From the NCBI GenBank assembly GCA_007376405.1, contig VMGD01000001.1, positions 2,891 to 66,890 of the forward strand: 64,000 nucleotides of DNA, read 5' to 3'. This DNA comes from Microgenomates group bacterium Gr01-1014_7 (GTDB lineage Bacteria > Patescibacteriota > Microgenomatia > Daviesbacterales > UBA10151). The notes beneath the pieces are model-generated. The model made no database searches. It saw only the letters and a list, made by a program, of their open reading frames with translations, and was not told where the DNA came from. Below, piece by piece: positions 1 through 64,000 of this stretch. Each line of letters opens with the position of its first letter. The stretch's first letter is position 1. Position numbers and translations under genes: made by a program.

Positions 1-948
1 CTGCCCTTTAAACCAACTAATATATTTTTGTAAACCATCAAGTAAAGAAGTTCTCGGTTGGTAATTTAATATTCTTTGAGCTTTACTAATATCTGCGAAG
101 GTTATCGGAGGATCACCAAGCTGTTCTGGTAATTTGAATACTTTAGCTTTCTTTCCTAAAACTTTTTCAAGCATTTGTACTAGCTTAAGCAGTTCCACTG
201 GTTCATTATTACCCAAATTAATAATTTCATACTGCGAACTAGAATAATCTAAAGTAGCTACAATACCAGAAACAACATCGTCAATAAATGTGTAATCTCT
301 TTTAGTTTTTCCCTCACCATAAATAGTAATGGGCTTACCTTTGGAAATTAATTTAGTAAATTTATGAATTACTAAATCTGGTCTTTGTTTTGGACCATAA
401 ACAGAAAAAAATCTAAGACCTATAAATTGCAAATTATATAACTTTGAATATACCTGTCCAAGTAATTCACCAGAAATCTTGGTAAAACCGTAAGGGTTAA
501 TCGGCATAAGTACACGATCATCTTCCCGCCATGGAACATTTGGATTTACTCCATACACACTACTTGATGAAGCAAAAATAAATTGTTTACATTTTAACTG
601 CTTAGCAAGTTCCAGTAGATTTTGCGTCCCTCCTATATTCACTTCTGTATAAATTTTTGGATCAACTAAGCTTGACCCTATCCCCACTTTGGCTGCTAAA
701 TGAATAATAATGTCGAATTTTTTGGTTAATTTGGATTTCAACTTAGGGAAATTACGAATATCTGCTTGTATGAAATTAAAATTAGGGTTTTTAAGAAAAG
801 GTTTAATATTTTCTTTTTTAACTTTTGAATTATAAAAAGGGTCAAAGTTATCTAAGCACGTAATTCTTAAGTTAGGATCTTCTATTAATTTGTTTATTAG
901 ATTACTTCCAATAAATCCTGCACCACCTGTTATGAGTATCTGTTTCAC
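1..948 (-). CDS. NAD-dependent nucleotide-sugar epimerase/dehydratase (GalE/WcaG-like); 3' end cut by window edge
   Basis: Reverse-strand translation begins (GTG) [21 protein letters not shown]..., a classic SDR Rossmann GxxGxxG, and continues to the window edge (...DGLQKYISWFKGQ). Not in the ORF track because it has no stop codon inside the window. Confidence 0.8.
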   Translation of the reverse strand, partial: MKQILITGGAGFIGSNLINKLIEDPNLRITCLDNFDPFYNSKVKKENIKPFLKNPNFNFIQADIRNFPKLKSKLTKKFDIIIHLAAKVGIGSSLVDPKIYTEVNIGGTQNLLELAKQLKCKQFIFASSSSVYGVNPNVPWREDDRVLMPINPYGFTKISGELLGQVYSKLYNLQFIGLRFFSVYGPKQRPDLVIHKFTKLISKGKPITIYGEGKTKRDYTFIDDVVSGIVATLDYSSSQYEIINLGNNEPVELLKLVQMLEKVLGKKAKVFKLPEQLGDPPITFADISKAQRILNYQPRTSLLDGLQKYISWFKGQ

Positions 949-977
949 CCCAACATAATACTTTACTGGCTTTCGTA

Positions 978-1006
978 TTGTCAAAATACTCTATAATTAC
1001 CATAAT
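978..1006 (+). promoter_or_regulatory. Candidate promoter TTGTCA-N17-CATAAT, 6 nt upstream of the ATG at 1013 (leaderless-type)
   Basis: TTGTCA at 978-983, CATAAT at 1001-1006, ATG at 1013, and no Shine-Dalgarno. The site lies in the 64-bp divergent intergenic region. Confidence 0.3.
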
Positions 1007-1012
1007 AACTCT

Positions 1013-2056
1013 ATGGAAGAAAAATTTGTAAGAATTTTCCCTAATAACGTTAAAAAATACCTCCGAAATTCAATGTTTGGTACTCAAAAAAATAAGGAGA
1101 TTGAGATTCCAGTTTTTGCACAGTTGAGAAATTTCTTAAGCCAAAGAAATATATACATAAATACTTATGATGTTTCCACAAAAAAGCCTCCTTATAGAAA
1201 TATCCACTTTGATTTACCTTATCCTTTTCCTTCAAACTTCCCTATTTGGAAAATAATCTTTTTAAATAGAAGGAAAAATATACTTATATGTACAGAGCCA
1301 CCAATGGTAAACCCTTTTAATTATATGAAAATATTTCATACTTTTTTTATAAAAGTTTATACTTGGAATGATGAGTTAGTAGATTATATAAAATATTTCA
1401 AAACTAATCTACCTAAATCTAGTTTAGGAATTAAGACTAAAGCTAAGAAATTTAAGGAGAAGAAGTTTTTAATCTTAATTAACAAAAACATCCTACCATT
1501 TTATCCGTTTAAAATATTTAAGCCTTTTGGTAAGGAGCTATATTCTGAAAGAATTAAGGCAATTGAGTTTTTCGAAGAAAATATTCCGGACAAGTTTTTT
1601 TTATATGGTAAAGGTTGGAATAAACCCAAAAAATATAATTTAAAGGAATCTATCTTTGGCTTCAAAAAATATTCAACTTATAAGGGGGAGGTTGGTAATA
1701 AAATTGAACTTTTATCCAATTTTAAATTTTGTATTTGTTTTGAAAATCTAACAGATATCAAAGGATACATTACTGAAAAGATATTTGACTGCTTTAAGGC
1801 CAGATGTGTTCCTATCTATTTGGGGGCTTCTAATATAGAAAAGTATATACCAAAAGGTTGCTTCGTCGATTTCAGGGATTTTGGCAACTATGAAGAGTTA
1901 CTTAACTTTCTTGCCTCGATTGATGAAAATAGATATAATTGCTACATTGAAAACATTGAAAGGTTGTTAGCAGACAAAAAATTTATTAATTTATGGTTTG
2001 AAGATGGCTTTTCAAAATTCTTTTTAGAAGATATTTTAGAAATTAAACAAGGCTAA
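1013..2056 (+). CDS. GT10-family alpha-1,3/4-fucosyltransferase-like glycosyltransferase
   Basis: C-terminal block FKFCICFENLTDIKGYITEKIFDCFKARCVPIYLGASNIEKYIP...FVDFRDF matches the conserved GT10 (FucT) donor-binding motifs (FENS...GY(V/I)TEK...IP(V/I)Y.G). Confidence 0.75.
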   Translation: MEEKFVRIFPNNVKKYLRNSMFGTQKNKEIEIPVFAQLRNFLSQRNIYINTYDVSTKKPPYRNIHFDLPYPFPSNFPIWKIIFLNRRKNILICTEPPMVNPFNYMKIFHTFFIKVYTWNDELVDYIKYFKTNLPKSSLGIKTKAKKFKEKKFLILINKNILPFYPFKIFKPFGKELYSERIKAIEFFEENIPDKFFLYGKGWNKPKKYNLKESIFGFKKYSTYKGEVGNKIELLSNFKFCICFENLTDIKGYITEKIFDCFKARCVPIYLGASNIEKYIPKGCFVDFRDFGNYEELLNFLASIDENRYNCYIENIERLLADKKFINLWFEDGFSKFFLEDILEIKQG

Positions 2057-2061
2057 ATAGC

Positions 2062-2089
2062 TTGCTTTAGGGCAATTATCTGATATAAT
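2062..2089 (+). promoter_or_regulatory. Candidate promoter TTGCTT-N16-TGaTATAAT, 8 nt upstream of the ATG at 2098 (leaderless-type), head of the long sugar operon
   Basis: An extended -10 (TGnTATAAT) at 2081-2089 and the ATG at 2098, with no Shine-Dalgarno. Confidence 0.35.
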
Positions 2090-2097
2090 TCCAAACT

Positions 2098-3090
2098 ATG
2101 TTTAAGAAAGTTTTAATAACTGGCATTACCGGTTTTGTTGGAAGCCACTTGGCGGAATATATTTTAAAAGAACATAAAGATACAAAGATTTATGGACTTG
2201 TAAGGTGGCGATCGCCAAAAGATAATATTTTAGGGATCATGGATCAAATTAATTTATGTTTAGGGGACTTAGAAGATTATAGTTCTTTAGAAAAAATACT
2301 CTCAGAAGTAAAACCTGATGTTATATTTCACCTTGCTGCTCAATCATATGTAGATTTTAGTTTTATTGCCCCAATATCAACTTTACAAGCAAATGTAATC
2401 GGTACAGCTAATTTGCTTGAATCCATTAAAAATCTTAAATTGCAAGAAAAATATGATCCGATTATTCATATTTGTAGTTCTTCTGAAGTTTATGGACAGG
2501 TCAAAGAAGATGAAATTCCAATCAAAGAAACAAATTCTTTTCGGCCAGCATCACCTTATGCTGTTTCTAAAGTTGGGGAGGATATGTTGGCCCTGCAATA
2601 CTTTTTATCCTGGAAAATAAAAACAATCAGAACAAGGATGTTTACTCATGAGGGACCAAGAAGAGGAGAAGTTTTTGCTCCTTCTAATTTTGCTAAACAA
2701 GTTGCTGCAATAGAAGCAGATAAACAAAAGCCTGTTGTGATGGTTGGAAATTTAAATAGTGTAAGAACCTTTATGGATGTGCGGGATGCTGTAAGCGCAT
2801 ATTGGTTGCTTGTAAATAAATGTACCCCGGGAGAGGTTTACAACATAGGCGGTGTAGAGACTATGACTATTGGGGATATGTTAAAAAAACTCATCAGTTT
2901 TTCCAAAAAGAAAAATATCAAAATAGAAGTAGATCCCAAACGCTTACGCCCCTCTGATGTTACTCTACAAATACCCTCAGTTAAGAAGTTTGTTCAACAA
3001 ACCAATTGGAAGCCAAACATAAAGTTTGATCAAACTTTAAAAGATATGCTGGATTACTGGAGAGATTATTATAAGAAAATTTATGAATAG
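2098..3090 (+). CDS. GDP-mannose 4,6-dehydratase / GDP-4-keto-6-deoxy-mannose reductase (Gmd/Rmd) family SDR
   Basis: ITGITGFVGSHL N-terminus, SSSEVYG catalytic block, THEGPRRGEVF, NLNSVRTFMDVRDAVSAYWLL and DPKRLRPSDV...NWKP align with Gmd/Rmd family signatures. Dehydratase versus reductase cannot be decided by eye. Confidence 0.8.
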   Translation: MFKKVLITGITGFVGSHLAEYILKEHKDTKIYGLVRWRSPKDNILGIMDQINLCLGDLEDYSSLEKILSEVKPDVIFHLAAQSYVDFSFIAPISTLQANVIGTANLLESIKNLKLQEKYDPIIHICSSSEVYGQVKEDEIPIKETNSFRPASPYAVSKVGEDMLALQYFLSWKIKTIRTRMFTHEGPRRGEVFAPSNFAKQVAAIEADKQKPVVMVGNLNSVRTFMDVRDAVSAYWLLVNKCTPGEVYNIGGVETMTIGDMLKKLISFSKKKNIKIEVDPKRLRPSDVTLQIPSVKKFVQQTNWKPNIKFDQTLKDMLDYWRDYYKKIYE

Positions 3091-4057
3091 AAAAAAAATA
3101 ATTTTAAATCTTTTTAAAAAAGCTTATTTAATAAGGACTACTGAGGAGTTAATCATTAAACACTATGATAATAATGAGATGAAAACACCAATGCATATGT
3201 CTATGGGGGAGGAAGCAATTATGGCTGGTGTTTGTACTGCACTGGGAAAAAACTCACAAACTTTTGGGACTTATAGAAGTCATGGTTTATACCTTGCAGT
3301 TACAGAAGAAACTGATAAATTTTTTGCCGAAATGTATGGTAAGGTAACAGGAGTTTTAAAAGGAAAAAGTGGTTCTATGCACCTTTTATCACCCAGTGAT
3401 GGCTTACTGGGGATTTCTGCGGTTGTTGGCAGTACTATACCTTTGGCAGTTGGTGCAGCATTTGCCAATATATACCTTAAAAAAAAGCAGATAACGACAG
3501 TCTTTTTTGGTGATGGTGCAGTTGATGAAGGCGTTTTTTGGGAAAGTTTAAACATTGCTTGTTCTAAAGGTCTTCCCGTACTTTTTGTTTGTGAAGATAA
3601 TGGTTATGCAGTACATACTCCTCTTTCAGCAAGGCGTGGATACAAAAGTTTAACCAATATAGTTAAACAATATTCCTGCTCTGTTTTTGAAACAGATTCT
3701 ACTGATGCGGAACAAATCTATAAACTTTCTTTAGAGGCTATTAATTCAATTCAAAAAAAACACCGACCAGCATTTTTACATCTGAAATACTATCGCTATT
3801 TGGAACATGTTGGTGTCCATGAAGATTTTCATGCAGGTTATCGAACTAAATTAGAATTTATGGAGTGGCAAAAAAAAGATCCGGTTAAGTTATTAAGAAA
3901 TAAATTAAAAGACGTAAAGGTGAAAGATATGGATATTATCGAACTTGAAGAACGTATTAACAAGCAAGTGGAAGAGAGTTTGCAGAAAGCGAAAAAGGCT
4001 CCATTCCCTGATCCTTCAGAACTTTTAAAAAATACATTTTATGAACAAACAGCTTAA
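3083..4057 (+). CDS. ThDP-dependent dehydrogenase E1 component, alpha subunit (pyruvate/acetoin dehydrogenase E1-alpha family)
   Basis: MSMGEEA...YRSHG...GSMHL...VFFGDGAVDEGVFWESLNIA...LFVCEDNGYA are E1-alpha ThDP-binding signatures. The gene overlaps the next gene by 17 nt. Confidence 0.85.
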   Translation: MNRKKIILNLFKKAYLIRTTEELIIKHYDNNEMKTPMHMSMGEEAIMAGVCTALGKNSQTFGTYRSHGLYLAVTEETDKFFAEMYGKVTGVLKGKSGSMHLLSPSDGLLGISAVVGSTIPLAVGAAFANIYLKKKQITTVFFGDGAVDEGVFWESLNIACSKGLPVLFVCEDNGYAVHTPLSARRGYKSLTNIVKQYSCSVFETDSTDAEQIYKLSLEAINSIQKKHRPAFLHLKYYRYLEHVGVHEDFHAGYRTKLEFMEWQKKDPVKLLRNKLKDVKVKDMDIIELEERINKQVEESLQKAKKAPFPDPSELLKNTFYEQTA

Positions 4058-5105
4058 ACTGGCAACAAAAAAAATTTCTTACCGGACTGCAATTAACCAA
4101 GCTCTTCACCAAGAAATGGAGCGAGATAACTCAATTTTCACATATGGAATTGATGTCGCAGACCATAAAAGAATATTTGGTTCAACAACGGGACTTCTAG
4201 AAACATTTGGTCCTCAACGTGTTTTCTCTACTCCACTTTCTGAAGAAGCACTGTTAGGCTTCGGCTTAGGAGCAGCTATAAATGGTTTACGACCAATTAA
4301 TGTCCACATTAGAGTTGATTTTCTGCTTTTAGCTATTAATCAACTTGTAAATATGGTTGCAAGTTATCACTACGGTTCAGATGGAAAATTACAAGTTCCT
4401 TTAGTTATCCGAGCAATTATCGGCAAAGGTTGGGGTCAATCGTACCAACATAGTAAAAGCTTACAATCATTTTTTGCTCACATCCCAGGATTGAAAGTAG
4501 TTATGCCGACTACACCGGCTGACGCTAAAGGATTGTTAATATCTGCTATAAGGGATAATAATCCTGTAGTAGTTTTAGAACATCGGATGCTTTACGACGT
4601 TGAAGATGAGGTACCTATTAAACCTATACCTACACCACTGGGTAAAGGACAAATCCTGAAAATAGGGACAGATATTACAATTATTGCTACTTCCTACTCT
4701 GTAGTTTCCGCAGTGCAAGCTGCTAAAGTTTTAGAAAAACAAGGTGTGAGTGTGGAAGTAGTTGATCCACGTTCTATCTTCCCTTTGGATGAAAATCTTA
4801 TTATAAAATCTGTTGAAAAAACCGGTCATTGTATTATTGCAGATTATGACTGGACTTTTTGCGGGTTTTCCGCTGAATTAGCTACCAGAATTTATGAAAA
4901 GTTATCTCACAAATTAAAATCTGAAGTAATGCGATTAGGATTTGCACCCACCCATTGTCCCAGTACAAGACCGTTAGAAAATGAATTTTATACAGACTCG
5001 ATTGATTTAATAAGGGCTGTTGAAAAAAAACTCAAGCTGAAGGAGATGGATTTATCACAAGAAACTTTTTATAGTTATGAAAATCAATTCAGGGGACCCT
5101 TTTGA
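4041..5105 (+). CDS. ThDP-dependent dehydrogenase E1 component, beta subunit (transketolase-like pyrimidine-binding plus C-terminal domain)
   Basis: E1-beta-like blocks: INQALHQEMERD...FGIDV...GLLETFGPQRVFSTPLSEEALLGFGLGAA...KVVMPTTPADAKGLL...VVVLEHRMLY. Translationally coupled to the flanking genes. Confidence 0.8.
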   Translation: MNKQLKLATKKISYRTAINQALHQEMERDNSIFTYGIDVADHKRIFGSTTGLLETFGPQRVFSTPLSEEALLGFGLGAAINGLRPINVHIRVDFLLLAINQLVNMVASYHYGSDGKLQVPLVIRAIIGKGWGQSYQHSKSLQSFFAHIPGLKVVMPTTPADAKGLLISAIRDNNPVVVLEHRMLYDVEDEVPIKPIPTPLGKGQILKIGTDITIIATSYSVVSAVQAAKVLEKQGVSVEVVDPRSIFPLDENLIIKSVEKTGHCIIADYDWTFCGFSAELATRIYEKLSHKLKSEVMRLGFAPTHCPSTRPLENEFYTDSIDLIRAVEKKLKLKEMDLSQETFYSYENQFRGPF

Positions 5106-5926
5106 TGCTAAAATTTCCACATCTTAAAGATGCAGCAAGAAAAATAAGGCTTAACTGCCTAAAGATGCAGCATATTGCTTATCAAGGACATTTAGGAGGA
5201 GCCTTTTCTGTAACTGAAATATTAGTTGCCCTTTATTACTGCGGTATTATTAATATTTCACCAAAAAATTTTAATGATCCAAAAAGAGATAGGATTATTT
5301 TTAGTAAAGGACACGCTTGTTTGTCCCTTTATGCTGTTCTAGCAGATAAGGGATTTTTTCCAAAAGCAGAATTAGAAAGATACGGTCAAAACGGCACTTT
5401 TTTGGGCGGTCACCCGGATCACTTGATACCTGGAGTAGAAGTATCTTCCGGATCTTTAGGTCACGGTCTAGGAATTGGCGCAGGCATGGCAATTGCCGCA
5501 AAATTAAACGATCAAAAGTATTTGACTTATGTCATTTTAGGGGATGGTGAGTGTACTGAAGGATCCATTTGGGAAGCAATTGCCTTTGCTGTTGTGCAAA
5601 ATCTTAACAATCTTATCGCAATTGTTGATAATAACCAAATCGCGGCAACTTCAAAAACGCAAAAGTTTGTTGGATCTTCTCTTTTAGAAAATAAATGGAA
5701 ATCTTTTGGCTGGGATACTTTATCAATAGATGGGAATAATATTTCGGAAATTATTAACGCGTTAAAAAAATCGAAAATGCATTCTACTAGTAAAAAACCG
5801 CTTGCAATTATAGCTAATACAATCAAAGGAAAAGGTGTGTTTTTTATGGAAGGTGATCCTAAATGGCATCACGGCGTTGCAAATGATACCCAGTATGAAC
5901 AGGCAAGAAAGGAGCTAAGTAAATGA
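5102..5926 (+). CDS. Transketolase, N-terminal (ThDP-binding) subunit of a split transketolase
   Basis: GHLGGAFSVTEILVALYY, FSKGHACLSLYAVLADKG, GSLGHGLGIGAGMA, VILGDGECTEGSIWEA are transketolase N-terminal domain motifs. The protein is 274 aa, typical of a split-form N subunit. Confidence 0.85.
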   Translation: MMLKFPHLKDAARKIRLNCLKMQHIAYQGHLGGAFSVTEILVALYYCGIINISPKNFNDPKRDRIIFSKGHACLSLYAVLADKGFFPKAELERYGQNGTFLGGHPDHLIPGVEVSSGSLGHGLGIGAGMAIAAKLNDQKYLTYVILGDGECTEGSIWEAIAFAVVQNLNNLIAIVDNNQIAATSKTQKFVGSSLLENKWKSFGWDTLSIDGNNISEIINALKKSKMHSTSKKPLAIIANTIKGKGVFFMEGDPKWHHGVANDTQYEQARKELSK

Positions 5927-6873
5927 ACAAAATAACCGCTCCGAAACGGAAATACCAGGATATGCGCGATGCCTTTTTTGAAGAGCTATTTCAGATTGCA
6001 TCTATAGACAGAGATGTAATACTTTTGATGGCTGACCAGGGGGCGCAGACTATGAAAAAATTTGAAGAAAAAATTCCTGATCAATTAATAAATGTAGGCA
6101 TAGCGGAGCAAAACATGATTTCCGTAGCTGCTGGACTAGCTTTGTGTGGGAAAAAAGTGTTTGTCCATGCTATTGCAAACTTCACTACACTAAGGTGTTA
6201 TGAGCAGATAAAAGTTGATCTTTCAATAATGAATTTACCCGTTACAATTGCTGGAGTCGGTGCAGGATTTACTTATGGAAGCGATGGACCAACACATCAC
6301 GCTAATCAGGATATTGCTGCAATGCGGGCAATCCCAGGAATAAGAATTTTAAACGCTTCTGATATTGTAAGCTTATCCGCTTTTCCTCACCTAGCATACC
6401 AAATTCCCAAGTTGACATATATCCGATTTGATAAAGGTAACTATATTGCCCTTTATAATAAAAATCATAATTTTCTAGATGGAATGTATGAGGTTGTAAA
6501 GGGAACAGATACGGTAATTATCTCTACAGGAATAATGGTTCATCAAGCTGTAAAAATTGCAAATCAGTTTAAATCGAAAGTTGGTGTAATTGATATCTAT
6601 CAACTTAAGCCATTAAATGAAGAAAAATTACATAAACTCCTCTCTTCTTATAAAAAAATCGTTGTTCTGGAAGAACATCTATCTTATGGTGGATTAGCAA
6701 CAATAGTGGCTGATATGCTGGCAGATTACTCTTTAAATAAAGGCTTTTTAAGGATTGGCTTACCGGATGAAAATATCTTTATTTATGGGGATAGAAATTA
6801 TATGCACAAGCAAATTGGAATATCTTACCCTCAAATTATTAAAAAAATTGACAAATTCCTGAAAGATAAATGA
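5923..6873 (+). CDS. Transketolase, C-terminal subunit of a split transketolase
   Basis: Transketolase pyrimidine-binding and C-terminal domain pattern: LINVGIAEQNMISVAAGLALCGKKVFVHA...GSDGPTHHANQDIAAMRAIPG. The ATGA overlap with the upstream N subunit indicates coupled translation. Confidence 0.8.
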   Translation: MNKITAPKRKYQDMRDAFFEELFQIASIDRDVILLMADQGAQTMKKFEEKIPDQLINVGIAEQNMISVAAGLALCGKKVFVHAIANFTTLRCYEQIKVDLSIMNLPVTIAGVGAGFTYGSDGPTHHANQDIAAMRAIPGIRILNASDIVSLSAFPHLAYQIPKLTYIRFDKGNYIALYNKNHNFLDGMYEVVKGTDTVIISTGIMVHQAVKIANQFKSKVGVIDIYQLKPLNEEKLHKLLSSYKKIVVLEEHLSYGGLATIVADMLADYSLNKGFLRIGLPDENIFIYGDRNYMHKQIGISYPQIIKKIDKFLKDK

Positions 6874-7808
6874 ACAATAAAAAAACTTTTAATTTAACAT
6901 CGAAATCATTTGCTAAAATTTTTAACACAAAGGAGGATACTCTTCCACTTATTGCCAAACAAGCAATCAAAAAAGCAAATTTTAAATACAAAAAAGTTGA
7001 AAATAAAGAATATGATGAAGCTATTTTAAGAATAATCAGAACTCTAGATTCAAGAATCTTAAAAGCTGCTGGACCTCACAGGCAAATTGACTGGGAGAAG
7101 GGCTGGGAAGAAAATTTACAGGAATTTATCCGAGGTAAACGTGATTTAAATCAACTAATCCCAAAATTTGTAAAGAAAGGTGCATACATTAGGTTCCAGG
7201 GTAACTTTATCAAACCTGAAAGTGATTTATTCGAAACAGATTTTGTAACTGTATTGAGGTATTACCTTTTTAGTAAGTATTACAAAAATACAGATACACT
7301 TTATGAATTTGGTGTAGGATCAGGGTTAAATTTAGTAGCAGCATCAGAAATTTTTCCTGAAATGAAATTGGTAGGTCTGGATTGGGCAAGCTCATCTGTA
7401 GAAATTCTAAATTCTTTAAAACAAAAATTGAAAATAAATATTTCCGGAAAAAGAATGGATTTTTTTAATCCGGATGGAGAATATCGCCTTAATAAAGACT
7501 CTGCAATTCTGACTATTGGTACATTAGAGCAATTAGGAGAAAATTTTAAACCCTTTATAAACTACTTACTGAAAAATAAACCCAAAGTTTGTATCCATAT
7601 AGAAACACTTTATGAAGTTTACGATCAGAGCAATTTATTGGATTATTTAGCAATAAAATACTTGGAAAAAAGAAATTACTTAAGGGGTTTTTTACCCTAT
7701 TTAAAAAATCTCGAAGCAAAAAAGAAAATAAGAATACTTGAAATGAGGAGAACTTTTGGTTCTTTTTACCATGAGGGGTATACTTATACAGTTTGGAGAC
7801 CAATTTAG
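6870..7808 (+). CDS. Hypothetical protein, possibly a class I SAM-dependent methyltransferase fold
   Basis: A long ORF coupled to the transketolase genes. EFGVGSGLNL followed by LVGLDWASSSVEIL resembles methyltransferase motif I and post-I, but the match is weak. Confidence 0.4.
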   Translation: MNNKKTFNLTSKSFAKIFNTKEDTLPLIAKQAIKKANFKYKKVENKEYDEAILRIIRTLDSRILKAAGPHRQIDWEKGWEENLQEFIRGKRDLNQLIPKFVKKGAYIRFQGNFIKPESDLFETDFVTVLRYYLFSKYYKNTDTLYEFGVGSGLNLVAASEIFPEMKLVGLDWASSSVEILNSLKQKLKINISGKRMDFFNPDGEYRLNKDSAILTIGTLEQLGENFKPFINYLLKNKPKVCIHIETLYEVYDQSNLLDYLAIKYLEKRNYLRGFLPYLKNLEAKKKIRILEMRRTFGSFYHEGYTYTVWRPI

Positions 7809-7811
7809 CAA

Positions 7812-8780
7812 ATGAGCAATTTTTATAAAAGAAAAAAGGTTTTGGTAGCAGGCGGTACAGGAATGATTGGAATCTGTATGGTAAATAAACTTTTACAATA
7901 TGGTTGCGAAATCACCATTGCATCCTTAGAATCAAAAGAGTACGCAGAAAAATTATTTGGGAAAAAAGTTAGATTTATCCAAACTGATTTAACAGATTTT
8001 GAAAACTGTCTGAAAGTTACCAAGAAACAAGAGTTAGTTTTTAATCTTGTAGGAATTAAAGGATCCGTCGGTATAGGACAAACAAAAATAGCCAGCTTTT
8101 TAGTACCAATGCTTCGTTTTCAGACTAATTTAATGGACGCATCATTTAAAAATGAGGCAAAAGGTTTTCTGTTTGCCAGCAGTATTTGTGCATACCCACA
8201 ATCTGATAAACCTAAAACTGAGGATAGTGTTTGGGATGGACAACCGAAACAAAATGATCGCATCCCAGGTTTAGCCAAAAGAATTGGTGAGGTTCAAGGT
8301 GAGGCATATCTACATGAATTTGGTTGGAAGGCAGTCAAAATTGTCCGACCCTCTAATGTTTTCGGACCCTTTGACGATTTTAATCCAAATACAGCCCAAA
8401 TTATTCCAGCTTTAATTGCCAGGATGGTTGGCAGAGAAAATCCAGTGAAAGTTTGGGGGGATGGTTCTGCTATCAGAGATTTTATTTTTGTAGAAGATGT
8501 GGCAGATGGGATGCTTTTGGCGATGGAAAAAGCAAATCCTGCAGATCCACTTAATGTAGGGTCTGGTAAAGGAATAACTATAAAACAAATCGCTGAAACA
8601 ATCGCCAAAAATGTTCCTCAAAAACCTGAAATTGAATGGGATAAAACAAAACCCACCGGTGATCCATTCAGAATACTCTCTATGCAAAAAACAAAGAAGA
8701 TATTAAAATTTACACCAAAGTATACTCTAGAGGATGGAATTAAAAAAACTATTGGCTGGTACTTAAAAAATCGAGTATGA
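7812..8780 (+). CDS. GDP-L-fucose synthase-like (Fcl/WcaG family) NAD(P)-dependent epimerase/reductase, paralog 1
   Basis: VLVAGGTGMIG Rossmann motif, a SSICAYPQ catalytic region, and IVRPSNVFGPFDDFNPNTAQIIPALI...VWGDGSAIRDFIFVEDVADG align with the Fcl family ([21 protein letters not shown]...VWGSG...REFLHVDD). Confidence 0.8.
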   Translation: MSNFYKRKKVLVAGGTGMIGICMVNKLLQYGCEITIASLESKEYAEKLFGKKVRFIQTDLTDFENCLKVTKKQELVFNLVGIKGSVGIGQTKIASFLVPMLRFQTNLMDASFKNEAKGFLFASSICAYPQSDKPKTEDSVWDGQPKQNDRIPGLAKRIGEVQGEAYLHEFGWKAVKIVRPSNVFGPFDDFNPNTAQIIPALIARMVGRENPVKVWGDGSAIRDFIFVEDVADGMLLAMEKANPADPLNVGSGKGITIKQIAETIAKNVPQKPEIEWDKTKPTGDPFRILSMQKTKKILKFTPKYTLEDGIKKTIGWYLKNRV

Positions 8781-9208
8781 AAAATCCGAAAACTAACAAC
8801 CAAAGAGAATTTTTACCAACTTTTGCTGACTTAGTTGATACTCTTTCCATTGATCAGATCAAAGAGATTAAACTGAAAAATAAAGAAAGCTACGCTCAAG
8901 AAATGAACAAGATCTCGTATGATATTGATTTACTTATTAAAGAAAAGGATATCAAACCGTCTGCGAAACTGATCAGACTAGTAATTATAATTGCTCAAGT
9001 GAATCTTTTTATTTGGGAAAACAAGGATAAAATGAAACAAGATCCGAAACAATATGATAAGTTACTAAAATTATCCCATCAGTTAAATGGAATAAGAAAT
9101 AGAATGAAAAATCTATTACTTGAAGAAAGTGGCGAAAAAGAACCGAGCAAAAAAAGAACCAATATTGAAACTGAAGGTTTAAAAGGTTGGGAAAGCTCAC
9201 TTAAATGA
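8777..9208 (+). CDS. Hypothetical protein (143 aa, charged, probably helical)
   Basis: The ORF is translationally coupled on both sides (ATGA overlaps). I recognise no motif. Confidence 0.5.
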   Translation: MKNPKTNNQREFLPTFADLVDTLSIDQIKEIKLKNKESYAQEMNKISYDIDLLIKEKDIKPSAKLIRLVIIIAQVNLFIWENKDKMKQDPKQYDKLLKLSHQLNGIRNRMKNLLLEESGEKEPSKKRTNIETEGLKGWESSLK

Positions 9209-10311
9209 TCTTCCAAAAACTTGGTTCCTCTCAGACTACCGTTTCAGTGTTAGGTTTGGGGACTAATGGTGTTGGTAATTTTTATCAGCCAAACTTAACC
9301 AAGGTTCGTTCCCGACAAAAAATATATAAGACTGCTTTTGAAAACGGTCTGATCTTATTTGACAGTGCCGAGCTATATGGAGAGGGATACGCTGAATTTA
9401 TTTTGGGAAAGACTTTTTCTAGAAAAAGAGACCAAATAATTATTTCAACCAAAGTTAATCCTGATAATTGCAGTTCTTTTAGGTTAAGAAAATCCCTCAA
9501 AGATAGCCTTAAGCGGTTGCAGACAGATTATATAGATCTCTACCAGGTTCACTGGATTAACCCTTTTATTGATCTTGAAGAAACTTTTATTACTTTGGAG
9601 CAGTTTGTAAAAGAAGGCTACATTAAACATATTGGAGTCTGTAACTTTTCTCCATTAATGATCTCTCAAGCTAATAAGTTTTTAAATAAATATAAGATTG
9701 TTTCTAATCAGATTGAGTTTAACCTCCAAAGCCAATATCAAATGCTTAAAGATTTTCAATTTTATAAAAAAAACAATATTACTATTATTGGCTATGGTGC
9801 CTTAAATCATCTTAACTCATTCTCATCCCCAAAGCAGAAACAGCTTATGGAGTTTTTAACTAAAAAATATAAAAAAACTCTTTCCCAATTAATAATCAAC
9901 TATCTTACCTCTTTTAAAAATACTATCCAACTTATAAAAACAGATAATATTACCCATTTACAGGAAAATATTAGATCATTTGATTTTGAATTGGAAAAAA
10001 AAGATTTTGAAGAAATTAAAACAAATTTTTATTATCAAGTTCAGTTTGTCCCAGTTAAAAAAATTAAAATTGAAAACGAATTAAAAATTGACCGTTTCCA
10101 AATCCTACAAAATAGTGAAAACTTTATTCCCTCTCCCCTAACTATAGCTCAAACTCTTGTTAAATATGGTTTTTTTAAACCTTTGAAGTTAATAAAGAAA
10201 AACGATTTTTTTTATCTTGATTCTTATGATTTACAGGGGGAATATAAAAAATACCTGGCATGGAGATTAATTTATGATATATCAAGTCAAATTCCAGCAA
10301 TAGTTATCTAA
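9205..10311 (+). CDS. Aldo/keto reductase (AKR) with a ~95-aa C-terminal extension
   Basis: LGLGTNGVGNFY, FDSAELYGEGYAEFILG, IDLYQVHW and GYIKHIGVCNFS are canonical AKR motifs. It carries an extra C-terminal region shared with the downstream paralog (FFPSP...IPAIV). Confidence 0.85.
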   Translation: MIFQKLGSSQTTVSVLGLGTNGVGNFYQPNLTKVRSRQKIYKTAFENGLILFDSAELYGEGYAEFILGKTFSRKRDQIIISTKVNPDNCSSFRLRKSLKDSLKRLQTDYIDLYQVHWINPFIDLEETFITLEQFVKEGYIKHIGVCNFSPLMISQANKFLNKYKIVSNQIEFNLQSQYQMLKDFQFYKKNNITIIGYGALNHLNSFSSPKQKQLMEFLTKKYKKTLSQLIINYLTSFKNTIQLIKTDNITHLQENIRSFDFELEKKDFEEIKTNFYYQVQFVPVKKIKIENELKIDRFQILQNSENFIPSPLTIAQTLVKYGFFKPLKLIKKNDFFYLDSYDLQGEYKKYLAWRLIYDISSQIPAIVI

Positions 10312-10312
10312 A

Positions 10313-11422
10313 ATGAAATATAAAAATTTAGGGGGTACTAATGTAAAAATAAGCAGTATTGGTTTAGGTACAAATTTTAATCCCTACCATCCCGATACTA
10401 ATCAGAAATTAATCTCTCTTATGCAAGAAGCCTTAAATTTGGGTCTAAATTTTTTTGATTCGTCCGAACTTTATCTTAATGGAAACTCAGAAAAATTAAT
10501 AGGTCAGGCATTTAAAAAAAGAAGAGGTGAAGTCTTTATCTCCACCAAATTCTCTCCAGAAAATTGCAGTTACGAGAGGGTGGTTAAGTCTTGTGAAGCC
10601 AGTTTAAAAAGATTACAGACTGATTACATTGATTTATATCAAATCCACTGGCCAAATCCCATTATTCCTATTGAGCAAACTCTAAAAGCTTTAGAAAAAT
10701 TAAGAAAAGTTGGGAAAGTAAAATACATTGGCGTGTGCAATTTTTCTCTTAGACAATTAAAGCATATCCAAAAAGTATCTAAATTACCTATTGTCTCTTT
10801 GCAAACAGAATATAATTTACTTGAACGATCAATAGAATACGACCTACTCCCCTATTGCGAAAAAAATAAAATTACAATTATTGCCTATACACCTCTAAAT
10901 TCAGGTAATATTTTAAAAACAGAAAAATATTTAAAGATATTTTCAGATCTGTCTAAAAAATATAATAGAACTGCCTCCCAAATAATATTAAACTTTTTAA
11001 TATCCCACCCCACCGTTGTTGTTATACCTGCAACAGCCAACATCATTCATTTAGAGGAAAATGCAAAGTCTACTGAGTTTGTGCTGGAAAAAAAAGACAT
11101 TCAACTTCTCACAAAAACATTTACTACAAAAGTAATAAATATAGATACCGGAAAAATTAAGGTTACAACTATTCCCCACCATGCTGCATATAAAACAATT
11201 GAAGAAGCCTTAACAAATAAGTTAAACTTTTTTCCAAGTCCAAAGACACTTTCGGAAGATATCCAAAAAGGAGATTTTTTAAAGCCTGTTAGGGTAAAAG
11301 TTTTACAAAAAAAGAAAGGTGATTTTGAATATGAATTATTAGGTGGTAGAATACGCTATTGGGCATGGGTTATAGCTTACCATGGTAAAAAACCCATACC
11401 CGCTATAGTTGAAAATTCATAA
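10313..11422 (+). CDS. Aldo/keto reductase (AKR) with the same C-terminal extension, paralog 2
   Basis: IGLGTNFN, FDSSELYLNGNSEKLIG, IDLYQIHW, KYIGVCNFS, with a C-terminal FFPSPKTL...KKPIPAIVENS tail. Confidence 0.85.
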   Translation: MKYKNLGGTNVKISSIGLGTNFNPYHPDTNQKLISLMQEALNLGLNFFDSSELYLNGNSEKLIGQAFKKRRGEVFISTKFSPENCSYERVVKSCEASLKRLQTDYIDLYQIHWPNPIIPIEQTLKALEKLRKVGKVKYIGVCNFSLRQLKHIQKVSKLPIVSLQTEYNLLERSIEYDLLPYCEKNKITIIAYTPLNSGNILKTEKYLKIFSDLSKKYNRTASQIILNFLISHPTVVVIPATANIIHLEENAKSTEFVLEKKDIQLLTKTFTTKVINIDTGKIKVTTIPHHAAYKTIEEALTNKLNFFPSPKTLSEDIQKGDFLKPVRVKVLQKKKGDFEYELLGGRIRYWAWVIAYHGKKPIPAIVENS

Positions 11423-12184
11423 ATGCCAAAAAAAGATTTAACTAAAATTAAAGTATATAACAGTGAGCATGAAACCAAGATTAGACAACAAATTGTTGAT
11501 CTTTTAAAAAGTTGTCCTATTCCTGACGATCAATTGATGTCTAATTTAGGTCTATTTTTAAATTCTAAAAATTTATCCCGTATACTTTTTGTGGACCATA
11601 TCTTCAAACAAATTGTGGATATCCCTGGGGCTGTCTTTGAGTTTGGTACAAGATGGGGACAAAATATAGCACTCTTTTCAGCACTTCGGGGAACCTATGA
11701 CCCGTTTAACAGACACAGAAAAATTGTCGGATTTGATACCTTTACGGGTTTCCCGGAAATTAGCCCAAAAGATGGGGATTCAGAGATGATGCAAAAAGGA
11801 AATTTAACTTTAACAAAAAACTACTTTGAATATTTAACAAAAATTATGGAATACCATGAGCAAGAAAACCCGCTATCCCATATCAAAAAATATGAACTAA
11901 TAAAAGGAGATGTTAATTTAGAAGTTGTTAGATATTTCAAAAAACACCCAGAAACAATTGTGGCTTTGGCTTTTTTTGATTTTGATATTTATAAACCTAC
12001 AAAAAAATGTTTAGAGGCTATTAAACCACATTTAGTAAAGGGAAGTATTTTAGGTTTTGATGAACTAAATGATCCTGATTCGCCTGGTGAAACTTTGGCT
12101 TTAGATGAAGTTTTTGGGTTAAATAACATAAGGTTAAAAAGGTATAAGTTTACTTCACGTACATCATATTTTGTCGTTGAATGA
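11423..12184 (+). CDS. TylF/macrocin-O-methyltransferase-family SAM-dependent sugar O-methyltransferase
   Basis: GAVFEFGTRWGQN, IVGFDTFTGFP and ALAFFDFDIYKPTKKCLEAIKPHLVKGSILGFDE resemble the TylF-family signatures (VECGV..GGS; D.F.G.P; LDGDLYEST...GG.V..DD). Confidence 0.55.
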   Translation: MPKKDLTKIKVYNSEHETKIRQQIVDLLKSCPIPDDQLMSNLGLFLNSKNLSRILFVDHIFKQIVDIPGAVFEFGTRWGQNIALFSALRGTYDPFNRHRKIVGFDTFTGFPEISPKDGDSEMMQKGNLTLTKNYFEYLTKIMEYHEQENPLSHIKKYELIKGDVNLEVVRYFKKHPETIVALAFFDFDIYKPTKKCLEAIKPHLVKGSILGFDELNDPDSPGETLALDEVFGLNNIRLKRYKFTSRTSYFVVE

Positions 12185-12752
12185 ACTAGATAAAAAAATG
12201 GCTAAATTCTTTAAAACAAAATTAGAAGGTGTTTTACTTATTAAGCCTGAACCCTTTGAAGATTTTCGTGGAGAATATGTTGAAACATTTAATGAAAAAA
12301 TTTACTCTGAAGAAATTGCCAAGAATTTAAAAGGAACTATTTATCAAAAAGAAGCTTCAAGTTTGCATTTTGTTGAAGATGATATCTCAACCGGTAGTAA
12401 GGGTGTAATAAAAGGGATACATGGAGATACCAAAACCTGGAAACTGGTTCAATGTTTATTTGGAAAATTTTATCTGGTTGTATTAAATTACAACCCAAAA
12501 TCTAAAGATTATGGTAAGTGGGAAGCATTTACACTCTCAGACAAAAATAGACTTCAGGTTTTAATTCCGCCAATGTATGGTAATGGACATTTTGTCTTAT
12601 CTGAATATGATATATACCACTATAAACAGACTCCATACTACGATCCGGATAATCAATTTACTATTAAATGGGATGATCCAAGGTTTAAGATTTGGTGGCC
12701 AATAAAAAATCCAATACTATCATTAAGAGATGAAACCGTCAGAAGAGTGTAA
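12171..12752 (+). CDS. RmlC-like cupin: NDP-4-keto-6-deoxy-sugar 3,5- (or 3-/5-) epimerase
   Basis: KLEGVLLIKPEPFEDFRGEYVETF plus downstream histidine- and tyrosine-containing blocks (GIHGDT...LIPPMYGNGHFVLSE) fit the dTDP-4-dehydrorhamnose 3,5-epimerase fold. This matches RmlC and the C. jejuni DdahB/MlghB family. Confidence 0.7.
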   Translation: MSLNELDKKMAKFFKTKLEGVLLIKPEPFEDFRGEYVETFNEKIYSEEIAKNLKGTIYQKEASSLHFVEDDISTGSKGVIKGIHGDTKTWKLVQCLFGKFYLVVLNYNPKSKDYGKWEAFTLSDKNRLQVLIPPMYGNGHFVLSEYDIYHYKQTPYYDPDNQFTIKWDDPRFKIWWPIKNPILSLRDETVRRV

Positions 12753-13717
12753 TGAACCAATTTTTTGAAAAGAAAAAAGTACTGGTAGCAGGTGGTGCTG
12801 GTTTTATGGGTACTAACTTAATTTTAAAACTTCTTGAAAAAGGAGTAAAGGTTAGAGCAACAATCCATAAAAAACCTCCTCAAATTAAAAATTCAGAAAC
12901 TGAATTTGTAAAAGCTGACTTGACTAAACCATCTGATTGTAAAAAAGCTGTTGAAGGGGTTGATTATGTGTTTATGTGTGCTGCTAATACTTCAGGTGCA
13001 GCAGTAATTGAAAAAACTCCCCTTGCGCATGTGACCCCAAATGTAATCATGAATTCTTTAATGCTCGAAGCAGCTCATAAGGCAGGCGTTAAAAAATTTC
13101 TATTTATCTCAAGTAATACGGTTTACCCTTTAACAAATTACGCGGTTAAAGAAGATGATGTAAATTATGCTCTTTACGAGAAATACTTCCCGGTTGGGTG
13201 GATGAAGCTATTTAGCGAAAAAATGTGTGAAATGTACTCTACCAAAATTAAAAACTCAATGACAACCATAGTTGTAAGACCCGGCAACGTATATGGCCCT
13301 TATGATGATTTTGACTGGGAGAGTTCACATGTAATTCCTGCCCTAATTAGAAAAGCAGTAGAAAGACACAGCCCGTTAGAAGTGTGGGGTACAGGTTATG
13401 ATATTAAGGATTTTATTTATGTGGAAGACTTGGTAGAAGGACTAATTTTAGCAATGGAAAAAATTAACCAATTTGACCAAATTAATATTGGTGGAGGGGT
13501 ACCTATCACCATAAGACAAGTTTTAAAAGCAATTCTAAAAGCGGATAATTTTAGAAGCCCAAAAATTGTTTTTAACAGCTCAAAACCTACTATGATTCCT
13601 ATCCGATTAATTAATATAAATAAGGCTAGGAGGATTCTAGGCTTTACACCTAAAACTTCTTTAAAGATGGGTATCAAAAAAACAGTAGATTGGTATAAAT
13701 CATTAAGAAATGTCTAA
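12752..13717 (+). CDS. Fcl-like NAD(P)-dependent epimerase/reductase, paralog 2
   Basis: VLVAGGAGFMG, FISSNTVYP and VVRPGNVYGPYDDFDWESSHVIPALI...VWGTGYDIKDFIYVEDL show clear paralogy to the 7812-8780 gene product. Confidence 0.8.
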   Translation: MNQFFEKKKVLVAGGAGFMGTNLILKLLEKGVKVRATIHKKPPQIKNSETEFVKADLTKPSDCKKAVEGVDYVFMCAANTSGAAVIEKTPLAHVTPNVIMNSLMLEAAHKAGVKKFLFISSNTVYPLTNYAVKEDDVNYALYEKYFPVGWMKLFSEKMCEMYSTKIKNSMTTIVVRPGNVYGPYDDFDWESSHVIPALIRKAVERHSPLEVWGTGYDIKDFIYVEDLVEGLILAMEKINQFDQINIGGGVPITIRQVLKAILKADNFRSPKIVFNSSKPTMIPIRLININKARRILGFTPKTSLKMGIKKTVDWYKSLRNV

Positions 13718-14426
13718 TCCTTCAGAAATTTGTGTGGCAATTCTAGCGGGTGGGTTTGGAACTAGACTTCAATCAACAGTGAAGGGGAACCCTAAGGCCT
13801 TAGCAGAAGTTAGAAAGCACCCTTTCTTAGAATATTTATTGCATCAGTTGGATCAGGCTAATTTTAAAAAAATTGTTCTTTGTACAGGCTATTTAAGTGA
13901 TCAAATTGAGAAAACATTTGGAGAAAGGTATAAAAATCTGCGTCTTTATTATTCACCAGAACAACTGCCTTTAGGTACAGCAGGTGGTTTGAGAAAAGCC
14001 TTACCTCTCTTAAATTCAGAAAGTATATTAGTTATGAATGGAGATTCGTTTTGCGAGGTAGATTTTAAAAAAATTTGGCAGTTCCATTTAAATAAAAAAT
14101 CTAAAGCAAGTTTAGTTCTTTCATCAGTTTCTGATACCAGCCGTTTTGGAACAGTGAAGTTAGGAAAGAATGATAACATTATTGGATTCCAAGAAAAAAA
14201 AGGAGGAAGTGAAGCTGGACTTATCAATGCTGGAATTTACTTGATTAATAAAACTTTTATTGCAGAAATTCCTAAAGACAAAGAAATGTCATTAGAGAAA
14301 AATGTCTTCCCAAATTGGATAGGTAAAGGATTTTATGGATATAAAAGTAATAACAATTTTATAGATATAGGAATTCCTGAGAATTATGCTCAGGCTGAGC
14401 AATTCTTTGCTAAGTATCAATTATGA
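13710..14426 (+). CDS. hddC: D-glycero-alpha-D-manno-heptose 1-phosphate guanylyltransferase-like sugar-phosphate nucleotidyltransferase
   Basis: AILAGGFGTRLQS...PKALAEVRKHPFLEYLLHQL...LGTAGGL matches the HddC/GmhD-type nucleotidyltransferase N-terminus (LAGGLGTRL...PKPM..I.GKPFLEYL). Confidence 0.8.
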   Translation: MSNPSEICVAILAGGFGTRLQSTVKGNPKALAEVRKHPFLEYLLHQLDQANFKKIVLCTGYLSDQIEKTFGERYKNLRLYYSPEQLPLGTAGGLRKALPLLNSESILVMNGDSFCEVDFKKIWQFHLNKKSKASLVLSSVSDTSRFGTVKLGKNDNIIGFQEKKGGSEAGLINAGIYLINKTFIAEIPKDKEMSLEKNVFPNWIGKGFYGYKSNNNFIDIGIPENYAQAEQFFAKYQL

Positions 14427-14968
14427 AAAAAAAGAGATTTGTTTTACTTGATCGCGACGGTACAATAATTGTTGAAAAAAATTATTTATCAAATCCTGAT
14501 CATATTGAATTAGTTCCTGGAGCCGCGGATGTTTTAAAAAAGCTTAAGAAAGTGGGATTAGGACTGGTGATAATAACCAATCAGTCAGGGATAGGAAGAA
14601 AATATTTTGATTTAGCTACTCTTCGGAAAATCCATCAGAAATTGACAGATCTGCTCTTAAAAAATGGGGTAGTTTTAGATGATATTTATTATTGTCCGCA
14701 CACACCCGAAGATGACTGTTTATGTAGAAAACCAAAAACAAAACTGGTAGAACAAGCCAGAGATAAGCATAACTTTGATCCGAAGTTATGCTTTGTTATT
14801 GGTGACAATAAAGGAGATATTGAACTGGGAAAGAATATTGGTGCTACAACTATATTGGTTCGTACCGGCTATGGCAAACAAATAGAGAATGATGAATTAA
14901 GTCCTGATTATGTGGTTGATAATCTGGAAGCTGTACTGCCTATCATTAAGAATGAGCTCGCTTCCTAA
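14423..14968 (+). CDS. gmhB: D,D-heptose 1,7-bisphosphate phosphatase (HAD superfamily, histidinol-phosphatase-like)
   Basis: FVLLDRDGTI (the HAD DxDGT nucleophile motif), ITNQSGIGRKYF, and the C-x-C...CRKPK zinc-binding loop typical of GmhB. Confidence 0.85.
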   Translation: MKKKRFVLLDRDGTIIVEKNYLSNPDHIELVPGAADVLKKLKKVGLGLVIITNQSGIGRKYFDLATLRKIHQKLTDLLLKNGVVLDDIYYCPHTPEDDCLCRKPKTKLVEQARDKHNFDPKLCFVIGDNKGDIELGKNIGATTILVRTGYGKQIENDELSPDYVVDNLEAVLPIIKNELAS

Positions 14969-15968
14969 TTTTTGATCTTCTACTATTTTCATAAAAGACG
15001 TTATATCTTTTACCTAGATTATCCCTATTTTTCAAATACCACTCAATTGTTTCTTTAATACCCTCTTCTAATGAGTATTTTGGTTTAAAGCCTAATAATT
15101 TTTTGGCCCTGGTCATATCCATTAAGCGCTTAGCATCTCCTTTAGGTTTACTTTTATCCCAAACTATTTTTATTGGTCCATTAGGAACACTTTTGGCAAT
15201 CACTTCAGCAATCTGTTTGATAGTTACTCCTGATCCACTTCCTAGATTAACCGGTACATTGATTCCTTTTTCCACCGTTAGCATCATACCTTCCGCTACA
15301 TCTTTGGAATAAATAAAGTCCCTAATTGGTGAACCATCACCCCAAACAGTTAGGGGACTTTCTCCTGCCAAAGCTCGATTTATCAATGAAGGGATAACCA
15401 TAGCTGTGTTGGGATCAAAGTTATCAAAAGGACCATACGTATTTGCTGGTCTAACAATTGAGATCTTATCCCATCCATATTCAATCTTATAGGCTTCTGC
15501 TTGTAACTCCCCCATTCTTTTTGCCCATCCTGCAAATCGGTCATTTTCAGATGGAAAAGTTTTCCATACATCATCTTCATGAAAAATTTCAGCAAGTGCA
15601 TAGACACCTACAGTGCTAGTGTATAAGAACCTAGAAACCTCTTGACGGCGGGCAGCCTCCATCATATTGGTATTAAAAGTTATGGTGGGAACAAAAAAAC
15701 TTGCAGGTTGTTTTTGATTTAATAATGGAGATCCCTTAATACCAGCCAAATGGAAAACAATTTCAATACCTTTGCAAACATCCATACAATTACTAAATTC
15801 TCTTAAATCAGCCTTAATAAATTTAACCCCTTTAGGTGCCCGACTGGGATCATCTAAAGATACTACCACCACCTTAGCCCCTTCTTTAACAAGACCATCA
15901 ACTAAGGGTCTACCAATTAAGCCAGTCCCCCCTGTAATTAATATCTTTTTATTTTGGAAAAACTTCAT
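14946..15968 (-). CDS. Fcl-like NAD(P)-dependent epimerase/reductase, paralog 3
   Basis: ILITGGTGLIG and IVRPANTYGPFDNFDPNTAMVIPSLI...VWGDGSPIRDFIYSKDVAEG are very similar to the 7812-8780 product. The gene converges on the gmhB stop with a 23-nt overlap. Confidence 0.8.
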   Translation of the reverse strand: MKFFQNKKILITGGTGLIGRPLVDGLVKEGAKVVVVSLDDPSRAPKGVKFIKADLREFSNCMDVCKGIEIVFHLAGIKGSPLLNQKQPASFFVPTITFNTNMMEAARRQEVSRFLYTSTVGVYALAEIFHEDDVWKTFPSENDRFAGWAKRMGELQAEAYKIEYGWDKISIVRPANTYGPFDNFDPNTAMVIPSLINRALAGESPLTVWGDGSPIRDFIYSKDVAEGMMLTVEKGINVPVNLGSGSGVTIKQIAEVIAKSVPNGPIKIVWDKSKPKGDAKRLMDMTRAKKLLGFKPKYSLEEGIKETIEWYLKNRDNLGKRYNVFYENSRRSKIRKRAHS

Positions 15969-16972
15969 TTTTTTAAAGAATAATCTTCTTGCTGATCAAA
16001 AAAAATTATTTGAGAACCTGCACGCTCGAAGTTGAAAGGAACATGAATAAGTTTGTTAAATTTTTTTCTGACCTTAGCTTGATGGGATGGAGGAACAAAA
16101 AGTAGTATAAATCCTCCGCCACCTGCACCGATAATTTTGCCTCCAGTTGCACCCGCTGAGAGAGCATTGAGATATATGTCATCTATAAGGGAATTAGAAA
16201 CAGAGGAGCTTAGGGAGCGTTTAAGGCTCCAGGTTTCATGTAAGAGTTTACCGAAATCATTAATATCTTGTTTGCTGTTTAAAATGTTTAAAGCTTGATT
16301 AACCATTTCATTCATAGCAAAAAGTTGCTTTTCTTTTTGTTCGATATTTGGAATAAATGTTTTAGCTACATCGGACGCGGTACGGGCAATACCAGTATAA
16401 AAAAGCATTAAGTGATTTTCCAGGTCTTCAACACGTTTTGAAGGGATGGTAATTGGTTTAAGTGAAAAATTCCCATCTTTATGAAAGGTAATAAGATTAA
16501 ATCCTCCATAAGATGCTAACACTTGATCTTGTGATCCAACTGTTTCTTTAAGAACTCTTTGCTCAAGATAAATGCTTTCTTTGGCCAATCTATGTTTGTT
16601 TGGCATATGACCACCTAAAGCATACAAAGCGTGTAACAATCCTACTGTAAAGGCAGAGCTAGAACCTAATCCGCTGCGCCCTGGCAAATCCCCATCATAA
16701 TGAATTTCCACCCCTTGGCGAATTTTTAAAAAACGTATAACCTCACGAACAGAAGGATGGAGAATTTGATCAATGGTTTTGCAATTTTCAACTTTGGAAT
16801 ATGCAATCCTATATTTATATCCAAAAAAGGGGGGCATATACCTTGCATTGAGGTAACAATATTTATTAATTGTTGTTGCTAAAATCGATCCGCCATGTTT
16901 TTTATACCAAGCAGGATAGTCCGTGCCTCCACCAAAAAAAGAAATTCGAAAGGGGGTTCTGCTTATGACCAT
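15965..16972 (-). CDS. hddA: D-glycero-alpha-D-manno-heptose 7-phosphate kinase (GHMP kinase family)
   Basis: SRTPFRISFFGGGTDYPAWY...GGSILATTINKY...PGRSGLGSSSAFTVG...GGKIIGAGGGGFILLF match the HddA GHMP-kinase blocks. Confidence 0.85.
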   Translation of the reverse strand: MVISRTPFRISFFGGGTDYPAWYKKHGGSILATTINKYCYLNARYMPPFFGYKYRIAYSKVENCKTIDQILHPSVREVIRFLKIRQGVEIHYDGDLPGRSGLGSSSAFTVGLLHALYALGGHMPNKHRLAKESIYLEQRVLKETVGSQDQVLASYGGFNLITFHKDGNFSLKPITIPSKRVEDLENHLMLFYTGIARTASDVAKTFIPNIEQKEKQLFAMNEMVNQALNILNSKQDINDFGKLLHETWSLKRSLSSSVSNSLIDDIYLNALSAGATGGKIIGAGGGGFILLFVPPSHQAKVRKKFNKLIHVPFNFERAGSQIIFFDQQEDYSLKK

Positions 16973-17619
16973 GACTTACCTTTTTTACCAAAGAAATGAT
17001 GTTCTACCAACTCACATAATATGTGTTCAATGGCTATATGGGATTCTTGAATGTATTGAGTCATACTACTTGGAACACAAATAGCTACATCAGCCATTTT
17101 TTGTAGTTTACCACTGTTGCCAGTTAATGCTATTGTGCTTATATTGGCTGATTTTGCTGCTTTAACAGCAACAAGTATGTTTGAAGAATTACCGCTAGTG
17201 GAAATAGCAATCAAAAGGTCGCCAGGCTTGCCTAATGCTTGGACCTGACGTTTAAAGATATTTTCAAAACCTAGGTCGTTGGCGTGGGCTGTTAGAATAG
17301 ATGTATTAGTAGTCAAAGCAATGGCAGGAAAACCAGCTCTCTCAAATGTTTTGTTTAAAATACAAACAAATTCCCCAGCCATATGTTGAGAATCGGCTGC
17401 ACTACCGCCATTTCCACAAATCATTACTTTATTACCTGATTCGAATGTATCAACTATTAATTGGGCTGCTTCTAGAATTGATTCCAGACAATCCTCAGCC
17501 ACTTTTTTTTTAACCTGAGCACTTTCTATTAAGCGCTCTTGGACGAATTGGCGATGTTTATTGCTGATTTTAGTCATTATTTCTGGTAAGACTTTATCCC
17601 AGGAATGGGTAAATGTCAA
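16963..17619 (-). CDS. gmhA: Sedoheptulose-7-phosphate isomerase (SIS domain)
   Basis: VMICGNGGSAADSQHMAGEF...AIALTTNTSILTAHANDLGFENIF...ISTSGNSSNI align throughout with E. coli GmhA (CGNGGSHCDAMHFAEEL...ISTSGNSAN). The ORF-track start is a TTG. The true start may be the internal Met at about 17577. Confidence 0.9.
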   Translation of the reverse strand: MTFTHSWDKVLPEIMTKISNKHRQFVQERLIESAQVKKKVAEDCLESILEAAQLIVDTFESGNKVMICGNGGSAADSQHMAGEFVCILNKTFERAGFPAIALTTNTSILTAHANDLGFENIFKRQVQALGKPGDLLIAISTSGNSSNILVAVKAAKSANISTIALTGNSGKLQKMADVAICVPSSMTQYIQESHIAIEHILCELVEHHFFGKKGKSWS

Positions 17620-17655
17620 ATATAATAGCTCGACTTAGTTTAGGTAGAAGGAGGA

Positions 17656-19878
17656 ATGTGTTATTATTTGGTTTCGAAGGGACTAACAACAAAGATTACA
17701 TCTTACGATTATAAAATGACTTTTAAACGATTTTTTAAAGGTGAGCTCCTTTCACTTATTGTGATAATTTTAGTCTGTCTTCTTATTGTTTCGATTTGGT
17801 TTAAAGACGGCCTTATGTTTGCAGGAGGAGAGGATGTTATTTCTTTTTATAATCCCGACAGAGTATTTGATCTATTTTTTTATACTTGGAATCCACAAGA
17901 CAGTGGTACTCCCCAAATACAACTTTTAGCAAGAGTTCCTTACTTTTATGTAATAGAATTATTTTACAATTGGGGTATCCCAGGTTTGCTATTACAGGCA
18001 TTAACTTTTTTCTTGTTAATGTTGAGCGGAACATTAGCGATTTATTTCTTATTAAAAGAAACTCTTTCAAAAGATTTACCAGAAAATATGAAGAGTTCTG
18101 TACCAATTATAGGAAGTTTATTTTATCTTTTGAATCCTTATGCAATGTCTCAAATTTGGCTTAGAGGACTTTATAACCAATTTTTTTCTTTTGCCTTAGT
18201 GCCCATTTTCTTGTTATTTTTTGTACTTGGTTTAAATAGAAAAAAAATTGTATATGGACTAATAGCAGTCATATGCAGTTTTATTTTCTCTACAGGGTAT
18301 ACACATCCTGCTACTGTTATTACAACATGGGCAATTCCAATAATTTATCTAATTTTTTATTTCTTCAAATTTAAAAATAATGTTAAAAATATAACTTTTG
18401 GTTTGTTTTATATAATTACAATATTAATTCTTTGGTTTTTGGTGAATGCCTTTTGGATTTATCCGCTTATTGAGGTGGGGAAACAAGTATTTAGTTCCGC
18501 TCTAGATACATCTTTAACTAACAATATAGGGACCCTCCAGGGAGTAAGTAAAGATACTCCTATATTTACAGTGCTGAGGCTTTTACATAATGGATATTTT
18601 TTTAGAGGTTTATATTATGGAGACATTTATCTTAGTTTCCCTTTTATGCTTATAAGCTGGTTAATTCCCGCAGTTGCACTTTTTTCTTTTTCATTTTTTA
18701 AAAAAATGAGGTACTTTAAGTTTTATTTTTTTTCTTTGTTAATAGGTTTATTTGTAAGTTCTGGAGATAATCCCCCCTTAGGATGGCTTCTTATAGTTAT
18801 TCTTCAGTTAGTTCCATTGCTACAAGTATTTAGAAACCCATACGAGAAATTCGGTATCAATTTTTTAATAGCATATATACCCTTTTTTACAATAGGGCTT
18901 GTGATTGTATCTAACTGGTTTAAAGAAAAACTAAACTCTTCAAAGATTGCTAAGCTAATCCAATATTTTATAATAATTCTAATATGTGGAATTTTCGTTT
19001 GGCCAATGTGGACCGGCAAATTTGCGGTAAAACCCTATGTAAACCCTTGGATTAAAGTCCCTAGCTATTATAAATTAGCAGATAATTGGTTAATGGAACA
19101 GAATGGAGATTTTCAAATCTTTCAGTTACCCCTTACTGCGGGAGACGGTATCAGATATACATGGAGGAATCCTTTCCAAGGCCTAGAACCAAGTCATTAT
19201 TTTTTTCAAAAGCCTTCAATTAGAACAGGATATTTTTTTAATAATAGTTATTATGCTCCCATAGGCGAGCAATTCGTTAATTTACGAGAAGGAGAGAAAA
19301 TAAAATATGTTACTAACAATAGAGAAGTTTTGGATAAAAATAAAATAATTGAAGGCCTATCTTTTTTAAATATTCGATATATTATTTTGCATAATGATGT
19401 TGATTATAAATTTAGCTCATCGCCATCACCTGATCAAATTAGAGAATATCTTAATAAACAGGATAAAATAAAATTTGTAAAAAAATTTGGAGAGTTAGAA
19501 GTTTATGAAATTGAGACATCCAAAAATTTAAGTGTAGTTTATTCTCCGGATGCTGAAATTGAGACTTCAAAGAAAAATCCTACTTTGTATAAAATATATG
19601 TTAAAAATGCTAAAGAAGAAATTAACCTATATTTTCTTCAAACATTTAACCCAGGATGGGAATTATCCTTAGATAACCAAGTGGTTACTAAACACGAAAA
19701 AGTGTTTTCCTATGCTAACGGTTGGAAAATTAATAAGTTAGGAAATTATACACTCACTTTATCATATAAACCTCAACAGTTTGTTTATTTAGGATTTAAA
19801 ATTTCTCTTATTAGTTTGATTATAGTATTAATAGTAATAATTATTATTCCCATATGGAAAAAAGTAAAAAATATATGA
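17656..19878 (+). CDS. Large polytopic membrane protein, member 1 of a six-paralog uncharacterised GT-C-like family
   Basis: About 12 hydrophobic segments, an acidic loop motif after TM1 (GGEDVISFY), and a ~250-aa C-terminal soluble domain followed by a terminal TM. The start is ambiguous. The ATG at 17656 sits only 1 nt after a GGAGG, so the Met at 17716 (MTFKRFF) may be the real start. Confidence 0.5.
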   Translation: MCYYLVSKGLTTKITSYDYKMTFKRFFKGELLSLIVIILVCLLIVSIWFKDGLMFAGGEDVISFYNPDRVFDLFFYTWNPQDSGTPQIQLLARVPYFYVIELFYNWGIPGLLLQALTFFLLMLSGTLAIYFLLKETLSKDLPENMKSSVPIIGSLFYLLNPYAMSQIWLRGLYNQFFSFALVPIFLLFFVLGLNRKKIVYGLIAVICSFIFSTGYTHPATVITTWAIPIIYLIFYFFKFKNNVKNITFGLFYIITILILWFLVNAFWIYPLIEVGKQVFSSALDTSLTNNIGTLQGVSKDTPIFTVLRLLHNGYFFRGLYYGDIYLSFPFMLISWLIPAVALFSFSFFKKMRYFKFYFFSLLIGLFVSSGDNPPLGWLLIVILQLVPLLQVFRNPYEKFGINFLIAYIPFFTIGLVIVSNWFKEKLNSSKIAKLIQYFIIILICGIFVWPMWTGKFAVKPYVNPWIKVPSYYKLADNWLMEQNGDFQIFQLPLTAGDGIRYTWRNPFQGLEPSHYFFQKPSIRTGYFFNNSYYAPIGEQFVNLREGEKIKYVTNNREVLDKNKIIEGLSFLNIRYIILHNDVDYKFSSSPSPDQIREYLNKQDKIKFVKKFGELEVYEIETSKNLSVVYSPDAEIETSKKNPTLYKIYVKNAKEEINLYFLQTFNPGWELSLDNQVVTKHEKVFSYANGWKINKLGNYTLTLSYKPQQFVYLGFKISLISLIIVLIVIIIIPIWKKVKNI

Positions 19879-20810
19879 AAAAAGAAAAAAAATTAGTCTC
19901 TGTAGTAATTGTAACAAGAAACAGAAAAAAGGATTTAATTGAGTGTTTAGACTCATATATTAAATCATCATATAAAAATACAGAAATTATAATTTTGGAT
20001 AATGCATCCATAACTCCCGTTTCATCATGGTTACCTAAGAAGTACAAAGGAATAGAAATTATAACTACTGTCAAAAATATTGGTGCAGCTGAGGGTAGAA
20101 ATAAAGGATTTAGTAAATCTAGCGGTTACTATATTGTATTTAGCGATGATGATGCAGTAGCTGATGCCTTGATGGTAGAGAAATTAGTCTCAGTATTTGA
20201 GAATCATAAAAATGTCGGAATAGTTCAACCATTAATATATGAAAAGAATAAGAAAAAATTATTACAAGGTGCTGGTCATAATATTGATCTAACAACTGGC
20301 AGAATTAGTGCTTGGGGTGTTAGAGAAAAGGATATAGGGCAATATGATGGGCTTAGAGAAATACCGATGGTTGGATGTGCTTGGATGGTAAGAAGAGATG
20401 TTTTTGAAAAAGTTAAAGGTTTTGATAAAGATTACTTTATCCCGTATGAAGATTCTGATTTCTCTTTTAGAGTTAGTAAGGCTGGTTTTAAGGTATACTG
20501 TTATTCGGATGCTAAAACTTGGCACAGAGGTCTTAAAGATACATTTATTCACCCATGGATTGAGTGGTTGGGTATTACTTCTTCAGATAGAGCGTATAGA
20601 ATTGCAAGGAATAAGATGATTTTTATTCGCAAGCACTCATCTAACCATCAAAAAATTATTTTCTTCTTTTTTTTATTACCGCTTTATACATTTATTCACT
20701 CATTAATAATTATGGCATCAGCTCGATTTGATATTTTGTACAAGTATTGGCTAGGAGTTTTATCAGGTATTTGGTATAGTTTAATGTATTCTTTTAAAAA
20801 GTTTACATAA
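19854..20810 (+). CDS. GT2-family glycosyltransferase with C-terminal membrane anchor
   Basis: VSVVIVTRNRKKDL...IIILDNAS...FSDDDAVAD (a DxD-type block) and C-terminal hydrophobic helices. Confidence 0.75.
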   Translation: MEKSKKYMKKEKKLVSVVIVTRNRKKDLIECLDSYIKSSYKNTEIIILDNASITPVSSWLPKKYKGIEIITTVKNIGAAEGRNKGFSKSSGYYIVFSDDDAVADALMVEKLVSVFENHKNVGIVQPLIYEKNKKKLLQGAGHNIDLTTGRISAWGVREKDIGQYDGLREIPMVGCAWMVRRDVFEKVKGFDKDYFIPYEDSDFSFRVSKAGFKVYCYSDAKTWHRGLKDTFIHPWIEWLGITSSDRAYRIARNKMIFIRKHSSNHQKIIFFFFLLPLYTFIHSLIIMASARFDILYKYWLGVLSGIWYSLMYSFKKFT

Positions 20811-20831
20811 TGACTCCTTTTTGTGGATAGT

Positions 20832-21659
20832 TTATTTTTTAACTGCTTTCATAAAAATTGATACTCCGGAGGAATTAGGAAATATATCATTAAGTTTATC
20901 TAAAGTGTTTACTAACCAAAACAGAAAACTTGCTAAAGAGGTCTTCTGATTTTTGGATTTACTAAATTTATTTATGTCTTGCAGTAAATCTTGGCTTAAC
21001 TTCTTATAAAAAAGTAATTTACATCCCAAATTTAGCAAATAATGATTAAATGGTAGACACCAACCAGTTAATAATTCACATGAATCGACTTTAAATCCAA
21101 CTTTTTCTAACTTTTTTCCAATTTCTTCGGGTTTATATAATCTTACATGTTGATTCCAAATTCCGGCAAAAAAACCACTCTTTATATGAAAATTAAAAAG
21201 ATGTTCTAAAAACCAATTAATTGGATCCCATAAAAAAGGGTAATTTTTATTGGGAGTAGTTAGAACCAATATTCCGCCCGGTTTTAAAACTCTTCTGGCC
21301 TCTTTTAAAACTCTTATATCATCTTTGACATGTTCAATAATTTCAGACATGACTATTTTATCAAAAGAATTTTCAGGAAATGGTAACTTTTCTGCATCCC
21401 CTATAATGAAACGAACATTCTTCTTTCTCACTTGTCTCTTCGCAGATTCAATAGCAGCAACATGATTATCTATTCCAGTTATTTTTGGAGAAAAACTTGA
21501 GAGAAGATAAGAATAGTACCCATCCCCACAACCAAGATCCAGAACTTTATCTCCGTCTTTTAACTCTAATTGCTCAATGATTCTTTTGGCGCGTCTCTTT
21601 AAAGCCATATCACCAACACTTTTTAATAAATCATCAAGCCTATCTGATATTGTTTTCAA
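20832..21659 (-). CDS. Class I SAM-dependent methyltransferase (type 11-like)
   Basis: KVLDLGCGDGYYS (motif I), VRFIIGDAEKLPFPENSFDKIVMSEIIEH, LKPGGILVLTTPN. Confidence 0.8.
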   Translation of the reverse strand: MKTISDRLDDLLKSVGDMALKRRAKRIIEQLELKDGDKVLDLGCGDGYYSYLLSSFSPKITGIDNHVAAIESAKRQVRKKNVRFIIGDAEKLPFPENSFDKIVMSEIIEHVKDDIRVLKEARRVLKPGGILVLTTPNKNYPFLWDPINWFLEHLFNFHIKSGFFAGIWNQHVRLYKPEEIGKKLEKVGFKVDSCELLTGWCLPFNHYLLNLGCKLLFYKKLSQDLLQDINKFSKSKNQKTSLASFLFWLVNTLDKLNDIFPNSSGVSIFMKAVKK

Positions 21660-21661
21660 TA

Positions 21662-22771
21662 TTAAAAATTATACTCCCTTTTAAACCACTGTAATGTTTT
21701 ATTTAAACCTGTCTCAAGATCTACTTTTGGCATATACCCTAACTCATTTTTAATTTTTGTTAAATCTGGGCAACGTCTTTGTGGTTCTCCTGCCGGATAT
21801 GAGGAGGGGTAAGATTTACGGCGAGGTTTGACATTATTTTCTAAAAGATTTGAGATAATTGATGCAAGTTCATACATGGAAACTTCAGGATTATCATTAC
21901 CTATATTATATACTTCTCCAGCTTTACCTGAAATAAGCACCTTAAAAATGGCGGCAAGTGCATCTGTAATATAACAAAAGGTGCGTGTCTGTACCCCCTT
22001 ATCATGAACCGGTAGGTTTCTCCCTCTTAAACCATAATAAATAAATGTTGGGATAACTCTGTAATCTGTATGTCTCATACCAGGACCATAAACATTAAAT
22101 GGTCTGACTATTTTTATAGGCACACCATAGATTTGATGGTAGGTTATACATAAAGTTTCAGTTAGCCTTTTGGACTCATCATAACAAGCTCTTGGTCCAA
22201 TTGATGAAACATGCCCTGCATAAGTTTCCGGAGTAGGAACATTATTGGGATCAGGATCTCCATAAATTTCACTTGATGAGAAGAATAAAAAACCTTTCAC
22301 TTTATAAAGTCTTGCAATCTCCAAAAGATTTTTTGCTCCAAATATGGCACTTTCTATAGTTTCCAAAGGATATTTTTTATAGTAAAAAGGTGAGGCAAGT
22401 CCGGCTGCATGAATTATAAAATCTATTTTTTCATTAATATTAAGGGGTAATCTAACATCATGATGCAAAAACTTAAAATCCTTATCTTTGATATCAATTA
22501 TGAAGTTTTTTTTGGCGCCAGTTAAATAATTATCTAAGGAAATTACTTTACATTTATTTTTAAGAAGGTTTTTATTTAAAAGATAAATTAGACTGACAAT
22601 ATAACTTCCTATAAATCCTGCCCCTCCAGAAATTAAAATAGTTTTACCCTCTAAAACCTTAGCTTCTTTTTTGATTTCTGAAATTACTAATTTTAGGTCA
22701 TTAATTATTGCTCTTTGCATCAGATTAATATATCTTTGGGGTAGGGACAGGAACAATAAATCTACCACCAC
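21662..22771 (-). CDS. UDP-glucuronate decarboxylase (UDP-xylose synthase)-like NAD-dependent SDR
   Basis: [38 protein letters not shown] and PFNVYGPGMR...GVQTRTFCYITD match the UXS/ArnA-decarboxylase family (STSEVYGDP; ERSCYDEGKR; GSQTRSFQYV). The likely true start is the internal Met near 22717. Confidence 0.75.
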   Translation of the reverse strand: MVVDLLFLSLPQRYINLMQRAIINDLKLVISEIKKEAKVLEGKTILISGGAGFIGSYIVSLIYLLNKNLLKNKCKVISLDNYLTGAKKNFIIDIKDKDFKFLHHDVRLPLNINEKIDFIIHAAGLASPFYYKKYPLETIESAIFGAKNLLEIARLYKVKGFLFFSSSEIYGDPDPNNVPTPETYAGHVSSIGPRACYDESKRLTETLCITYHQIYGVPIKIVRPFNVYGPGMRHTDYRVIPTFIYYGLRGRNLPVHDKGVQTRTFCYITDALAAIFKVLISGKAGEVYNIGNDNPEVSMYELASIISNLLENNVKPRRKSYPSSYPAGEPQRRCPDLTKIKNELGYMPKVDLETGLNKTLQWFKREYNF

Positions 22772-23972
22772 GGCTCTTAAACTGTTCTAGTTTTTTCATA
22801 ATTGGTTTGGCAAAATTCCAGGCCAGAATGAAAATAAAATCCGGATTAGTTTCCGAAATTTCTTTTGGAGATACAACCGGAATATGCATGCCCGGAGTAA
22901 AAAGCCCCTGTTTATATTGACTATCCTCAACTATATAATCTAAAACTTGTGTTCCTATATTAAAATAATTTAATAGGGTATTACCCTTTGCGGGTGCCCC
23001 ATAGCCAATTATATTTTTTCCTTGAGATCTTAACTTTTTTAAAAGTTTATTTAAATCAATTTTATTTTGCTCAATTTTTTTTGCAAACTTTTGATAGGTA
23101 TGTAACTTACCTAATCCTAAAGCTTTTTCGTTCTTTATGAAATTTTCAACAGTTTCTTTTACTTTTCTTTTGGACTTATTTTTCTTTACAAAAACTCTGA
23201 TTGAACCACCATGACTATCAGTTTCTTCAACATCAAAAATTGTCATATTAAATCTATTAAAAAGGGTTACTAGAGGCCTTATAGAGAGATAAGAAACATG
23301 CTCATGATAGATTGTATCGAATAGATTTTTTTGCAAAAAGTCTACTAAATAAGGGACCTCTATTATCAATACTCCTTCCGAGTTAAGTAATTTTTTTGCT
23401 GCTAATATTAGCTCATCAATGTAAGGCACGTGGGCAAAAACATTATTAGCAGTTATTACATCGGCAAATCCCCATTTTTTAATAATTCTATTTGCTAATC
23501 CTTGATCAAAATACTCAGGAATTGTAAGAATTCCATTTTTGGTAGCCTCTTTGGCAATTTTTCTGGCAGGATCTATCCCTAAAATTTTTACTCCTAATTT
23601 CTTAAAAGGTTTAAGTAAAATACCATCATTACTACCAATATCTACCACTAAGGATTCAGAATCAAGTTTAATTTTTTTATAAACACTTTTTGCGTACTGC
23701 TCAAAATGAGCTACAAATACTGGAGAGGTAGAAGAAACATAAACATAATTTCTAAATAAATAATCCGGAGAAACAATATGAGTAAGTTGGAGCTGACCAC
23801 ATTTTGAGCAAAAGTTAACCTTCAAAGGAAAAAAGGGTTCCTTTCCTTTTAATTGCTTTTTGGTCAAAAAAGCATTAGCAGCTGGTTGGCTACCCAGGTC
23901 TATAACCTGTTTTAGATTTTTATTTAAGCAGAACCTACAGTGAGCAAATTTTTTATATAAACCATTTTTCAT
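22725..23972 (-). CDS. NDP-hexose C-methyltransferase (TylCIII/EryBIII-like) with N-terminal zinc-ribbon
   Basis: N-terminal CRFC...(30 aa)...CSKC zinc-binding pair, a methyltransferase core (VVDIGSNDGILL), and a C-terminal HGGSIRVF block. This architecture is characteristic of sugar 3-C-methyltransferases. Confidence 0.7.
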   Translation of the reverse strand: MKNGLYKKFAHCRFCLNKNLKQVIDLGSQPAANAFLTKKQLKGKEPFFPLKVNFCSKCGQLQLTHIVSPDYLFRNYVYVSSTSPVFVAHFEQYAKSVYKKIKLDSESLVVDIGSNDGILLKPFKKLGVKILGIDPARKIAKEATKNGILTIPEYFDQGLANRIIKKWGFADVITANNVFAHVPYIDELILAAKKLLNSEGVLIIEVPYLVDFLQKNLFDTIYHEHVSYLSIRPLVTLFNRFNMTIFDVEETDSHGGSIRVFVKKNKSKRKVKETVENFIKNEKALGLGKLHTYQKFAKKIEQNKIDLNKLLKKLRSQGKNIIGYGAPAKGNTLLNYFNIGTQVLDYIVEDSQYKQGLFTPGMHIPVVSPKEISETNPDFIFILAWNFAKPIMKKLEQFKSRGGRFIVPVPTPKIY

Positions 23973-23973
23973 C

Positions 23974-24360
23974 TTAAAATTTAAGCCTTACTGTGTCTCT
24001 CTCGTATTTCTCCTGTTCCCTTGGCTCGGAAGTAATTGCCAAAAAAACAGTATCCTCTAAAAATTCCATGCTATGGGCAATCATCTTACGAGAAAGTACT
24101 AAATCTCCAGGTTTTAAAATAACTGACTGCTTCTCGGAATTTTTTTTGCTCATATCTTTTTCAGAATATCTAAATTTACCACTTAAGCAGTAAACGTAAT
24201 GTGAATCTTTTTTATGATAGTGATTGGCACGAGAACTGCCTGCTTTACTAGTAATTAAAAGTACTGCTCTAAAATGAATACTGTCATCGTCAACTAAGCG
24301 GGAGATAAACCCTCTTTCGTCCGTGAACTCAGGTTTTATATGTGTGACTTTAATAGACAT
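23974..24360 (-). CDS. FdtA/WxcM-like cupin: NDP-4-keto-6-deoxy-sugar 3,4-ketoisomerase
   Basis: A 128-aa cupin. FTDERGFISRL and RANHYHKKDSHYVYCLSGK resemble the FdtA blocks (GDERGSL; RGNHAHK). Confidence 0.55.
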   Translation of the reverse strand: MSIKVTHIKPEFTDERGFISRLVDDDSIHFRAVLLITSKAGSSRANHYHKKDSHYVYCLSGKFRYSEKDMSKKNSEKQSVILKPGDLVLSRKMIAHSMEFLEDTVFLAITSEPREQEKYERDTVRLKF

Positions 24361-24380
24361 AGTTAAAAGTATCAGTTAGT

Positions 24381-26360
24381 CTATAAGGGATTTGTATTGT
24401 TGTCAAGCTCCTTATGTAATCTCTCAAGCACCTCTTTGGTAATATCCACTACTTGATCTCCTTTTAAAGTGAAGGCAAAAAAGTCATCTTGGTAAAAAGT
24501 GTGTGTACCAGAATAGAGAACACTATCTTTAGTGCAAAAAGCAGTTATTGAATTGAAAGTTACTTGATTATTAGAGTATTTATAAATTTTTTTAAATTCA
24601 TTAAAGCCATTATCTACCCAGTCCAAACAACCGTTTACCTTTCTATCAGGTTTATTATAATATTTGTGTAAAAATACCCATAATGTAATCCTACCGTAGT
24701 TTAGTGCCGTGTACCAATATCTATCTTCAACTGTTACCAGTCTTGGTTCATAGTATAATATGAGATTGTCTCTTTTTGAAGCAGGTGTTGTGTTAAAAAA
24801 TACTTCTTGAATATGTTTTTGCACAGCCATATCCTCACCTAGTGATTTAATCATTTTAAAGTATTGGTTCCCTTTGTAAGAAAAAACCACTAGATAGATA
24901 AGAAATATCACTAGAAAAAAGGCATATAGACCTGCTGTACGTTTACTTGTTTGAATTCTTTTAAATATCAGAATTAAAATTGAGGAAATAAATATGCTAA
25001 CACCAATTGCAGGAACTGTTAAATATCTGTGTACCGGACCTTCATATCCAAAATGCTTACCAATTGAAAGCCAAGTGGCACAAATAAAGGATAGGGAAAG
25101 AAGGGGTGATATAAAAACTGCTAGAAGTATTTTATCCTTCATACCGGTTTTGTACCACTCAAAACCAGTTGCCAAAGCTATAGCTATAATATAAGCTCCT
25201 AGAATACCCGGGAGCGTAGCAAAATCTAGAGTTCCGTTATAAGGTAACGCTAGCTCCTTCGGAATATAATAATAATGGGTGTCAAAAATGTAAATTAAAA
25301 TTTGAAAGAAAGTACTTAGAATAAATGTAGTTATAATGAAACGTTTTGGTTTTTGGGAAATAACAGGGGCAAGTACAAAGGTAAAAATTAAGAATAAAGG
25401 TATGATGCCGCGACCAAAAAGATTACCAAAATAACTCTCCAGAGTCCTTAAATTCCAAATACCAAAAAAACGGACAGAATCAGGATTGATCAGAGTAAAA
25501 CCTAAACCTGCCAATGGATTTATCAAAAGCTGCCAGTTACCTGCAAAAAGATCCTTAAGTAAATTGTTATAAGAATTTCCTCTTGCAAAAGTACCCGGAT
25601 CAACCAAACGAAACAGAAGATAAAAAGGTACAAGATAAATAATTATTCTTAAGATTGTTGTCTTAAATTTTGATATACCCTTAATAGCTATTATAATCTC
25701 CATTATAACCAGTAAAATAAAAGTTGGTATCATTCTCATGGGTGCTGAAAAAATAGCCACATACAAAAGGATAAAAGAGAGCACCAAAAGTTTAATATTC
25801 TTCTGATCTCTAATTAGGAAATAGTAAGAAATTATAAATAGATTTAAAAAAATAACTCCCCAATATTCTGTCCCGGTGACATTGATTTGCAAAGATCCAT
25901 TTGCTGAAGGAAGGATAGCATATATTAATGTGGCCAAGGTGGCTAAAAATTTGCGTTTTGTTAAAACCCACAGAGTGGGATATATGCTTAATGCAGCCAA
26001 GATTTTCCATATAAAATTTAACTTATGTGTAAGTTCCCAGTTATAAGGAAATAGTTCATCTAAGGTACCTGCATACAATATCTGATGGGCCCAACCTAGA
26101 CCAGTGTGAACCCAAGTTTTGTAAACTCTAACTAAATAATTGTTGTCAACAATTCGATTATCGGCTTTATAATCTCTTAGATATGGAATATCTTCATTGA
26201 CTAGTCCATAGCCAAAAAAATCTTGTGCAAAAATATAATTTAAAAACAATACAGCTAAAACTAAAGATATACCAAAACTAGCTTTGATATGTTTTGATGA
26301 TTGTGTCTGCATTTTTTTCAGAATATCTCCTTTCTGCAAATTTTCGACAATTTTTTGCAA
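24381..26360 (-). CDS. Large polytopic membrane protein, member 2 of the GT-C-like family
   Basis: More than 12 TM segments. NEDIPYL acidic loop motif after TM1, a conserved GPVHRYLTVPAIG block late in the membrane domain, and a ~200-aa C-terminal soluble domain. The probable start is the internal Met near 26312. Confidence 0.5.
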   Translation of the reverse strand: MQKIVENLQKGDILKKMQTQSSKHIKASFGISLVLAVLFLNYIFAQDFFGYGLVNEDIPYLRDYKADNRIVDNNYLVRVYKTWVHTGLGWAHQILYAGTLDELFPYNWELTHKLNFIWKILAALSIYPTLWVLTKRKFLATLATLIYAILPSANGSLQINVTGTEYWGVIFLNLFIISYYFLIRDQKNIKLLVLSFILLYVAIFSAPMRMIPTFILLVIMEIIIAIKGISKFKTTILRIIIYLVPFYLLFRLVDPGTFARGNSYNNLLKDLFAGNWQLLINPLAGLGFTLINPDSVRFFGIWNLRTLESYFGNLFGRGIIPLFLIFTFVLAPVISQKPKRFIITTFILSTFFQILIYIFDTHYYYIPKELALPYNGTLDFATLPGILGAYIIAIALATGFEWYKTGMKDKILLAVFISPLLSLSFICATWLSIGKHFGYEGPVHRYLTVPAIGVSIFISSILILIFKRIQTSKRTAGLYAFFLVIFLIYLVVFSYKGNQYFKMIKSLGEDMAVQKHIQEVFFNTTPASKRDNLILYYEPRLVTVEDRYWYTALNYGRITLWVFLHKYYNKPDRKVNGCLDWVDNGFNEFKKIYKYSNNQVTFNSITAFCTKDSVLYSGTHTFYQDDFFAFTLKGDQVVDITKEVLERLHKELDNNTNPL

Positions 26361-27396
26361 GCTTTTTTAATTCATCCTTAGACTTATAAAAATATTCTAT
26401 AGTTCTCCTGATACTTTCCGGACTTATATCAATAATCTTCCCGACAGTTCCATCTAAAGCTTCAGGAATAGCACCTCTTCTAGCACCAATAATAGGTGTC
26501 TCACAAGCTAATGCTTCCAATATAACTCTTCCAAAACCTTCCTCAGAAACAGACGGAACAATTAATAAGTCTGCGCCACTATAATATATAGGTAGATTAT
26601 CCGAATCAATCCCTTCAATAAAATCCACATTCGACAATTTCAAAGTGGTTTCTTTTACCTTATCTTTCAAAGGTCCTGATCCAATAATCTTTAAGCTTAT
26701 ATTTTTATCCCAGCTCTTAACCGATTCGAGTAATTCCTTTATTCCTTTTTCTGGTACTAATCTTCCAACGAATAGAACAGTAAATTTTTCCTTCCAGCCT
26801 AGTTTATTTTTTGCTTCTTTCACTTTTTTAAACTTTTTTAAATCAATCCAATAAGTAAAGTTTTTAACTTTTATTTTAGCAGCCCCTAATGATTCAATTT
26901 CCCTTACTGCCTGTTTTGATAAACCCAAACAGTAATTGGCATTTTTAAATATAAAGCTCACAAAGTTTCTGTAAATCCCTTTTTTGGGAAAACTATATAT
27001 GCTATGCGTTGAAACAATAATCTTTTTTCCGAATATTTTTGCCCAAAATACACCTGCAAATCCTGCTACTAAGCCATTGGCATGGATTACCTCAGGGTTA
27101 GTAGCAATTATAACCAAAGGAGCAATAATAAATAGTCCAGGGAGCAAATAAAGAAATTCAAGTAATGGGTACTGTACCAATTTGTAAAACAAACCGAACA
27201 ACCAAGGTATTCGGATTATTGTTAATAAACCCATCTTTTCATAAACTTTTGAATAAACATTGGTAGTCAGCGGTTTGTAAGTAAGCACCCACACCCTCCA
27301 CTTTCTCTTTGTCAAGACATAAACTAAATCATTAAGATGGGTTTCTACTCCTCCTATATTAGGTTTAAAGTGAGCAGTCAGTAAAAGTATGTTCAA
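26278..27396 (-). CDS. GT4-family (retaining, GT-B) glycosyltransferase
   Basis: N-terminal HFKPNIGGVETH and a C-terminal EGFGRVILEALACETPIIGARRGAIPE (E-x7-E motif). Confidence 0.8.
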   Translation of the reverse strand: MNILLLTAHFKPNIGGVETHLNDLVYVLTKRKWRVWVLTYKPLTTNVYSKVYEKMGLLTIIRIPWLFGLFYKLVQYPLLEFLYLLPGLFIIAPLVIIATNPEVIHANGLVAGFAGVFWAKIFGKKIIVSTHSIYSFPKKGIYRNFVSFIFKNANYCLGLSKQAVREIESLGAAKIKVKNFTYWIDLKKFKKVKEAKNKLGWKEKFTVLFVGRLVPEKGIKELLESVKSWDKNISLKIIGSGPLKDKVKETTLKLSNVDFIEGIDSDNLPIYYSGADLLIVPSVSEEGFGRVILEALACETPIIGARRGAIPEALDGTVGKIIDISPESIRRTIEYFYKSKDELKKLAKNCRKFAERRYSEKNADTIIKTYQS

Positions 27397-28226
27397 AGTT
27401 TCCTTATCCTTCCTATAAAATATCCCAATCCACCCCCTATCAATTCTGCCGATAACATAATAAACATTCCTATTGATAATATGGGATGCATAATTATCTT
27501 TTTAGGATTTTTATAGAATACAGGACGCAAAAAATAGACAGTTTTAGGTCCAAACATGGGGATATTATGCTTACCTAAATACTTATAAGCATGAAGGGCG
27601 TAATAAAATTTTTTTGAAGCAACTGAAAATAGTGAGTCAATCCTTTCATAATGGTGAATTTCTGATTTTATTCTTCCTACCTTATACCCCATTTCCCTAA
27701 TAGTATCCGGTAAATCCCAATCTTCCGGGCCGGTAATAGTTTCATCGTAACCGCCAGCTTTAAAAAAAACCTCCCTTCTAAAAAGCCTTGCCGCATCTGT
27801 TAGCTCATCACCTTTTTCATTATAGAACGATCGCTCAAAAGCCTTTACCTTACCCCAATAGTTTGAAGCCAGTGACTGCTCAGGAATCACTATCTCACCA
27901 ATTTTCTTATCTGACTCTGCTAACTCCACACATTCTGAAACTAGTTCAGGAGTAAGTTCCATATCAGCATCCAAAATAAGTAAATATTTACCTTTTGCTA
28001 CTTTTGCACCAAAATTTCTCTGAGTGGATCTTTCAGGACCAACTGTATATACCTTTACATTCATTTTTCTGGCAACATCTAAAGTCTTATCAGTTGAATT
28101 ATTATCGACTAAAATAATTTCTTTATTCTTAAAGGTTTGAGTTTTTATAGATCGAATCAGTCTTCCTATAGCATCTTCTTCATTTTTTGTTGTTATAACA
28201 ACTGACACAAGTGGCCCTTTATCCAT
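27393..28226 (-). CDS. GT2-family glycosyltransferase with C-terminal TM helices (polyprenyl-phosphate sugar synthase-like)
   Basis: VSVVITTKNEEDAI...ILVDNNSTDKT...ILDADMEL, with a hydrophobic C-terminus. Confidence 0.75.
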   Translation of the reverse strand: MDKGPLVSVVITTKNEEDAIGRLIRSIKTQTFKNKEIILVDNNSTDKTLDVARKMNVKVYTVGPERSTQRNFGAKVAKGKYLLILDADMELTPELVSECVELAESDKKIGEIVIPEQSLASNYWGKVKAFERSFYNEKGDELTDAARLFRREVFFKAGGYDETITGPEDWDLPDTIREMGYKVGRIKSEIHHYERIDSLFSVASKKFYYALHAYKYLGKHNIPMFGPKTVYFLRPVFYKNPKKIIMHPILSIGMFIMLSAELIGGGLGYFIGRIRKL

Positions 28227-28260
28227 AATTTAAGATAAATACTACCACAAAATCGAGTGC

Positions 28261-28289
28261 TTGCATTAGCTATCCATACAGTGTATAAA
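28261..28289 (+). promoter_or_regulatory. Candidate sigma-70-type promoter (TTGCAT-N17-TATAAA) for the GT2 gene at 28301
   Basis: TTGCAT at 28261-28266 and TATAAA at 28284-28289, with the ATG 11 nt downstream and no Shine-Dalgarno, so the leader would be very short. Confidence 0.35.
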
Positions 28290-28294
28290 AATCA

Positions 28295-28999
28295 TTGATT
28301 ATGCCAAGTATAACCATTGCTATTCCTGTCTATAATGAGGAGGAGAATATTGAATGGGTTATTAAGGATACCTTAAAAACTTTACCCAAATATTTTAAGG
28401 ACTGGGAAATTGTTGCTGTTGATGATGGTTCGAAAGATAAAGTAGGACAAATTCTAGATCAGTTAGCAACTAAAAATTCTAAACTAAAAGTAATCCACCA
28501 AGAGCATGGTGGCTATTCAAAAGCCATGCTGACTGGGATTAAAGCAGCCACAAAAGATTATATCGCTTATATGCCGGCAGATGGGCAATTCTTAGTTTCT
28601 GATATGAGGCATTGTTTTAAGATTATGTCTAAAAATGATCTGGTCTTAGGTTACAGAGGCAGCAGGCCGGACTATACTGTCAAAAGAATTATTTTTTCCT
28701 ATGGTTATCTTTTACTTTTATTATTTCTGTTTGGCATCCGTTGGATAGATATTGGTTGGGTAAATATTTGGAGAAGGAAAGAAGTCCAAAAGCTAAAATT
28801 AAAAGATACAGGCGGAATTTTTATTTTGACTGAAATCGTTGTCAGGTTTATTAGGAAAGGTTTAAAAATTGATGAAGCTCCTTCCTATTATCATGTCAGA
28901 TCTAAAGGAGAAGCAAAAAATGCTAAATTAAAAGTGGTATTTAATACTTTTTTATCAGCATTAAAACTAAAATTGGAGCTGATGAATCTTTTTCACTAA
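28295..28999 (+). CDS. GT2-family polyprenyl-phosphate glycosyltransferase-like (GtrB/DPM1/ArnC type)
   Basis: ITIAIPVYNEEENIEWVI...IVAVDDGSKD...YMPADGQF and C-terminal hydrophobic helices. The ORF-track start is a TTG. The ATG at 28301 is more likely. Confidence 0.75.
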   Translation: MIMPSITIAIPVYNEEENIEWVIKDTLKTLPKYFKDWEIVAVDDGSKDKVGQILDQLATKNSKLKVIHQEHGGYSKAMLTGIKAATKDYIAYMPADGQFLVSDMRHCFKIMSKNDLVLGYRGSRPDYTVKRIIFSYGYLLLLLFLFGIRWIDIGWVNIWRRKEVQKLKLKDTGGIFILTEIVVRFIRKGLKIDEAPSYYHVRSKGEAKNAKLKVVFNTFLSALKLKLELMNLFH

Positions 29000-29006
29000 T
29001 TGAAAT

Positions 29007-30662
29007 TTGATATCCGACTTATGTAAAATAGTTACCATGTCAGTAACAAAACTTTTTACTTTATTTCCTCCCTTCATTTATTATGCAATGCTTCTACTTA
29101 TTGTTGGGATTTTTGTTTTTAATAAAACTTTTCACCTATCACTCATTGGTGATGAGTGGCAAATGATGTGGATAGTTAAAAATTCAGTAGTAACAACTGG
29201 GCAATGGGATTTGCATATAAATCAGACTTTCGGACAGGGATATCGCATGGGAGCATTAATAATGTATCTTCTTACAGAGTATTTTGGATATGATGGAAAA
29301 ACTGTTTATATATTCTCATTTATAACAAGATTTTTTGCTACTTTAACTTTATTTTATTTCTTAAGAAAAAGAGGGTGCTCCTATTTAGCAGCTTTTTTAG
29401 GATCACTTTTTTTCCTAGTAACGCCGATTGGGTTACAGGCAACTGATTGGGCAAAAAATTTCACATCTTATATATCTATTAGCTTTTTTCTGCTTTGTAT
29501 CGACTCTATTTATAGTCTAAAATCTTGGAGAAGCATTTTATTTTTTCTTCTTACTTTTTCAATCTCAATTTATGTTAATCCAATCAGAAGCCATGGTATA
29601 ATTTTGACAACTACATTTTTATTAATCTTCCAATATTTTTTTAGCAGATCAGTGGATAAAAAAAGGATTATCTTTTCTTTATTTTGTTCTTTAGCTATAT
29701 TTTTTCTATTTTTAAAAATGTTGGTTTTTGGCGGGATTACTATTGGGCAAATAGAAACGCTTTTCGGCTCAATCGGTGCCGCACTATTACCCCAACCTTC
29801 TTTACCTTACCTTATCCTATTAGTTGTAACTTTATTGCTTTGGAAAAGGTATTTAGTGAGTAAAAAATACTTATTATTTACCTTAAGTCTCCATACTCTT
29901 ATCATCCCTATTTTCTTTGGTACGTTTTTAAACATTTCAAACGATAAATTGTTCGCTATTCTAGGTATTTATTTTACATTATTTATGATATATGTATTTA
30001 TAATTGAGTTATCAAATAAGAAAACACCTGAAGCTTTAAATGCAGCCTTACCATTTTTGTTAATTATTTGTTTTCTTATTGCTCCTTGGTTAGTAGGAAC
30101 TCCTATTGTAGGTCCAACTCATAGATACCTGATTTATTCTGCTCTATCACTACCAATAATAGTAGCATTCTCATTAAATCAAAATATGCTTCTGAAACTT
30201 AGGTCAATTAGCTTTTGTATTACTTCGTTATTTTTACTAATGTTTTATTTATCTTTAAAATCAGATATAAACGAAATGTACAGTTTCCATAATCAAAATA
30301 CTGCTAAAATAATCTGGCAGCAAATCGCCCCTTATTTTGACAATTATGATTTTAAAAATCATACGCCGGTTGTTTTTTTTGATTCAAATAATGAAGCAGC
30401 TATCGTACATGATGTTGTAACTTTTGGATTTGGATTTCATATGGGTTATATATATAAAATTTGGGTATATGATATCAAGGAGATGAATAATAAATTACCG
30501 ATTGCTGTGGATAGCTTGGCTGATTTTACTTCGATGGTTACAGATGGAAAGGTTATTAAAAAATATGTGGGTAAAGATGCTAAGCCTTTTATATTTCCAA
30601 AAGCAGACGCTTTCTACTTCAAAATTGATAATTTAAAAGTTACTAGAGTTGAGGATTTTTAA
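29007..30662 (+). CDS. Large polytopic membrane protein, member 3 of the GT-C-like family
   Basis: GDEW acidic motif after TM1, a PTHRYLIYSALSL block, and the C-terminal soluble domain (VVTFGFGFHMGYIY...) shared with members 4 and 5. Confidence 0.5.
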   Translation: MISDLCKIVTMSVTKLFTLFPPFIYYAMLLLIVGIFVFNKTFHLSLIGDEWQMMWIVKNSVVTTGQWDLHINQTFGQGYRMGALIMYLLTEYFGYDGKTVYIFSFITRFFATLTLFYFLRKRGCSYLAAFLGSLFFLVTPIGLQATDWAKNFTSYISISFFLLCIDSIYSLKSWRSILFFLLTFSISIYVNPIRSHGIILTTTFLLIFQYFFSRSVDKKRIIFSLFCSLAIFFLFLKMLVFGGITIGQIETLFGSIGAALLPQPSLPYLILLVVTLLLWKRYLVSKKYLLFTLSLHTLIIPIFFGTFLNISNDKLFAILGIYFTLFMIYVFIIELSNKKTPEALNAALPFLLIICFLIAPWLVGTPIVGPTHRYLIYSALSLPIIVAFSLNQNMLLKLRSISFCITSLFLLMFYLSLKSDINEMYSFHNQNTAKIIWQQIAPYFDNYDFKNHTPVVFFDSNNEAAIVHDVVTFGFGFHMGYIYKIWVYDIKEMNNKLPIAVDSLADFTSMVTDGKVIKKYVGKDAKPFIFPKADAFYFKIDNLKVTRVEDF

Positions 30663-31491
30663 CTGGAGCAAAATTGGTAACAATAGGATAATGATCTGAT
30701 GCCGTAGAATCTATTTTTTGTGCATTAATAACTTGCAGGTTTTTACTCCAAATATAATCTAGTTTTCTTCTGACGTGGACGTTTAGGTGTTTAATTACCT
30801 TTTTTACTAATCCTGGTTTTTCACCAAAATCAGAATTATAAATATCAGCACTCCAGACTATATCTTTTGTAGCATCAGTAAATGAGTACATATCAAACAA
30901 CCCTCGCATAGCTTGGACTTCTTTGCCTGTTTTAAAGAGGTCAATGGTATTAAAGTCACCACAAATGATTTCATATTCAACTTTTGGTTTATCTTTTATG
31001 AAATCAAGTATATACTTCGCCTGCTTTATTCTATTTTTTGTTCCCCCTACAGTATCTAAACGAAGGGAAGTGATTCTTAAAGAGTGACCATTCAGAGAAA
31101 AGGTTCCTACAATCGCTCTATTTTGTAAAGGAGTATCAATATAACCCGTAGACCTTAACACTAGCCTATCTAGCAAGGGGTATTTCTTCATCTTCGGTAA
31201 ATTTATCTTTTCAATCTTTTGAAGTTTCAAAATACTTTCATCCCAAAGAATACCAACACCTACGTCTAGGTAATTTCCTTCTTCTCCAACAAAATATTCT
31301 AATTTCCAATTTTTCCCTAATTCCTTTAACAAAACATCTACAATAAATTCATTTTCAGGAAGTCTCAAAACTTCCTGAAAGCAGAATACATTCACTCCGT
31401 TTTGTATCATCTGAATAATTGTCTTTATTAATAACTGAGGACGTCTTGAATATTCTATATTATACGTAGCGACGGAAAGAGAGGTATTCAT
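30643..31491 (-). CDS. Endonuclease/exonuclease/phosphatase (EEP, DNase I-like fold) family protein
   Basis: ATYNI, FCFQEV, ICGDFN and a C-terminal SDHYPIVTNF match the ordered EEP catalytic motifs. Confidence 0.7.
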   Translation of the reverse strand: MNTSLSVATYNIEYSRRPQLLIKTIIQMIQNGVNVFCFQEVLRLPENEFIVDVLLKELGKNWKLEYFVGEEGNYLDVGVGILWDESILKLQKIEKINLPKMKKYPLLDRLVLRSTGYIDTPLQNRAIVGTFSLNGHSLRITSLRLDTVGGTKNRIKQAKYILDFIKDKPKVEYEIICGDFNTIDLFKTGKEVQAMRGLFDMYSFTDATKDIVWSADIYNSDFGEKPGLVKKVIKHLNVHVRRKLDYIWSKNLQVINAQKIDSTASDHYPIVTNFAPVKNPQL

Positions 31492-31641
31492 AAAAAAATA
31501 TTATACTTATAATGATATCATACGTATTAAGAAATACCTTTCGATTAGATAAGTTTAACTTATATACTACTATGATTTTATTAAACTGAATGGTAGAATA
31601 AAATGTTCAGACTAAAATATTAAGTTATACTTAAATTATCT

Positions 31642-33411
31642 ATGCTGCTTAAATTATCGAAGAATTTCTTATTTATTTTTTCTATATTACTGATTAGTTT
31701 ATTTACTCTTTACCCAAGTTTTAATTTGGCATTATTTGGTGATGACTGGTTGGTGATCTATAGGTATGTCAGTGACGTTGGGTCTATTTCTGCAGGGTTT
31801 TCAAAACATTTGCACGAATACCTCTCTCCTTATGGCCCCACTCAAGTTTTTATGGGTATACTGGAACAACTCTACAATTATAATTCTACTTTTTACTATA
31901 TAACCTCATATTTGCTTAGACTTTTTGCTGCTTTTTCACTCTTCCCTATTACTTTTTATCTAACCAGAAATAAATTATCCGCTTTTTTTGCAGTTCTTTT
32001 TTTCAGTGTAACAACTACTGGTTTCGATACTACCAATTGGGTATTCAATATGACTTCTTATTTAGCCATCGGTTTTATTAGTCTCTTTCTATTTTTTTAT
32101 TTAAGATCTAAAGAGGAAGAAAGGACGATTTTTTTGGTACCTGCAATAATTCTTTTTTATCTCGCCTATATTACCTCTTCAATTAGAATGCATGCTACAT
32201 TACCTTTACTTATTCTGCTGGAAATTATCTGGAATTTCCAAGAAAGAAATCTCATTTTTGCTCGAAAATCTCTTGTAAGGCTCACGTTAGTAGTAGTAAC
32301 TATTTTATTCATTCGTTTTACTGGCGCTTCGTTTGGACAGCCTACCGAGGCCGCTGATAGGTTTAGGGAAGGTATTAGTACTGCCAAATTATTTCTTAAT
32401 CAAGGGCGATACGATTTCCTAGCATATCCATTGGCATCTTTTGGAAGTATATTTATTCCAGATGCTATTTTACCTTTTTCGGGCCAAGTTTCATCAATCA
32501 AAAATCTTATCATAAATATGGTGCTACCAATTTTACTGATTTTTGTTATAGTATCTAGATTTCTTATGAAATTAACCTATGATTTAAAGAGAGATTTCTT
32601 TGGCATTTTATTTGCTCTTACAATTGTCTGGACAATTATTGCAATCATTTTTTATAAAGGTAACATTTCCACCTTCTCTTCAGCTGCTTATAACTCACTT
32701 TTATTAATAGGTGGTTATATATTTATCCTTGGTCTGATGTTGATAATTAAAAACATAAAGCTAAAATCTACTTCAACTTTACTTATTCTGTCGCTTGCAT
32801 GGATATTACTATCTTATTTGTATGCGTGGTGGTGGAAACCTGAATCCTTATATTTAACAACTCACAGATATCTTATTGTTGGAGCGGCTGGAGCGGCTAT
32901 ATTTTTATCTGGTCTTATAAGTTTAGGAAAAAGCAAGCGTAATCAGATTACGATCTTCATGATGTTTGTTCCCTTATTAATAATACATATTTATTCAACC
33001 AGAATGTATGAGAATCAATTAATATCTTCCGGACATGGTCAAGAAATTTTCAATAAAATATGGGCATCTATTCCTTATATACCGGAAATTAGCAAAAAAG
33101 AAAAAGCATCTATTTTCTATTTCGAAGGAGACGGGACTAATGGCAGTATCCTACACGATAGTATCACCTTTGGTTTTTCACCTCACATGGCTCTGCTTTA
33201 CAATATTACTGAAAGTAATAAAATACCACAAGCGATGGATTCTTGGGAAGATGTGGTGTCTGCTGTTAATGATGGAAAAATTTTAAAAAAGTATGGTATT
33301 GCAAAAGACCCAATTCCCATAGATAATGTATACGCTTTTAAACTTGAAGGAAAAGATCATCTTATAAACCTCACCACTCAAGCACGGGAGAAACTATTGA
33401 AGGTACCATGA
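31642..33411 (+). CDS. Large polytopic membrane protein, member 4 of the GT-C-like family (tandem paralog of 33971-35767)
   Basis: N-terminus LYPSFNLALFGDDWLVIYRY, AWWWKPESLYLTTHRYLIV, and C-terminal GDGTNGSILHDSITFGFSPHM...DPIPIDNVYAFKLEG...TQAREKL. Confidence 0.5.
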   Translation: MLLKLSKNFLFIFSILLISLFTLYPSFNLALFGDDWLVIYRYVSDVGSISAGFSKHLHEYLSPYGPTQVFMGILEQLYNYNSTFYYITSYLLRLFAAFSLFPITFYLTRNKLSAFFAVLFFSVTTTGFDTTNWVFNMTSYLAIGFISLFLFFYLRSKEEERTIFLVPAIILFYLAYITSSIRMHATLPLLILLEIIWNFQERNLIFARKSLVRLTLVVVTILFIRFTGASFGQPTEAADRFREGISTAKLFLNQGRYDFLAYPLASFGSIFIPDAILPFSGQVSSIKNLIINMVLPILLIFVIVSRFLMKLTYDLKRDFFGILFALTIVWTIIAIIFYKGNISTFSSAAYNSLLLIGGYIFILGLMLIIKNIKLKSTSTLLILSLAWILLSYLYAWWWKPESLYLTTHRYLIVGAAGAAIFLSGLISLGKSKRNQITIFMMFVPLLIIHIYSTRMYENQLISSGHGQEIFNKIWASIPYIPEISKKEKASIFYFEGDGTNGSILHDSITFGFSPHMALLYNITESNKIPQAMDSWEDVVSAVNDGKILKKYGIAKDPIPIDNVYAFKLEGKDHLINLTTQAREKLLKVP

Positions 33412-33974
33412 AGAAATTTAATATATCAGTTATTACCACTCCGTATCGAGCTAAGTTAATAATTTCAATTTATAAGAGTTGGTTTAAAAGAAACGGGAAA
33501 GCGCTAGATGTGGGTTGTGGAACAGGTATAGTTGCCAATATATTAAAGAAAGAATTAGGGCTTAAGATTACTGGATGTGATGTTAAAAACTATTTAATTC
33601 ATAATATTCCATTCGTTAAGGTAAAAGGCGATAAACTTCCATTTCCTAAACATAGTTTTGATGTTGTTCTATTTAATGATGTCTTACATCACATTGATAA
33701 ACCAAAACAGGAGCAGGTAATAAGTGAGGCTCTTAGAGTTGGAAAAAATGTTTTTATTTTTGAATACGAAGCTGGTACAGGTGGCAAAATATTAGACATT
33801 GTACTTAACAAATTCCACTATGATGATCTTAATACTCCCTTAGCATTTAGGAGTGCTAATGAATGGAAGCAATTATTCAAAAAACTATCTGCCAACTATG
33901 ATTATATTAAACTGAAAAAACCCTTTTGGTATCCATTCACACATATAGCATTTAGAGTAAGTAAAAATAAATGA
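33408..33974 (+). CDS. Class I SAM-dependent methyltransferase
   Basis: ALDVGCGTGIVANIL (motif I), DVVLFNDVLHH. It sits between the two tandem membrane paralogs with ATGA overlaps on both sides. Confidence 0.75.
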   Translation: MKKFNISVITTPYRAKLIISIYKSWFKRNGKALDVGCGTGIVANILKKELGLKITGCDVKNYLIHNIPFVKVKGDKLPFPKHSFDVVLFNDVLHHIDKPKQEQVISEALRVGKNVFIFEYEAGTGGKILDIVLNKFHYDDLNTPLAFRSANEWKQLFKKLSANYDYIKLKKPFWYPFTHIAFRVSKNK

Positions 33975-35767
33975 GGTCGATAATATCAATTCTTCTTATT
34001 GTATTATTAAGTTTGTTTACATTTTTCCCTTCTTTTAATTTAGCTCTTTTTGGAGACGACTGGCTGGCTTTCTATAGATATAGTAAAATATTAGGACCAT
34101 TTGCCCAGGATAATTCGTCGACTCATCTCAAGTACTTCTTAACTCCATACGGCGCACAAGACATCCTTATGGGCTTGCTACAAAAAATATACGGTTATCA
34201 ATCATCACTTTATTATCTCACTTCATATATATTCAGAATTATCGCTGCTGTTTCTTTTTATCCACTTACTTTATATCTAACCAAAAGTAAATTGGCAGCC
34301 TTTTTTGCAATACTTTTTTTCTCAATTACCGCCATAGGCATTGATACAACCAACTGGGTCTTTAATATGCCCTCCTATATTACCATAGCATTGTTTAATT
34401 TATTCTTATATTTTTTTCTTAAATCCCGTGAGGATAAAAAACCTAAGTTACTGCTTATTATTAGCGGCTTACTTTACTATTTAGCATATGTTATTACCCC
34501 TATTAGAATGCATGGGTCATTGCTACTTATTTTTTTATTAGAGACATTCTGGTTTTTTCAAAAAAGAGATAAAAAGACATTAAAAAAAATTATCTTAAGA
34601 CTTACAATAATAATTTTAATATTCTTAATTATAAGATACACCGGACATTCACAAGGACCTCCCGAAGAAATAAGTCAACGACTTAATATAGGAATAACTA
34701 CGGATTTAACTATGCTTAAGTATGGAAGATTTGACTTTATTTTTTATCCTATTGTTATGTTTGGCGCTATGTTTCTTCCGGATTTACGGAGTTTCCTCCT
34801 TGGTCCAGATCAATTATTAGGATATAGTATACCAACATTTTCGTATGTGAATCTTATTTTTATCTATCTTACTCCGGCATTTTTGGGCTTCTTGTTACTA
34901 AATTTTGTTTTAATGAAGAATATTTCTTTATCAAGTAATTTTTTTTGGAGAAATGGAATAGCCGGGTTGTTATGGATAATAATTACCTTATTAATTCATC
35001 AGTTTAACGCAACCATTTTTTTTGATGAGAAGTATATCCTTTCTTTAACGCTTGGAGGCTTTGCAATAATTATCATACTTTCCTTAATCTTAAAATTTTT
35101 TAAAGAGATAAATATCACTACGTCATTATTTTTATCTTTTTCTTGGTCAATATTGGCTTTTTTCTTTGCATGGTGGTGGGTACCTAATACTATATTTCCT
35201 ACTCCCTATAGATATTTCATAGTTTCCGCTGTTGGGATTTCAATCTTTTTGGCAACTATTATTGGTTTAGGAAAAAATATAAAGCAGCGGATCAATATTT
35301 TTTCGTTTTTGCTGATTTTAGTTATTATTCATGTAATATCAACTCATTCCTATTTGAGTCAATTAAAAGATATCCGTTCACAAGAACTTTATAATAGGGT
35401 TTGGTCTCAAATGCCATATGTTCCCGCAGTTGGCAAAACATCTCGTCCGATTATTTTTTATTTTGAAGGAGATGGCACCGTGGCTAATGCAAACATCTTG
35501 TATAGTGTGATAGCCTTTGGTTTTCCACCGCACATGTACTTACTTTATAATCTTACTTCTGATGCTCAAATTCCAGCAATAATGGACACTTGGGATGAGG
35601 TTATATCTGCTGTCAAAGATGGAAAATCTTTTAAAAGGCATATCGGTACAGCCATAGATCCAATACCTATTGATAATGTATTTGCTTATCATCTTGAGGG
35701 CGCAGACAGGCTTATTAATATAACGGATTTAGCCAGAGAAAAATTAAGGCAAACGCTTAATAATTAG
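33971..35767 (+). CDS. Large polytopic membrane protein, member 5 of the GT-C-like family
   Basis: FFPSFNLALFGDDWLAFYRY, AWWWVPNTIFPTPYRYFIV, and C-terminal GDGTVANANILYSVIAFGFPPHM...DPIPIDNVFAYHLEG...LAREKL. Confidence 0.5.
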   Translation: MRSIISILLIVLLSLFTFFPSFNLALFGDDWLAFYRYSKILGPFAQDNSSTHLKYFLTPYGAQDILMGLLQKIYGYQSSLYYLTSYIFRIIAAVSFYPLTLYLTKSKLAAFFAILFFSITAIGIDTTNWVFNMPSYITIALFNLFLYFFLKSREDKKPKLLLIISGLLYYLAYVITPIRMHGSLLLIFLLETFWFFQKRDKKTLKKIILRLTIIILIFLIIRYTGHSQGPPEEISQRLNIGITTDLTMLKYGRFDFIFYPIVMFGAMFLPDLRSFLLGPDQLLGYSIPTFSYVNLIFIYLTPAFLGFLLLNFVLMKNISLSSNFFWRNGIAGLLWIIITLLIHQFNATIFFDEKYILSLTLGGFAIIIILSLILKFFKEINITTSLFLSFSWSILAFFFAWWWVPNTIFPTPYRYFIVSAVGISIFLATIIGLGKNIKQRINIFSFLLILVIIHVISTHSYLSQLKDIRSQELYNRVWSQMPYVPAVGKTSRPIIFYFEGDGTVANANILYSVIAFGFPPHMYLLYNLTSDAQIPAIMDTWDEVISAVKDGKSFKRHIGTAIDPIPIDNVFAYHLEGADRLINITDLAREKLRQTLNN

Positions 35768-37090
35768 TTAAACAATTCTAGGTTCTGGTAAAGGGATAAT
35801 AAACTTACCCCTAAATCCTCTTTGCTTTAATTTTGGTATTAATTCTTCTGCGATGTGCCATGATAAAAGCAAAGCATAATCAGGTTGATCTTTAAATAAT
35901 ATAGATTCTTCAAGAATAGGTATTTTTGTACCGGGGATATATTTTCCTATTTTATAAGAACCTTTAATTTCCACAACACAATCCAATATATCCTGGTCTA
36001 AACCTAAATAATTGATCAAGGTACTGGCTCTTGAAGGAGCGCTTATCCCAAAGATTGTTTTTCTTTTTTTCTTGATATCAAAAAGCAAGCTTTGCAATCC
36101 TAATTTTGATAATACAACCCTATCTTTAAATTTAAGTAAGCTATCCATGCTAGTAACCACTTCTTTTTCCTTTGCTAATATTTCAGTGACGCTTTTATTT
36201 TTACTATATAAACCTTTTTTGGCAGCATATACTCTTATGGAGCCTCCGTGCGAGGGTATTTGTTTTGCATGAAAAATTTCCAGTCCATGCTTCTTTAAGA
36301 GATAACTTAAGCTAGTCAAAGAATAATACCTCAAATGCTCATGATAGATAGTGTCATACTGGACTGTTCTTATTAGTGGATAAAGATAGTGTGATTCAGA
36401 AATAAACACACCATCTGTTTGAAGTAAGGAGACAATATTATCCAAGACCCCGTTCACATCCTCTATGTGTGCAAATACATTGGCAGCTGTGACAACCTTT
36501 GCTTTTCCATATTTTTTCTTAATTTTATCAACTACTTCAGGTCTAAAATAATCCAATACTGTAGGTATATTCTTTTCAATAGCTAATTTGCCAATATCCT
36601 CCGGAGTAACTCCTAAAACCTTAGCATATGAAACAAAATTACTAAGCAGTGTACCGTCATTACTTCCAATATCCACTACTAAATCTTCTGTATGTAAACC
36701 AATGATTTTCTTTACTTCTTGTCCTAAATCAGCGAAATTATCTCTTAATACTTTTGTTGTTCCACTTGTGTAAGGATATTCTTTAGGAAAAATTATTTGG
36801 GGGTCTACCGCTAAACCGAGTTGAACTAAATGACATTTAGAACAATACAGTAATTCCGCTGGATAACTGGGTTGTTCTTTAGGTTTTGAGCCAATAGGAT
36901 GCAGCTGGTTAACAGGAGGCAAATATCCCAAGAACAAAACGGATTTCAAATTTGAATTATTACAAATTTGGCAATTTTCTACTACAGCACTACCACCGGT
37001 TCCAAATACAGATTTCAAATTTAGCTTAATCATTTTTAAATTGTAAATGGGCAAAGGCATTATACCATTCGATTGTTTTTTGTAAACCAT
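35768..37090 (-). CDS. NDP-hexose C-methyltransferase (TylCIII-like), paralog 2
   Basis: CQICN...(36 aa)...CSKCHLVQL zinc-ribbon, VVDIGSNDGTLL and HGGSIRVYAAKK. Paralog of 22725-23972. The probable start is the internal Met near 37033. Confidence 0.7.
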   Translation of the reverse strand: MVYKKQSNGIMPLPIYNLKMIKLNLKSVFGTGGSAVVENCQICNNSNLKSVLFLGYLPPVNQLHPIGSKPKEQPSYPAELLYCSKCHLVQLGLAVDPQIIFPKEYPYTSGTTKVLRDNFADLGQEVKKIIGLHTEDLVVDIGSNDGTLLSNFVSYAKVLGVTPEDIGKLAIEKNIPTVLDYFRPEVVDKIKKKYGKAKVVTAANVFAHIEDVNGVLDNIVSLLQTDGVFISESHYLYPLIRTVQYDTIYHEHLRYYSLTSLSYLLKKHGLEIFHAKQIPSHGGSIRVYAAKKGLYSKNKSVTEILAKEKEVVTSMDSLLKFKDRVVLSKLGLQSLLFDIKKKRKTIFGISAPSRASTLINYLGLDQDILDCVVEIKGSYKIGKYIPGTKIPILEESILFKDQPDYALLLSWHIAEELIPKLKQRGFRGKFIIPLPEPRIV

Positions 37091-38009
37091 CTTTCAAAGA
37101 AGTCTTTTGCTTAAAACCTAGCTTTTTTAGTTTTGTTATATCCGGACAACGACGTAAAGTACTGCCTTTAGTCAATTTTCCGGGAACTATCTTAATCTTT
37201 ACATTAAAACATGCACCAATTTCTTCGGCTAGCTGCGAAATTGTAATTTCTTGCATTGTGCCAATATTATAAATTTCTAAATGTTTGCCTTTATCTAAAA
37301 CTGTTAATAAACCATCTGTGAAATCATCAATATACATATAAGCTCTAGTTTCTTTTCCAGAACCCTGTATTGGTAACCTAATAACGCCTTTACCCTTTTT
37401 ATCTCCAATTATTTTTTTTATTCGTAAAGTTAGTTGTGGTATCACATGTTCAAATCTCATATTCGGACCATAGACATTATGAGGTCTAACAATCATTACC
37501 TTATTAAAAAATTTACGTCCATAATTTATGGCCAAAATTTCTGAAATAATTTTTCCTGCTCCATAGGAGTATCTGGAATTAAATGGATCAGGAATAACCA
37601 TGGCAACTGTTTCTGGTGTAGGAATAATATTAGGAGTTTGATAGACTTCAGAACTGGATACTAAGATAAAATTTTTTACTTTATGTTTAATAGAACCATC
37701 TAATATATTAATAATACCCTTCACACCGACTTCTAAAATTAATTCAGGCTTTGTATAAAAATATTCTGTTCCATTTATGTATGCTAGATGGATTATGCAA
37801 TCTATCTTTTGACAAGCTTTCTCAACTACCTCTTTATCCCTAATATCTCCTTTTATAAATTCAAACTTGCCTTCAATATCTTTAAGTCTTGCTATCTCAC
37901 CCCTAGAGTCATTATCTAGGATTCTGACCCTATGTCCTTGTTTGATAAGAGATTTGGTAAGACTGCTTCCAATGAATCCTGTTCCTCCCGTAACGAGATA
38001 GTGTTTCAT
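37026..38009 (-). CDS. NAD-dependent nucleotide-sugar epimerase/dehydratase (SDR)
   Basis: YLVTGGTGFIGSSL, VSSSEVYQ and YSYGAGKIISE (the YxxxK catalytic pair). Confidence 0.75.
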   Translation of the reverse strand: MKHYLVTGGTGFIGSSLTKSLIKQGHRVRILDNDSRGEIARLKDIEGKFEFIKGDIRDKEVVEKACQKIDCIIHLAYINGTEYFYTKPELILEVGVKGIINILDGSIKHKVKNFILVSSSEVYQTPNIIPTPETVAMVIPDPFNSRYSYGAGKIISEILAINYGRKFFNKVMIVRPHNVYGPNMRFEHVIPQLTLRIKKIIGDKKGKGVIRLPIQGSGKETRAYMYIDDFTDGLLTVLDKGKHLEIYNIGTMQEITISQLAEEIGACFNVKIKIVPGKLTKGSTLRRCPDITKLKKLGFKQKTSLKDGLQKTIEWYNAFAHLQFKND

Positions 38010-38713
38010 AATCCTCTAAAACCAACACTTAAAATAGTTTTTAGAAATAAAAAACCATCCTTAAAAGGAATTAATTTTGAGTTACCAACTACACGAGTCT
38101 TATAATCAATGGGGACACAAATAATTTTATAATTTTTTTGAGCTGCTTTAATAATCACTTCTGCCTCATATCCATAATGATTTATTTGCATATTAATATC
38201 CTCCAAAGCTTTCTTCTTAAATGCCTTAAATCCTGCTGGCATATCTGTAATCCTTTGCCCACTGAAACATGAAGTAAGAAGTGAAAGAGCATAAATGCCG
38301 ATACGTCTCAGTCTGGTCACAGAACCTTTTTCAGGATTACCACCCTTTTCATACCGACTACCCAGAGCAACATCATAACCGCTAAGAAGAGGTTCCACAA
38401 GTTTAGGTATATCATAGGGCATAAACTGATAATCAGCATCCATTTGGACAATTATGTCACCTTTGGCAGAAGGAAGGGCAAGTCGGAGAGCTGCTCCTTT
38501 TCCCAGCCATTTACCGGTATGAATAACCTTAGCTCCTGCTTTTTTTGCAACCTCTCCTGTATGATCTGTCGTCTTACTATCAAGCACAACTAAAACTTCC
38601 AGCTTATATTTTTTGATCTTTATGGTTTCTCTAATAGTTCTTTCTATATTTTTTTCTTCATTCAAAGCAGCAATCATGACAGATACAAATGGGTGTTCAC
38701 TTCTCTTTTTCAT
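38006..38713 (-). CDS. GT2-family polyprenyl-phosphate glycosyltransferase-like
   Basis: VSVMIAALNEEKNIERTI...VVLDSKTTDHT...VQMDADYQF. Confidence 0.75.
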   Translation of the reverse strand: MKKRSEHPFVSVMIAALNEEKNIERTIRETIKIKKYKLEVLVVLDSKTTDHTGEVAKKAGAKVIHTGKWLGKGAALRLALPSAKGDIIVQMDADYQFMPYDIPKLVEPLLSGYDVALGSRYEKGGNPEKGSVTRLRRIGIYALSLLTSCFSGQRITDMPAGFKAFKKKALEDINMQINHYGYEAEVIIKAAQKNYKIICVPIDYKTRVVGNSKLIPFKDGFLFLKTILSVGFRGL

Positions 38714-38741
38714 ATGCTTAAATACATGTGTACTATACTAT

Positions 38742-38760
38742 ATAATCATTATATGATTAT
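38742..38760. promoter_or_regulatory. Perfect inverted repeat ATAATCAT-N3-ATGATTAT overlapping a TATAAT-like box upstream of the GT2 gene at 38713
   Basis: 8-bp arms, 3-bp spacer, about 30-45 bp upstream of the minus-strand start codon in the only sizeable intergenic gap (127 bp) in this stretch. Read on the minus strand, the centre contains TATAAT. Confidence 0.3.
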
Positions 38761-38840
38761 TATCAAATCTCTGTACTGGATTTTCTTTGTTACAAACTGA
38801 TAATCCTGCTTAGTTAACCAGGTAGGTATTCTCTTATCTA

Positions 38841-40112
38841 TCATTTATTTTTAGCAGGTTTCTTTATTCCTACCAATTGCTGAATAGAGTTCCTTCCTCC
38901 TCTGGCTACCCCCCACAAATCCACTACTTCAACCTTTTTAGGTATCACCATTCCTTTATAATTAGAATGTGGAACAGCCACAATTACAACATCACAAATC
39001 TCCATTAGTTTATTTTTGGAAACAAAGTCAGAATTTTTGGCAAATTCATCTGAATAATAAACATCAGCACCATTAAATCTTAAGATCTTTCCTAACTTGT
39101 ACGAAAGTGAGTCTCGTATATCATCTATATCCGCTTTAAATGTCATGCCTAAAATACCTACTTTAGTTTTTGTTAAATCATATCTTCTCTTTAAGTCTTC
39201 CACTATAAAGTTAGGAAGACCTTCATTTATCATCATGGCTGCGTGTCCCAATAAAAAGTTATTAGCATCAAAAGCTGCCAGCTGCATTGTATCTTTTAAA
39301 AGACAAGGACCTGCTGCAAACCCGGCTGAAGGGAGATTGGCCGCTCTTGCGTAACCTTCTTTCATAGCCCAACGTACTCTTTCATAATCAACACCAAATT
39401 TCTGAGAGATCATATAAAACTGATTCGCTAAGGCGAATTGAATATACCTCCAGGCATTTGAAAATAATTTAACCAGTTCTGCCTCTCCCATTGAAGTTTT
39501 GATAATTTTTGGAGCAATCATATTAAACAATGCGGATGCACTTTCTATTGCATGGTCACTTAATCCTGCTATAACTTGAGGTAATTCCCTCAGTTCTTGA
39601 GTAGCATACCCTTGAGTAATACGCTCAGGACAATATGCAATATGCCACTGTTTACCATTTTCCAGCATTCTCAGTAATTGTTCACAGGTATTCGGATAGA
39701 CGGTGCTTCTGATAATTATTACTTGATTGGGGCTTAGATATTTTCTTACACTTTCAAAAAAATCCAAAAAAGCCCTAGTTCTTGGGGTAAGGTGTTCGTC
39801 TACAGGAGTACCAAGAGTTACTATCACGTATTTAGCTTTAGAAATATCTTTAATGTTAAGCGATACTGATAATCTTTGTTCTTTTAAAACTTTCTCCAAT
39901 ATTTCTTGCGCTCCATGCTCTATAAAAGGCATCCTGCCTTTGCGAACCATTTCACCTTTTTTCTTATCAATATCATAAAGACATACCTTTAATCCTTTTT
40001 CGGCAAAAGCTATCCCTAGCGGGAGACCAACATGACCCAACCCACCTATAATAACTAAGTCGTAGGCGGTATTAGAAATATTTTTTGGCATAGGTTTAAT
40101 TGTCACGATCAT
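38841..40112 (-). CDS. Nucleotide-sugar 6-dehydrogenase (UDP-glucose / UDP-N-acetyl-mannosamine dehydrogenase family)
   Basis: LVIIGGLGHVGLPLG (Rossmann motif), catalytic GFAAGPCLLKDT, and the C-terminal GMTFKADIDDIRDS UDP-binding domain. Confidence 0.85.
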   Translation of the reverse strand: MIVTIKPMPKNISNTAYDLVIIGGLGHVGLPLGIAFAEKGLKVCLYDIDKKKGEMVRKGRMPFIEHGAQEILEKVLKEQRLSVSLNIKDISKAKYVIVTLGTPVDEHLTPRTRAFLDFFESVRKYLSPNQVIIIRSTVYPNTCEQLLRMLENGKQWHIAYCPERITQGYATQELRELPQVIAGLSDHAIESASALFNMIAPKIIKTSMGEAELVKLFSNAWRYIQFALANQFYMISQKFGVDYERVRWAMKEGYARAANLPSAGFAAGPCLLKDTMQLAAFDANNFLLGHAAMMINEGLPNFIVEDLKRRYDLTKTKVGILGMTFKADIDDIRDSLSYKLGKILRFNGADVYYSDEFAKNSDFVSKNKLMEICDVVIVAVPHSNYKGMVIPKKVEVVDLWGVARGGRNSIQQLVGIKKPAKNK

Positions 40113-40199
40113 ATCATAATCATTTGCTATTTTGTAGGTACTTTATGATGTTATTGCTAATCTTCTGAAATAATCATAGACTAATAAAGATCAAAACTT

Positions 40200-40934
40200 A
40201 TGTCCAAAAGAATCAACAAAATATATCTTAGCGTTATTGTACCCGTCTATAATGAGGGTACTAATATAACAAAATTTATTTATGGTCTAGAGAGCTCAGT
40301 TAATATAAAACACGAAGTATTAATCATATATGATTTCGATGAGGATAATACTATGCCTGTTGTAAAAAGACTTAAAAGAAAGTTTAAAAATATCAAACTG
40401 ATAAAAAATATTTTTGAATCTGGCTTAATTAATGCATGCAAAACCGGATTTAAAAAAGCTAACGGTAATTTTCTGGTAGTAATGTCGGGAGATCTTGCTG
40501 ATGAACCAAAGACTATCAATAAAATGTACGAATTAGCAAAAAAAGGGTATGACATAGTTTGTGCAACTCGTTATTCCAAAGGCGGAAAACAGCTAGGTGG
40601 AAGTTTAGTAAAAACTTATCTCTCAAAATTTGCAGGACTAACCACACCCATACTGCTAGGTATTCCTACTTCAGATTTAACCAACGGTTTTAAAATGTAT
40701 AACCGAAAAATTTTTAAAAAAATAAAAATTGAGTCACAGGGAGGTTGGGAGTTTACTATGGAAATTTTAATCAAAGCTCATTTTTTAGGTTTCAAGATTA
40801 CAGAAACTCCCTCAACCTGGTATGAAAGAACTTTAGGCAAATCTAAATTTAAGCTTTTAAAGTGGTTACCAAAATATATTTACTGGTACTTTTGGGGTAT
40901 TTCTCAAAGATCGAAATTACTCTTGAATAGATAA
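40200..40934 (+). CDS. GT2-family polyprenyl-phosphate glycosyltransferase-like (DPM1/GtrB type)
   Basis: LSVIVPVYNEGTNI...VMSGDLADEP...TNGFK. Confidence 0.75.
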   Translation: MSKRINKIYLSVIVPVYNEGTNITKFIYGLESSVNIKHEVLIIYDFDEDNTMPVVKRLKRKFKNIKLIKNIFESGLINACKTGFKKANGNFLVVMSGDLADEPKTINKMYELAKKGYDIVCATRYSKGGKQLGGSLVKTYLSKFAGLTTPILLGIPTSDLTNGFKMYNRKIFKKIKIESQGGWEFTMEILIKAHFLGFKITETPSTWYERTLGKSKFKLLKWLPKYIYWYFWGISQRSKLLLNR

Positions 40935-41773
40935 AGACCTTCATCAATAGAATGAAGTACATTCTCTCCAAATTTTTTTCTAAACTTTGATGTATCCAGC
41001 CAACAAAATTTAGTTCTTAAAGCATTCTTTTCTTTAAAAAATTCCTCAAAGGATATTCCTTTTACCAAATTTTCATTTAGATTAAAAATCTTTGCCAATT
41101 TTTTTACGAATTCATAATTTGTAACATAATCTCTTGCTCCTAAATGATAAATGCCATAACTTCCAGATTCAAGTAGCAAATCAACTGCTGCAACAACATC
41201 ATCAACGTATATTGGATTAACTACCTGATCAATCACTCCATAAAACTTTTCTCCCTTTTTGAGAGTCTCAATGGCAGTTTGGACAAATCTCTTTCTTTTA
41301 GTAAATTTGCGTGAATAGACCATAATAACTCTAACTATACAATTTCTCTCAAATGCATTCATAACCATTTGCTCACCTAGTAGTTTTGATTTACCGTATG
41401 AAGATACAGGATGAGGTTTATCATCCTCAGTATAAGACTTCTCGCTTTTAGAACCGTCAAAAACTGCATCAGTAGAAAAATAGAGAATAGGAATACCCAT
41501 GGATGCGGCAAACTTTGCAATGTGAGCAGGTGCGTGGACATTCAATGAATAAGCTAATTCAGGAAATTTCTCTGCCTCGTCCATACTGGTAAGACCTGCA
41601 GCATAGATAATATAATTAGGTTTAGATCTTTTTATAATTTGTTCAATTTGCTTGTTATTAGAAACATCAATTTGTAGATGAGAAGGAGCAACTATTTGAT
41701 ACTTAAGGCTCAAAAGCTCTCTTACTCTAGAGCCGATTAATCCACTTCCTCCAAAGATCAGAACTTTTAACAT
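40904..41773 (-). CDS. dTDP-4-dehydrorhamnose reductase-like (RmlD family) NDP-4-keto-6-deoxyhexose reductase
   Basis: VLIFGGSGLIGS, FSTDAVFDG and SSYGKSKLLGEQ align with the RmlD blocks (YSTDYVFPG; VYGKTKLAGEK). Confidence 0.75.
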   Translation of the reverse strand: MLKVLIFGGSGLIGSRVRELLSLKYQIVAPSHLQIDVSNNKQIEQIIKRSKPNYIIYAAGLTSMDEAEKFPELAYSLNVHAPAHIAKFAASMGIPILYFSTDAVFDGSKSEKSYTEDDKPHPVSSYGKSKLLGEQMVMNAFERNCIVRVIMVYSRKFTKRKRFVQTAIETLKKGEKFYGVIDQVVNPIYVDDVVAAVDLLLESGSYGIYHLGARDYVTNYEFVKKLAKIFNLNENLVKGISFEEFFKEKNALRTKFCWLDTSKFRKKFGENVLHSIDEGLYLFKSNFDL

Positions 41774-41784
41774 GATAAAAAAAC

Positions 41785-43707
41785 TTAGTTAGATATACCT
41801 ATTTCTTGTAAAATTTCACTTTTTATATCATATACATTCCTATTTTTTAACCTAAAAGCATAAAATCTCTTGGGTTTATAAAATACATTTTTATATAAAA
41901 CACCCTTTTCTCCATTTCGCAAAGTGACATAACTTTTGAGCTTACCCAGACAATTAACATTGGCTCCGGTACAATAAACATTTGTTTCAGAACCGAGATC
42001 CATGTTTCTTATATACTCCGGAGTAATCCCATCCAGCGGCATACTTCTACCCCTAAATCTAATCCAGGTAGGAAAACCTGCTATTATTGTTGTTTCAAGA
42101 AAATATCCATTTTCACGATCCTCTTCATCAAAATAAAATAAGGTGGGTTCTTTCAAATCAAAATTGCCCATATAAGATAATAGTTCACTTTTTATTCTTT
42201 TTTGCTGCTCTCCGTTCATACCTGAATCATTTAACTCTTGATTAAAATACTTACCTACTATATAAAAATTGAATTGAATTATGGGTATAATTATTAATAA
42301 AATGAGCCAAGAAAAATTATTTAAGAATTTTGTATTTTTAATTTTTTCATAAAAAAGTGTAATAAGTGCGGCGATAAAAAAGGAAGAGCCAATCGCCGGA
42401 ATTGCCAAATACCTGTGAACTCCTGCTACAATTAAAGTGTAATCTGAAGGGAGCCAAGTTACAAAAATCATAAGAAAGGCTATAGCCGGGCCTATGAAAA
42501 GATATAAAAGATAACCTCCTTTTCTATCATTTAATAGCCATTCAATTAGCAATGATAGAGTCAAAGACATGATAAATACCCCTATCAGCGCGGGCTTCAG
42601 AAACATGGTGTCAAAAGATAGTCTTAAAGCTTCAACTTTGAAGAGTTGGTGACTTGCTAGTATGTAAACTATGGCACCCAATGCGATAGCCAAAAAAGAG
42701 TTTATTAATATAAATCTTAGCCGTTTTTTTAAGATAAGTATGCTTAAAAAGACTGTAAAAATGAGGAAAGTCGAAAATGGCCCTAAAAAGAATCCTAGAT
42801 ATCCGCCAAATCCATTTAAAGCATATTTGTCAGAACCTATCAGTCCCCAATATTCTCTTGGAAAGAATAGACTTGCCAGGGAAATTGGAGGATTTAGAGC
42901 GAGCTGCCAATATCCCTCTGCGATCTTTTGGAAAATAGTTTTGGTATTACCAAAAAAACTTGATATCCCACCAAATTGGCTAGGTCCGCCAAAATGAACC
43001 AGAAAATATAACAATAGTAAAGGAGAAAAAAATACAATTTGTCTTATAACGGAAGATTTTACAATTGATCTAGAAAATTTTTGACTTAGCATCCAAAAAA
43101 ACTCCCCCAAAAATATTAAAGGTATTAAAGGATACATCCTTTCAGTGGCAATAAATAACGTCAAAGGGAATAAGAAAGCACCAACAATTAACCATATCAC
43201 TCCACTTTTATTATTCTTTACTATTAAGATATAGTATGTGGCAAATATATTCATCAATGTTATCCCTATATAGTAACCACTAACCTGTGCTGAATACAAA
43301 GGTGCTACTGCAGAATAGGCAACAGCATAAAGAATTGTGGCTAAAGCTGCCAGTAATCTTTTGCCGGTAAAAGCTAAAACCAAAGGGAATAAAGTGATGG
43401 CAGATAAAAATTTAAAAAAATGGTTGGCTTTATGTATGTTTATGAAATTAAAACCATCAATTGGAAAAAAATGCTCTAAAATTCCCATATAATAAACTCC
43501 GTATGTGTAAACTCCCACGCCTTTCCAAACTTGATATATTTTGGCAAGAGGTGCCTCACCCAGTATTTTATATTGATACAAATATCCCCAATCCACATCT
43601 GCAAAACCATATCTTAAGTGAGGAGCAAGAAGTTTAGATTCGAGAAAAAAGATCAGAGGAATAATAACAATAAAGATTAGAAGTGAGCGGGGAATCCTAT
43701 GTATCAT
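41785..43707 (-). CDS. Large polytopic membrane protein, member 6 of the GT-C-like family
   Basis: ADVDWGYLY acidic loop motif, VAGVHRYLAIPAIG (nearly identical to member 2), and a C-terminal soluble domain. Confidence 0.5.
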   Translation of the reverse strand: MIHRIPRSLLIFIVIIPLIFFLESKLLAPHLRYGFADVDWGYLYQYKILGEAPLAKIYQVWKGVGVYTYGVYYMGILEHFFPIDGFNFINIHKANHFFKFLSAITLFPLVLAFTGKRLLAALATILYAVAYSAVAPLYSAQVSGYYIGITLMNIFATYYILIVKNNKSGVIWLIVGAFLFPLTLFIATERMYPLIPLIFLGEFFWMLSQKFSRSIVKSSVIRQIVFFSPLLLLYFLVHFGGPSQFGGISSFFGNTKTIFQKIAEGYWQLALNPPISLASLFFPREYWGLIGSDKYALNGFGGYLGFFLGPFSTFLIFTVFLSILILKKRLRFILINSFLAIALGAIVYILASHQLFKVEALRLSFDTMFLKPALIGVFIMSLTLSLLIEWLLNDRKGGYLLYLFIGPAIAFLMIFVTWLPSDYTLIVAGVHRYLAIPAIGSSFFIAALITLFYEKIKNTKFLNNFSWLILLIIIPIIQFNFYIVGKYFNQELNDSGMNGEQQKRIKSELLSYMGNFDLKEPTLFYFDEEDRENGYFLETTIIAGFPTWIRFRGRSMPLDGITPEYIRNMDLGSETNVYCTGANVNCLGKLKSYVTLRNGEKGVLYKNVFYKPKRFYAFRLKNRNVYDIKSEILQEIGISN

Positions 43708-43708
43708 T

Positions 43709-44236
43709 TTAAAGCTTTTGCAGGTTTATATCAATTGAATTAATAACATGTTGAACCAGCATCCAAAAGCTTGAGTTTGCAGGATATTTATCTCTTAATT
43801 TTTCTAAAATAATTTTATCTTCTTTATATAAATCTGCTAGACTTTGTCTATTATTATTTAGTTTTTTCCCAGCAACATAATCTGTTAAAACCCCCACCTG
43901 ATATGATACTCTTTGGGTAGACTTTTCTACTTGATCCAGATAATCTTTATCAACAATATATTTTAATTCCGCCATACGAGTTTGCACTAGATCTTTATAG
44001 TAGCCTGCCTTACTATTAGAATCAATATATAAATTGACCTTGATTTTTTCGGTTATTCTTTTGAGAGGATAATAAAAAGATTCTGGGGTAATTTTAACAG
44101 GAGGTAAATCAGGCTGGTTTGCATATACTGGAAAAGCTGCATAAACTATAATGACACTTGTTAACAAAAAAAGTAAGGGTATTTTTTTCATGTCGCTACT
44201 TGAGAGAATTATAAATGAATGGTAGATTATACACAA
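43709..44236 (-). CDS. Hypothetical secreted or membrane-anchored protein
   Basis: The internal Met gives MKKIPLLFLLTSVIIVYAAFPVYA (a signal peptide or anchor). The ORF sits immediately upstream of membrane family member 6 in the same operon. Confidence 0.5.
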   Translation of the reverse strand: MCIIYHSFIILSSSDMKKIPLLFLLTSVIIVYAAFPVYANQPDLPPVKITPESFYYPLKRITEKIKVNLYIDSNSKAGYYKDLVQTRMAELKYIVDKDYLDQVEKSTQRVSYQVGVLTDYVAGKKLNNNRQSLADLYKEDKIILEKLRDKYPANSSFWMLVQHVINSIDINLQKL

Positions 44237-44246
44237 CCTTTAATAT

Positions 44247-45056
44247 ATGATAAAAGATAGATACTGGCAACTACCAATCTATGAAATACATGAATTTAGA
44301 AAAAAACAAACCAAATATTGTATTTGTATTCCAGTTTTGAATGAAGGGGAAGAAATTAAAAAACAGCTCCAAAGAATGCTACCCTTTTCCAAGCAGGCAG
44401 ATATTGTTATTGCCGATTGGGGTTCAACCGATGGATCAACCGATCCAAAATTTTTAAAAAAAATAGGCGTTAGAACGAAACTTTTATTAAAAAGTCCAGG
44501 AAGACAAGGGACACAACTTAGAATGGGATTTTCATATGCTTTAAAACAAGGATATGAAGGAATAATTCAGATAGATGGAAACAATAAAGACGGAGTGGAA
44601 GCAATCCCAAATTTTATCAATGCACTTGATGAAGGTTTTGATTATGTACAAGGGTCAAGATTTATAAAGGGCGGAAAAGCCATTAATACTCCCCCTCTTC
44701 GTTTTCTTGCAGTAAGACTTCTGGCAGCTCCTATTTTAAGTTTAGGGGCAGGGTTTTGGTATACGGATGTAACAAATGGTTTCAGGGGTTATAGTAAAAG
44801 ATATTTTCTTCATCCAAAAGTCCAACCATTTAGAGATATATTTGTCAGGTATGAATTCAATATGTATTTAACAGTAAGAGCAAATCAGCTGGGATTAAAA
44901 ACAAAAGAGATTCCCGTTTCAAGAACTTATCCAAAGGGAAAGGTTCATACCAAAATCTCATTTTTAAAAGGCAACTTCGATTTCTTATTATCTCAACTTA
45001 AAGCAGCTTTCGGCTACTATAACCCAAAATGTAGTAAAATATCAAAATCCATATGA
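44247..45056 (+). CDS. GT2-like glycosyltransferase (divergent)
   Basis: CICIPVLNEGEEI...VIADWGSTDGSTD resembles the GT2 N-terminal nucleotide-binding region. The DxD block is atypical. Confidence 0.5.
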   Translation: MIKDRYWQLPIYEIHEFRKKQTKYCICIPVLNEGEEIKKQLQRMLPFSKQADIVIADWGSTDGSTDPKFLKKIGVRTKLLLKSPGRQGTQLRMGFSYALKQGYEGIIQIDGNNKDGVEAIPNFINALDEGFDYVQGSRFIKGGKAINTPPLRFLAVRLLAAPILSLGAGFWYTDVTNGFRGYSKRYFLHPKVQPFRDIFVRYEFNMYLTVRANQLGLKTKEIPVSRTYPKGKVHTKISFLKGNFDFLLSQLKAAFGYYNPKCSKISKSI

Positions 45057-46177
45057 AATTTAAAAATATTTTGGTAACAGGTGGCGCAGGTTTTATCGGT
45101 TCTCATCTTGTAGATAAATTAGTTTCTGAAGGATACAAAGTAAGAATTCTAGACAACTTAACTCGCCAAGTGCATCAGGGGAAAATTCCAAAATATATAA
45201 GCAAGAAGGCAGAGTTTATAAAAGGTGATGTTACAAAAAAAGAAGATTTGGAAAAAGCCCTAAAAGATATTGATACCGTATTTCATGAAGCGGCAGTTGT
45301 CGGAGTTGGACAAAGCATGTATGAAATAGAGCATTATATTTATAACAATACTTTGGGTACCGCAAGACTTTTAGATTTTCTCGCAAATAACAAACATAAA
45401 GTTAAAAGAATGCTTGTTGCCTCATCTATGAGTGCTTATGGAGAAGGTTTATACAAATGCCAAAAGTGTGGATTAGTTCGTCCTCCCTTGAGATCTGATG
45501 AGCAGATGAGTAAAAGAGAGTGGGAGTTAATTTGTCCAAATTGCAAAAGATTACTGAAACCTGTTGGCATACCGGAAAACCAGCCTTTTTCTTGCAATTC
45601 AGTTTATGCAGTAACAAAGCAATCCCAAGAAGATATGGTGATGATTTTTGGCAAAGCTTATGGGATTCCAGCTACGGCTCTTCGGTGTTTTAATGTATAT
45701 GGACCCAGACAATCATTATCTAACCCATACACAGGCGTTGCTGCTATTTTTTTATCAAGGCTAAAAAACAGTCACCCGCCAATTGTGTATGAGGATGGTT
45801 TGCAAACTAGAGATTTTATATCAGTCTACGACATCGCGGATGCAAATGTAGTTTGCCTTGATGATGAAAGGTCATTTGGGAAGGTATTTAATTTGGGGAC
45901 CGGAAAACCTATTTCCATAAAAGAAATTGCTGAAATTTTGGCAAAACTTTTAAAGAAAAACATAAAACCAGAGATCACAGAAAAATTCAGATCTGGCGAT
46001 GTGAGACACTGCACTGCAGATATTTCATTGATTGAAAAAATTTTAAGATGGAAACCTAAATGGAGTTTTGAAGAAGGAATGAAAGACTTAATCGAATGGG
46101 GAGAAAAGATCGAAGCAAAAGATTTATTTGACCAAGCCTCAAAGGAGTTAAATGCAAAAGGATTACTTAAGACTTAG
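45053..46177 (+). CDS. NAD-dependent nucleotide-sugar epimerase/dehydratase with an inserted Cys4 zinc-ribbon
   Basis: [27 protein letters not shown] and YAVTKQSQE (YxxxK). A CQKCG...(24 aa)...CPNCKRL insertion sits between the catalytic Ser and Tyr regions. Confidence 0.75.
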
Positions 46178-47255
46178 AATTTCTATACAAAACAGCATAT
46201 CTGCAAAGTTCTTCTAGGATTTGATCTGAAGTATATGTATACTCCCATTTTGGGAAATGGCTTTTAAATTTAGAAACATCCGAAATATACCAAATATGAT
46301 CACCTATTCTGTTTTTGGGATTATATTTAACTTTTGCTTTTTTACCTAAAATTTTTTCAATTTTTTCTATTGCATCCAAAACCGAAATGTTGGAATGTCT
46401 TGATCCGCCAATATTGTAAACTTCACCTTTTCTTGGATTTAAATAAAAATGATAAAAAGCATTCACCACATCATATGAGTGAAGATTATCCCTCACTTGT
46501 TTTCCTTTATATCCAAAAATTGTATATTCTTTATTATCTGCGATACTGCTTACTAAATAAGCAAGGAACCCATGTAATTGAGCAGGTGAATGAGCCGGTC
46601 CTGTTAAACAACCGCCTCTGAAAATTCCCGTAGGTAACCCAAAATATTTTCCATATTCTTGAACCATTAAGTCTGCAGCTGTTTTGGAAACTCCAAAAAT
46701 TGAGTGAGTATTATCATCCAAACTCATACTCTCATCTATACCGTTATAAGATTTGTGATTTTTAGACAGTTCATAACGGGAATTTAACTCTACAAACGGA
46801 AACCTATTAGGATTATCTCCGTAAACTTTGTTTGTTGAACAATAAATAAAAACAGCATTAGGGGTAAACTTTCTGTAAGCTTCCAGTAAAATAAGAGTGC
46901 CCAAAGCATTTATAGTAAAGTCAGTTAAAGGCTCTTTAGCAGCCCAGTCGTGTGAAGGTTGGGCAGCCGCATGAATGATTAAATCAATTGTGTTATTCTT
47001 AAAAATTTCCTCAATTTTCTTTTGATTCCTAATATCAACACTGTAATGTTTATAATCCCTAATTTCTTTTTCTAGTTTTCTTTTGTTCCAAGCCGTTGAG
47101 GCAGAAGGCCCAAAAAAATATTTTCTGGCATCATTATCTATCCCTATAACCTTAAACCCCTTATCAGAAAAAAATCTCACAGCTTCAGACCCTATTAGCC
47201 CTGCAGAACCAGTTATCAAAACATTTTTCTTTTTACCCTTATCCATGGTTTTCAA
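46167..47255 (-). CDS. CDP-paratose 2-epimerase (tyvelose epimerase)-like NAD-dependent SDR
   Basis: [39 protein letters not shown] and [20 protein letters not shown] resemble the CDP-tyvelose 2-epimerase blocks ([12 protein letters not shown]; YGCSKGAADQ). Confidence 0.65.
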
Positions 47256-47260
47256 CTATA

Positions 47261-48382
47261 TCATGACCGAGTAATCTTTTCTATAAGTGTTAGGCTTTTT
47301 TTTACGGATTTTTCCCAGCTAAATTTTTTACTCCATTTATAAGCATTCTTGCTTAATTTATCTAAATTTTCTTCGTTAGATAAGGTTTTCTTAATCAAAT
47401 CAGCCAATTCAACATTATTCCTATTTTTACAAAGTAATCCGGTAATACCATCCTTTATAGAATCTCTAAGGCCTGGCACATTAAATGCGAGAGTGGGTGT
47501 AGCTACACTAGCTGCCTCAATAACCACCAATCCCCACCCTTCTCTTACAGAAGTATTTATCAGCAAATGTGCTTTTGACAGTAATTCAAATTTCCTATTC
47601 TCTTCAACAAAACCATAAAAAGCAACTCGTTGTTCAATATTTAGTTCCTTGCATAACAATTTTAGTCTTTTTAAATAATTTTCATCACCCTTCCCAACTA
47701 CCCAAAACTTCCATTTCGTTTTTGTAGATAGTATTGAAAATACTTCTAGAGCATCTTCAATTCCTTTATCTCTACTCAAGGCTCCCAAAAAAATAAGAGT
47801 TGGTTCTTTTTCTTTTTCAAATCTTTTTAAACCTCTTGGTATGTTTGTTCCATTGTGAATAATAGTAATATTTTTATCCGGTATGCCCCACCTAATTAAG
47901 TCATCTTTTGTAGATTTTGAAACAGTCATAAAAGGAACATATTTGTAAAATAAAAAAATTAGCGGCTCAAATAATCTGCCGAAAGTGCTGGGGAAAAAAT
48001 TGTAGGGTTTTGGCCAGGGGTTTAAACTCCATACCTCTTTTGCCACCTCATGTATAAAAGCCAATTTTTTGCCTCGAACGTAGAATGGAATAAAAAAAGG
48101 AATACCGTGAAATTGATCAATAACTAAATCAAACTTTTCGTGAGGCTTAAATAAGTACCATAGAAACGCCTCCCACTGTACTCCAAACATTTGTCTCCCG
48201 TACCTTTTTATATTTATTCCATCTATTACTTCTTCTCTTTTTGCATCAGGAAAGTAAGAAGTAAATATAGTCACTCTATGATCCATCTTTACCCAACCTT
48301 TGGCATGTTCATGGGTAGATTTTTCTGCCCCACCTGCATGGGGATGGCCAGGTCCTCTCCAAGATAGAATTAATATATTCAT
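47261..48382 (-). CDS. GT4-family glycosyltransferase
   Basis: EGWGLVVIEAASVATPTLAFNVPGLRD (E-x7-E motif). Confidence 0.8.
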   Translation of the reverse strand: MNILILSWRGPGHPHAGGAEKSTHEHAKGWVKMDHRVTIFTSYFPDAKREEVIDGINIKRYGRQMFGVQWEAFLWYLFKPHEKFDLVIDQFHGIPFFIPFYVRGKKLAFIHEVAKEVWSLNPWPKPYNFFPSTFGRLFEPLIFLFYKYVPFMTVSKSTKDDLIRWGIPDKNITIIHNGTNIPRGLKRFEKEKEPTLIFLGALSRDKGIEDALEVFSILSTKTKWKFWVVGKGDENYLKRLKLLCKELNIEQRVAFYGFVEENRKFELLSKAHLLINTSVREGWGLVVIEAASVATPTLAFNVPGLRDSIKDGITGLLCKNRNNVELADLIKKTLSNEENLDKLSKNAYKWSKKFSWEKSVKKSLTLIEKITRS

Positions 48383-48897
48383 ACTGAATCCATGGCTAAG
48401 ATTAAAGTACCATTTTTCTTTAAAACTCTTCTAATTTCTTGTAGAGATTTTAAAGGGTTTTCCACATGTTCTATGGTTTCATAGTTTAGTACGAAATCCA
48501 TACTGTTACTTCTAAAAGGTAAATCTTCAGCAGAAGCTACTCTAAAATTTATATGAGGATAAATTTTCTTAGCATACGATATAGCTTTATCAAATACATC
48601 TATTCCAAAATATTTAGCATTTGGATAAGACTTAGCAATTTCAGAAATCATATATCCACTGGCACAACCAACATCTAAGCAATTACTAAGCTTTATTCTT
48701 TTTATAATTCTTTTAGCAAGTTTAATCTTATGATAATGCCAAATCCATCTAAATATATTTGTTTTAACGCCTTTTTGATAATAATTTACTGGTACTTTAT
48801 CCCAAAGATTGTATAACCTATGATCTAAAAATTTTGGTTGATTTTCAGAATTAGTTTCCCTTTGTTGACTTGCATTTACTGAAGAGAAGATGTTCAT
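48379..48897 (-). CDS. Class I SAM-dependent methyltransferase
   Basis: CLDVGCASGYMISEIAK, FDVFDKAI, MDFVLNYETIEH, LKKNGTLILA. Confidence 0.75.
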   Translation of the reverse strand: MNIFSSVNASQQRETNSENQPKFLDHRLYNLWDKVPVNYYQKGVKTNIFRWIWHYHKIKLAKRIIKRIKLSNCLDVGCASGYMISEIAKSYPNAKYFGIDVFDKAISYAKKIYPHINFRVASAEDLPFRSNSMDFVLNYETIEHVENPLKSLQEIRRVLKKNGTLILAMDSV

Positions 48898-50621
48898 ATC
48901 TTTGGGAAACTAATTATCCAGTTTTTGCAGAATTCTTTTCTATTCATTTTCTCCATGTAAAAAATATTTGTATTCATTACTCTTATATATCTTGCTAAAT
49001 CTACATCATTGCATACTAAATCATTATTTATTACAAAAATGGTTCCTGCATCAGCAAGTGACACGATACCTTTTTTACCATTTTCTTCTCTATTACACTT
49101 ATTCCTTGCATCGGTAATTAATATCTCTCCTTTTGTAAAATCTACTCCTTTGGGACAATCACTAGAAAATGTGGCCTTGTTTAAAGAAAAATCCTTTGCT
49201 TTTATTTTTTGATTTGCTTTTAGGATATCTTGTTTAGTTTCATACATTCCAGAATAAAATAGATATTGCTCAAACACTACCTTTGAAGATTCATTAGTAA
49301 CCACATAAATCTTCTGAATACTGGCAATATCCTGACTTTGCTTTACATAATTTGCTATAATTCTTTCTCCTAAAAACCAGCGATCTGCGGAATAAATTGG
49401 ATACCTGAAAAAATAAAGATGAATAAAATATAAAACCCCTACTATATATAAACTAATTAAGAAAATAAATATAAGTTTTTTAAATTTTCCTATTTGGGTC
49501 AAAGACCACATTCCTACTCCTGAGAGTATTACCATATAAGGAAACATTGAAAAAGCTCTAATAGCATAGGTTTTTTCTACCTTATCTATAGCCGAAACTG
49601 ATGGAGCTAAAGCAATAATTGACATAGTCAACCAAAAAACACCTCTTTTTAAAGTAAACAGAGTGATTAATCCAATAATTATTAAGGGGAAATCTAAATA
49701 ATGAAATTGTCCATAATCCCATGTTGAGTAAACAGATACTGTCTCTCCACGGGCAAAAAGAGCTGTAGTATCAAAAGCACCTAAATAAACATCAATCACT
49801 CTCCTTAATGTTATGGTCAGCTTATTTATAAAAATAGGCAAGGCGAAATTTGGTATTGCTTGCCTTCTTTCCAAATTGACTATATCAGATGCCCAACTTT
49901 GATCAAAAATTAATAGTTCTCCCGTCCTTGCCCCAGCAGGCTGATGATGAATAGTCAAGGTGTATAAGGAAAAAGTTAAAAAGGTAAGTAAACCCATAGC
50001 AAGGTATGGTAATTTGGATTGTTTACTTTTATCAGTTTTAAATTTATATACTAGAAGAATTATAATTAAAGGTAAAAAAAATAATTTAGCGCCCAGATAG
50101 CTTAGAAAGCCTAAAATAAAAAAGGGGAAAGAAAAAAGTATTCTCCAGGAATTTTTACTTAAAAGAAGATATGTTCCCAAAAGAAAAAAGAAGGAGGCAA
50201 AAGTCGTCTCCAACGCATTCCTACTGGTATGAATACTCCAAGGGTTTACTGCCATAAAAAGGGCGGCAAAATTGGCAATTTTCTCATTTAATAGATTTTT
50301 AGTAATTAAATATACAAGTAGAACAGATAAAACGCCAAAGATAGCATATATTATTCTTGAATTAAATTGAGAGAGAGGATTTGGACCCACCCAAAACATA
50401 ATGACATAAGATGGAATCTCAGATATCACTACATCAAAATCCTTTTCTCCCCAAGAAAACAAAGCTGAAGCAGTTAAGGGAATATTTTTACCCGTGTGAT
50501 ATAAAGATTTAGCATTCATGACATAATTCAACTCATCATAAATCATAGATGGTGGAAAAATATCTAAAAACCACACCCGCAGAAATAGAGCAATACTAAG
50601 AATTAAAAATAATACTTTCAT
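48894..50621 (-). CDS. GT39/ArnT/PMT-like GT-C glycosyltransferase (polyprenyl-phosphate-sugar dependent)
   Basis: N-terminal loop with the YDELNYVMNAKS acidic DE motif after TM1, about 11 TM segments, and a C-terminal soluble domain. Confidence 0.65.
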   Translation of the reverse strand: MKVLFLILSIALFLRVWFLDIFPPSMIYDELNYVMNAKSLYHTGKNIPLTASALFSWGEKDFDVVISEIPSYVIMFWVGPNPLSQFNSRIIYAIFGVLSVLLVYLITKNLLNEKIANFAALFMAVNPWSIHTSRNALETTFASFFFLLGTYLLLSKNSWRILFSFPFFILGFLSYLGAKLFFLPLIIILLVYKFKTDKSKQSKLPYLAMGLLTFLTFSLYTLTIHHQPAGARTGELLIFDQSWASDIVNLERRQAIPNFALPIFINKLTITLRRVIDVYLGAFDTTALFARGETVSVYSTWDYGQFHYLDFPLIIIGLITLFTLKRGVFWLTMSIIALAPSVSAIDKVEKTYAIRAFSMFPYMVILSGVGMWSLTQIGKFKKLIFIFLISLYIVGVLYFIHLYFFRYPIYSADRWFLGERIIANYVKQSQDIASIQKIYVVTNESSKVVFEQYLFYSGMYETKQDILKANQKIKAKDFSLNKATFSSDCPKGVDFTKGEILITDARNKCNREENGKKGIVSLADAGTIFVINNDLVCNDVDLARYIRVMNTNIFYMEKMNRKEFCKNWIISFPKI

Positions 50622-50668
50622 TACAACTTTTGATTTTACCTTTATTTAGATTACATTAACTCTAAAGT

Positions 50669-51451
50669 TTAATTCCGGTCAAACCTCCACTTTCTTTTAT
50701 TCTCATCAGCATAATAATTTAATATCCTTAATCTGTAAAAAACTGCAAGTGTATCTTTAAGCATAGCAAGCACTGTTCTTACAAATCTCTGGCTTGTAAA
50801 AGTAGACGTTCCTCCAAATCTTAGATTAATATCAATAGGTGCCTCAAAAATTCTTTTAAATCCCAGATAATTTGCAACAGCAAGCATCTCAACATCAAAA
50901 GCAAACCGCTTAACCAGTAAACGGGGAAGTACTTTTTCCAACACTGCTCTTCTAAAAAATTTCATACCTACTTGGGTATCCCTAATCTTTAAACCGAAAA
51001 GCACTAAAACAAGAAATTGATACCCCATTGAAAGAATTCTTCTTTGCCAAGGATAATCAACTTTTGAAACCGGGTGTCTTTTAGAACCTACAATAATATC
51101 GGCGTTATACCATTCAAAATGTTCCAGAAGAAGAGATAGTCCGTTAGGATTTAGATCCATCCCTGCATCAACAAAACCAACAATATCCCCTCTACTTTCT
51201 GCCATCCCAAACCGCACAGCATACCCCTTACCTTTATTCGTTTCATATCCTATGACTTTTACATTTGAGTATTTTTTTGCAAACCTTTGAGCATTAATAA
51301 ACGTATTATCTATTTTTCCGTCTACAACACATATCAGTTCAGTTGGATAACGCAGTTTATCCAAAACCTCTTTTATTCTCTTAAGATCCCTAACTATCGC
51401 CCCCTCTTGCCTGAAGGCGGGAACTATTACTGATATTAAACTTATTTCCAT
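50669..51451 (-). CDS. GT2-family polyprenyl-phosphate glycosyltransferase-like
   Basis: ISVIVPAFRQEGAI...ICVVDGKIDNT...VDAGMDLNPN. Confidence 0.7.
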   Translation of the reverse strand: MEISLISVIVPAFRQEGAIVRDLKRIKEVLDKLRYPTELICVVDGKIDNTFINAQRFAKKYSNVKVIGYETNKGKGYAVRFGMAESRGDIVGFVDAGMDLNPNGLSLLLEHFEWYNADIIVGSKRHPVSKVDYPWQRRILSMGYQFLVLVLFGLKIRDTQVGMKFFRRAVLEKVLPRLLVKRFAFDVEMLAVANYLGFKRIFEAPIDINLRFGGTSTFTSQRFVRTVLAMLKDTLAVFYRLRILNYYADENKRKWRFDRN

Positions 51452-52727
51452 AGGTAGAGTATATAAGCAGAGACACTAGTAGTAAAGCAGTTACAATAAT
51501 TGATACTAGGATGACATCAAATAAACTTTGGTGATAAAACCAAATGGCTGCAATTTGAGCTATAGCAGCCAGTAAAGGTAAGACCACAACTTTAGTCCGG
51601 TTCAGCGATAAATGAAAATTAATTAGCAGTGAAGAAAACGTAAAAAGAGTCATAAAAATACCAAACCATACCAATAAATTGGCTGATTCCAAATAGGCAG
51701 ACCCATAAAGCAAGTTTACGGCAAATCTGGGAAACAATAAATAAACTATTAAAATACTTAAAGATATTGCCGCTGTTGCAAAGAAGCTGTAAAGAAAGAT
51801 CTTTTTATACCTTAGTCCTTTGGCATGTCTTTGAGAAACAATGGGAAACATGACCGATCCAATCGGACCGGCTCCAAAGAAAATAATCTTTCCCAGCGTA
51901 GATAAAGAGGCATAAAGACCAGCGTCATGAGAAGAGAAGAAATGTTTTACTAAGATTAAATCTGAAGAGTAAAGCGAAGTTACAGCTAAAGATTGTACCA
52001 ATATCTGAATAGTAAAAAGCAGCATCGGTTTTAGATTTAATGAAAAATTGGATTCCTCTTTAGTTTGAATCTTGAGATAATGGTTGGTAAATAACCAACC
52101 CAAAAGTGCCGCAATCACAAAAGCCAACATTGCTCCGCCGACTCGAAAGCCCAAATAGACCAAAGCCACACTAACAAGAAGTTTTGCCCCATTTTCTAAA
52201 AAGACAGATAACATCATCTCTTTAAATTTCAACAGGCCTTGCAGTATGGATCTATTTAAAAGTGTTTGGATGGCGAAAAGGGAAGCTAAGGCAATCAAAA
52301 AAAGATAGCTCAATTTATTAATATGTAAAAAGGAGGCTAAAGCCGGTGATATAACAATTATGAAAATAAAAAAGATCAATGAAATCTTAAAGACTTTTGT
52401 TTTTAGCCAATGGATTAAAATTGCTACCTCCCTCTCATTTTTTGCGCCCGATACATATTTAATAATGACCAAACTCAAAGATCCAGGGATAATTCCCAAA
52501 AGCCCCATCAAAGAAATTAAAGCTGCCAGTTCCCCATAAAAGGCAGGACCTAACATCCGTCCTATCACCAAATGATATATATAATTCAGGAGGTTAATGC
52601 TATTGCTTCCTAAAACCATTATGGCGCTACCTGAAAAAAGCGGGTGTTTAATGAAATTGAAAATTTTCTTCATGCTACCCAATATCCTCTCAAAAACAGA
52701 GTTGTTTCGGCAAATAAAATTAGGCAT
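51390..52727 (-). CDS. Wzx-like polysaccharide/oligosaccharide flippase (MOP superfamily)
   Basis: About 12-14 TM segments and an N-terminal KHPLFSGSAIMVLGSNSINLLNYIYHLVIGRMLGPAFYGELAAL, typical of polysaccharide-biosynthesis-protein (Wzx) N-termini. The probable start is the internal Met near 52673. Confidence 0.6.
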   Translation of the reverse strand: MPNFICRNNSVFERILGSMKKIFNFIKHPLFSGSAIMVLGSNSINLLNYIYHLVIGRMLGPAFYGELAALISLMGLLGIIPGSLSLVIIKYVSGAKNEREVAILIHWLKTKVFKISLIFFIFIIVISPALASFLHINKLSYLFLIALASLFAIQTLLNRSILQGLLKFKEMMLSVFLENGAKLLVSVALVYLGFRVGGAMLAFVIAALLGWLFTNHYLKIQTKEESNFSLNLKPMLLFTIQILVQSLAVTSLYSSDLILVKHFFSSHDAGLYASLSTLGKIIFFGAGPIGSVMFPIVSQRHAKGLRYKKIFLYSFFATAAISLSILIVYLLFPRFAVNLLYGSAYLESANLLVWFGIFMTLFTFSSLLINFHLSLNRTKVVVLPLLAAIAQIAAIWFYHQSLFDVILVSIIVTALLLVSLLIYSTYGNKFNISNSSRLQARGGDS

Positions 52728-53830
52728 GAAATAAACAAAAAAATTACTCTTAAAAACTTTGGAAGGCTGTTGACAAAGATAGCCAATGCTAAAAAACTTG
52801 GGAATAAAACTATTATATATCTGGGCAGAGAAGAAAAACTGCCTTGAACTGTTGTTAATAAAAACCCAAATATTGCATACAAAAGATAAGATAGCCTAAT
52901 TTTTTTAAAATAGCCGTAAATGGGCAATAAGAAAAATGTTATTCCCACCATAATCTCTAAAATAATTGTTTGATAAATAGGATTTTGCATGTCAACAGTC
53001 AGAAGCATCTTCAGATAACGAAAATAGACTTGTGGCAATAAAATAATACCCGACTGGTGCTGTTCCCCCACTTCTTTTTGTAAATTATAGAAAGCTAAAG
53101 GATCTCCGAAGTTTAAATATTGGTAAATCATATAAATTCCCAGTCCAGTAGGTATCATAAAAAGCCAAATGATTTTCTTAAAAGGTACTTTTTGTTGCCA
53201 TGCTTCAAACAGTAATGCTGGAAGGAGTATAATCCCAAAAACTCTGGTGGATGATGCAATGGCCCCTATTAAGGAGGCTTCAATCCATTTTCCTTTTCTT
53301 GCAAGGTAAAAAGATGAGACTGATAGCAATAAAAATAATGACTCACTATATAAAGCTCCGAAATAAAATGATGTTGGAAAACAAAGAAGCACTATGAGAG
53401 TTAAGAAACTAATTTTTTTTGAATAATCTAAATTAAGTAATTCAAAAAGTAATATTAAAGCAATAAAGAAAGAGGTATTTGAAATTATTAAACCCACAAT
53501 GGTTGAAGATAATATAGAGATTAAGAGATTGGAAGAAAAAGGGCTTGCAAAAAAATTAATTATCATAGGAAAAATTGGGAAAAAAGCTTGTTCCAACTCG
53601 TTATAACCAAAAATAGCTATTGATAGAAAATGTTCTCCATCAAAATTTGCCCAAGCAAATAGTTCAGGTGAGAGCTGAAAATTTATTGGCCCCCCGCCTA
53701 AATACCGGGATGTTGAAGCCAACGGAAAATTTAGAGCGATAAGAGAAAAAATAATTAATGCTGTTCTCCAAGATAAAAATAAGCCTATGATAATTTTTGT
53801 ATCAGTATTGATCTTGGAAAAAATCCTCAT
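52670..53830 (-). CDS. Polytopic membrane protein, PIG-V/Mannosyl_trans2-like GT-C candidate
   Basis: WANFDGEHFLSIAIFGY resembles the conserved W..WD..YF..IA block of the GPI mannosyltransferase-2-like family. Multi-TM. Confidence 0.4.
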   Translation of the reverse strand: MRIFSKINTDTKIIIGLFLSWRTALIIFSLIALNFPLASTSRYLGGGPINFQLSPELFAWANFDGEHFLSIAIFGYNELEQAFFPIFPMIINFFASPFSSNLLISILSSTIVGLIISNTSFFIALILLFELLNLDYSKKISFLTLIVLLCFPTSFYFGALYSESLFLLLSVSSFYLARKGKWIEASLIGAIASSTRVFGIILLPALLFEAWQQKVPFKKIIWLFMIPTGLGIYMIYQYLNFGDPLAFYNLQKEVGEQHQSGIILLPQVYFRYLKMLLTVDMQNPIYQTIILEIMVGITFFLLPIYGYFKKIRLSYLLYAIFGFLLTTVQGSFSSLPRYIIVLFPSFLALAIFVNSLPKFLRVIFLFISCLILFAETTLFLRGYWVA

Positions 53831-54891
53831 TTTATAACCTTCAAGTAAACTTTTTTTATCTCCTCAGCGAATTTTATCCAGGAAAATCTGGCTGCCTGTT
53901 TTAATCCCAACCGTGATAGCTTAGATTGTAGCGATTTATCGTACAATAGCTCTCTGGCAATCTTGACAAACTGGCTTACATTAGTTGGATCGAAATAAAC
54001 TGCGGCATCCCCTCCTACCTCTTTTAAACTACCCCTATTTGAAGAAATAACCGGTGTGCCGCAAGCAAAAGATTGCAAAATAGGCATACCAAAACCTTCA
54101 TATAATGAAGGTTGTACATATACAGTAGCCAAATTATAAAAGGCAATTAACTCTTTATCTTCCAAATTACCCGGCTTGATGATTTTTTGTTCAAGACTAT
54201 ATTCTTTGATAAGTTTATTAACCAGTTTTAAAGATTCAAGTTCGGGATGATCAATATTTTCAACATTTTTTAAAAAAACTCCTCCTACTAAAATCAGTTT
54301 AAGATTCTCTAATTCTTTGTATTCTAAAAGCTTTCTAAAACCATCAATCAAAAATGGCAGATTTTTCGTCCAATTGGCATCACCCACATATAATATATAT
54401 TGATCAGGCAGCTGATACTTTCTCTTAATATAAATTAAATCCCTATCCGGTAACACTTTAAACTGCCAATCGGCTGATAAATAGACAGCTGTAATTTTTG
54501 AACTATCAATCTTAAGATGTTTAATAATATCTAATTTTGATACATGTGAATCTGTCATAACAGCGCAGTTTGATAGTGCAATTTTTTGTAGAAAATGATT
54601 AAACTTACCCTTTATACCGACTGGGTAATAATCTGAAAAAATAAGCGGTATCACATCATGAATGGTAACTACAGTGGGAAAATTCTTCTTAATTGGCAAT
54701 GTGTGAAAAAAAAGGTCAAACCAGGGATAGTGAACCAGATCTACGTTTTTTAACTCATCCTGATTTCTAAACTTAATAATTTCAACTTCATTATCTTTTT
54801 CCAAAATATCTATTAAATTTTTCGTATAGTAACCTATACCTCTTGATTTATGAGCTGTTTCTAAAGGTAAAATGTTAATGCCTATCTTCAT
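53827..54891 (-). CDS. GT4-family glycosyltransferase
   Basis: EGFGMPILQSFACGTPVISSNRGSLKEV. Confidence 0.8.
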   Translation of the reverse strand: MKIGINILPLETAHKSRGIGYYTKNLIDILEKDNEVEIIKFRNQDELKNVDLVHYPWFDLFFHTLPIKKNFPTVVTIHDVIPLIFSDYYPVGIKGKFNHFLQKIALSNCAVMTDSHVSKLDIIKHLKIDSSKITAVYLSADWQFKVLPDRDLIYIKRKYQLPDQYILYVGDANWTKNLPFLIDGFRKLLEYKELENLKLILVGGVFLKNVENIDHPELESLKLVNKLIKEYSLEQKIIKPGNLEDKELIAFYNLATVYVQPSLYEGFGMPILQSFACGTPVISSNRGSLKEVGGDAAVYFDPTNVSQFVKIARELLYDKSLQSKLSRLGLKQAARFSWIKFAEEIKKVYLKVIK

Positions 54892-55658
54892 TTATCTTCT
54901 CCTTTATCAATCAATAATTTTATATAGGCAATAGGAAACCGCAGGGAAGAAAACAATGAAAAAACAAAACCGGGAAAACCATCGATAAAACCTTTGTGCC
55001 TGAAATAAGTCTTCACAAACCACCAAACGGGTTTTATAAAAAAATAATCTACTGATGTTATGAAACCTTTTTTAACTCCATTTTGCTTCATTTGTGTGGC
55101 AATCAAATCAGTATATGTATTTAATCTTTGAATATAGATTGCAAAATTTTTATCCCTTAGATGCAAAAGATCATTTTTTAGAAATCCCACTTTACCTTCA
55201 ACTACAGCTTGCTCATGAACATCTTTAGCCGGAAGCCTTCCCTTGCCTATTTTATAAAGCCGCAAGGTATAATCAGGATACTGACCGCCCTTTTTAAGAA
55301 ATCTTCCTAGAAAGAAATTTTTCCGGGGAATCCAATAGCCATTTATTTCGGATTTCCTTGAAACAATTTTTTTTATCTCTTGGGATAACTCTCTGGTAAC
55401 TACTTCATCTGCATCCAACTGCAGAATCCAATCTCCTTTTGCCGCATCAATTGCTTTATTTTTATTAATATGAAATACGGCAGGATTATCTGCCGATATT
55501 ACCCTAGCTCCAAAACTTTTTGCAATCTGCACTGTTTTATCTTTGGATCCTCCATCAACTATAACAATTTCCCAAGCAAAATCAGCAACCGACTCAAGAC
55601 ATTGTCTTAAATTTTCTTCTTCGTTATATACGGCCAATACTACCGAAATCTTTGTCAT
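54888..55658 (-). CDS. GT2-family glycosyltransferase (polyprenyl-phosphate sugar synthase-like)
   Basis: ISVVLAVYNEEENLRQCL...IVDGGSKDKT...LQLDADEV. Confidence 0.75.
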   Translation of the reverse strand: MTKISVVLAVYNEEENLRQCLESVADFAWEIVIVDGGSKDKTVQIAKSFGARVISADNPAVFHINKNKAIDAAKGDWILQLDADEVVTRELSQEIKKIVSRKSEINGYWIPRKNFFLGRFLKKGGQYPDYTLRLYKIGKGRLPAKDVHEQAVVEGKVGFLKNDLLHLRDKNFAIYIQRLNTYTDLIATQMKQNGVKKGFITSVDYFFIKPVWWFVKTYFRHKGFIDGFPGFVFSLFSSLRFPIAYIKLLIDKGEDK

Positions 55659-57298
55659 TGTGCACTCACTAAATAGAAATCGTTACCTCCATCAGGGAAG
55701 TGAATAATTCTTACTACATTAAACTTTGCTCGATATTTTAAACCATCATACTGACTGGGCGTAAGAACATATAATACACTGGGCAGAGGGGCGCTTTCAA
55801 TAGGATCCCAACCTCCAAAATAATACTTATCGAAGGATGAAACAGTATTATACTTATAACTCTTACTATCCAAACGATTGTATATTACAGTATTTCTAAA
55901 ATCCGGTAGAGGTTCTTTCAAATAAAAAAGGAAAAAGATGTACGGTTGTGATCTTTCTTCTGTTACGTAAATTGTATGATACCGTGGATGATCCTTGACA
56001 AACTCTACAATTTGCTTCATACCATATTGCCAATCAGTTGGTTCCTTTTTCGGGTAAATATTATAATAATAGTTAAGGTAGGAATATACTTCTATGCTCA
56101 GAATAAGCAGAATAATAAACAGTGCTAATAATTTTATCTTATTCCTAGTAAGTTTCAGAATCTTAGTTGCTCCAAAAGCTGAGAGAAGATGCATACTACC
56201 CATCATAAAAACTGCCCTAGTAGCACTAGGCGCACCTCCAACTAAGCTGGCGGGAACAGGAGATAGTAGTAACCAGGCTAATAAAATTAGAGTAACCCTT
56301 GATCTTAATTTTAATAAATATAAAAGTCCTACTAAAATAAAAAGGGCGTCGATTTTATAGAATTCTCCACTAGTCTTGACTGAATTTCTTGGACTCTGGT
56401 CTCCTGTCAAAAATAAGTATTGAGGAGTAAAATGGCTTATGTAGTTTTTTAAAAAAATTTCTCCAATCGCAAGATTAGAATTTTTTGTCATTTTGTAAAT
56501 GGTTGTTTTCTCGAAATCTTCAAGATTTAGTTGAGTTTGTTTAACTCTTGCTGTTCCTAAAAGCCTTGGTTCTATGAAAAGTAGTGATATAAAGACAAGA
56601 AAAATAAGTAAACCGCTATAAAAATTCTTTGATAATTTTCTTAAGTCTTTAAAATAAAAAAAACAAAGCAGTAAAACTATTAAGGGAACTACAATCTTTG
56701 AGGAATGATAGGATAAAATGCTAAGACCAAAACTTAAGAATGATATATTTATTAACCAACCTTTTTTTTGTAAAGCTAAATAGAACATCAGTAGACCTAA
56801 CATAAAGAAAAAAAGTGCGAAATTGACTTCCCATAATCCCCTGGAAAATTGTAAGTGATATGGTGAAACTGCCAAAAATAATGCGGAAATTAAGGCTGTT
56901 AGATCGTTCTTAAAAAGAATGCGAGTCAGGTAAAAAATTACTAAAACACTAAGTACACCAATTATTGCCCCGGGAAGTCTGGTTGTAAAATCCGATAAGC
57001 CAAATATTTTTACAAACGGTACAGTAAGATATATATGAATTGGGTGTTTATCATCTTTAAATGAAGTAAATACCAGTGGAAATGCTTTACCCCATTCATC
57101 TTTTCCCCAATTAGCTATTGCATATGCGTTATATCCTGCTGCGGCTTCATCCCAATTAACAGAGGGTGGTACTTGATCTAATTTGTATATCCTCAAAAAG
57201 GCAGCCAATAAAATAATTAAGAATAAAAAGATCTTAACTTTAATTTTCATTGTATACCCAGAAGGCTGTTTTCTCATCCAGGAATTTAATTTCTGCAT
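55655..57298 (-). CDS. GT39/ArnT-like GT-C glycosyltransferase, paralog
   Basis: NWDEAAAGYNAYAIANWGKDEWGKAFPLVFTSF...HPIHIY (DE motif loop) and multi-TM. The probable start is the internal Met near 57250. Confidence 0.7.
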   Translation of the reverse strand: MQKLNSWMRKQPSGYTMKIKVKIFLFLIILLAAFLRIYKLDQVPPSVNWDEAAAGYNAYAIANWGKDEWGKAFPLVFTSFKDDKHPIHIYLTVPFVKIFGLSDFTTRLPGAIIGVLSVLVIFYLTRILFKNDLTALISALFLAVSPYHLQFSRGLWEVNFALFFFMLGLLMFYLALQKKGWLINISFLSFGLSILSYHSSKIVVPLIVLLLCFFYFKDLRKLSKNFYSGLLIFLVFISLLFIEPRLLGTARVKQTQLNLEDFEKTTIYKMTKNSNLAIGEIFLKNYISHFTPQYLFLTGDQSPRNSVKTSGEFYKIDALFILVGLLYLLKLRSRVTLILLAWLLLSPVPASLVGGAPSATRAVFMMGSMHLLSAFGATKILKLTRNKIKLLALFIILLILSIEVYSYLNYYYNIYPKKEPTDWQYGMKQIVEFVKDHPRYHTIYVTEERSQPYIFFLFYLKEPLPDFRNTVIYNRLDSKSYKYNTVSSFDKYYFGGWDPIESAPLPSVLYVLTPSQYDGLKYRAKFNVVRIIHFPDGGNDFYLVSAQ

Positions 57299-58850
57299 AT
57301 GGACTTATATTATCCAGCTTGTCTAAATTAGTTGCAAAGATTAAAGTTTTTTTAGCTTTTAAATCTTCTTTATTAATTTTCCTAAATTCAAACTTATCAA
57401 ACTTTGAAACTGCTGAGAATCCACGGTTATTTACAGGGTTATACTTAACTTCATTTCGAAATTTTTCCGGATGATAGCGCAGATAATATAATGCAAAAAT
57501 ATACGGCTGAGCATATTCATCAGAAATAATAATCTTATCAAATTTATTAAACTGATCTTTATAATCCAAAAATAACCCTTTATATCCATACTGCCAATCT
57601 TGTGAGGATTCTCTATTATATTGACTAATGAAATTTTGAAAAAAATAAACAAAAAAGAGTAAGTAAATAAATATAATTAGAAATGGAGCTTTTTTAAAAT
57701 GTTTTGAAATAGATGTTGCTCCAACTGCCATTAGTATAGATAAAAACGGAACCACGGTTAGCGATCTTAAAGCATGGGGCGCTTCCTTAAAAAGGATTGC
57801 AGGAATTGGTCCTAAAAACAGAAATATAATGGGTAGATAAAGCAATAATTTCCTTTGCTTTTTAATGATAAAAATTCCCAGTAGAGCTAAAAATATATCA
57901 GTCAGGAATAGTTGACCGAATCCCTGTGGGTGATTTCTGGAATTTGAATCCCCCTCTAGTAAAAGAAATGAGGGGCTAAAATGAACAAAATAATTAGTTA
58001 GGATATTAGTAAAATTTTTGTTCCAATCAGTTGATTTACTTCGATCAAAAATTAGTTGCAGGTGAGGTTTACCTGAAAGATCATAGACTTGTTGAATGGT
58101 AGGTAACAAAGTAAAAGCTTGAACCCTACCAAAGCCTGCATCATAAATAAGTAATCTAACAATGGGAGTTAAACTTATTATAAAAATAATCAGTGCGCTA
58201 AGAATTAGAAAATAATTCTTTATCTTTATCGGCTGAATATGCAAAAAAAGAAGTAGAATTAAAGCTATTGGGGCAAGTATCCGAAAACTATTATAGCTAT
58301 AAATGCTAAGAATCAAACTTAAAGTTGCGAAAATTATCAAGTACTTTTTCTTTATTGCTAAAATCATAAAGTAAACCCCTAAAATAAAAAACATTAAACC
58401 TGCGGAGACCTCATACCCAGCCCTACTAAAAATAAATAACCAAGAGGAACAAGTAAGGAAAAAGGCGCTAAATAATGCTAATTTTGTATCCCTAAATAAT
58501 TCTTTCGCCAATAAATAGGTAATAAGTACAGTCATTAATGAAAATAGGACCGCAGGTAACCTAATCGAAAATTCATTAAGACCAAAAAGCTTAATAAAGA
58601 TTGCAGTGGTATAGATATAAACAGGTAGTTTGAACTCTCCAAAGGCTCTAAAATGAATGGGCAAAAATTCTCCCCACTCATCTTTCCCTGTTTGGGAAAT
58701 AGAGTAAGCGTTATAACCAATAGATGCTTCATCCCAATACAAAGAAGGAGGAATCTCGTTAATTTTGTAAAGACGAGTAAGCAGAAAAAATAAGCATATT
58801 AGAATTAAAAAAAAATTAGGTGAGAGTAATTTTGATATAGACGTAGCCAT
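57240..58850 (-). CDS. GT39/ArnT-like GT-C glycosyltransferase, paralog (tandem with 55655-57298)
   Basis: YWDEASIGYNAYSISQTGKDEWGEFLPIHFRAFGEFKLPVYIY. Confidence 0.7.
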   Translation of the reverse strand: MATSISKLLSPNFFLILICLFFLLTRLYKINEIPPSLYWDEASIGYNAYSISQTGKDEWGEFLPIHFRAFGEFKLPVYIYTTAIFIKLFGLNEFSIRLPAVLFSLMTVLITYLLAKELFRDTKLALFSAFFLTCSSWLFIFSRAGYEVSAGLMFFILGVYFMILAIKKKYLIIFATLSLILSIYSYNSFRILAPIALILLLFLHIQPIKIKNYFLILSALIIFIISLTPIVRLLIYDAGFGRVQAFTLLPTIQQVYDLSGKPHLQLIFDRSKSTDWNKNFTNILTNYFVHFSPSFLLLEGDSNSRNHPQGFGQLFLTDIFLALLGIFIIKKQRKLLLYLPIIFLFLGPIPAILFKEAPHALRSLTVVPFLSILMAVGATSISKHFKKAPFLIIFIYLLFFVYFFQNFISQYNRESSQDWQYGYKGLFLDYKDQFNKFDKIIISDEYAQPYIFALYYLRYHPEKFRNEVKYNPVNNRGFSAVSKFDKFEFRKINKEDLKAKKTLIFATNLDKLDNISPYAEIKFLDEKTAFWVYNEN

Positions 58851-58872
58851 ATTATAACCATATAATCATATC

Positions 58873-59640
58873 ATGCAACTCATGCAACATCTAAGTTTAC
58901 TATCCATTTTACCAAACTTCTTCACCCTAGGCTTATCAATATATCTATTTAGAAGATATCTACCTTTCAAAACAAGTGTGTTCAGAAGCTTCCTAATAAT
59001 TTCTTTATTATTAATTCCACTTTTTTATTATTCACCAAATTACTTTATTTCCTTTTTACCATTAATCTCAGTAGGGATTTTAGCTCTTTACAAACATTTT
59101 CCAAATAGTCTTGTATTAATAGCTTGGGCTATCTTTTTATTTTTAGGCAATCTTTATTCCGGCGAGGTTATCAAATACCCTTTTGATATTCAACATTCGC
59201 AACTTATTTTTAATTCTCCGGAAGTTAATTATAATTTGAATAGGCATCAGGAAGACGCATTGTTTATTCCCTACAAAGCTCGTTTAATCGTATACTCACA
59301 ACTCGTTTATGTTTACGCCCTTTTAACAAACTTTTTTGATTTCCTAAACTTAAAAAACCTTTATGATATTTTATTACTCGCTAATTTGTATCCAATATCT
59401 ATAGGTCTTTACAAAATTTTTACACAAAAGCAGGAATTGAAAAGTATTTTTTTAGTTTCTTTTCTTATTACCATGTTAACTTCCGGTATTGATAGGTCAC
59501 CTGATAAGTTTCAATCGCTTTATTTATTAACACCAGTTTTCATATATCTAATAATTTTAGGTGCACAAAGTATAAATAAAAAGTTATATTTTGCTCTTTG
59601 GATTTTAAGCATTTTTATTTTGATTAGTCCCAAAATATGA
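58873..59640 (+). CDS. Hypothetical integral membrane protein (about 8 TM)
   Basis: Hydrophobic throughout. An ATGA overlap links it to the downstream GT39-like gene. Confidence 0.5.
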   Translation: MQLMQHLSLLSILPNFFTLGLSIYLFRRYLPFKTSVFRSFLIISLLLIPLFYYSPNYFISFLPLISVGILALYKHFPNSLVLIAWAIFLFLGNLYSGEVIKYPFDIQHSQLIFNSPEVNYNLNRHQEDALFIPYKARLIVYSQLVYVYALLTNFFDFLNLKNLYDILLLANLYPISIGLYKIFTQKQELKSIFLVSFLITMLTSGIDRSPDKFQSLYLLTPVFIYLIILGAQSINKKLYFALWILSIFILISPKI

Positions 59641-61217
59641 AATTTAAGATACTGGTAGTTTTAGTTGCAGTTCTAACCGTATTGACCAGATTTATAAATT
59701 TGGATTCAAACCCTCCACATTTATCAAATGATGAAATATCAATTGCCTATGATGCTTATTCTGTTTCAAAAACCTTAAGGGATGAGCATAATCACTTTTT
59801 ACCTTTATCCTTTCAATCGCATAGCACCTATAAAGCCCCCCTAACCATTTATCTATCAATCCCCACAACTATTATATTTGGTAATAGCGAAATAGCTGCC
59901 AGAGCTCCTTCAGCTTTCTTGGGCAGCTTAACTGTCTTAATTTTAGGACTTTTGGTTTTTGAACTAACGAGAAATAAATACCTTAGCCTACTTACCGCAC
60001 TTATTCTTGCTATCTCTCCTATGCATATTTTAACTTCACACATGGCTTATGAAGCTAATATTGGTTTATTCTTTTTTGTCCTGGGGATATATTTATTTTT
60101 CTTATCCTTAAGAAAAAATAGCAATCTTATAACCTTCAGTTCTTTCTTTGCATTTACCTTATCAGTATATAGCTATCATACGGAATGGGTTTTCACCCCG
60201 TTTATTATTATTTTGTTGTATATGCTTAATTTTAAGTTTATATCTAAAAAACCCAAGTATTATATTGGGGCATTAATATTTTTAGTACTTATTACACCCT
60301 TGGTTCTAGATTTCCTAAGTAATTTACAGACTACTACCAGAGCAGGTACTGAAAATCTACTACGGGAACCCTCACTGGCAAAGAAACTCGAAGATGGTAA
60401 TTTCTTTTATTGGCAAAAGATATCTTTTATTCTACAAGCTTTTTTAGAAAAATATTCATCCTACTTTAATCCTTCCTATATTTTCTTTACAGGCTATAAC
60501 TTACTTCCTAAGGGAGACCCTTTCCAACTTGGAGTATTCTTATTTATTTTTCTCCCGTTCTTCTGTATTGGAATTTTTAGTCTACGCTCATTTTTCAAAG
60601 GCAACTCAAAGTTTATTTATATACTTTTAATAACTTCCCCAATAACTGCATCATTAACTAGCGGACCTCAAAGCACTTCCAGGAACCTAGTTTCTTTAAT
60701 TCCTATTTCAATTGTTTGTGCCGTTGGGTTGTTTATTTTTTGGAAAACTGCCGGAAAAATTTGGAAAAAAGCGTTTTTAATAATTTTTGCTGGTACCTTT
60801 TTATATTTTTTAGCTATTTTTTATTATCATTTTCCCAAAGATTCAGGAGAAGGATTTCAATATGGCTATAAACAAATTGCATTATTTATTAAACCAAGAT
60901 ATCAAAATTTAAACCTTATAATTATTGATCCCAGATTTGGACCAGCGAATATGTATTCAGGACTTCCGCATTTATATATCCCCTACTATACAAATCTTGA
61001 TCCTAATAAACTATTAGAAAGTAAAAGAGACAAAGCAGGAACCTTTTTTGATAAATATCAAATCAGAGATATTAATTGGGATAAAGAAGAATTAGATGAA
61101 GGTAATCTTTATATAGTACCTGTCTCTAATGAACCCGATCAAAAATTACAACTTAAAAGAATTTATACCATTACTTTACCCAATTTTAAGCCGGCATTTT
61201 ATCTTTATATCCTCTAA
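59637..61217 (+). CDS. GT39/ArnT-like GT-C glycosyltransferase, paralog
   Basis: SNDEISIAYDAYSVSKTLRDEHNHFLPLSFQSHSTYKAPLTIY. Confidence 0.7.
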   Translation: MKFKILVVLVAVLTVLTRFINLDSNPPHLSNDEISIAYDAYSVSKTLRDEHNHFLPLSFQSHSTYKAPLTIYLSIPTTIIFGNSEIAARAPSAFLGSLTVLILGLLVFELTRNKYLSLLTALILAISPMHILTSHMAYEANIGLFFFVLGIYLFFLSLRKNSNLITFSSFFAFTLSVYSYHTEWVFTPFIIILLYMLNFKFISKKPKYYIGALIFLVLITPLVLDFLSNLQTTTRAGTENLLREPSLAKKLEDGNFFYWQKISFILQAFLEKYSSYFNPSYIFFTGYNLLPKGDPFQLGVFLFIFLPFFCIGIFSLRSFFKGNSKFIYILLITSPITASLTSGPQSTSRNLVSLIPISIVCAVGLFIFWKTAGKIWKKAFLIIFAGTFLYFLAIFYYHFPKDSGEGFQYGYKQIALFIKPRYQNLNLIIIDPRFGPANMYSGLPHLYIPYYTNLDPNKLLESKRDKAGTFFDKYQIRDINWDKEELDEGNLYIVPVSNEPDQKLQLKRIYTITLPNFKPAFYLYIL

Positions 61218-62869
61218 GGAGTCACTTCTATAATATCAAAAGCTCTCTTACCATCAAGAAAATCAACAGATAAAAGTCTTGGAATCTCCTTTGGAAAATC
61301 TTCCGTCTTACCAATAAACAGCAGTTTCTTTCCCGGATTTTGTTTAACAATATCTGCAAATTGAGTACCTTCGTCTCCAAGATCAGGGAAGTAGAATTTA
61401 TCAAACCGCAAAACCCTAACCCAATCGTGAGTCTCAAACCTGACCAGATTTGGATTCGTTTGGTATTTGGAAGGATCATAATTTAGGAAAAACAGCGTAA
61501 ACATGTGAGGTTCACCATAGGTTCTGCTGAATACAATCTCATCATAGTCATTCCTATGCTTACCAATGTAATCTAGTGCTTGTTTGTACCCATATTGCCA
61601 GTCCCTGGAATAAGTTTTGGGGTAAACATTGTAATATTCATTTAGGTAATAACTAATGCTTACAGCAATTATAATTACCAGTAATGCGCCTACAGAAATT
61701 TTTGCCACTGCTTTCCATTTCTTAATCCATCCAAATGATATATAAAACCCAAAGGCGCAAACCAATTGGTAAAAAGGTGCAGCAATCAAAGTCCTTAACG
61801 CATGAGGGATACTGTCATTGGTAACTGAAACCGGGATAAAGGAAAGCAAAAGCCACGATAAAAGTAATCCCTTAAACCGATGTTTAAGGTAAAAAAGTGC
61901 CACTAGCCCAATAATTAAGAATGGAGCTTGAAAGTAATAAAGCTCTCCGATGTTTTGGACATGATGTTGTTTATGTGGGGCTCCGGAAATAAATAAAAAT
62001 TGCGGGGTAAAATGCGCAAGATAATTTCTCGCGAAATAAAAGCCGACATAAGTAATTTTATTATGCACTAATCTTGGGAGCGGCTGAGGAAGCCTTGAGA
62101 ATCCCCTATTTTCGTTTATTCTGGGGATTAAGCCCAGGTCATCGGTTATGCTTACCAATTTATACCTGGCACTTCTTTCTCCGCTAAAAAGATAGGGTGC
62201 AAGTGGCAGTAAAATAATAGTAAAAACTACTATTGAAATTACTACAATTTTTCTGAATTTAACCAGACTTTTTCTGTATAATAAAAAAATAACCAGTAAA
62301 AGCAGCGGTGTGAATATCCTGGCTGAATTATAAGTGAATACCGATAATCCAAAAGGGATCATTGAAATAACAAACCACTTCTTTGTGAAAAAACCTTTGA
62401 CAAGAAACGAAATCCCAAGTATTACCCATAATGTGGCCAAGGACGATTCAAATGAAGCCCGAGTAAGCTGTATATGCCATGGAGAAACAGCCAGTAAAAA
62501 TGAAGAAATTAAGCCAACCAGATTACTTTGAAAAAGGGCTCTTCCCAAAAAAAACATAGCCAAAACAGTCAGTGTTCCATAAATTACAGGGGTAATTCTA
62601 ACTCCCAGCTCATTTAGACCAAACAAATATATTCCGGGGATACTAAGATATATTTGAACCGGCAACTTATATTCTCCATACGCTTTAAAGTGTATTGGGA
62701 AGCTTTGATTCCATTCATCTTTCCCGGTTTTCAAAATTGAATATGCATTATATGCAATCGAAACTTCATCCCAGTTTAGGGAGGGCGGAATTTCTTTAAC
62801 TTTGTAAAATCTCAGTACAAAGCCCAAGACTAAGATTAAAAATAAGATAACAGGAATAATTTTTCTCAT
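61214..62869 (-). CDS. GT39/ArnT-like GT-C glycosyltransferase, paralog
   Basis: NWDEVSIAYNAYSILKTGKDEWNQSFPIHFKAYGEYKLPVQIY. Confidence 0.7.
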   Translation of the reverse strand: MRKIIPVILFLILVLGFVLRFYKVKEIPPSLNWDEVSIAYNAYSILKTGKDEWNQSFPIHFKAYGEYKLPVQIYLSIPGIYLFGLNELGVRITPVIYGTLTVLAMFFLGRALFQSNLVGLISSFLLAVSPWHIQLTRASFESSLATLWVILGISFLVKGFFTKKWFVISMIPFGLSVFTYNSARIFTPLLLLVIFLLYRKSLVKFRKIVVISIVVFTIILLPLAPYLFSGERSARYKLVSITDDLGLIPRINENRGFSRLPQPLPRLVHNKITYVGFYFARNYLAHFTPQFLFISGAPHKQHHVQNIGELYYFQAPFLIIGLVALFYLKHRFKGLLLSWLLLSFIPVSVTNDSIPHALRTLIAAPFYQLVCAFGFYISFGWIKKWKAVAKISVGALLVIIIAVSISYYLNEYYNVYPKTYSRDWQYGYKQALDYIGKHRNDYDEIVFSRTYGEPHMFTLFFLNYDPSKYQTNPNLVRFETHDWVRVLRFDKFYFPDLGDEGTQFADIVKQNPGKKLLFIGKTEDFPKEIPRLLSVDFLDGKRAFDIIEVTP

Positions 62870-62879
62870 ACTTGGAATT

Positions 62880-63953
62880 TCATTTCCATAACTTCAAAAT
62901 CTTATCTCTAAATTTGTCTTTACTAAATTGTCTTGCTGATTGTATAGCTGCTTTCCCCATCTTTTTCATTAGACCGCTGTTCTTTATTAACTTTACAGTG
63001 TATTCCTTTAGCTGCTCGGGTGTATCCCAAAGCATGCCTGATGTTCCTCTTCCGATGATTTCTATTTGCCCTCCCCCATTAAAAACAACGGGTACACATC
63101 CTCCTGCCATTGCTTCAACTGTAGTAATACCAAAATGCTCCATTTTGGTAGGATCATCCTCACTAAATCCTGACGCATGCCAATAAATACTTGACTCTCC
63201 ATACAATTTTACGAGAGAATCATAATCTATATTTGGATAAAAATTCACTGGTAACTGCGCGGCTAAATTCTTAAGTTCCCTAAGATACGATTCATCACCC
63301 TTGCTTGCAGCACCTGCTAATTGTAAACTCCAATCTTTAAGGTTATTTTCTTTGTGAAGCTCTCTGAAAGTTTTTATCAATAAATTCTGTTTTTTATCTT
63401 TTAGATATCCAAAAAAACGACCCACAGATAATATATATTTTTTCTTTTTTAAAGGTTTAATTTTATCTGTATCGACGGGAGGGTAAATAACCTCAGACGA
63501 AAGAGGCCAGTTTGTTTCAGAATGCTTTTTCGTAAAGTTGGAATTATAGATAATTAAGTTCCAGCTTTTGAGTTTTAATTTTCCCCAAAAATTTTTTGCA
63601 GGCTGACCCGCTAGGGGCGATTGAATATGTAAAATGTTGCGTTTGGATGTTGATAAAAAAATACTGCCATCTGTTAAATAAAACAGTACATCATAATGCT
63701 TTAAAAAAGCTAATCTTGCCAAAAAACTCGATCCCTCCCCTATCGGACCTTTAATAAAACTTACTTTATTAAGATCTAAATCAAATCTTTTGGACAATTC
63801 TTTTTTTAGATAATCTCCTCCCAAACTCCTCAAGTGTTTATCTAATAAAACATCCACCCTTTGCAGAGAAGATAAACTTTCGGCAATAGTCATCATGTAT
63901 TTCTCTCCTCCGCCGAATGTATCTAAATAAGGGGAATAGATTGCTACTCTCAT
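62880..63953 (-). CDS. GT4-family glycosyltransferase
   Basis: EHFGITTVEAMAGGCVPVVFNGGGQIEII (E-x7-E motif). Confidence 0.8.
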   Translation of the reverse strand: MRVAIYSPYLDTFGGGEKYMMTIAESLSSLQRVDVLLDKHLRSLGGDYLKKELSKRFDLDLNKVSFIKGPIGEGSSFLARLAFLKHYDVLFYLTDGSIFLSTSKRNILHIQSPLAGQPAKNFWGKLKLKSWNLIIYNSNFTKKHSETNWPLSSEVIYPPVDTDKIKPLKKKKYILSVGRFFGYLKDKKQNLLIKTFRELHKENNLKDWSLQLAGAASKGDESYLRELKNLAAQLPVNFYPNIDYDSLVKLYGESSIYWHASGFSEDDPTKMEHFGITTVEAMAGGCVPVVFNGGGQIEIIGRGTSGMLWDTPEQLKEYTVKLIKNSGLMKKMGKAAIQSARQFSKDKFRDKILKLWK

Positions 63954-64000
63954 CTAATAATTAAATTTGTTTTTTAACAACTCTTCATCAATGTTGTTAT

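Follow-up and report, generated by a model that had tools for sequence, protein, structure and literature searches.

We analysed a 64-kb window from the genome of Microgenomates group bacterium Gr01-1014_7, a groundwater bacterium of the CPR (Patescibacteria) with a tiny genome of about 1 Mb. A Pfam search of the window ORFs identified five PMT_2 (PF13231) genes within 14 kb, all above the gathering cut-off of 26.1 bits. PMT_A (48894-50621; 575 aa, 43.2 bits), PMT_B (55655-57298; 547 aa, 53.2 bits), PMT_C (57240-58850; 536 aa, 48.7 bits) and PMT_E (61214-62869; 551 aa, 32.6 bits) lie on the reverse strand, and PMT_D (59637-61217; 526 aa, 40.8 bits) lies on the forward strand, converging with PMT_E with a 4-nt overlap. 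The PMT domain PF02366 also exceeded its threshold in B, D (39.8 bits) and E (28.9 bits), stayed below it in C and gave no match in A. Two additional PMT_2 genes follow directly beyond the window end. On their longest ORFs, PMT_B and PMT_C overlap by 59 nt; ortholog alignments begin near residue 17, where a Met stands, so the true start of PMT_B is probably Met17 at 57250, which would leave an overlap of 11 nt. The existing NCBI label of these paralogs is 'glycosyltransferase family 39', and PMT_B is 100% identical to the entry 'Glycosyl transferase family 39 [Microgenomates group bacterium Gr01-1014_7]'. The first-pass annotation had placed five GT39-like genes at these positions, with one overlapping and one convergent pair, and our search bears this out.

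All five proteins carry an Asp-Glu pair in the first external loop, within the motifs IYDELNYVMNAK (PMT_A), NWDEAAAGYNAYAI (PMT_B), YWDEASIGYNAYSI (PMT_C; also given as YWDEASIGYNAY), SNDEISIAYDAY (PMT_D) and NWDEVSIAYNAY (PMT_E). The DE loop motif reported earlier is therefore present in 5/5 paralogs, and the loss of catalytic residues that would mark inactive genes was not seen. Among homologs from related loci, 172-173 of 179 retain the pair, together with conserved Arg and Glu positions. In the AF2 model of PMT_B (pLDDT 92.2), Asp-Glu stands directly after TM1 (H19-37) and opens the first external-loop helix (H49-64), which we take to be the canonical GT-C position. The top Foldseek matches of this model in the PDB (E<=1e-3) were all GT-C proteins, including AglB, STT3, ArnT, PglB, ALG9/12, Pmt4 and DPY19; EmbB and AftA appeared in the same list at E 1.6e-3 to 2e-2, PimE and Pmt1-Pmt2 structures were also among the matches, and the best mutual TM-score was obtained with ArnT (0.56/0.56). 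On these sequence features the five genes are identified as GT-C enzymes of the ArnT/PMT type with the predicted catalytic pair intact. Five such ORFs inside 14 kb are no chance pattern, given scores of 32.6-53.2 bits against the cut-off, the invariant Asp-Glu and an arrangement that recurs in about 40 other genomes.

Although the paralogs had been described as including tandem duplicates, the phylogeny separates them. Pairwise identity among PMT_A-E is 25-36% (25-31% for PMT_A against B-E), as opposed to 44-79% among orthologs from related loci, and every paralog forms a separate clade in which no related locus has more than one member. The PMT_E clade is represented once per locus in 34 related loci (orthologs 54-79% identical), the PMT_C clade covers 30 loci, and the PMT_D clade is found in only three (L006, L025 and L027); the PMT_A-type subfamily comprises 78 proteins. 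The total number of PMT_2 genes per locus ranges from 1 to 7, with extra upstream copies varying in number. The low identity and the separate, single-member orthologous clades identify them as ancient paralogs and not recent tandem duplicates.

PMT_E, PMT_C and PMT_B open a conserved nine-gene core, PMT_E-PMT_C-PMT_B-GT2-GT4-PIG-V-Wzx-GT2-GT4, whose order is common to about 40 Daviesbacteria, Woesebacteria and Microgenomates genomes. The three are one-per-locus orthologs in kept order in 30-38 loci; C is directly followed by B in 30/30 loci, B by the GT2 gene in 35-37/39, and the order B-GT2-GT4-PIGV is found in 32/40. The clustering is conserved, and not the scatter of housekeeping genes that would have spoken against the earlier reading. 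The remaining core genes are also on the reverse strand. The GT2 at 54888-55658 encodes a soluble 256-aa protein (PF00535, 87.3 bits) with a GmaR/SunS/TIGR04283-like N-terminal domain; its best PDB match is GmaR (E 1.5e-18), it has no TM segment, and it is not of the DPM1 type. The GT4 at 53827-54891, conserved in position, is a cytoplasmic enzyme of GT-B fold (PF00534, 105 bits) with only generic, sub-threshold NCBIfam matches. The PIG-V-like (GT76-type) GT-C at 52670-53830 (PF04188, 43.3 bits, cut-off 22.4; about 9 hydrophobic segments) and the positionally conserved Wzx-like MOP-family flippase at 51390-52727 (PF13440, 58.3 bits; PF01943, 55.7 bits; about 12 hydrophobic segments) agree with the earlier assignments. 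The second GT2 (50669-51451; 260 aa, PF00535, 82.8 bits) is DPM1/ArnC/PgfS-like, lacks a TM helix, gives full-length but sub-threshold alignments to PgfS, PpgS and ArnC, and is 52-84% identical across loci, making it the candidate polyprenyl-phosphate-sugar synthase of the core. The last gene, a GT4 (47261-48382; PF00534, 134.6 bits), has orthologs 40-70% identical in most loci, directly after this GT2. A further GT4 upstream of PMT_E (62880-63953, reverse strand; PF00534, 85.4 bits) has orthologs 51-66% identical that precede the PMT array in many loci. The 4-nt gene overlaps indicate an operon.

By contrast with this one-per-locus core, PMT_A and PMT_D are patchily distributed. PMT_A, a divergent PMT_2 GT-C, overlaps by 4 nt a SAM-dependent methyltransferase (48379-48897, reverse strand; PF08241, 84.6 bits) that is the constant partner of PMT_A-type genes. 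PMT_A is missing from this site in L006 and L025, which are the closest relatives. The pair recurs in L047, where PMT_A is 86% identical and the core genes 50-74%, and in L048, where it lies outside any glycan locus. PMT_D is overlapped by 4 nt at its start by a 255-aa polytopic membrane protein (58873-59640, forward strand; about 6-8 hydrophobic segments), which had no match in Pfam and NCBIfam searches and which, among related loci, is present only where PMT_D is. Both are mobile two-gene modules that entered the core at separate places, and PMT_A and PMT_D probably add lineage-specific decorations.

Across the window we found eight PF00535 matches, one of them sub-threshold (44247: 22.1 versus 23.3 bits). 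The first-pass annotation had counted eight or nine GT2s of the GtrB/DPM1 type and given them C-terminal TM helices; the number of GT2s holds, but only about five are DPM1/ArnC/PgfS/AglJ/GtrB-like, the other three being of different GT2 types, and a hydropathy scan placed C-terminal TM segments only in 19854 and 27393, neither of them DPM1-like. The DPM1-like enzymes 50669, 38006 (38006-38713, reverse strand), 40200 (40200-40934, forward), 28295 (28295-28999, forward) and 44247 (44247-45056, forward) can be aligned over the full length of the catalytic domain with Dol-P-Man synthase, AglJ, PpgS, ArnC or PgfS. GT2 38006 (235 aa, no TM) is the window's best match to a solved Dol-P-Man synthase (PDB 5mlz, E 3.6e-22, residues 10-225), with sub-threshold scores of 134.8 bits to AglJ and 110 bits to Dol-P-hexose transferase. 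GT2 28295 (PF00535, 92.2 bits; ArnC, PgfS, AglJ and PpgS alignments) lies 7 nt upstream of a GT-C-fold gene, U_29007 (29007-30662, forward), in a neat donor/transferase arrangement. Such one-to-one pairs had been proposed as the repeating unit of the array; instead, the focal 14 kb contains a single DPM1-like GT2 (50669) among six GT-C genes.

U_29007 belongs to a family without Pfam matches even at E=5, whose other members lie at 24381-26360 and 41785-43707 on the reverse strand and at 31642-33411 and 33971-35767 on the forward strand, the latter two flanking a methyltransferase (33408-33974). These five membrane paralogs share 23-45% identity and a near-invariant G-D-D-W after TM1; a family AF2 model (pLDDT 90.8) found STT3, AglB, PglB, ArnT or DPY19 in all of its top 22 Foldseek matches, which makes them candidate GT-C enzymes on modelled structure. 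Together with an AftD-like GT-C (17656-19878, forward; 740 aa, PF11847, 36.7 bits, cut-off 26; about 11 hydrophobic segments), this brings the candidate GT-C enzymes to 12 in 64 kb. Phosphoglycosyl transferase, Wzy, ligase, LCP and OST domains were absent among window ORFs of at least 90 aa, which fits GT-C assembly on a membrane-anchored acceptor.

The synthesis of a polyprenyl-phosphate monosaccharide by a GT2, followed by its transfer outside the membrane by a GT-C, is a known paradigm (PMC11127046, PMC8035078, PMC3229680). Given the GT-C identity of the paralogs, their intact Asp-Glu and their conserved clustering with DPM1-like GT2s, a flippase and cytoplasmic glycosyltransferases, extracytoplasmic glycosylation from lipid-linked monosaccharides, as first proposed, is the most reasonable mechanism. 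What is glycosylated is a separate matter. The paralogs could be protein O-glycosyltransferases of the actinobacterial Pmt, eukaryotic PMT1/2/4 or TMTC type, each serving a different acceptor (S-layer protein, pilins, lipoproteins) with polyprenyl-phosphate hexose from a DPM1-like GT2. PF02366 in B, D and E, the NCBI family label, the Pmt structures among the fold matches and the loop-1 Asp-Glu, a PMT hallmark shared with yeast Pmt1/2/4 and M. tuberculosis Rv1002c, all speak for this, and pili and S-layers are abundant in CPR bacteria. Yet MIR (PF02815) and PMT_4TMC (PF16192) were not detected at E<=0.01, PF02366 fails in C and A, PMTs ranked below ArnT, AglB and STT3 in the fold search (TM 0.31-0.44 versus 0.56), and the locus holds no candidate acceptor gene. 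The fixed, polysaccharide-like company of Wzx, two GT4s, GT2 and a PIG-V-like GT-C points instead to a lipid-linked glycan, so we consider direct protein O-glycosylation unlikely, and the S-layer or pilin acceptor suggested earlier, like the idea of combinatorial decoration, found no direct support.

An array of accessory side-chain systems of the GtrABV, CsbB-GtcA-YfhO or GacI-GacL type, modifying a polymer made elsewhere and diversified by phage or host pressure (antigenic variation), seems similarly doubtful. The patchy PMT_A and PMT_D modules, the high identity of the former and its presence outside the locus, and the varying number of upstream PMT_2 genes would suit it, as would GT2_28295/U_29007, GT2_50669/PMT_A and the DPM1-like GT2 that follows the sixth-paralog clade in 9/18 loci, which resemble classic donor/transferase pairs. 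These systems, and ArnC/ArnT, share the same donor logic, but the GT2s here are without the pair of C-terminal TM helices seen in GtrB and ArnC, there are many GT-Cs to each GT2, and no GtrA/GtcA-type flippase was found in the window. Moreover, the E, C and B genes form a conserved core, unlike variable decorations, and that core has its own Wzx and cytoplasmic glycosyltransferases. The missing GtrA-type flippase would be replaced if one or more paralogs were not transferases but Agl23-like translocators that move polyprenyl-phosphate sugars or lipid-linked oligosaccharides. PMT_B does match NCBIfam TIGR03663, 'flippase activity-associated protein Agl23' (E 5e-12), and Haloarcula Agl23, a putative hexose-P-Dol flippase, moved M5GN2-PP-Dol in proteoliposomes (PMC11182771). 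However, at 45.5 bits the match falls far short of the 126-bit cut-off and spans no more than the generic PMT_2 region. In addition, every paralog retains the catalytic-type Asp-Glu along with further conserved charged residues, and the fold matches are transferases, which makes this a very improbable explanation.

We therefore favour, at a probability of about 0.5, a reading in which an envelope glycan is made on a split-topology assembly line, akin to the mycobacterial LM/LAM and ER ALG/GPI pathways, and we put at even odds that these genes form the core of a very large envelope-glycan locus spanning the whole window plus at least 10 kb. Soluble GT4 and GT2 enzymes (53827, 47261, 62880 and 54888) would build a short lipid-linked primer from nucleotide sugars at the cytoplasmic face, and the Wzx-like protein would flip it. 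The TM-less DPM1-like GT2s (50669 in the core; 28295, 38006, 40200 and 44247 elsewhere) would load single sugars onto polyprenyl phosphate; that they associate with the membrane is assumed from the examples of human DPM1 and mycobacterial Ppm1. At the outer face, each member of a GT-C battery comprising the PMT_E/PMT_C/PMT_B triad, the PIG-V-like protein and accessory PMT_A and PMT_D would add one specific sugar or linkage from these polyprenyl-phosphate donors, with the loop-1 Asp-Glu serving in catalysis or in activation of the acceptor. As ancient, non-redundant paralogs in fixed order, E, C and B probably act at successive steps. Gene content, folds, motif conservation, orthology and synteny are observed, whereas we infer the topology of the steps, the type of donor, the order of action and a product that is a polysaccharide or lipoglycan and not a directly O-glycosylated protein. 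Several observations weigh against this scheme: the window contains no initiating enzyme, final acceptor or ligase and no GtrA-type flippase, the DPM1-like GT2s have no predicted TM helix and only one lies in the focal region, all NCBIfam matches fall under their curated cut-offs, and the PMT-family Pfam matches would also suit direct O-glycosylation of proteins.

The closest parallel in topology is the reviewed mycobacterial/corynebacterial PIM-LM-LAM pathway (PMC3229680, PMC12041525) with arabinogalactan synthesis (PimA/PimB GT4; Ppm1 GT2; PimE, MptA/B/C, EmbA/B/C and AftA-D GT-C). There too, cytoplasmic GT4s act first, followed by several non-redundant outside GT-Cs using donors from a TM-less DPM1-type GT2, and an AftD-like GT-C together with EmbB, AftA and PimE among the fold matches adds to the likeness, although the sequence relation reaches fold or clan level at closest. 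The mycobacterial genes are largely dispersed, whereas here PMT_2/ArnT-like and PIG-V-like GT-Cs share one tight operon with Wzx in a CPR bacterium. ArnT (GT83, PDB 5ezm/5f15) shares the PMT_2 domain, and a sequence-profile search retrieved it as the sole solved structure (E 7.8e-5), but at 12-14% identity. CPR bacteria are not known to make lipid A, so that another acceptor would be required, and nothing identified the UDP-glucose dehydrogenase and epimerase/dehydratase genes nearby as enzymes of the Ara4N pathway (ArnA/ArnB/ArnD). The ER ALG (LLO) and GPI pathways (Alg1/2/11 GT4; Dpm1/Alg5 GT2; Rft1; Alg3/9/12/6/8/10 and PIG-V/M/B/Z GT-C) present a matching parts list of GT4s, a DPM1-type GT2, a MOP-like flippase and several successive GT-Cs including a PIG-V-family member, with ALG9 and ALG12 among the PMT_B fold matches; this is an analogy of architecture alone, as the window lacks OST (STT3/PglB Pfam) and shows no sign of N-glycosylation or GPI. 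Collectively, the conserved gene block with E, C and B most likely builds a surface glycan from lipid-linked sugars at the outer face of this bacterium's membrane.

Five genes for GT-C proteins of the PMT_2 family (PF13231) lie in the focal 14 kb, namely PMT_A (48894-50621, minus strand), PMT_B (55655-57298, minus), PMT_C (57240-58850, minus), PMT_D (59637-61217, plus) and PMT_E (61214-62869, minus). All five ORFs, described in the first-pass annotation as a GT39/ArnT-like array, were recovered by ORF calling at these coordinates and pass the Pfam gathering score (32.6-53.2 bits against a cut-off of 26.1). The PMT N-terminal domain PF02366 (threshold 22.7 bits) was matched in PMT_D (39.8 bits), PMT_E (28.9 bits) and PMT_B (26.8 bits), fell below threshold in PMT_C (21.9 bits) and gave no match in PMT_A, and neither MIR (PF02815) nor PMT_4TMC (PF16192) was matched at E ≤ 0.01 in any of the five. 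At NCBI, a protein of Microgenomates group bacterium Gr01-1014_7 with 100% identity to PMT_B is labelled 'Glycosyl transferase family 39'. The start of PMT_B's longest ORF is probably called too early (57250-57298): alignment with orthologs sets in near residue 17, at a Met (MKIKVK...), and a start there leaves an 11-nt overlap with PMT_C in place of 59 nt.

The paralogs are polytopic, with 8-13 hydrophobic segments each, and carry the loop motifs quoted in the first-pass annotation. Alignment of the five sequences revealed that the Asp-Glu pair (D50-E51 of PMT_B) is invariant, as are R107, E157, R251 and R361, and Asp-Glu is retained in 172-173 of 179 relatives from related loci; given the conservation of this pair and of the further charged positions, the idea of inactive paralogs is rejected. 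An AlphaFold2 model of PMT_B, built from 54 sequences (pLDDT 92.2, pTM 0.92), places Asp-Glu between TM1 (19-37) and the first loop helix (49-64), the canonical catalytic position of GT-C enzymes. In a Foldseek search of the PDB with this model, all 32 matches at E ≤ 1e-3 were GT-C enzymes (AglB, STT3, PglB, ArnT, ALG9/ALG12, Pmt4, Pmt1 and DPY19), and EmbB, AftA, PimE and GPI-MT-I followed with weaker E-values. The best mutual TM-score, 0.56, was obtained with ArnT (5f15; GT83), at 14% identity. ArnT was also the sole PDB match, a weak one, of the paralog sequence profile (5ezm, E 7.8e-5, 160 residues). As for an Ara4N context, the nearby Pfam domains are just generic epimerase/dehydratase domains and UDP-glucose dehydrogenase. 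The five are predicted ArnT/PMT-like GT-Cs, not demonstrable GT39 protein mannosyltransferases.

Between the paralogs lie a DPM1-like GT2 (50669-51451), a Wzx-like MOP flippase (51390-52727), a PIG-V-like protein (52670-53830), a GT4 (53827-54891), a second GT2 (54888-55658) and a 255-aa polytopic protein without a family match (58873-59640). The genes are spaced by 4-nt overlaps or gaps within a few tens of nt, a spacing that points to an operon running on the minus strand from 58850 to about 46167. Above-threshold Pfam matches confirmed two further assignments made earlier: the Wzx-like protein, with about 12 hydrophobic segments, matches PF13440 (58.3 bits) and PF01943 (55.7 bits), and the PIG-V-like protein matches PF04188 (43.3 bits against 22.4) over profile positions 52-214 of 443 alone, the match being weak or absent in some orthologs from relatives. 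The longest Wzx ORF is 445 aa long, the called gene 427 aa.

Scanning a single genome for each species identified 40 loci with a PMT_B relative, from Daviesbacteria, Woesebacteria, Microgenomates and Patescibacteria. Their gene order is PMT_E-PMT_C-PMT_B-GT2 (54888 type)-GT4-PIG-V-like-Wzx-GT2 (50669 type)-GT4 (47261 type). PMT_C is followed by PMT_B in 30/30 loci, PMT_B by the GT2 in 35-37/39 and PMT_E by PMT_C in 23-25/34; the run PMT_B-GT2-GT4-PIG-V is found in 32/40, and all nine core genes stand in order in 15/40, a count lowered by contig ends that cut many loci. PMT_2 genes number one to seven per locus (median four) within about 21.6 kb. This synteny rules out the view of scattered housekeeping genes, which the first-pass annotation had named as grounds for abandoning its proposal. 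Many TPA_asm MAG records in the set (L005-L044) that bear the title 'uncultured Gammaproteobacteria bacterium' carry this Microgenomates-type operon, with proteins 45-76% identical; the organism names given there are apparently placeholders or wrong labels. Several related genomes (L003, L011 and L025) share with the window a small, signal-anchored DUF5667 protein (43709-44236, minus) at the downstream edge of the core. A role for it as glycosylation acceptor is unsupported, the protein being helical and signal-anchored without Ser/Thr-rich tracts.

The paralogs had been read as tandem duplicates, and a phylogeny had been proposed to date them. Pairwise identity is 28-36% among PMT_B, PMT_C, PMT_D and PMT_E and 25-31% between PMT_A and these. 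A neighbour-joining tree of 179 PMT_2-like ORFs from the 40 loci resolved a separate clade for each window paralog, no clade having more than one member in any locus, apart from one locus where the PMT_B clade is represented twice. Because orthologs across loci are 44-79% identical and paralogs 25-36%, and the clades are separate, the paralogs split before these lineages radiated, which rules out recent tandem duplication. The PMT_B clade is present in 38 loci, PMT_E in 34, PMT_C in 30, a sixth paralog in 18, PMT_D in three and PMT_A in two.

The two rarest paralogs occupy inserts. PMT_D and the 255-aa protein (58873-61217, plus) stand in inverted orientation between PMT_E and PMT_C, an insert shared by none but the closest relatives (L006, L025 and, as a variant, L027). 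PMT_A and a downstream SAM methyltransferase (48379-50621, minus) are inserted between the GT2 at 50669 and the last GT4, a position from which they are absent in L006 and L025. The same pair occupies this position in a Daviesbacteria genome (L047 10001-12372), where PMT_A, the methyltransferase and the GT2 are 85-87% identical to their window counterparts and the rest of the core 50-74%. Another contig of the window's own assembly (L048 10001-12412) carries a further PMT_A-like gene with a methyltransferase, near an integrase gene and outside any glycan locus; in all three places the methyltransferase lies directly downstream of the PMT_A-type gene. The pair therefore looks like a mobile two-gene module. 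The array thus grows as small GT-C modules insert themselves into an old core, PMT_A and PMT_D looking like lineage-specific decorations. GC content is uniform across the window (0.28-0.37), with no sign of a horizontally acquired island.

The surrounding DNA belongs to the same locus. The window sequence is also present on a metagenome contig of 144,834 bp, and the DNA just past the window end (L045 1-10000) adds a pair of PMT_2 genes (542 and 613 aa) that both encode Asp-Glu, giving seven in about 22 kb. The same stretch holds a further two 54888-type GT2s and three large proteins that lack annotation (386, 672 and >1162 aa), apparently polytopic or membrane proteins, judged from their N-terminal sequences. 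A Pfam domain scan covering nearly all window ORFs of at least 90 aa revealed that the whole 64 kb consists of glycan genes, including eight GT2s, four GT4s, a GT10-like gene, an AftD-like GT-C, many NDP-sugar epimerases/dehydratases, a GDP-heptose-like set, RmlC, RmlD, UDP-glucose dehydrogenase, two C-methyltransferases and split transketolase/E1-like genes. Two sets of split E1/transketolase-like TPP enzymes and two NDP-hexose C-methyltransferase-like genes (Methyltransf_13/14) lie at 3083-6873 (plus), 22725-23972 (minus) and 35768-37090 (minus), hinting at branched-chain or C-methylated deoxysugars in the product. At 13710-17619, NTP-transferase, HAD phosphatase, GHMP kinase and SIS isomerase genes stand together in what looks like a GDP-glycero-manno-heptose-type pathway. 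The fucosyltransferase-like GT10 gene (1013-2056, plus), of a family uncommon in bacteria, adjoins a GDP-mannose 4,6-dehydratase. Among GT-C-fold genes, an endonuclease/exonuclease/phosphatase-family protein (30643-31491, minus; Pfam 22.5 bits, below threshold) might be a phosphodiesterase acting on glycan or lipid. The window contains neither tRNAs nor Rfam elements.

The first-pass annotation had counted eight or nine GtrB/DPM1-type GT2s with C-terminal TM helices. Eight ORFs do match PF00535, one of them sub-threshold, but only five (28295, 38006, 40200, 44247, weakly, and 50669) align across the whole catalytic domain to DPM1-type enzymes, namely Dol-P-Man synthase, AglJ, Dol-P-hexose transferase, PpgS, ArnC or PgfS; the strongest case is 38006 against PDB 5mlz (E 3.6e-22), and all five score below the NCBIfam curated cut-offs. 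No GT2, GT4 or GT-C gave an NCBIfam match above its curated cut-off. The remaining three, which do not align end to end with DPM1-type enzymes, resemble GmaR/SunS-type GT2s (54888), rhamnosyltransferases (19854) and TIGR04283 (27393). By hydropathy scan, C-terminal TM segments are confined to 19854 and 27393 among the eight, and none of the GtrB-like kind was found in the five DPM1-like GT2s. These differ in this from GtrB and ArnC and are TM-less like human DPM1 and mycobacterial Ppm1; as such TM-less enzymes exist, the missing helices are compatible with the candidate synthase function.

The proposed donor/transferase pairs were borne out in part. One-to-one pairing is not seen in the focal 14 kb, where one DPM1-like GT2, adjoining PMT_A, stands against six GT-C genes. 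Pairs occur elsewhere: a DPM1-like GT2 follows the sixth-paralog clade gene in 9/18 loci, and the GT2 at 28295-28999 ends 7 nt upstream of a GT-C-fold gene (29007-30662), both on the plus strand, the cleanest donor-synthase/transferase pair in the window.

This GT-C-fold gene is one of five related genes, at 24381-26360 (minus), 29007-30662 (plus), 31642-33411 (plus), 33971-35767 (plus) and 41785-43707 (minus), that encode polytopic proteins of 551-659 aa with 23-45% identity and a near-invariant G-D-D-W directly after TM1. None has a Pfam match even at E=5 or an NCBIfam match, and in public records members are just 'hypothetical' proteins of Daviesbacteria and Patescibacteria. For an AlphaFold2 model of 31642 (pLDDT 90.8), the top 22 PDB matches were all STT3, AglB, PglB, ArnT or DPY19 (probability 1.0, TM 0.29-0.48), and profile-profile comparison with the PMT_2 alignment gave a weak local link (probability 79%, E 1.7e-5, 88 columns). 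The model suggests that the five paralogs are likely an unclassified GT-C family, which counts 1,256 representative clusters at E ≤ 1e-3 among 1.84 billion. With the PMT_2, AftD-like and PIG-V-like proteins, the window holds 12 candidate GT-C enzymes.

Cytoplasmic GT4s and GT2s, a Wzx flippase, DPM1-like synthases without TM helices and numerous non-redundant GT-Cs whose catalytic motifs are intact make up a parts list that matches split-topology pathways of the kind known from mycobacterial PIM/LM/LAM and arabinogalactan, bacterial three-component glycosylation and the ER ALG/GPI pathways (PMC3229680, PMC12041525, PMC11127046, PMC8035078). A lipid-linked or lipid-anchored primer would be made inside the cell, flipped, and elaborated outside from polyprenyl-phosphate sugars, and the fixed order and one-per-genome orthology of PMT_E, PMT_C and PMT_B suggest that these three would act at successive, distinct steps. 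Whatever concerns the sugars, the order of action and the acceptor is inferred. Scanned window ORFs contain no Pfam domain for a phosphoglycosyl transferase, Wzy, O-antigen ligase, LCP, OST or GtrA; the first five could be encoded in other parts of the genome, and their absence from these ORFs lends modest support to a membrane-anchored product that the GT-Cs build by themselves.

S-layer proteins or pilins might instead be O-glycosylated directly, as the PMT Pfam matches would allow, although the operon partners fit this less well. Purely accessory decoration would suit PMT_A and PMT_D but not the conserved triad of PMT_E, PMT_C and PMT_B. For some paralogs, a flippase role like that of archaeal Agl23, for which translocase activity has been reported (PMC11182771), is suggested by a sub-threshold NCBIfam match and the absence of GtrA among the scanned window ORFs; the catalytic-type residues conserved in the paralogs speak against it. 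Tentatively, with a probability of about 0.3, we propose that the main envelope glycoconjugate of Microgenomates may be built largely on the outer face of the membrane by a dedicated battery of a dozen or more GT-Cs, comprising the ancient PMT_2 triad, PIG-V-like and AftD-like enzymes and a previously unclassified GT-C family, and fed by TM-less DPM1-like synthases.

The annotation of the genes as GT39, made automatically, and the mechanism class are already known. In the searched literature we found nothing relevant on GT39, PMT or mannosyltransferase in CPR/Patescibacteria and no description of such arrays, and Meheust et al. 2019 leave these families unmentioned. The operon of ancient PMT_2 triad, PIG-V-like protein, Wzx, GT2 and GT4 that is conserved across about 40 or more Microgenomates species, its growth through mobile GT-C modules and the companion Pfam-less family thus appear undescribed there. 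For heterologous biochemistry, the GT2 at 50669 with PMT_A or PMT_B and the GT2 at 28295 with its neighbor at 29007 are candidates.

CPR/Patescibacteria, episymbionts whose genomes are minimal, attach to hosts by means of their cell surface; to our knowledge, almost nothing is known of their envelope glycans. Judging from related contigs of 0.74-1.13 Mb, the genome probably measures about 1 Mb, and this one glycan locus takes up at least 74 kb of it with at least 14 GT-C-type enzymes. The retention of the nine-gene block in about 40 species argues that its product is important for the lineage, not ornamental. These findings, which are predictions throughout, are useful and somewhat surprising in scale for such a genome, and the GT-C fold gains a Pfam-less family. 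If the proposed reading is true, an 'ER-like' or 'mycobacterium-like' assembly line would be a core trait of the class, would claim several percent of a roughly 1-Mb genome and would diversify through inserted mobile GT-C modules.
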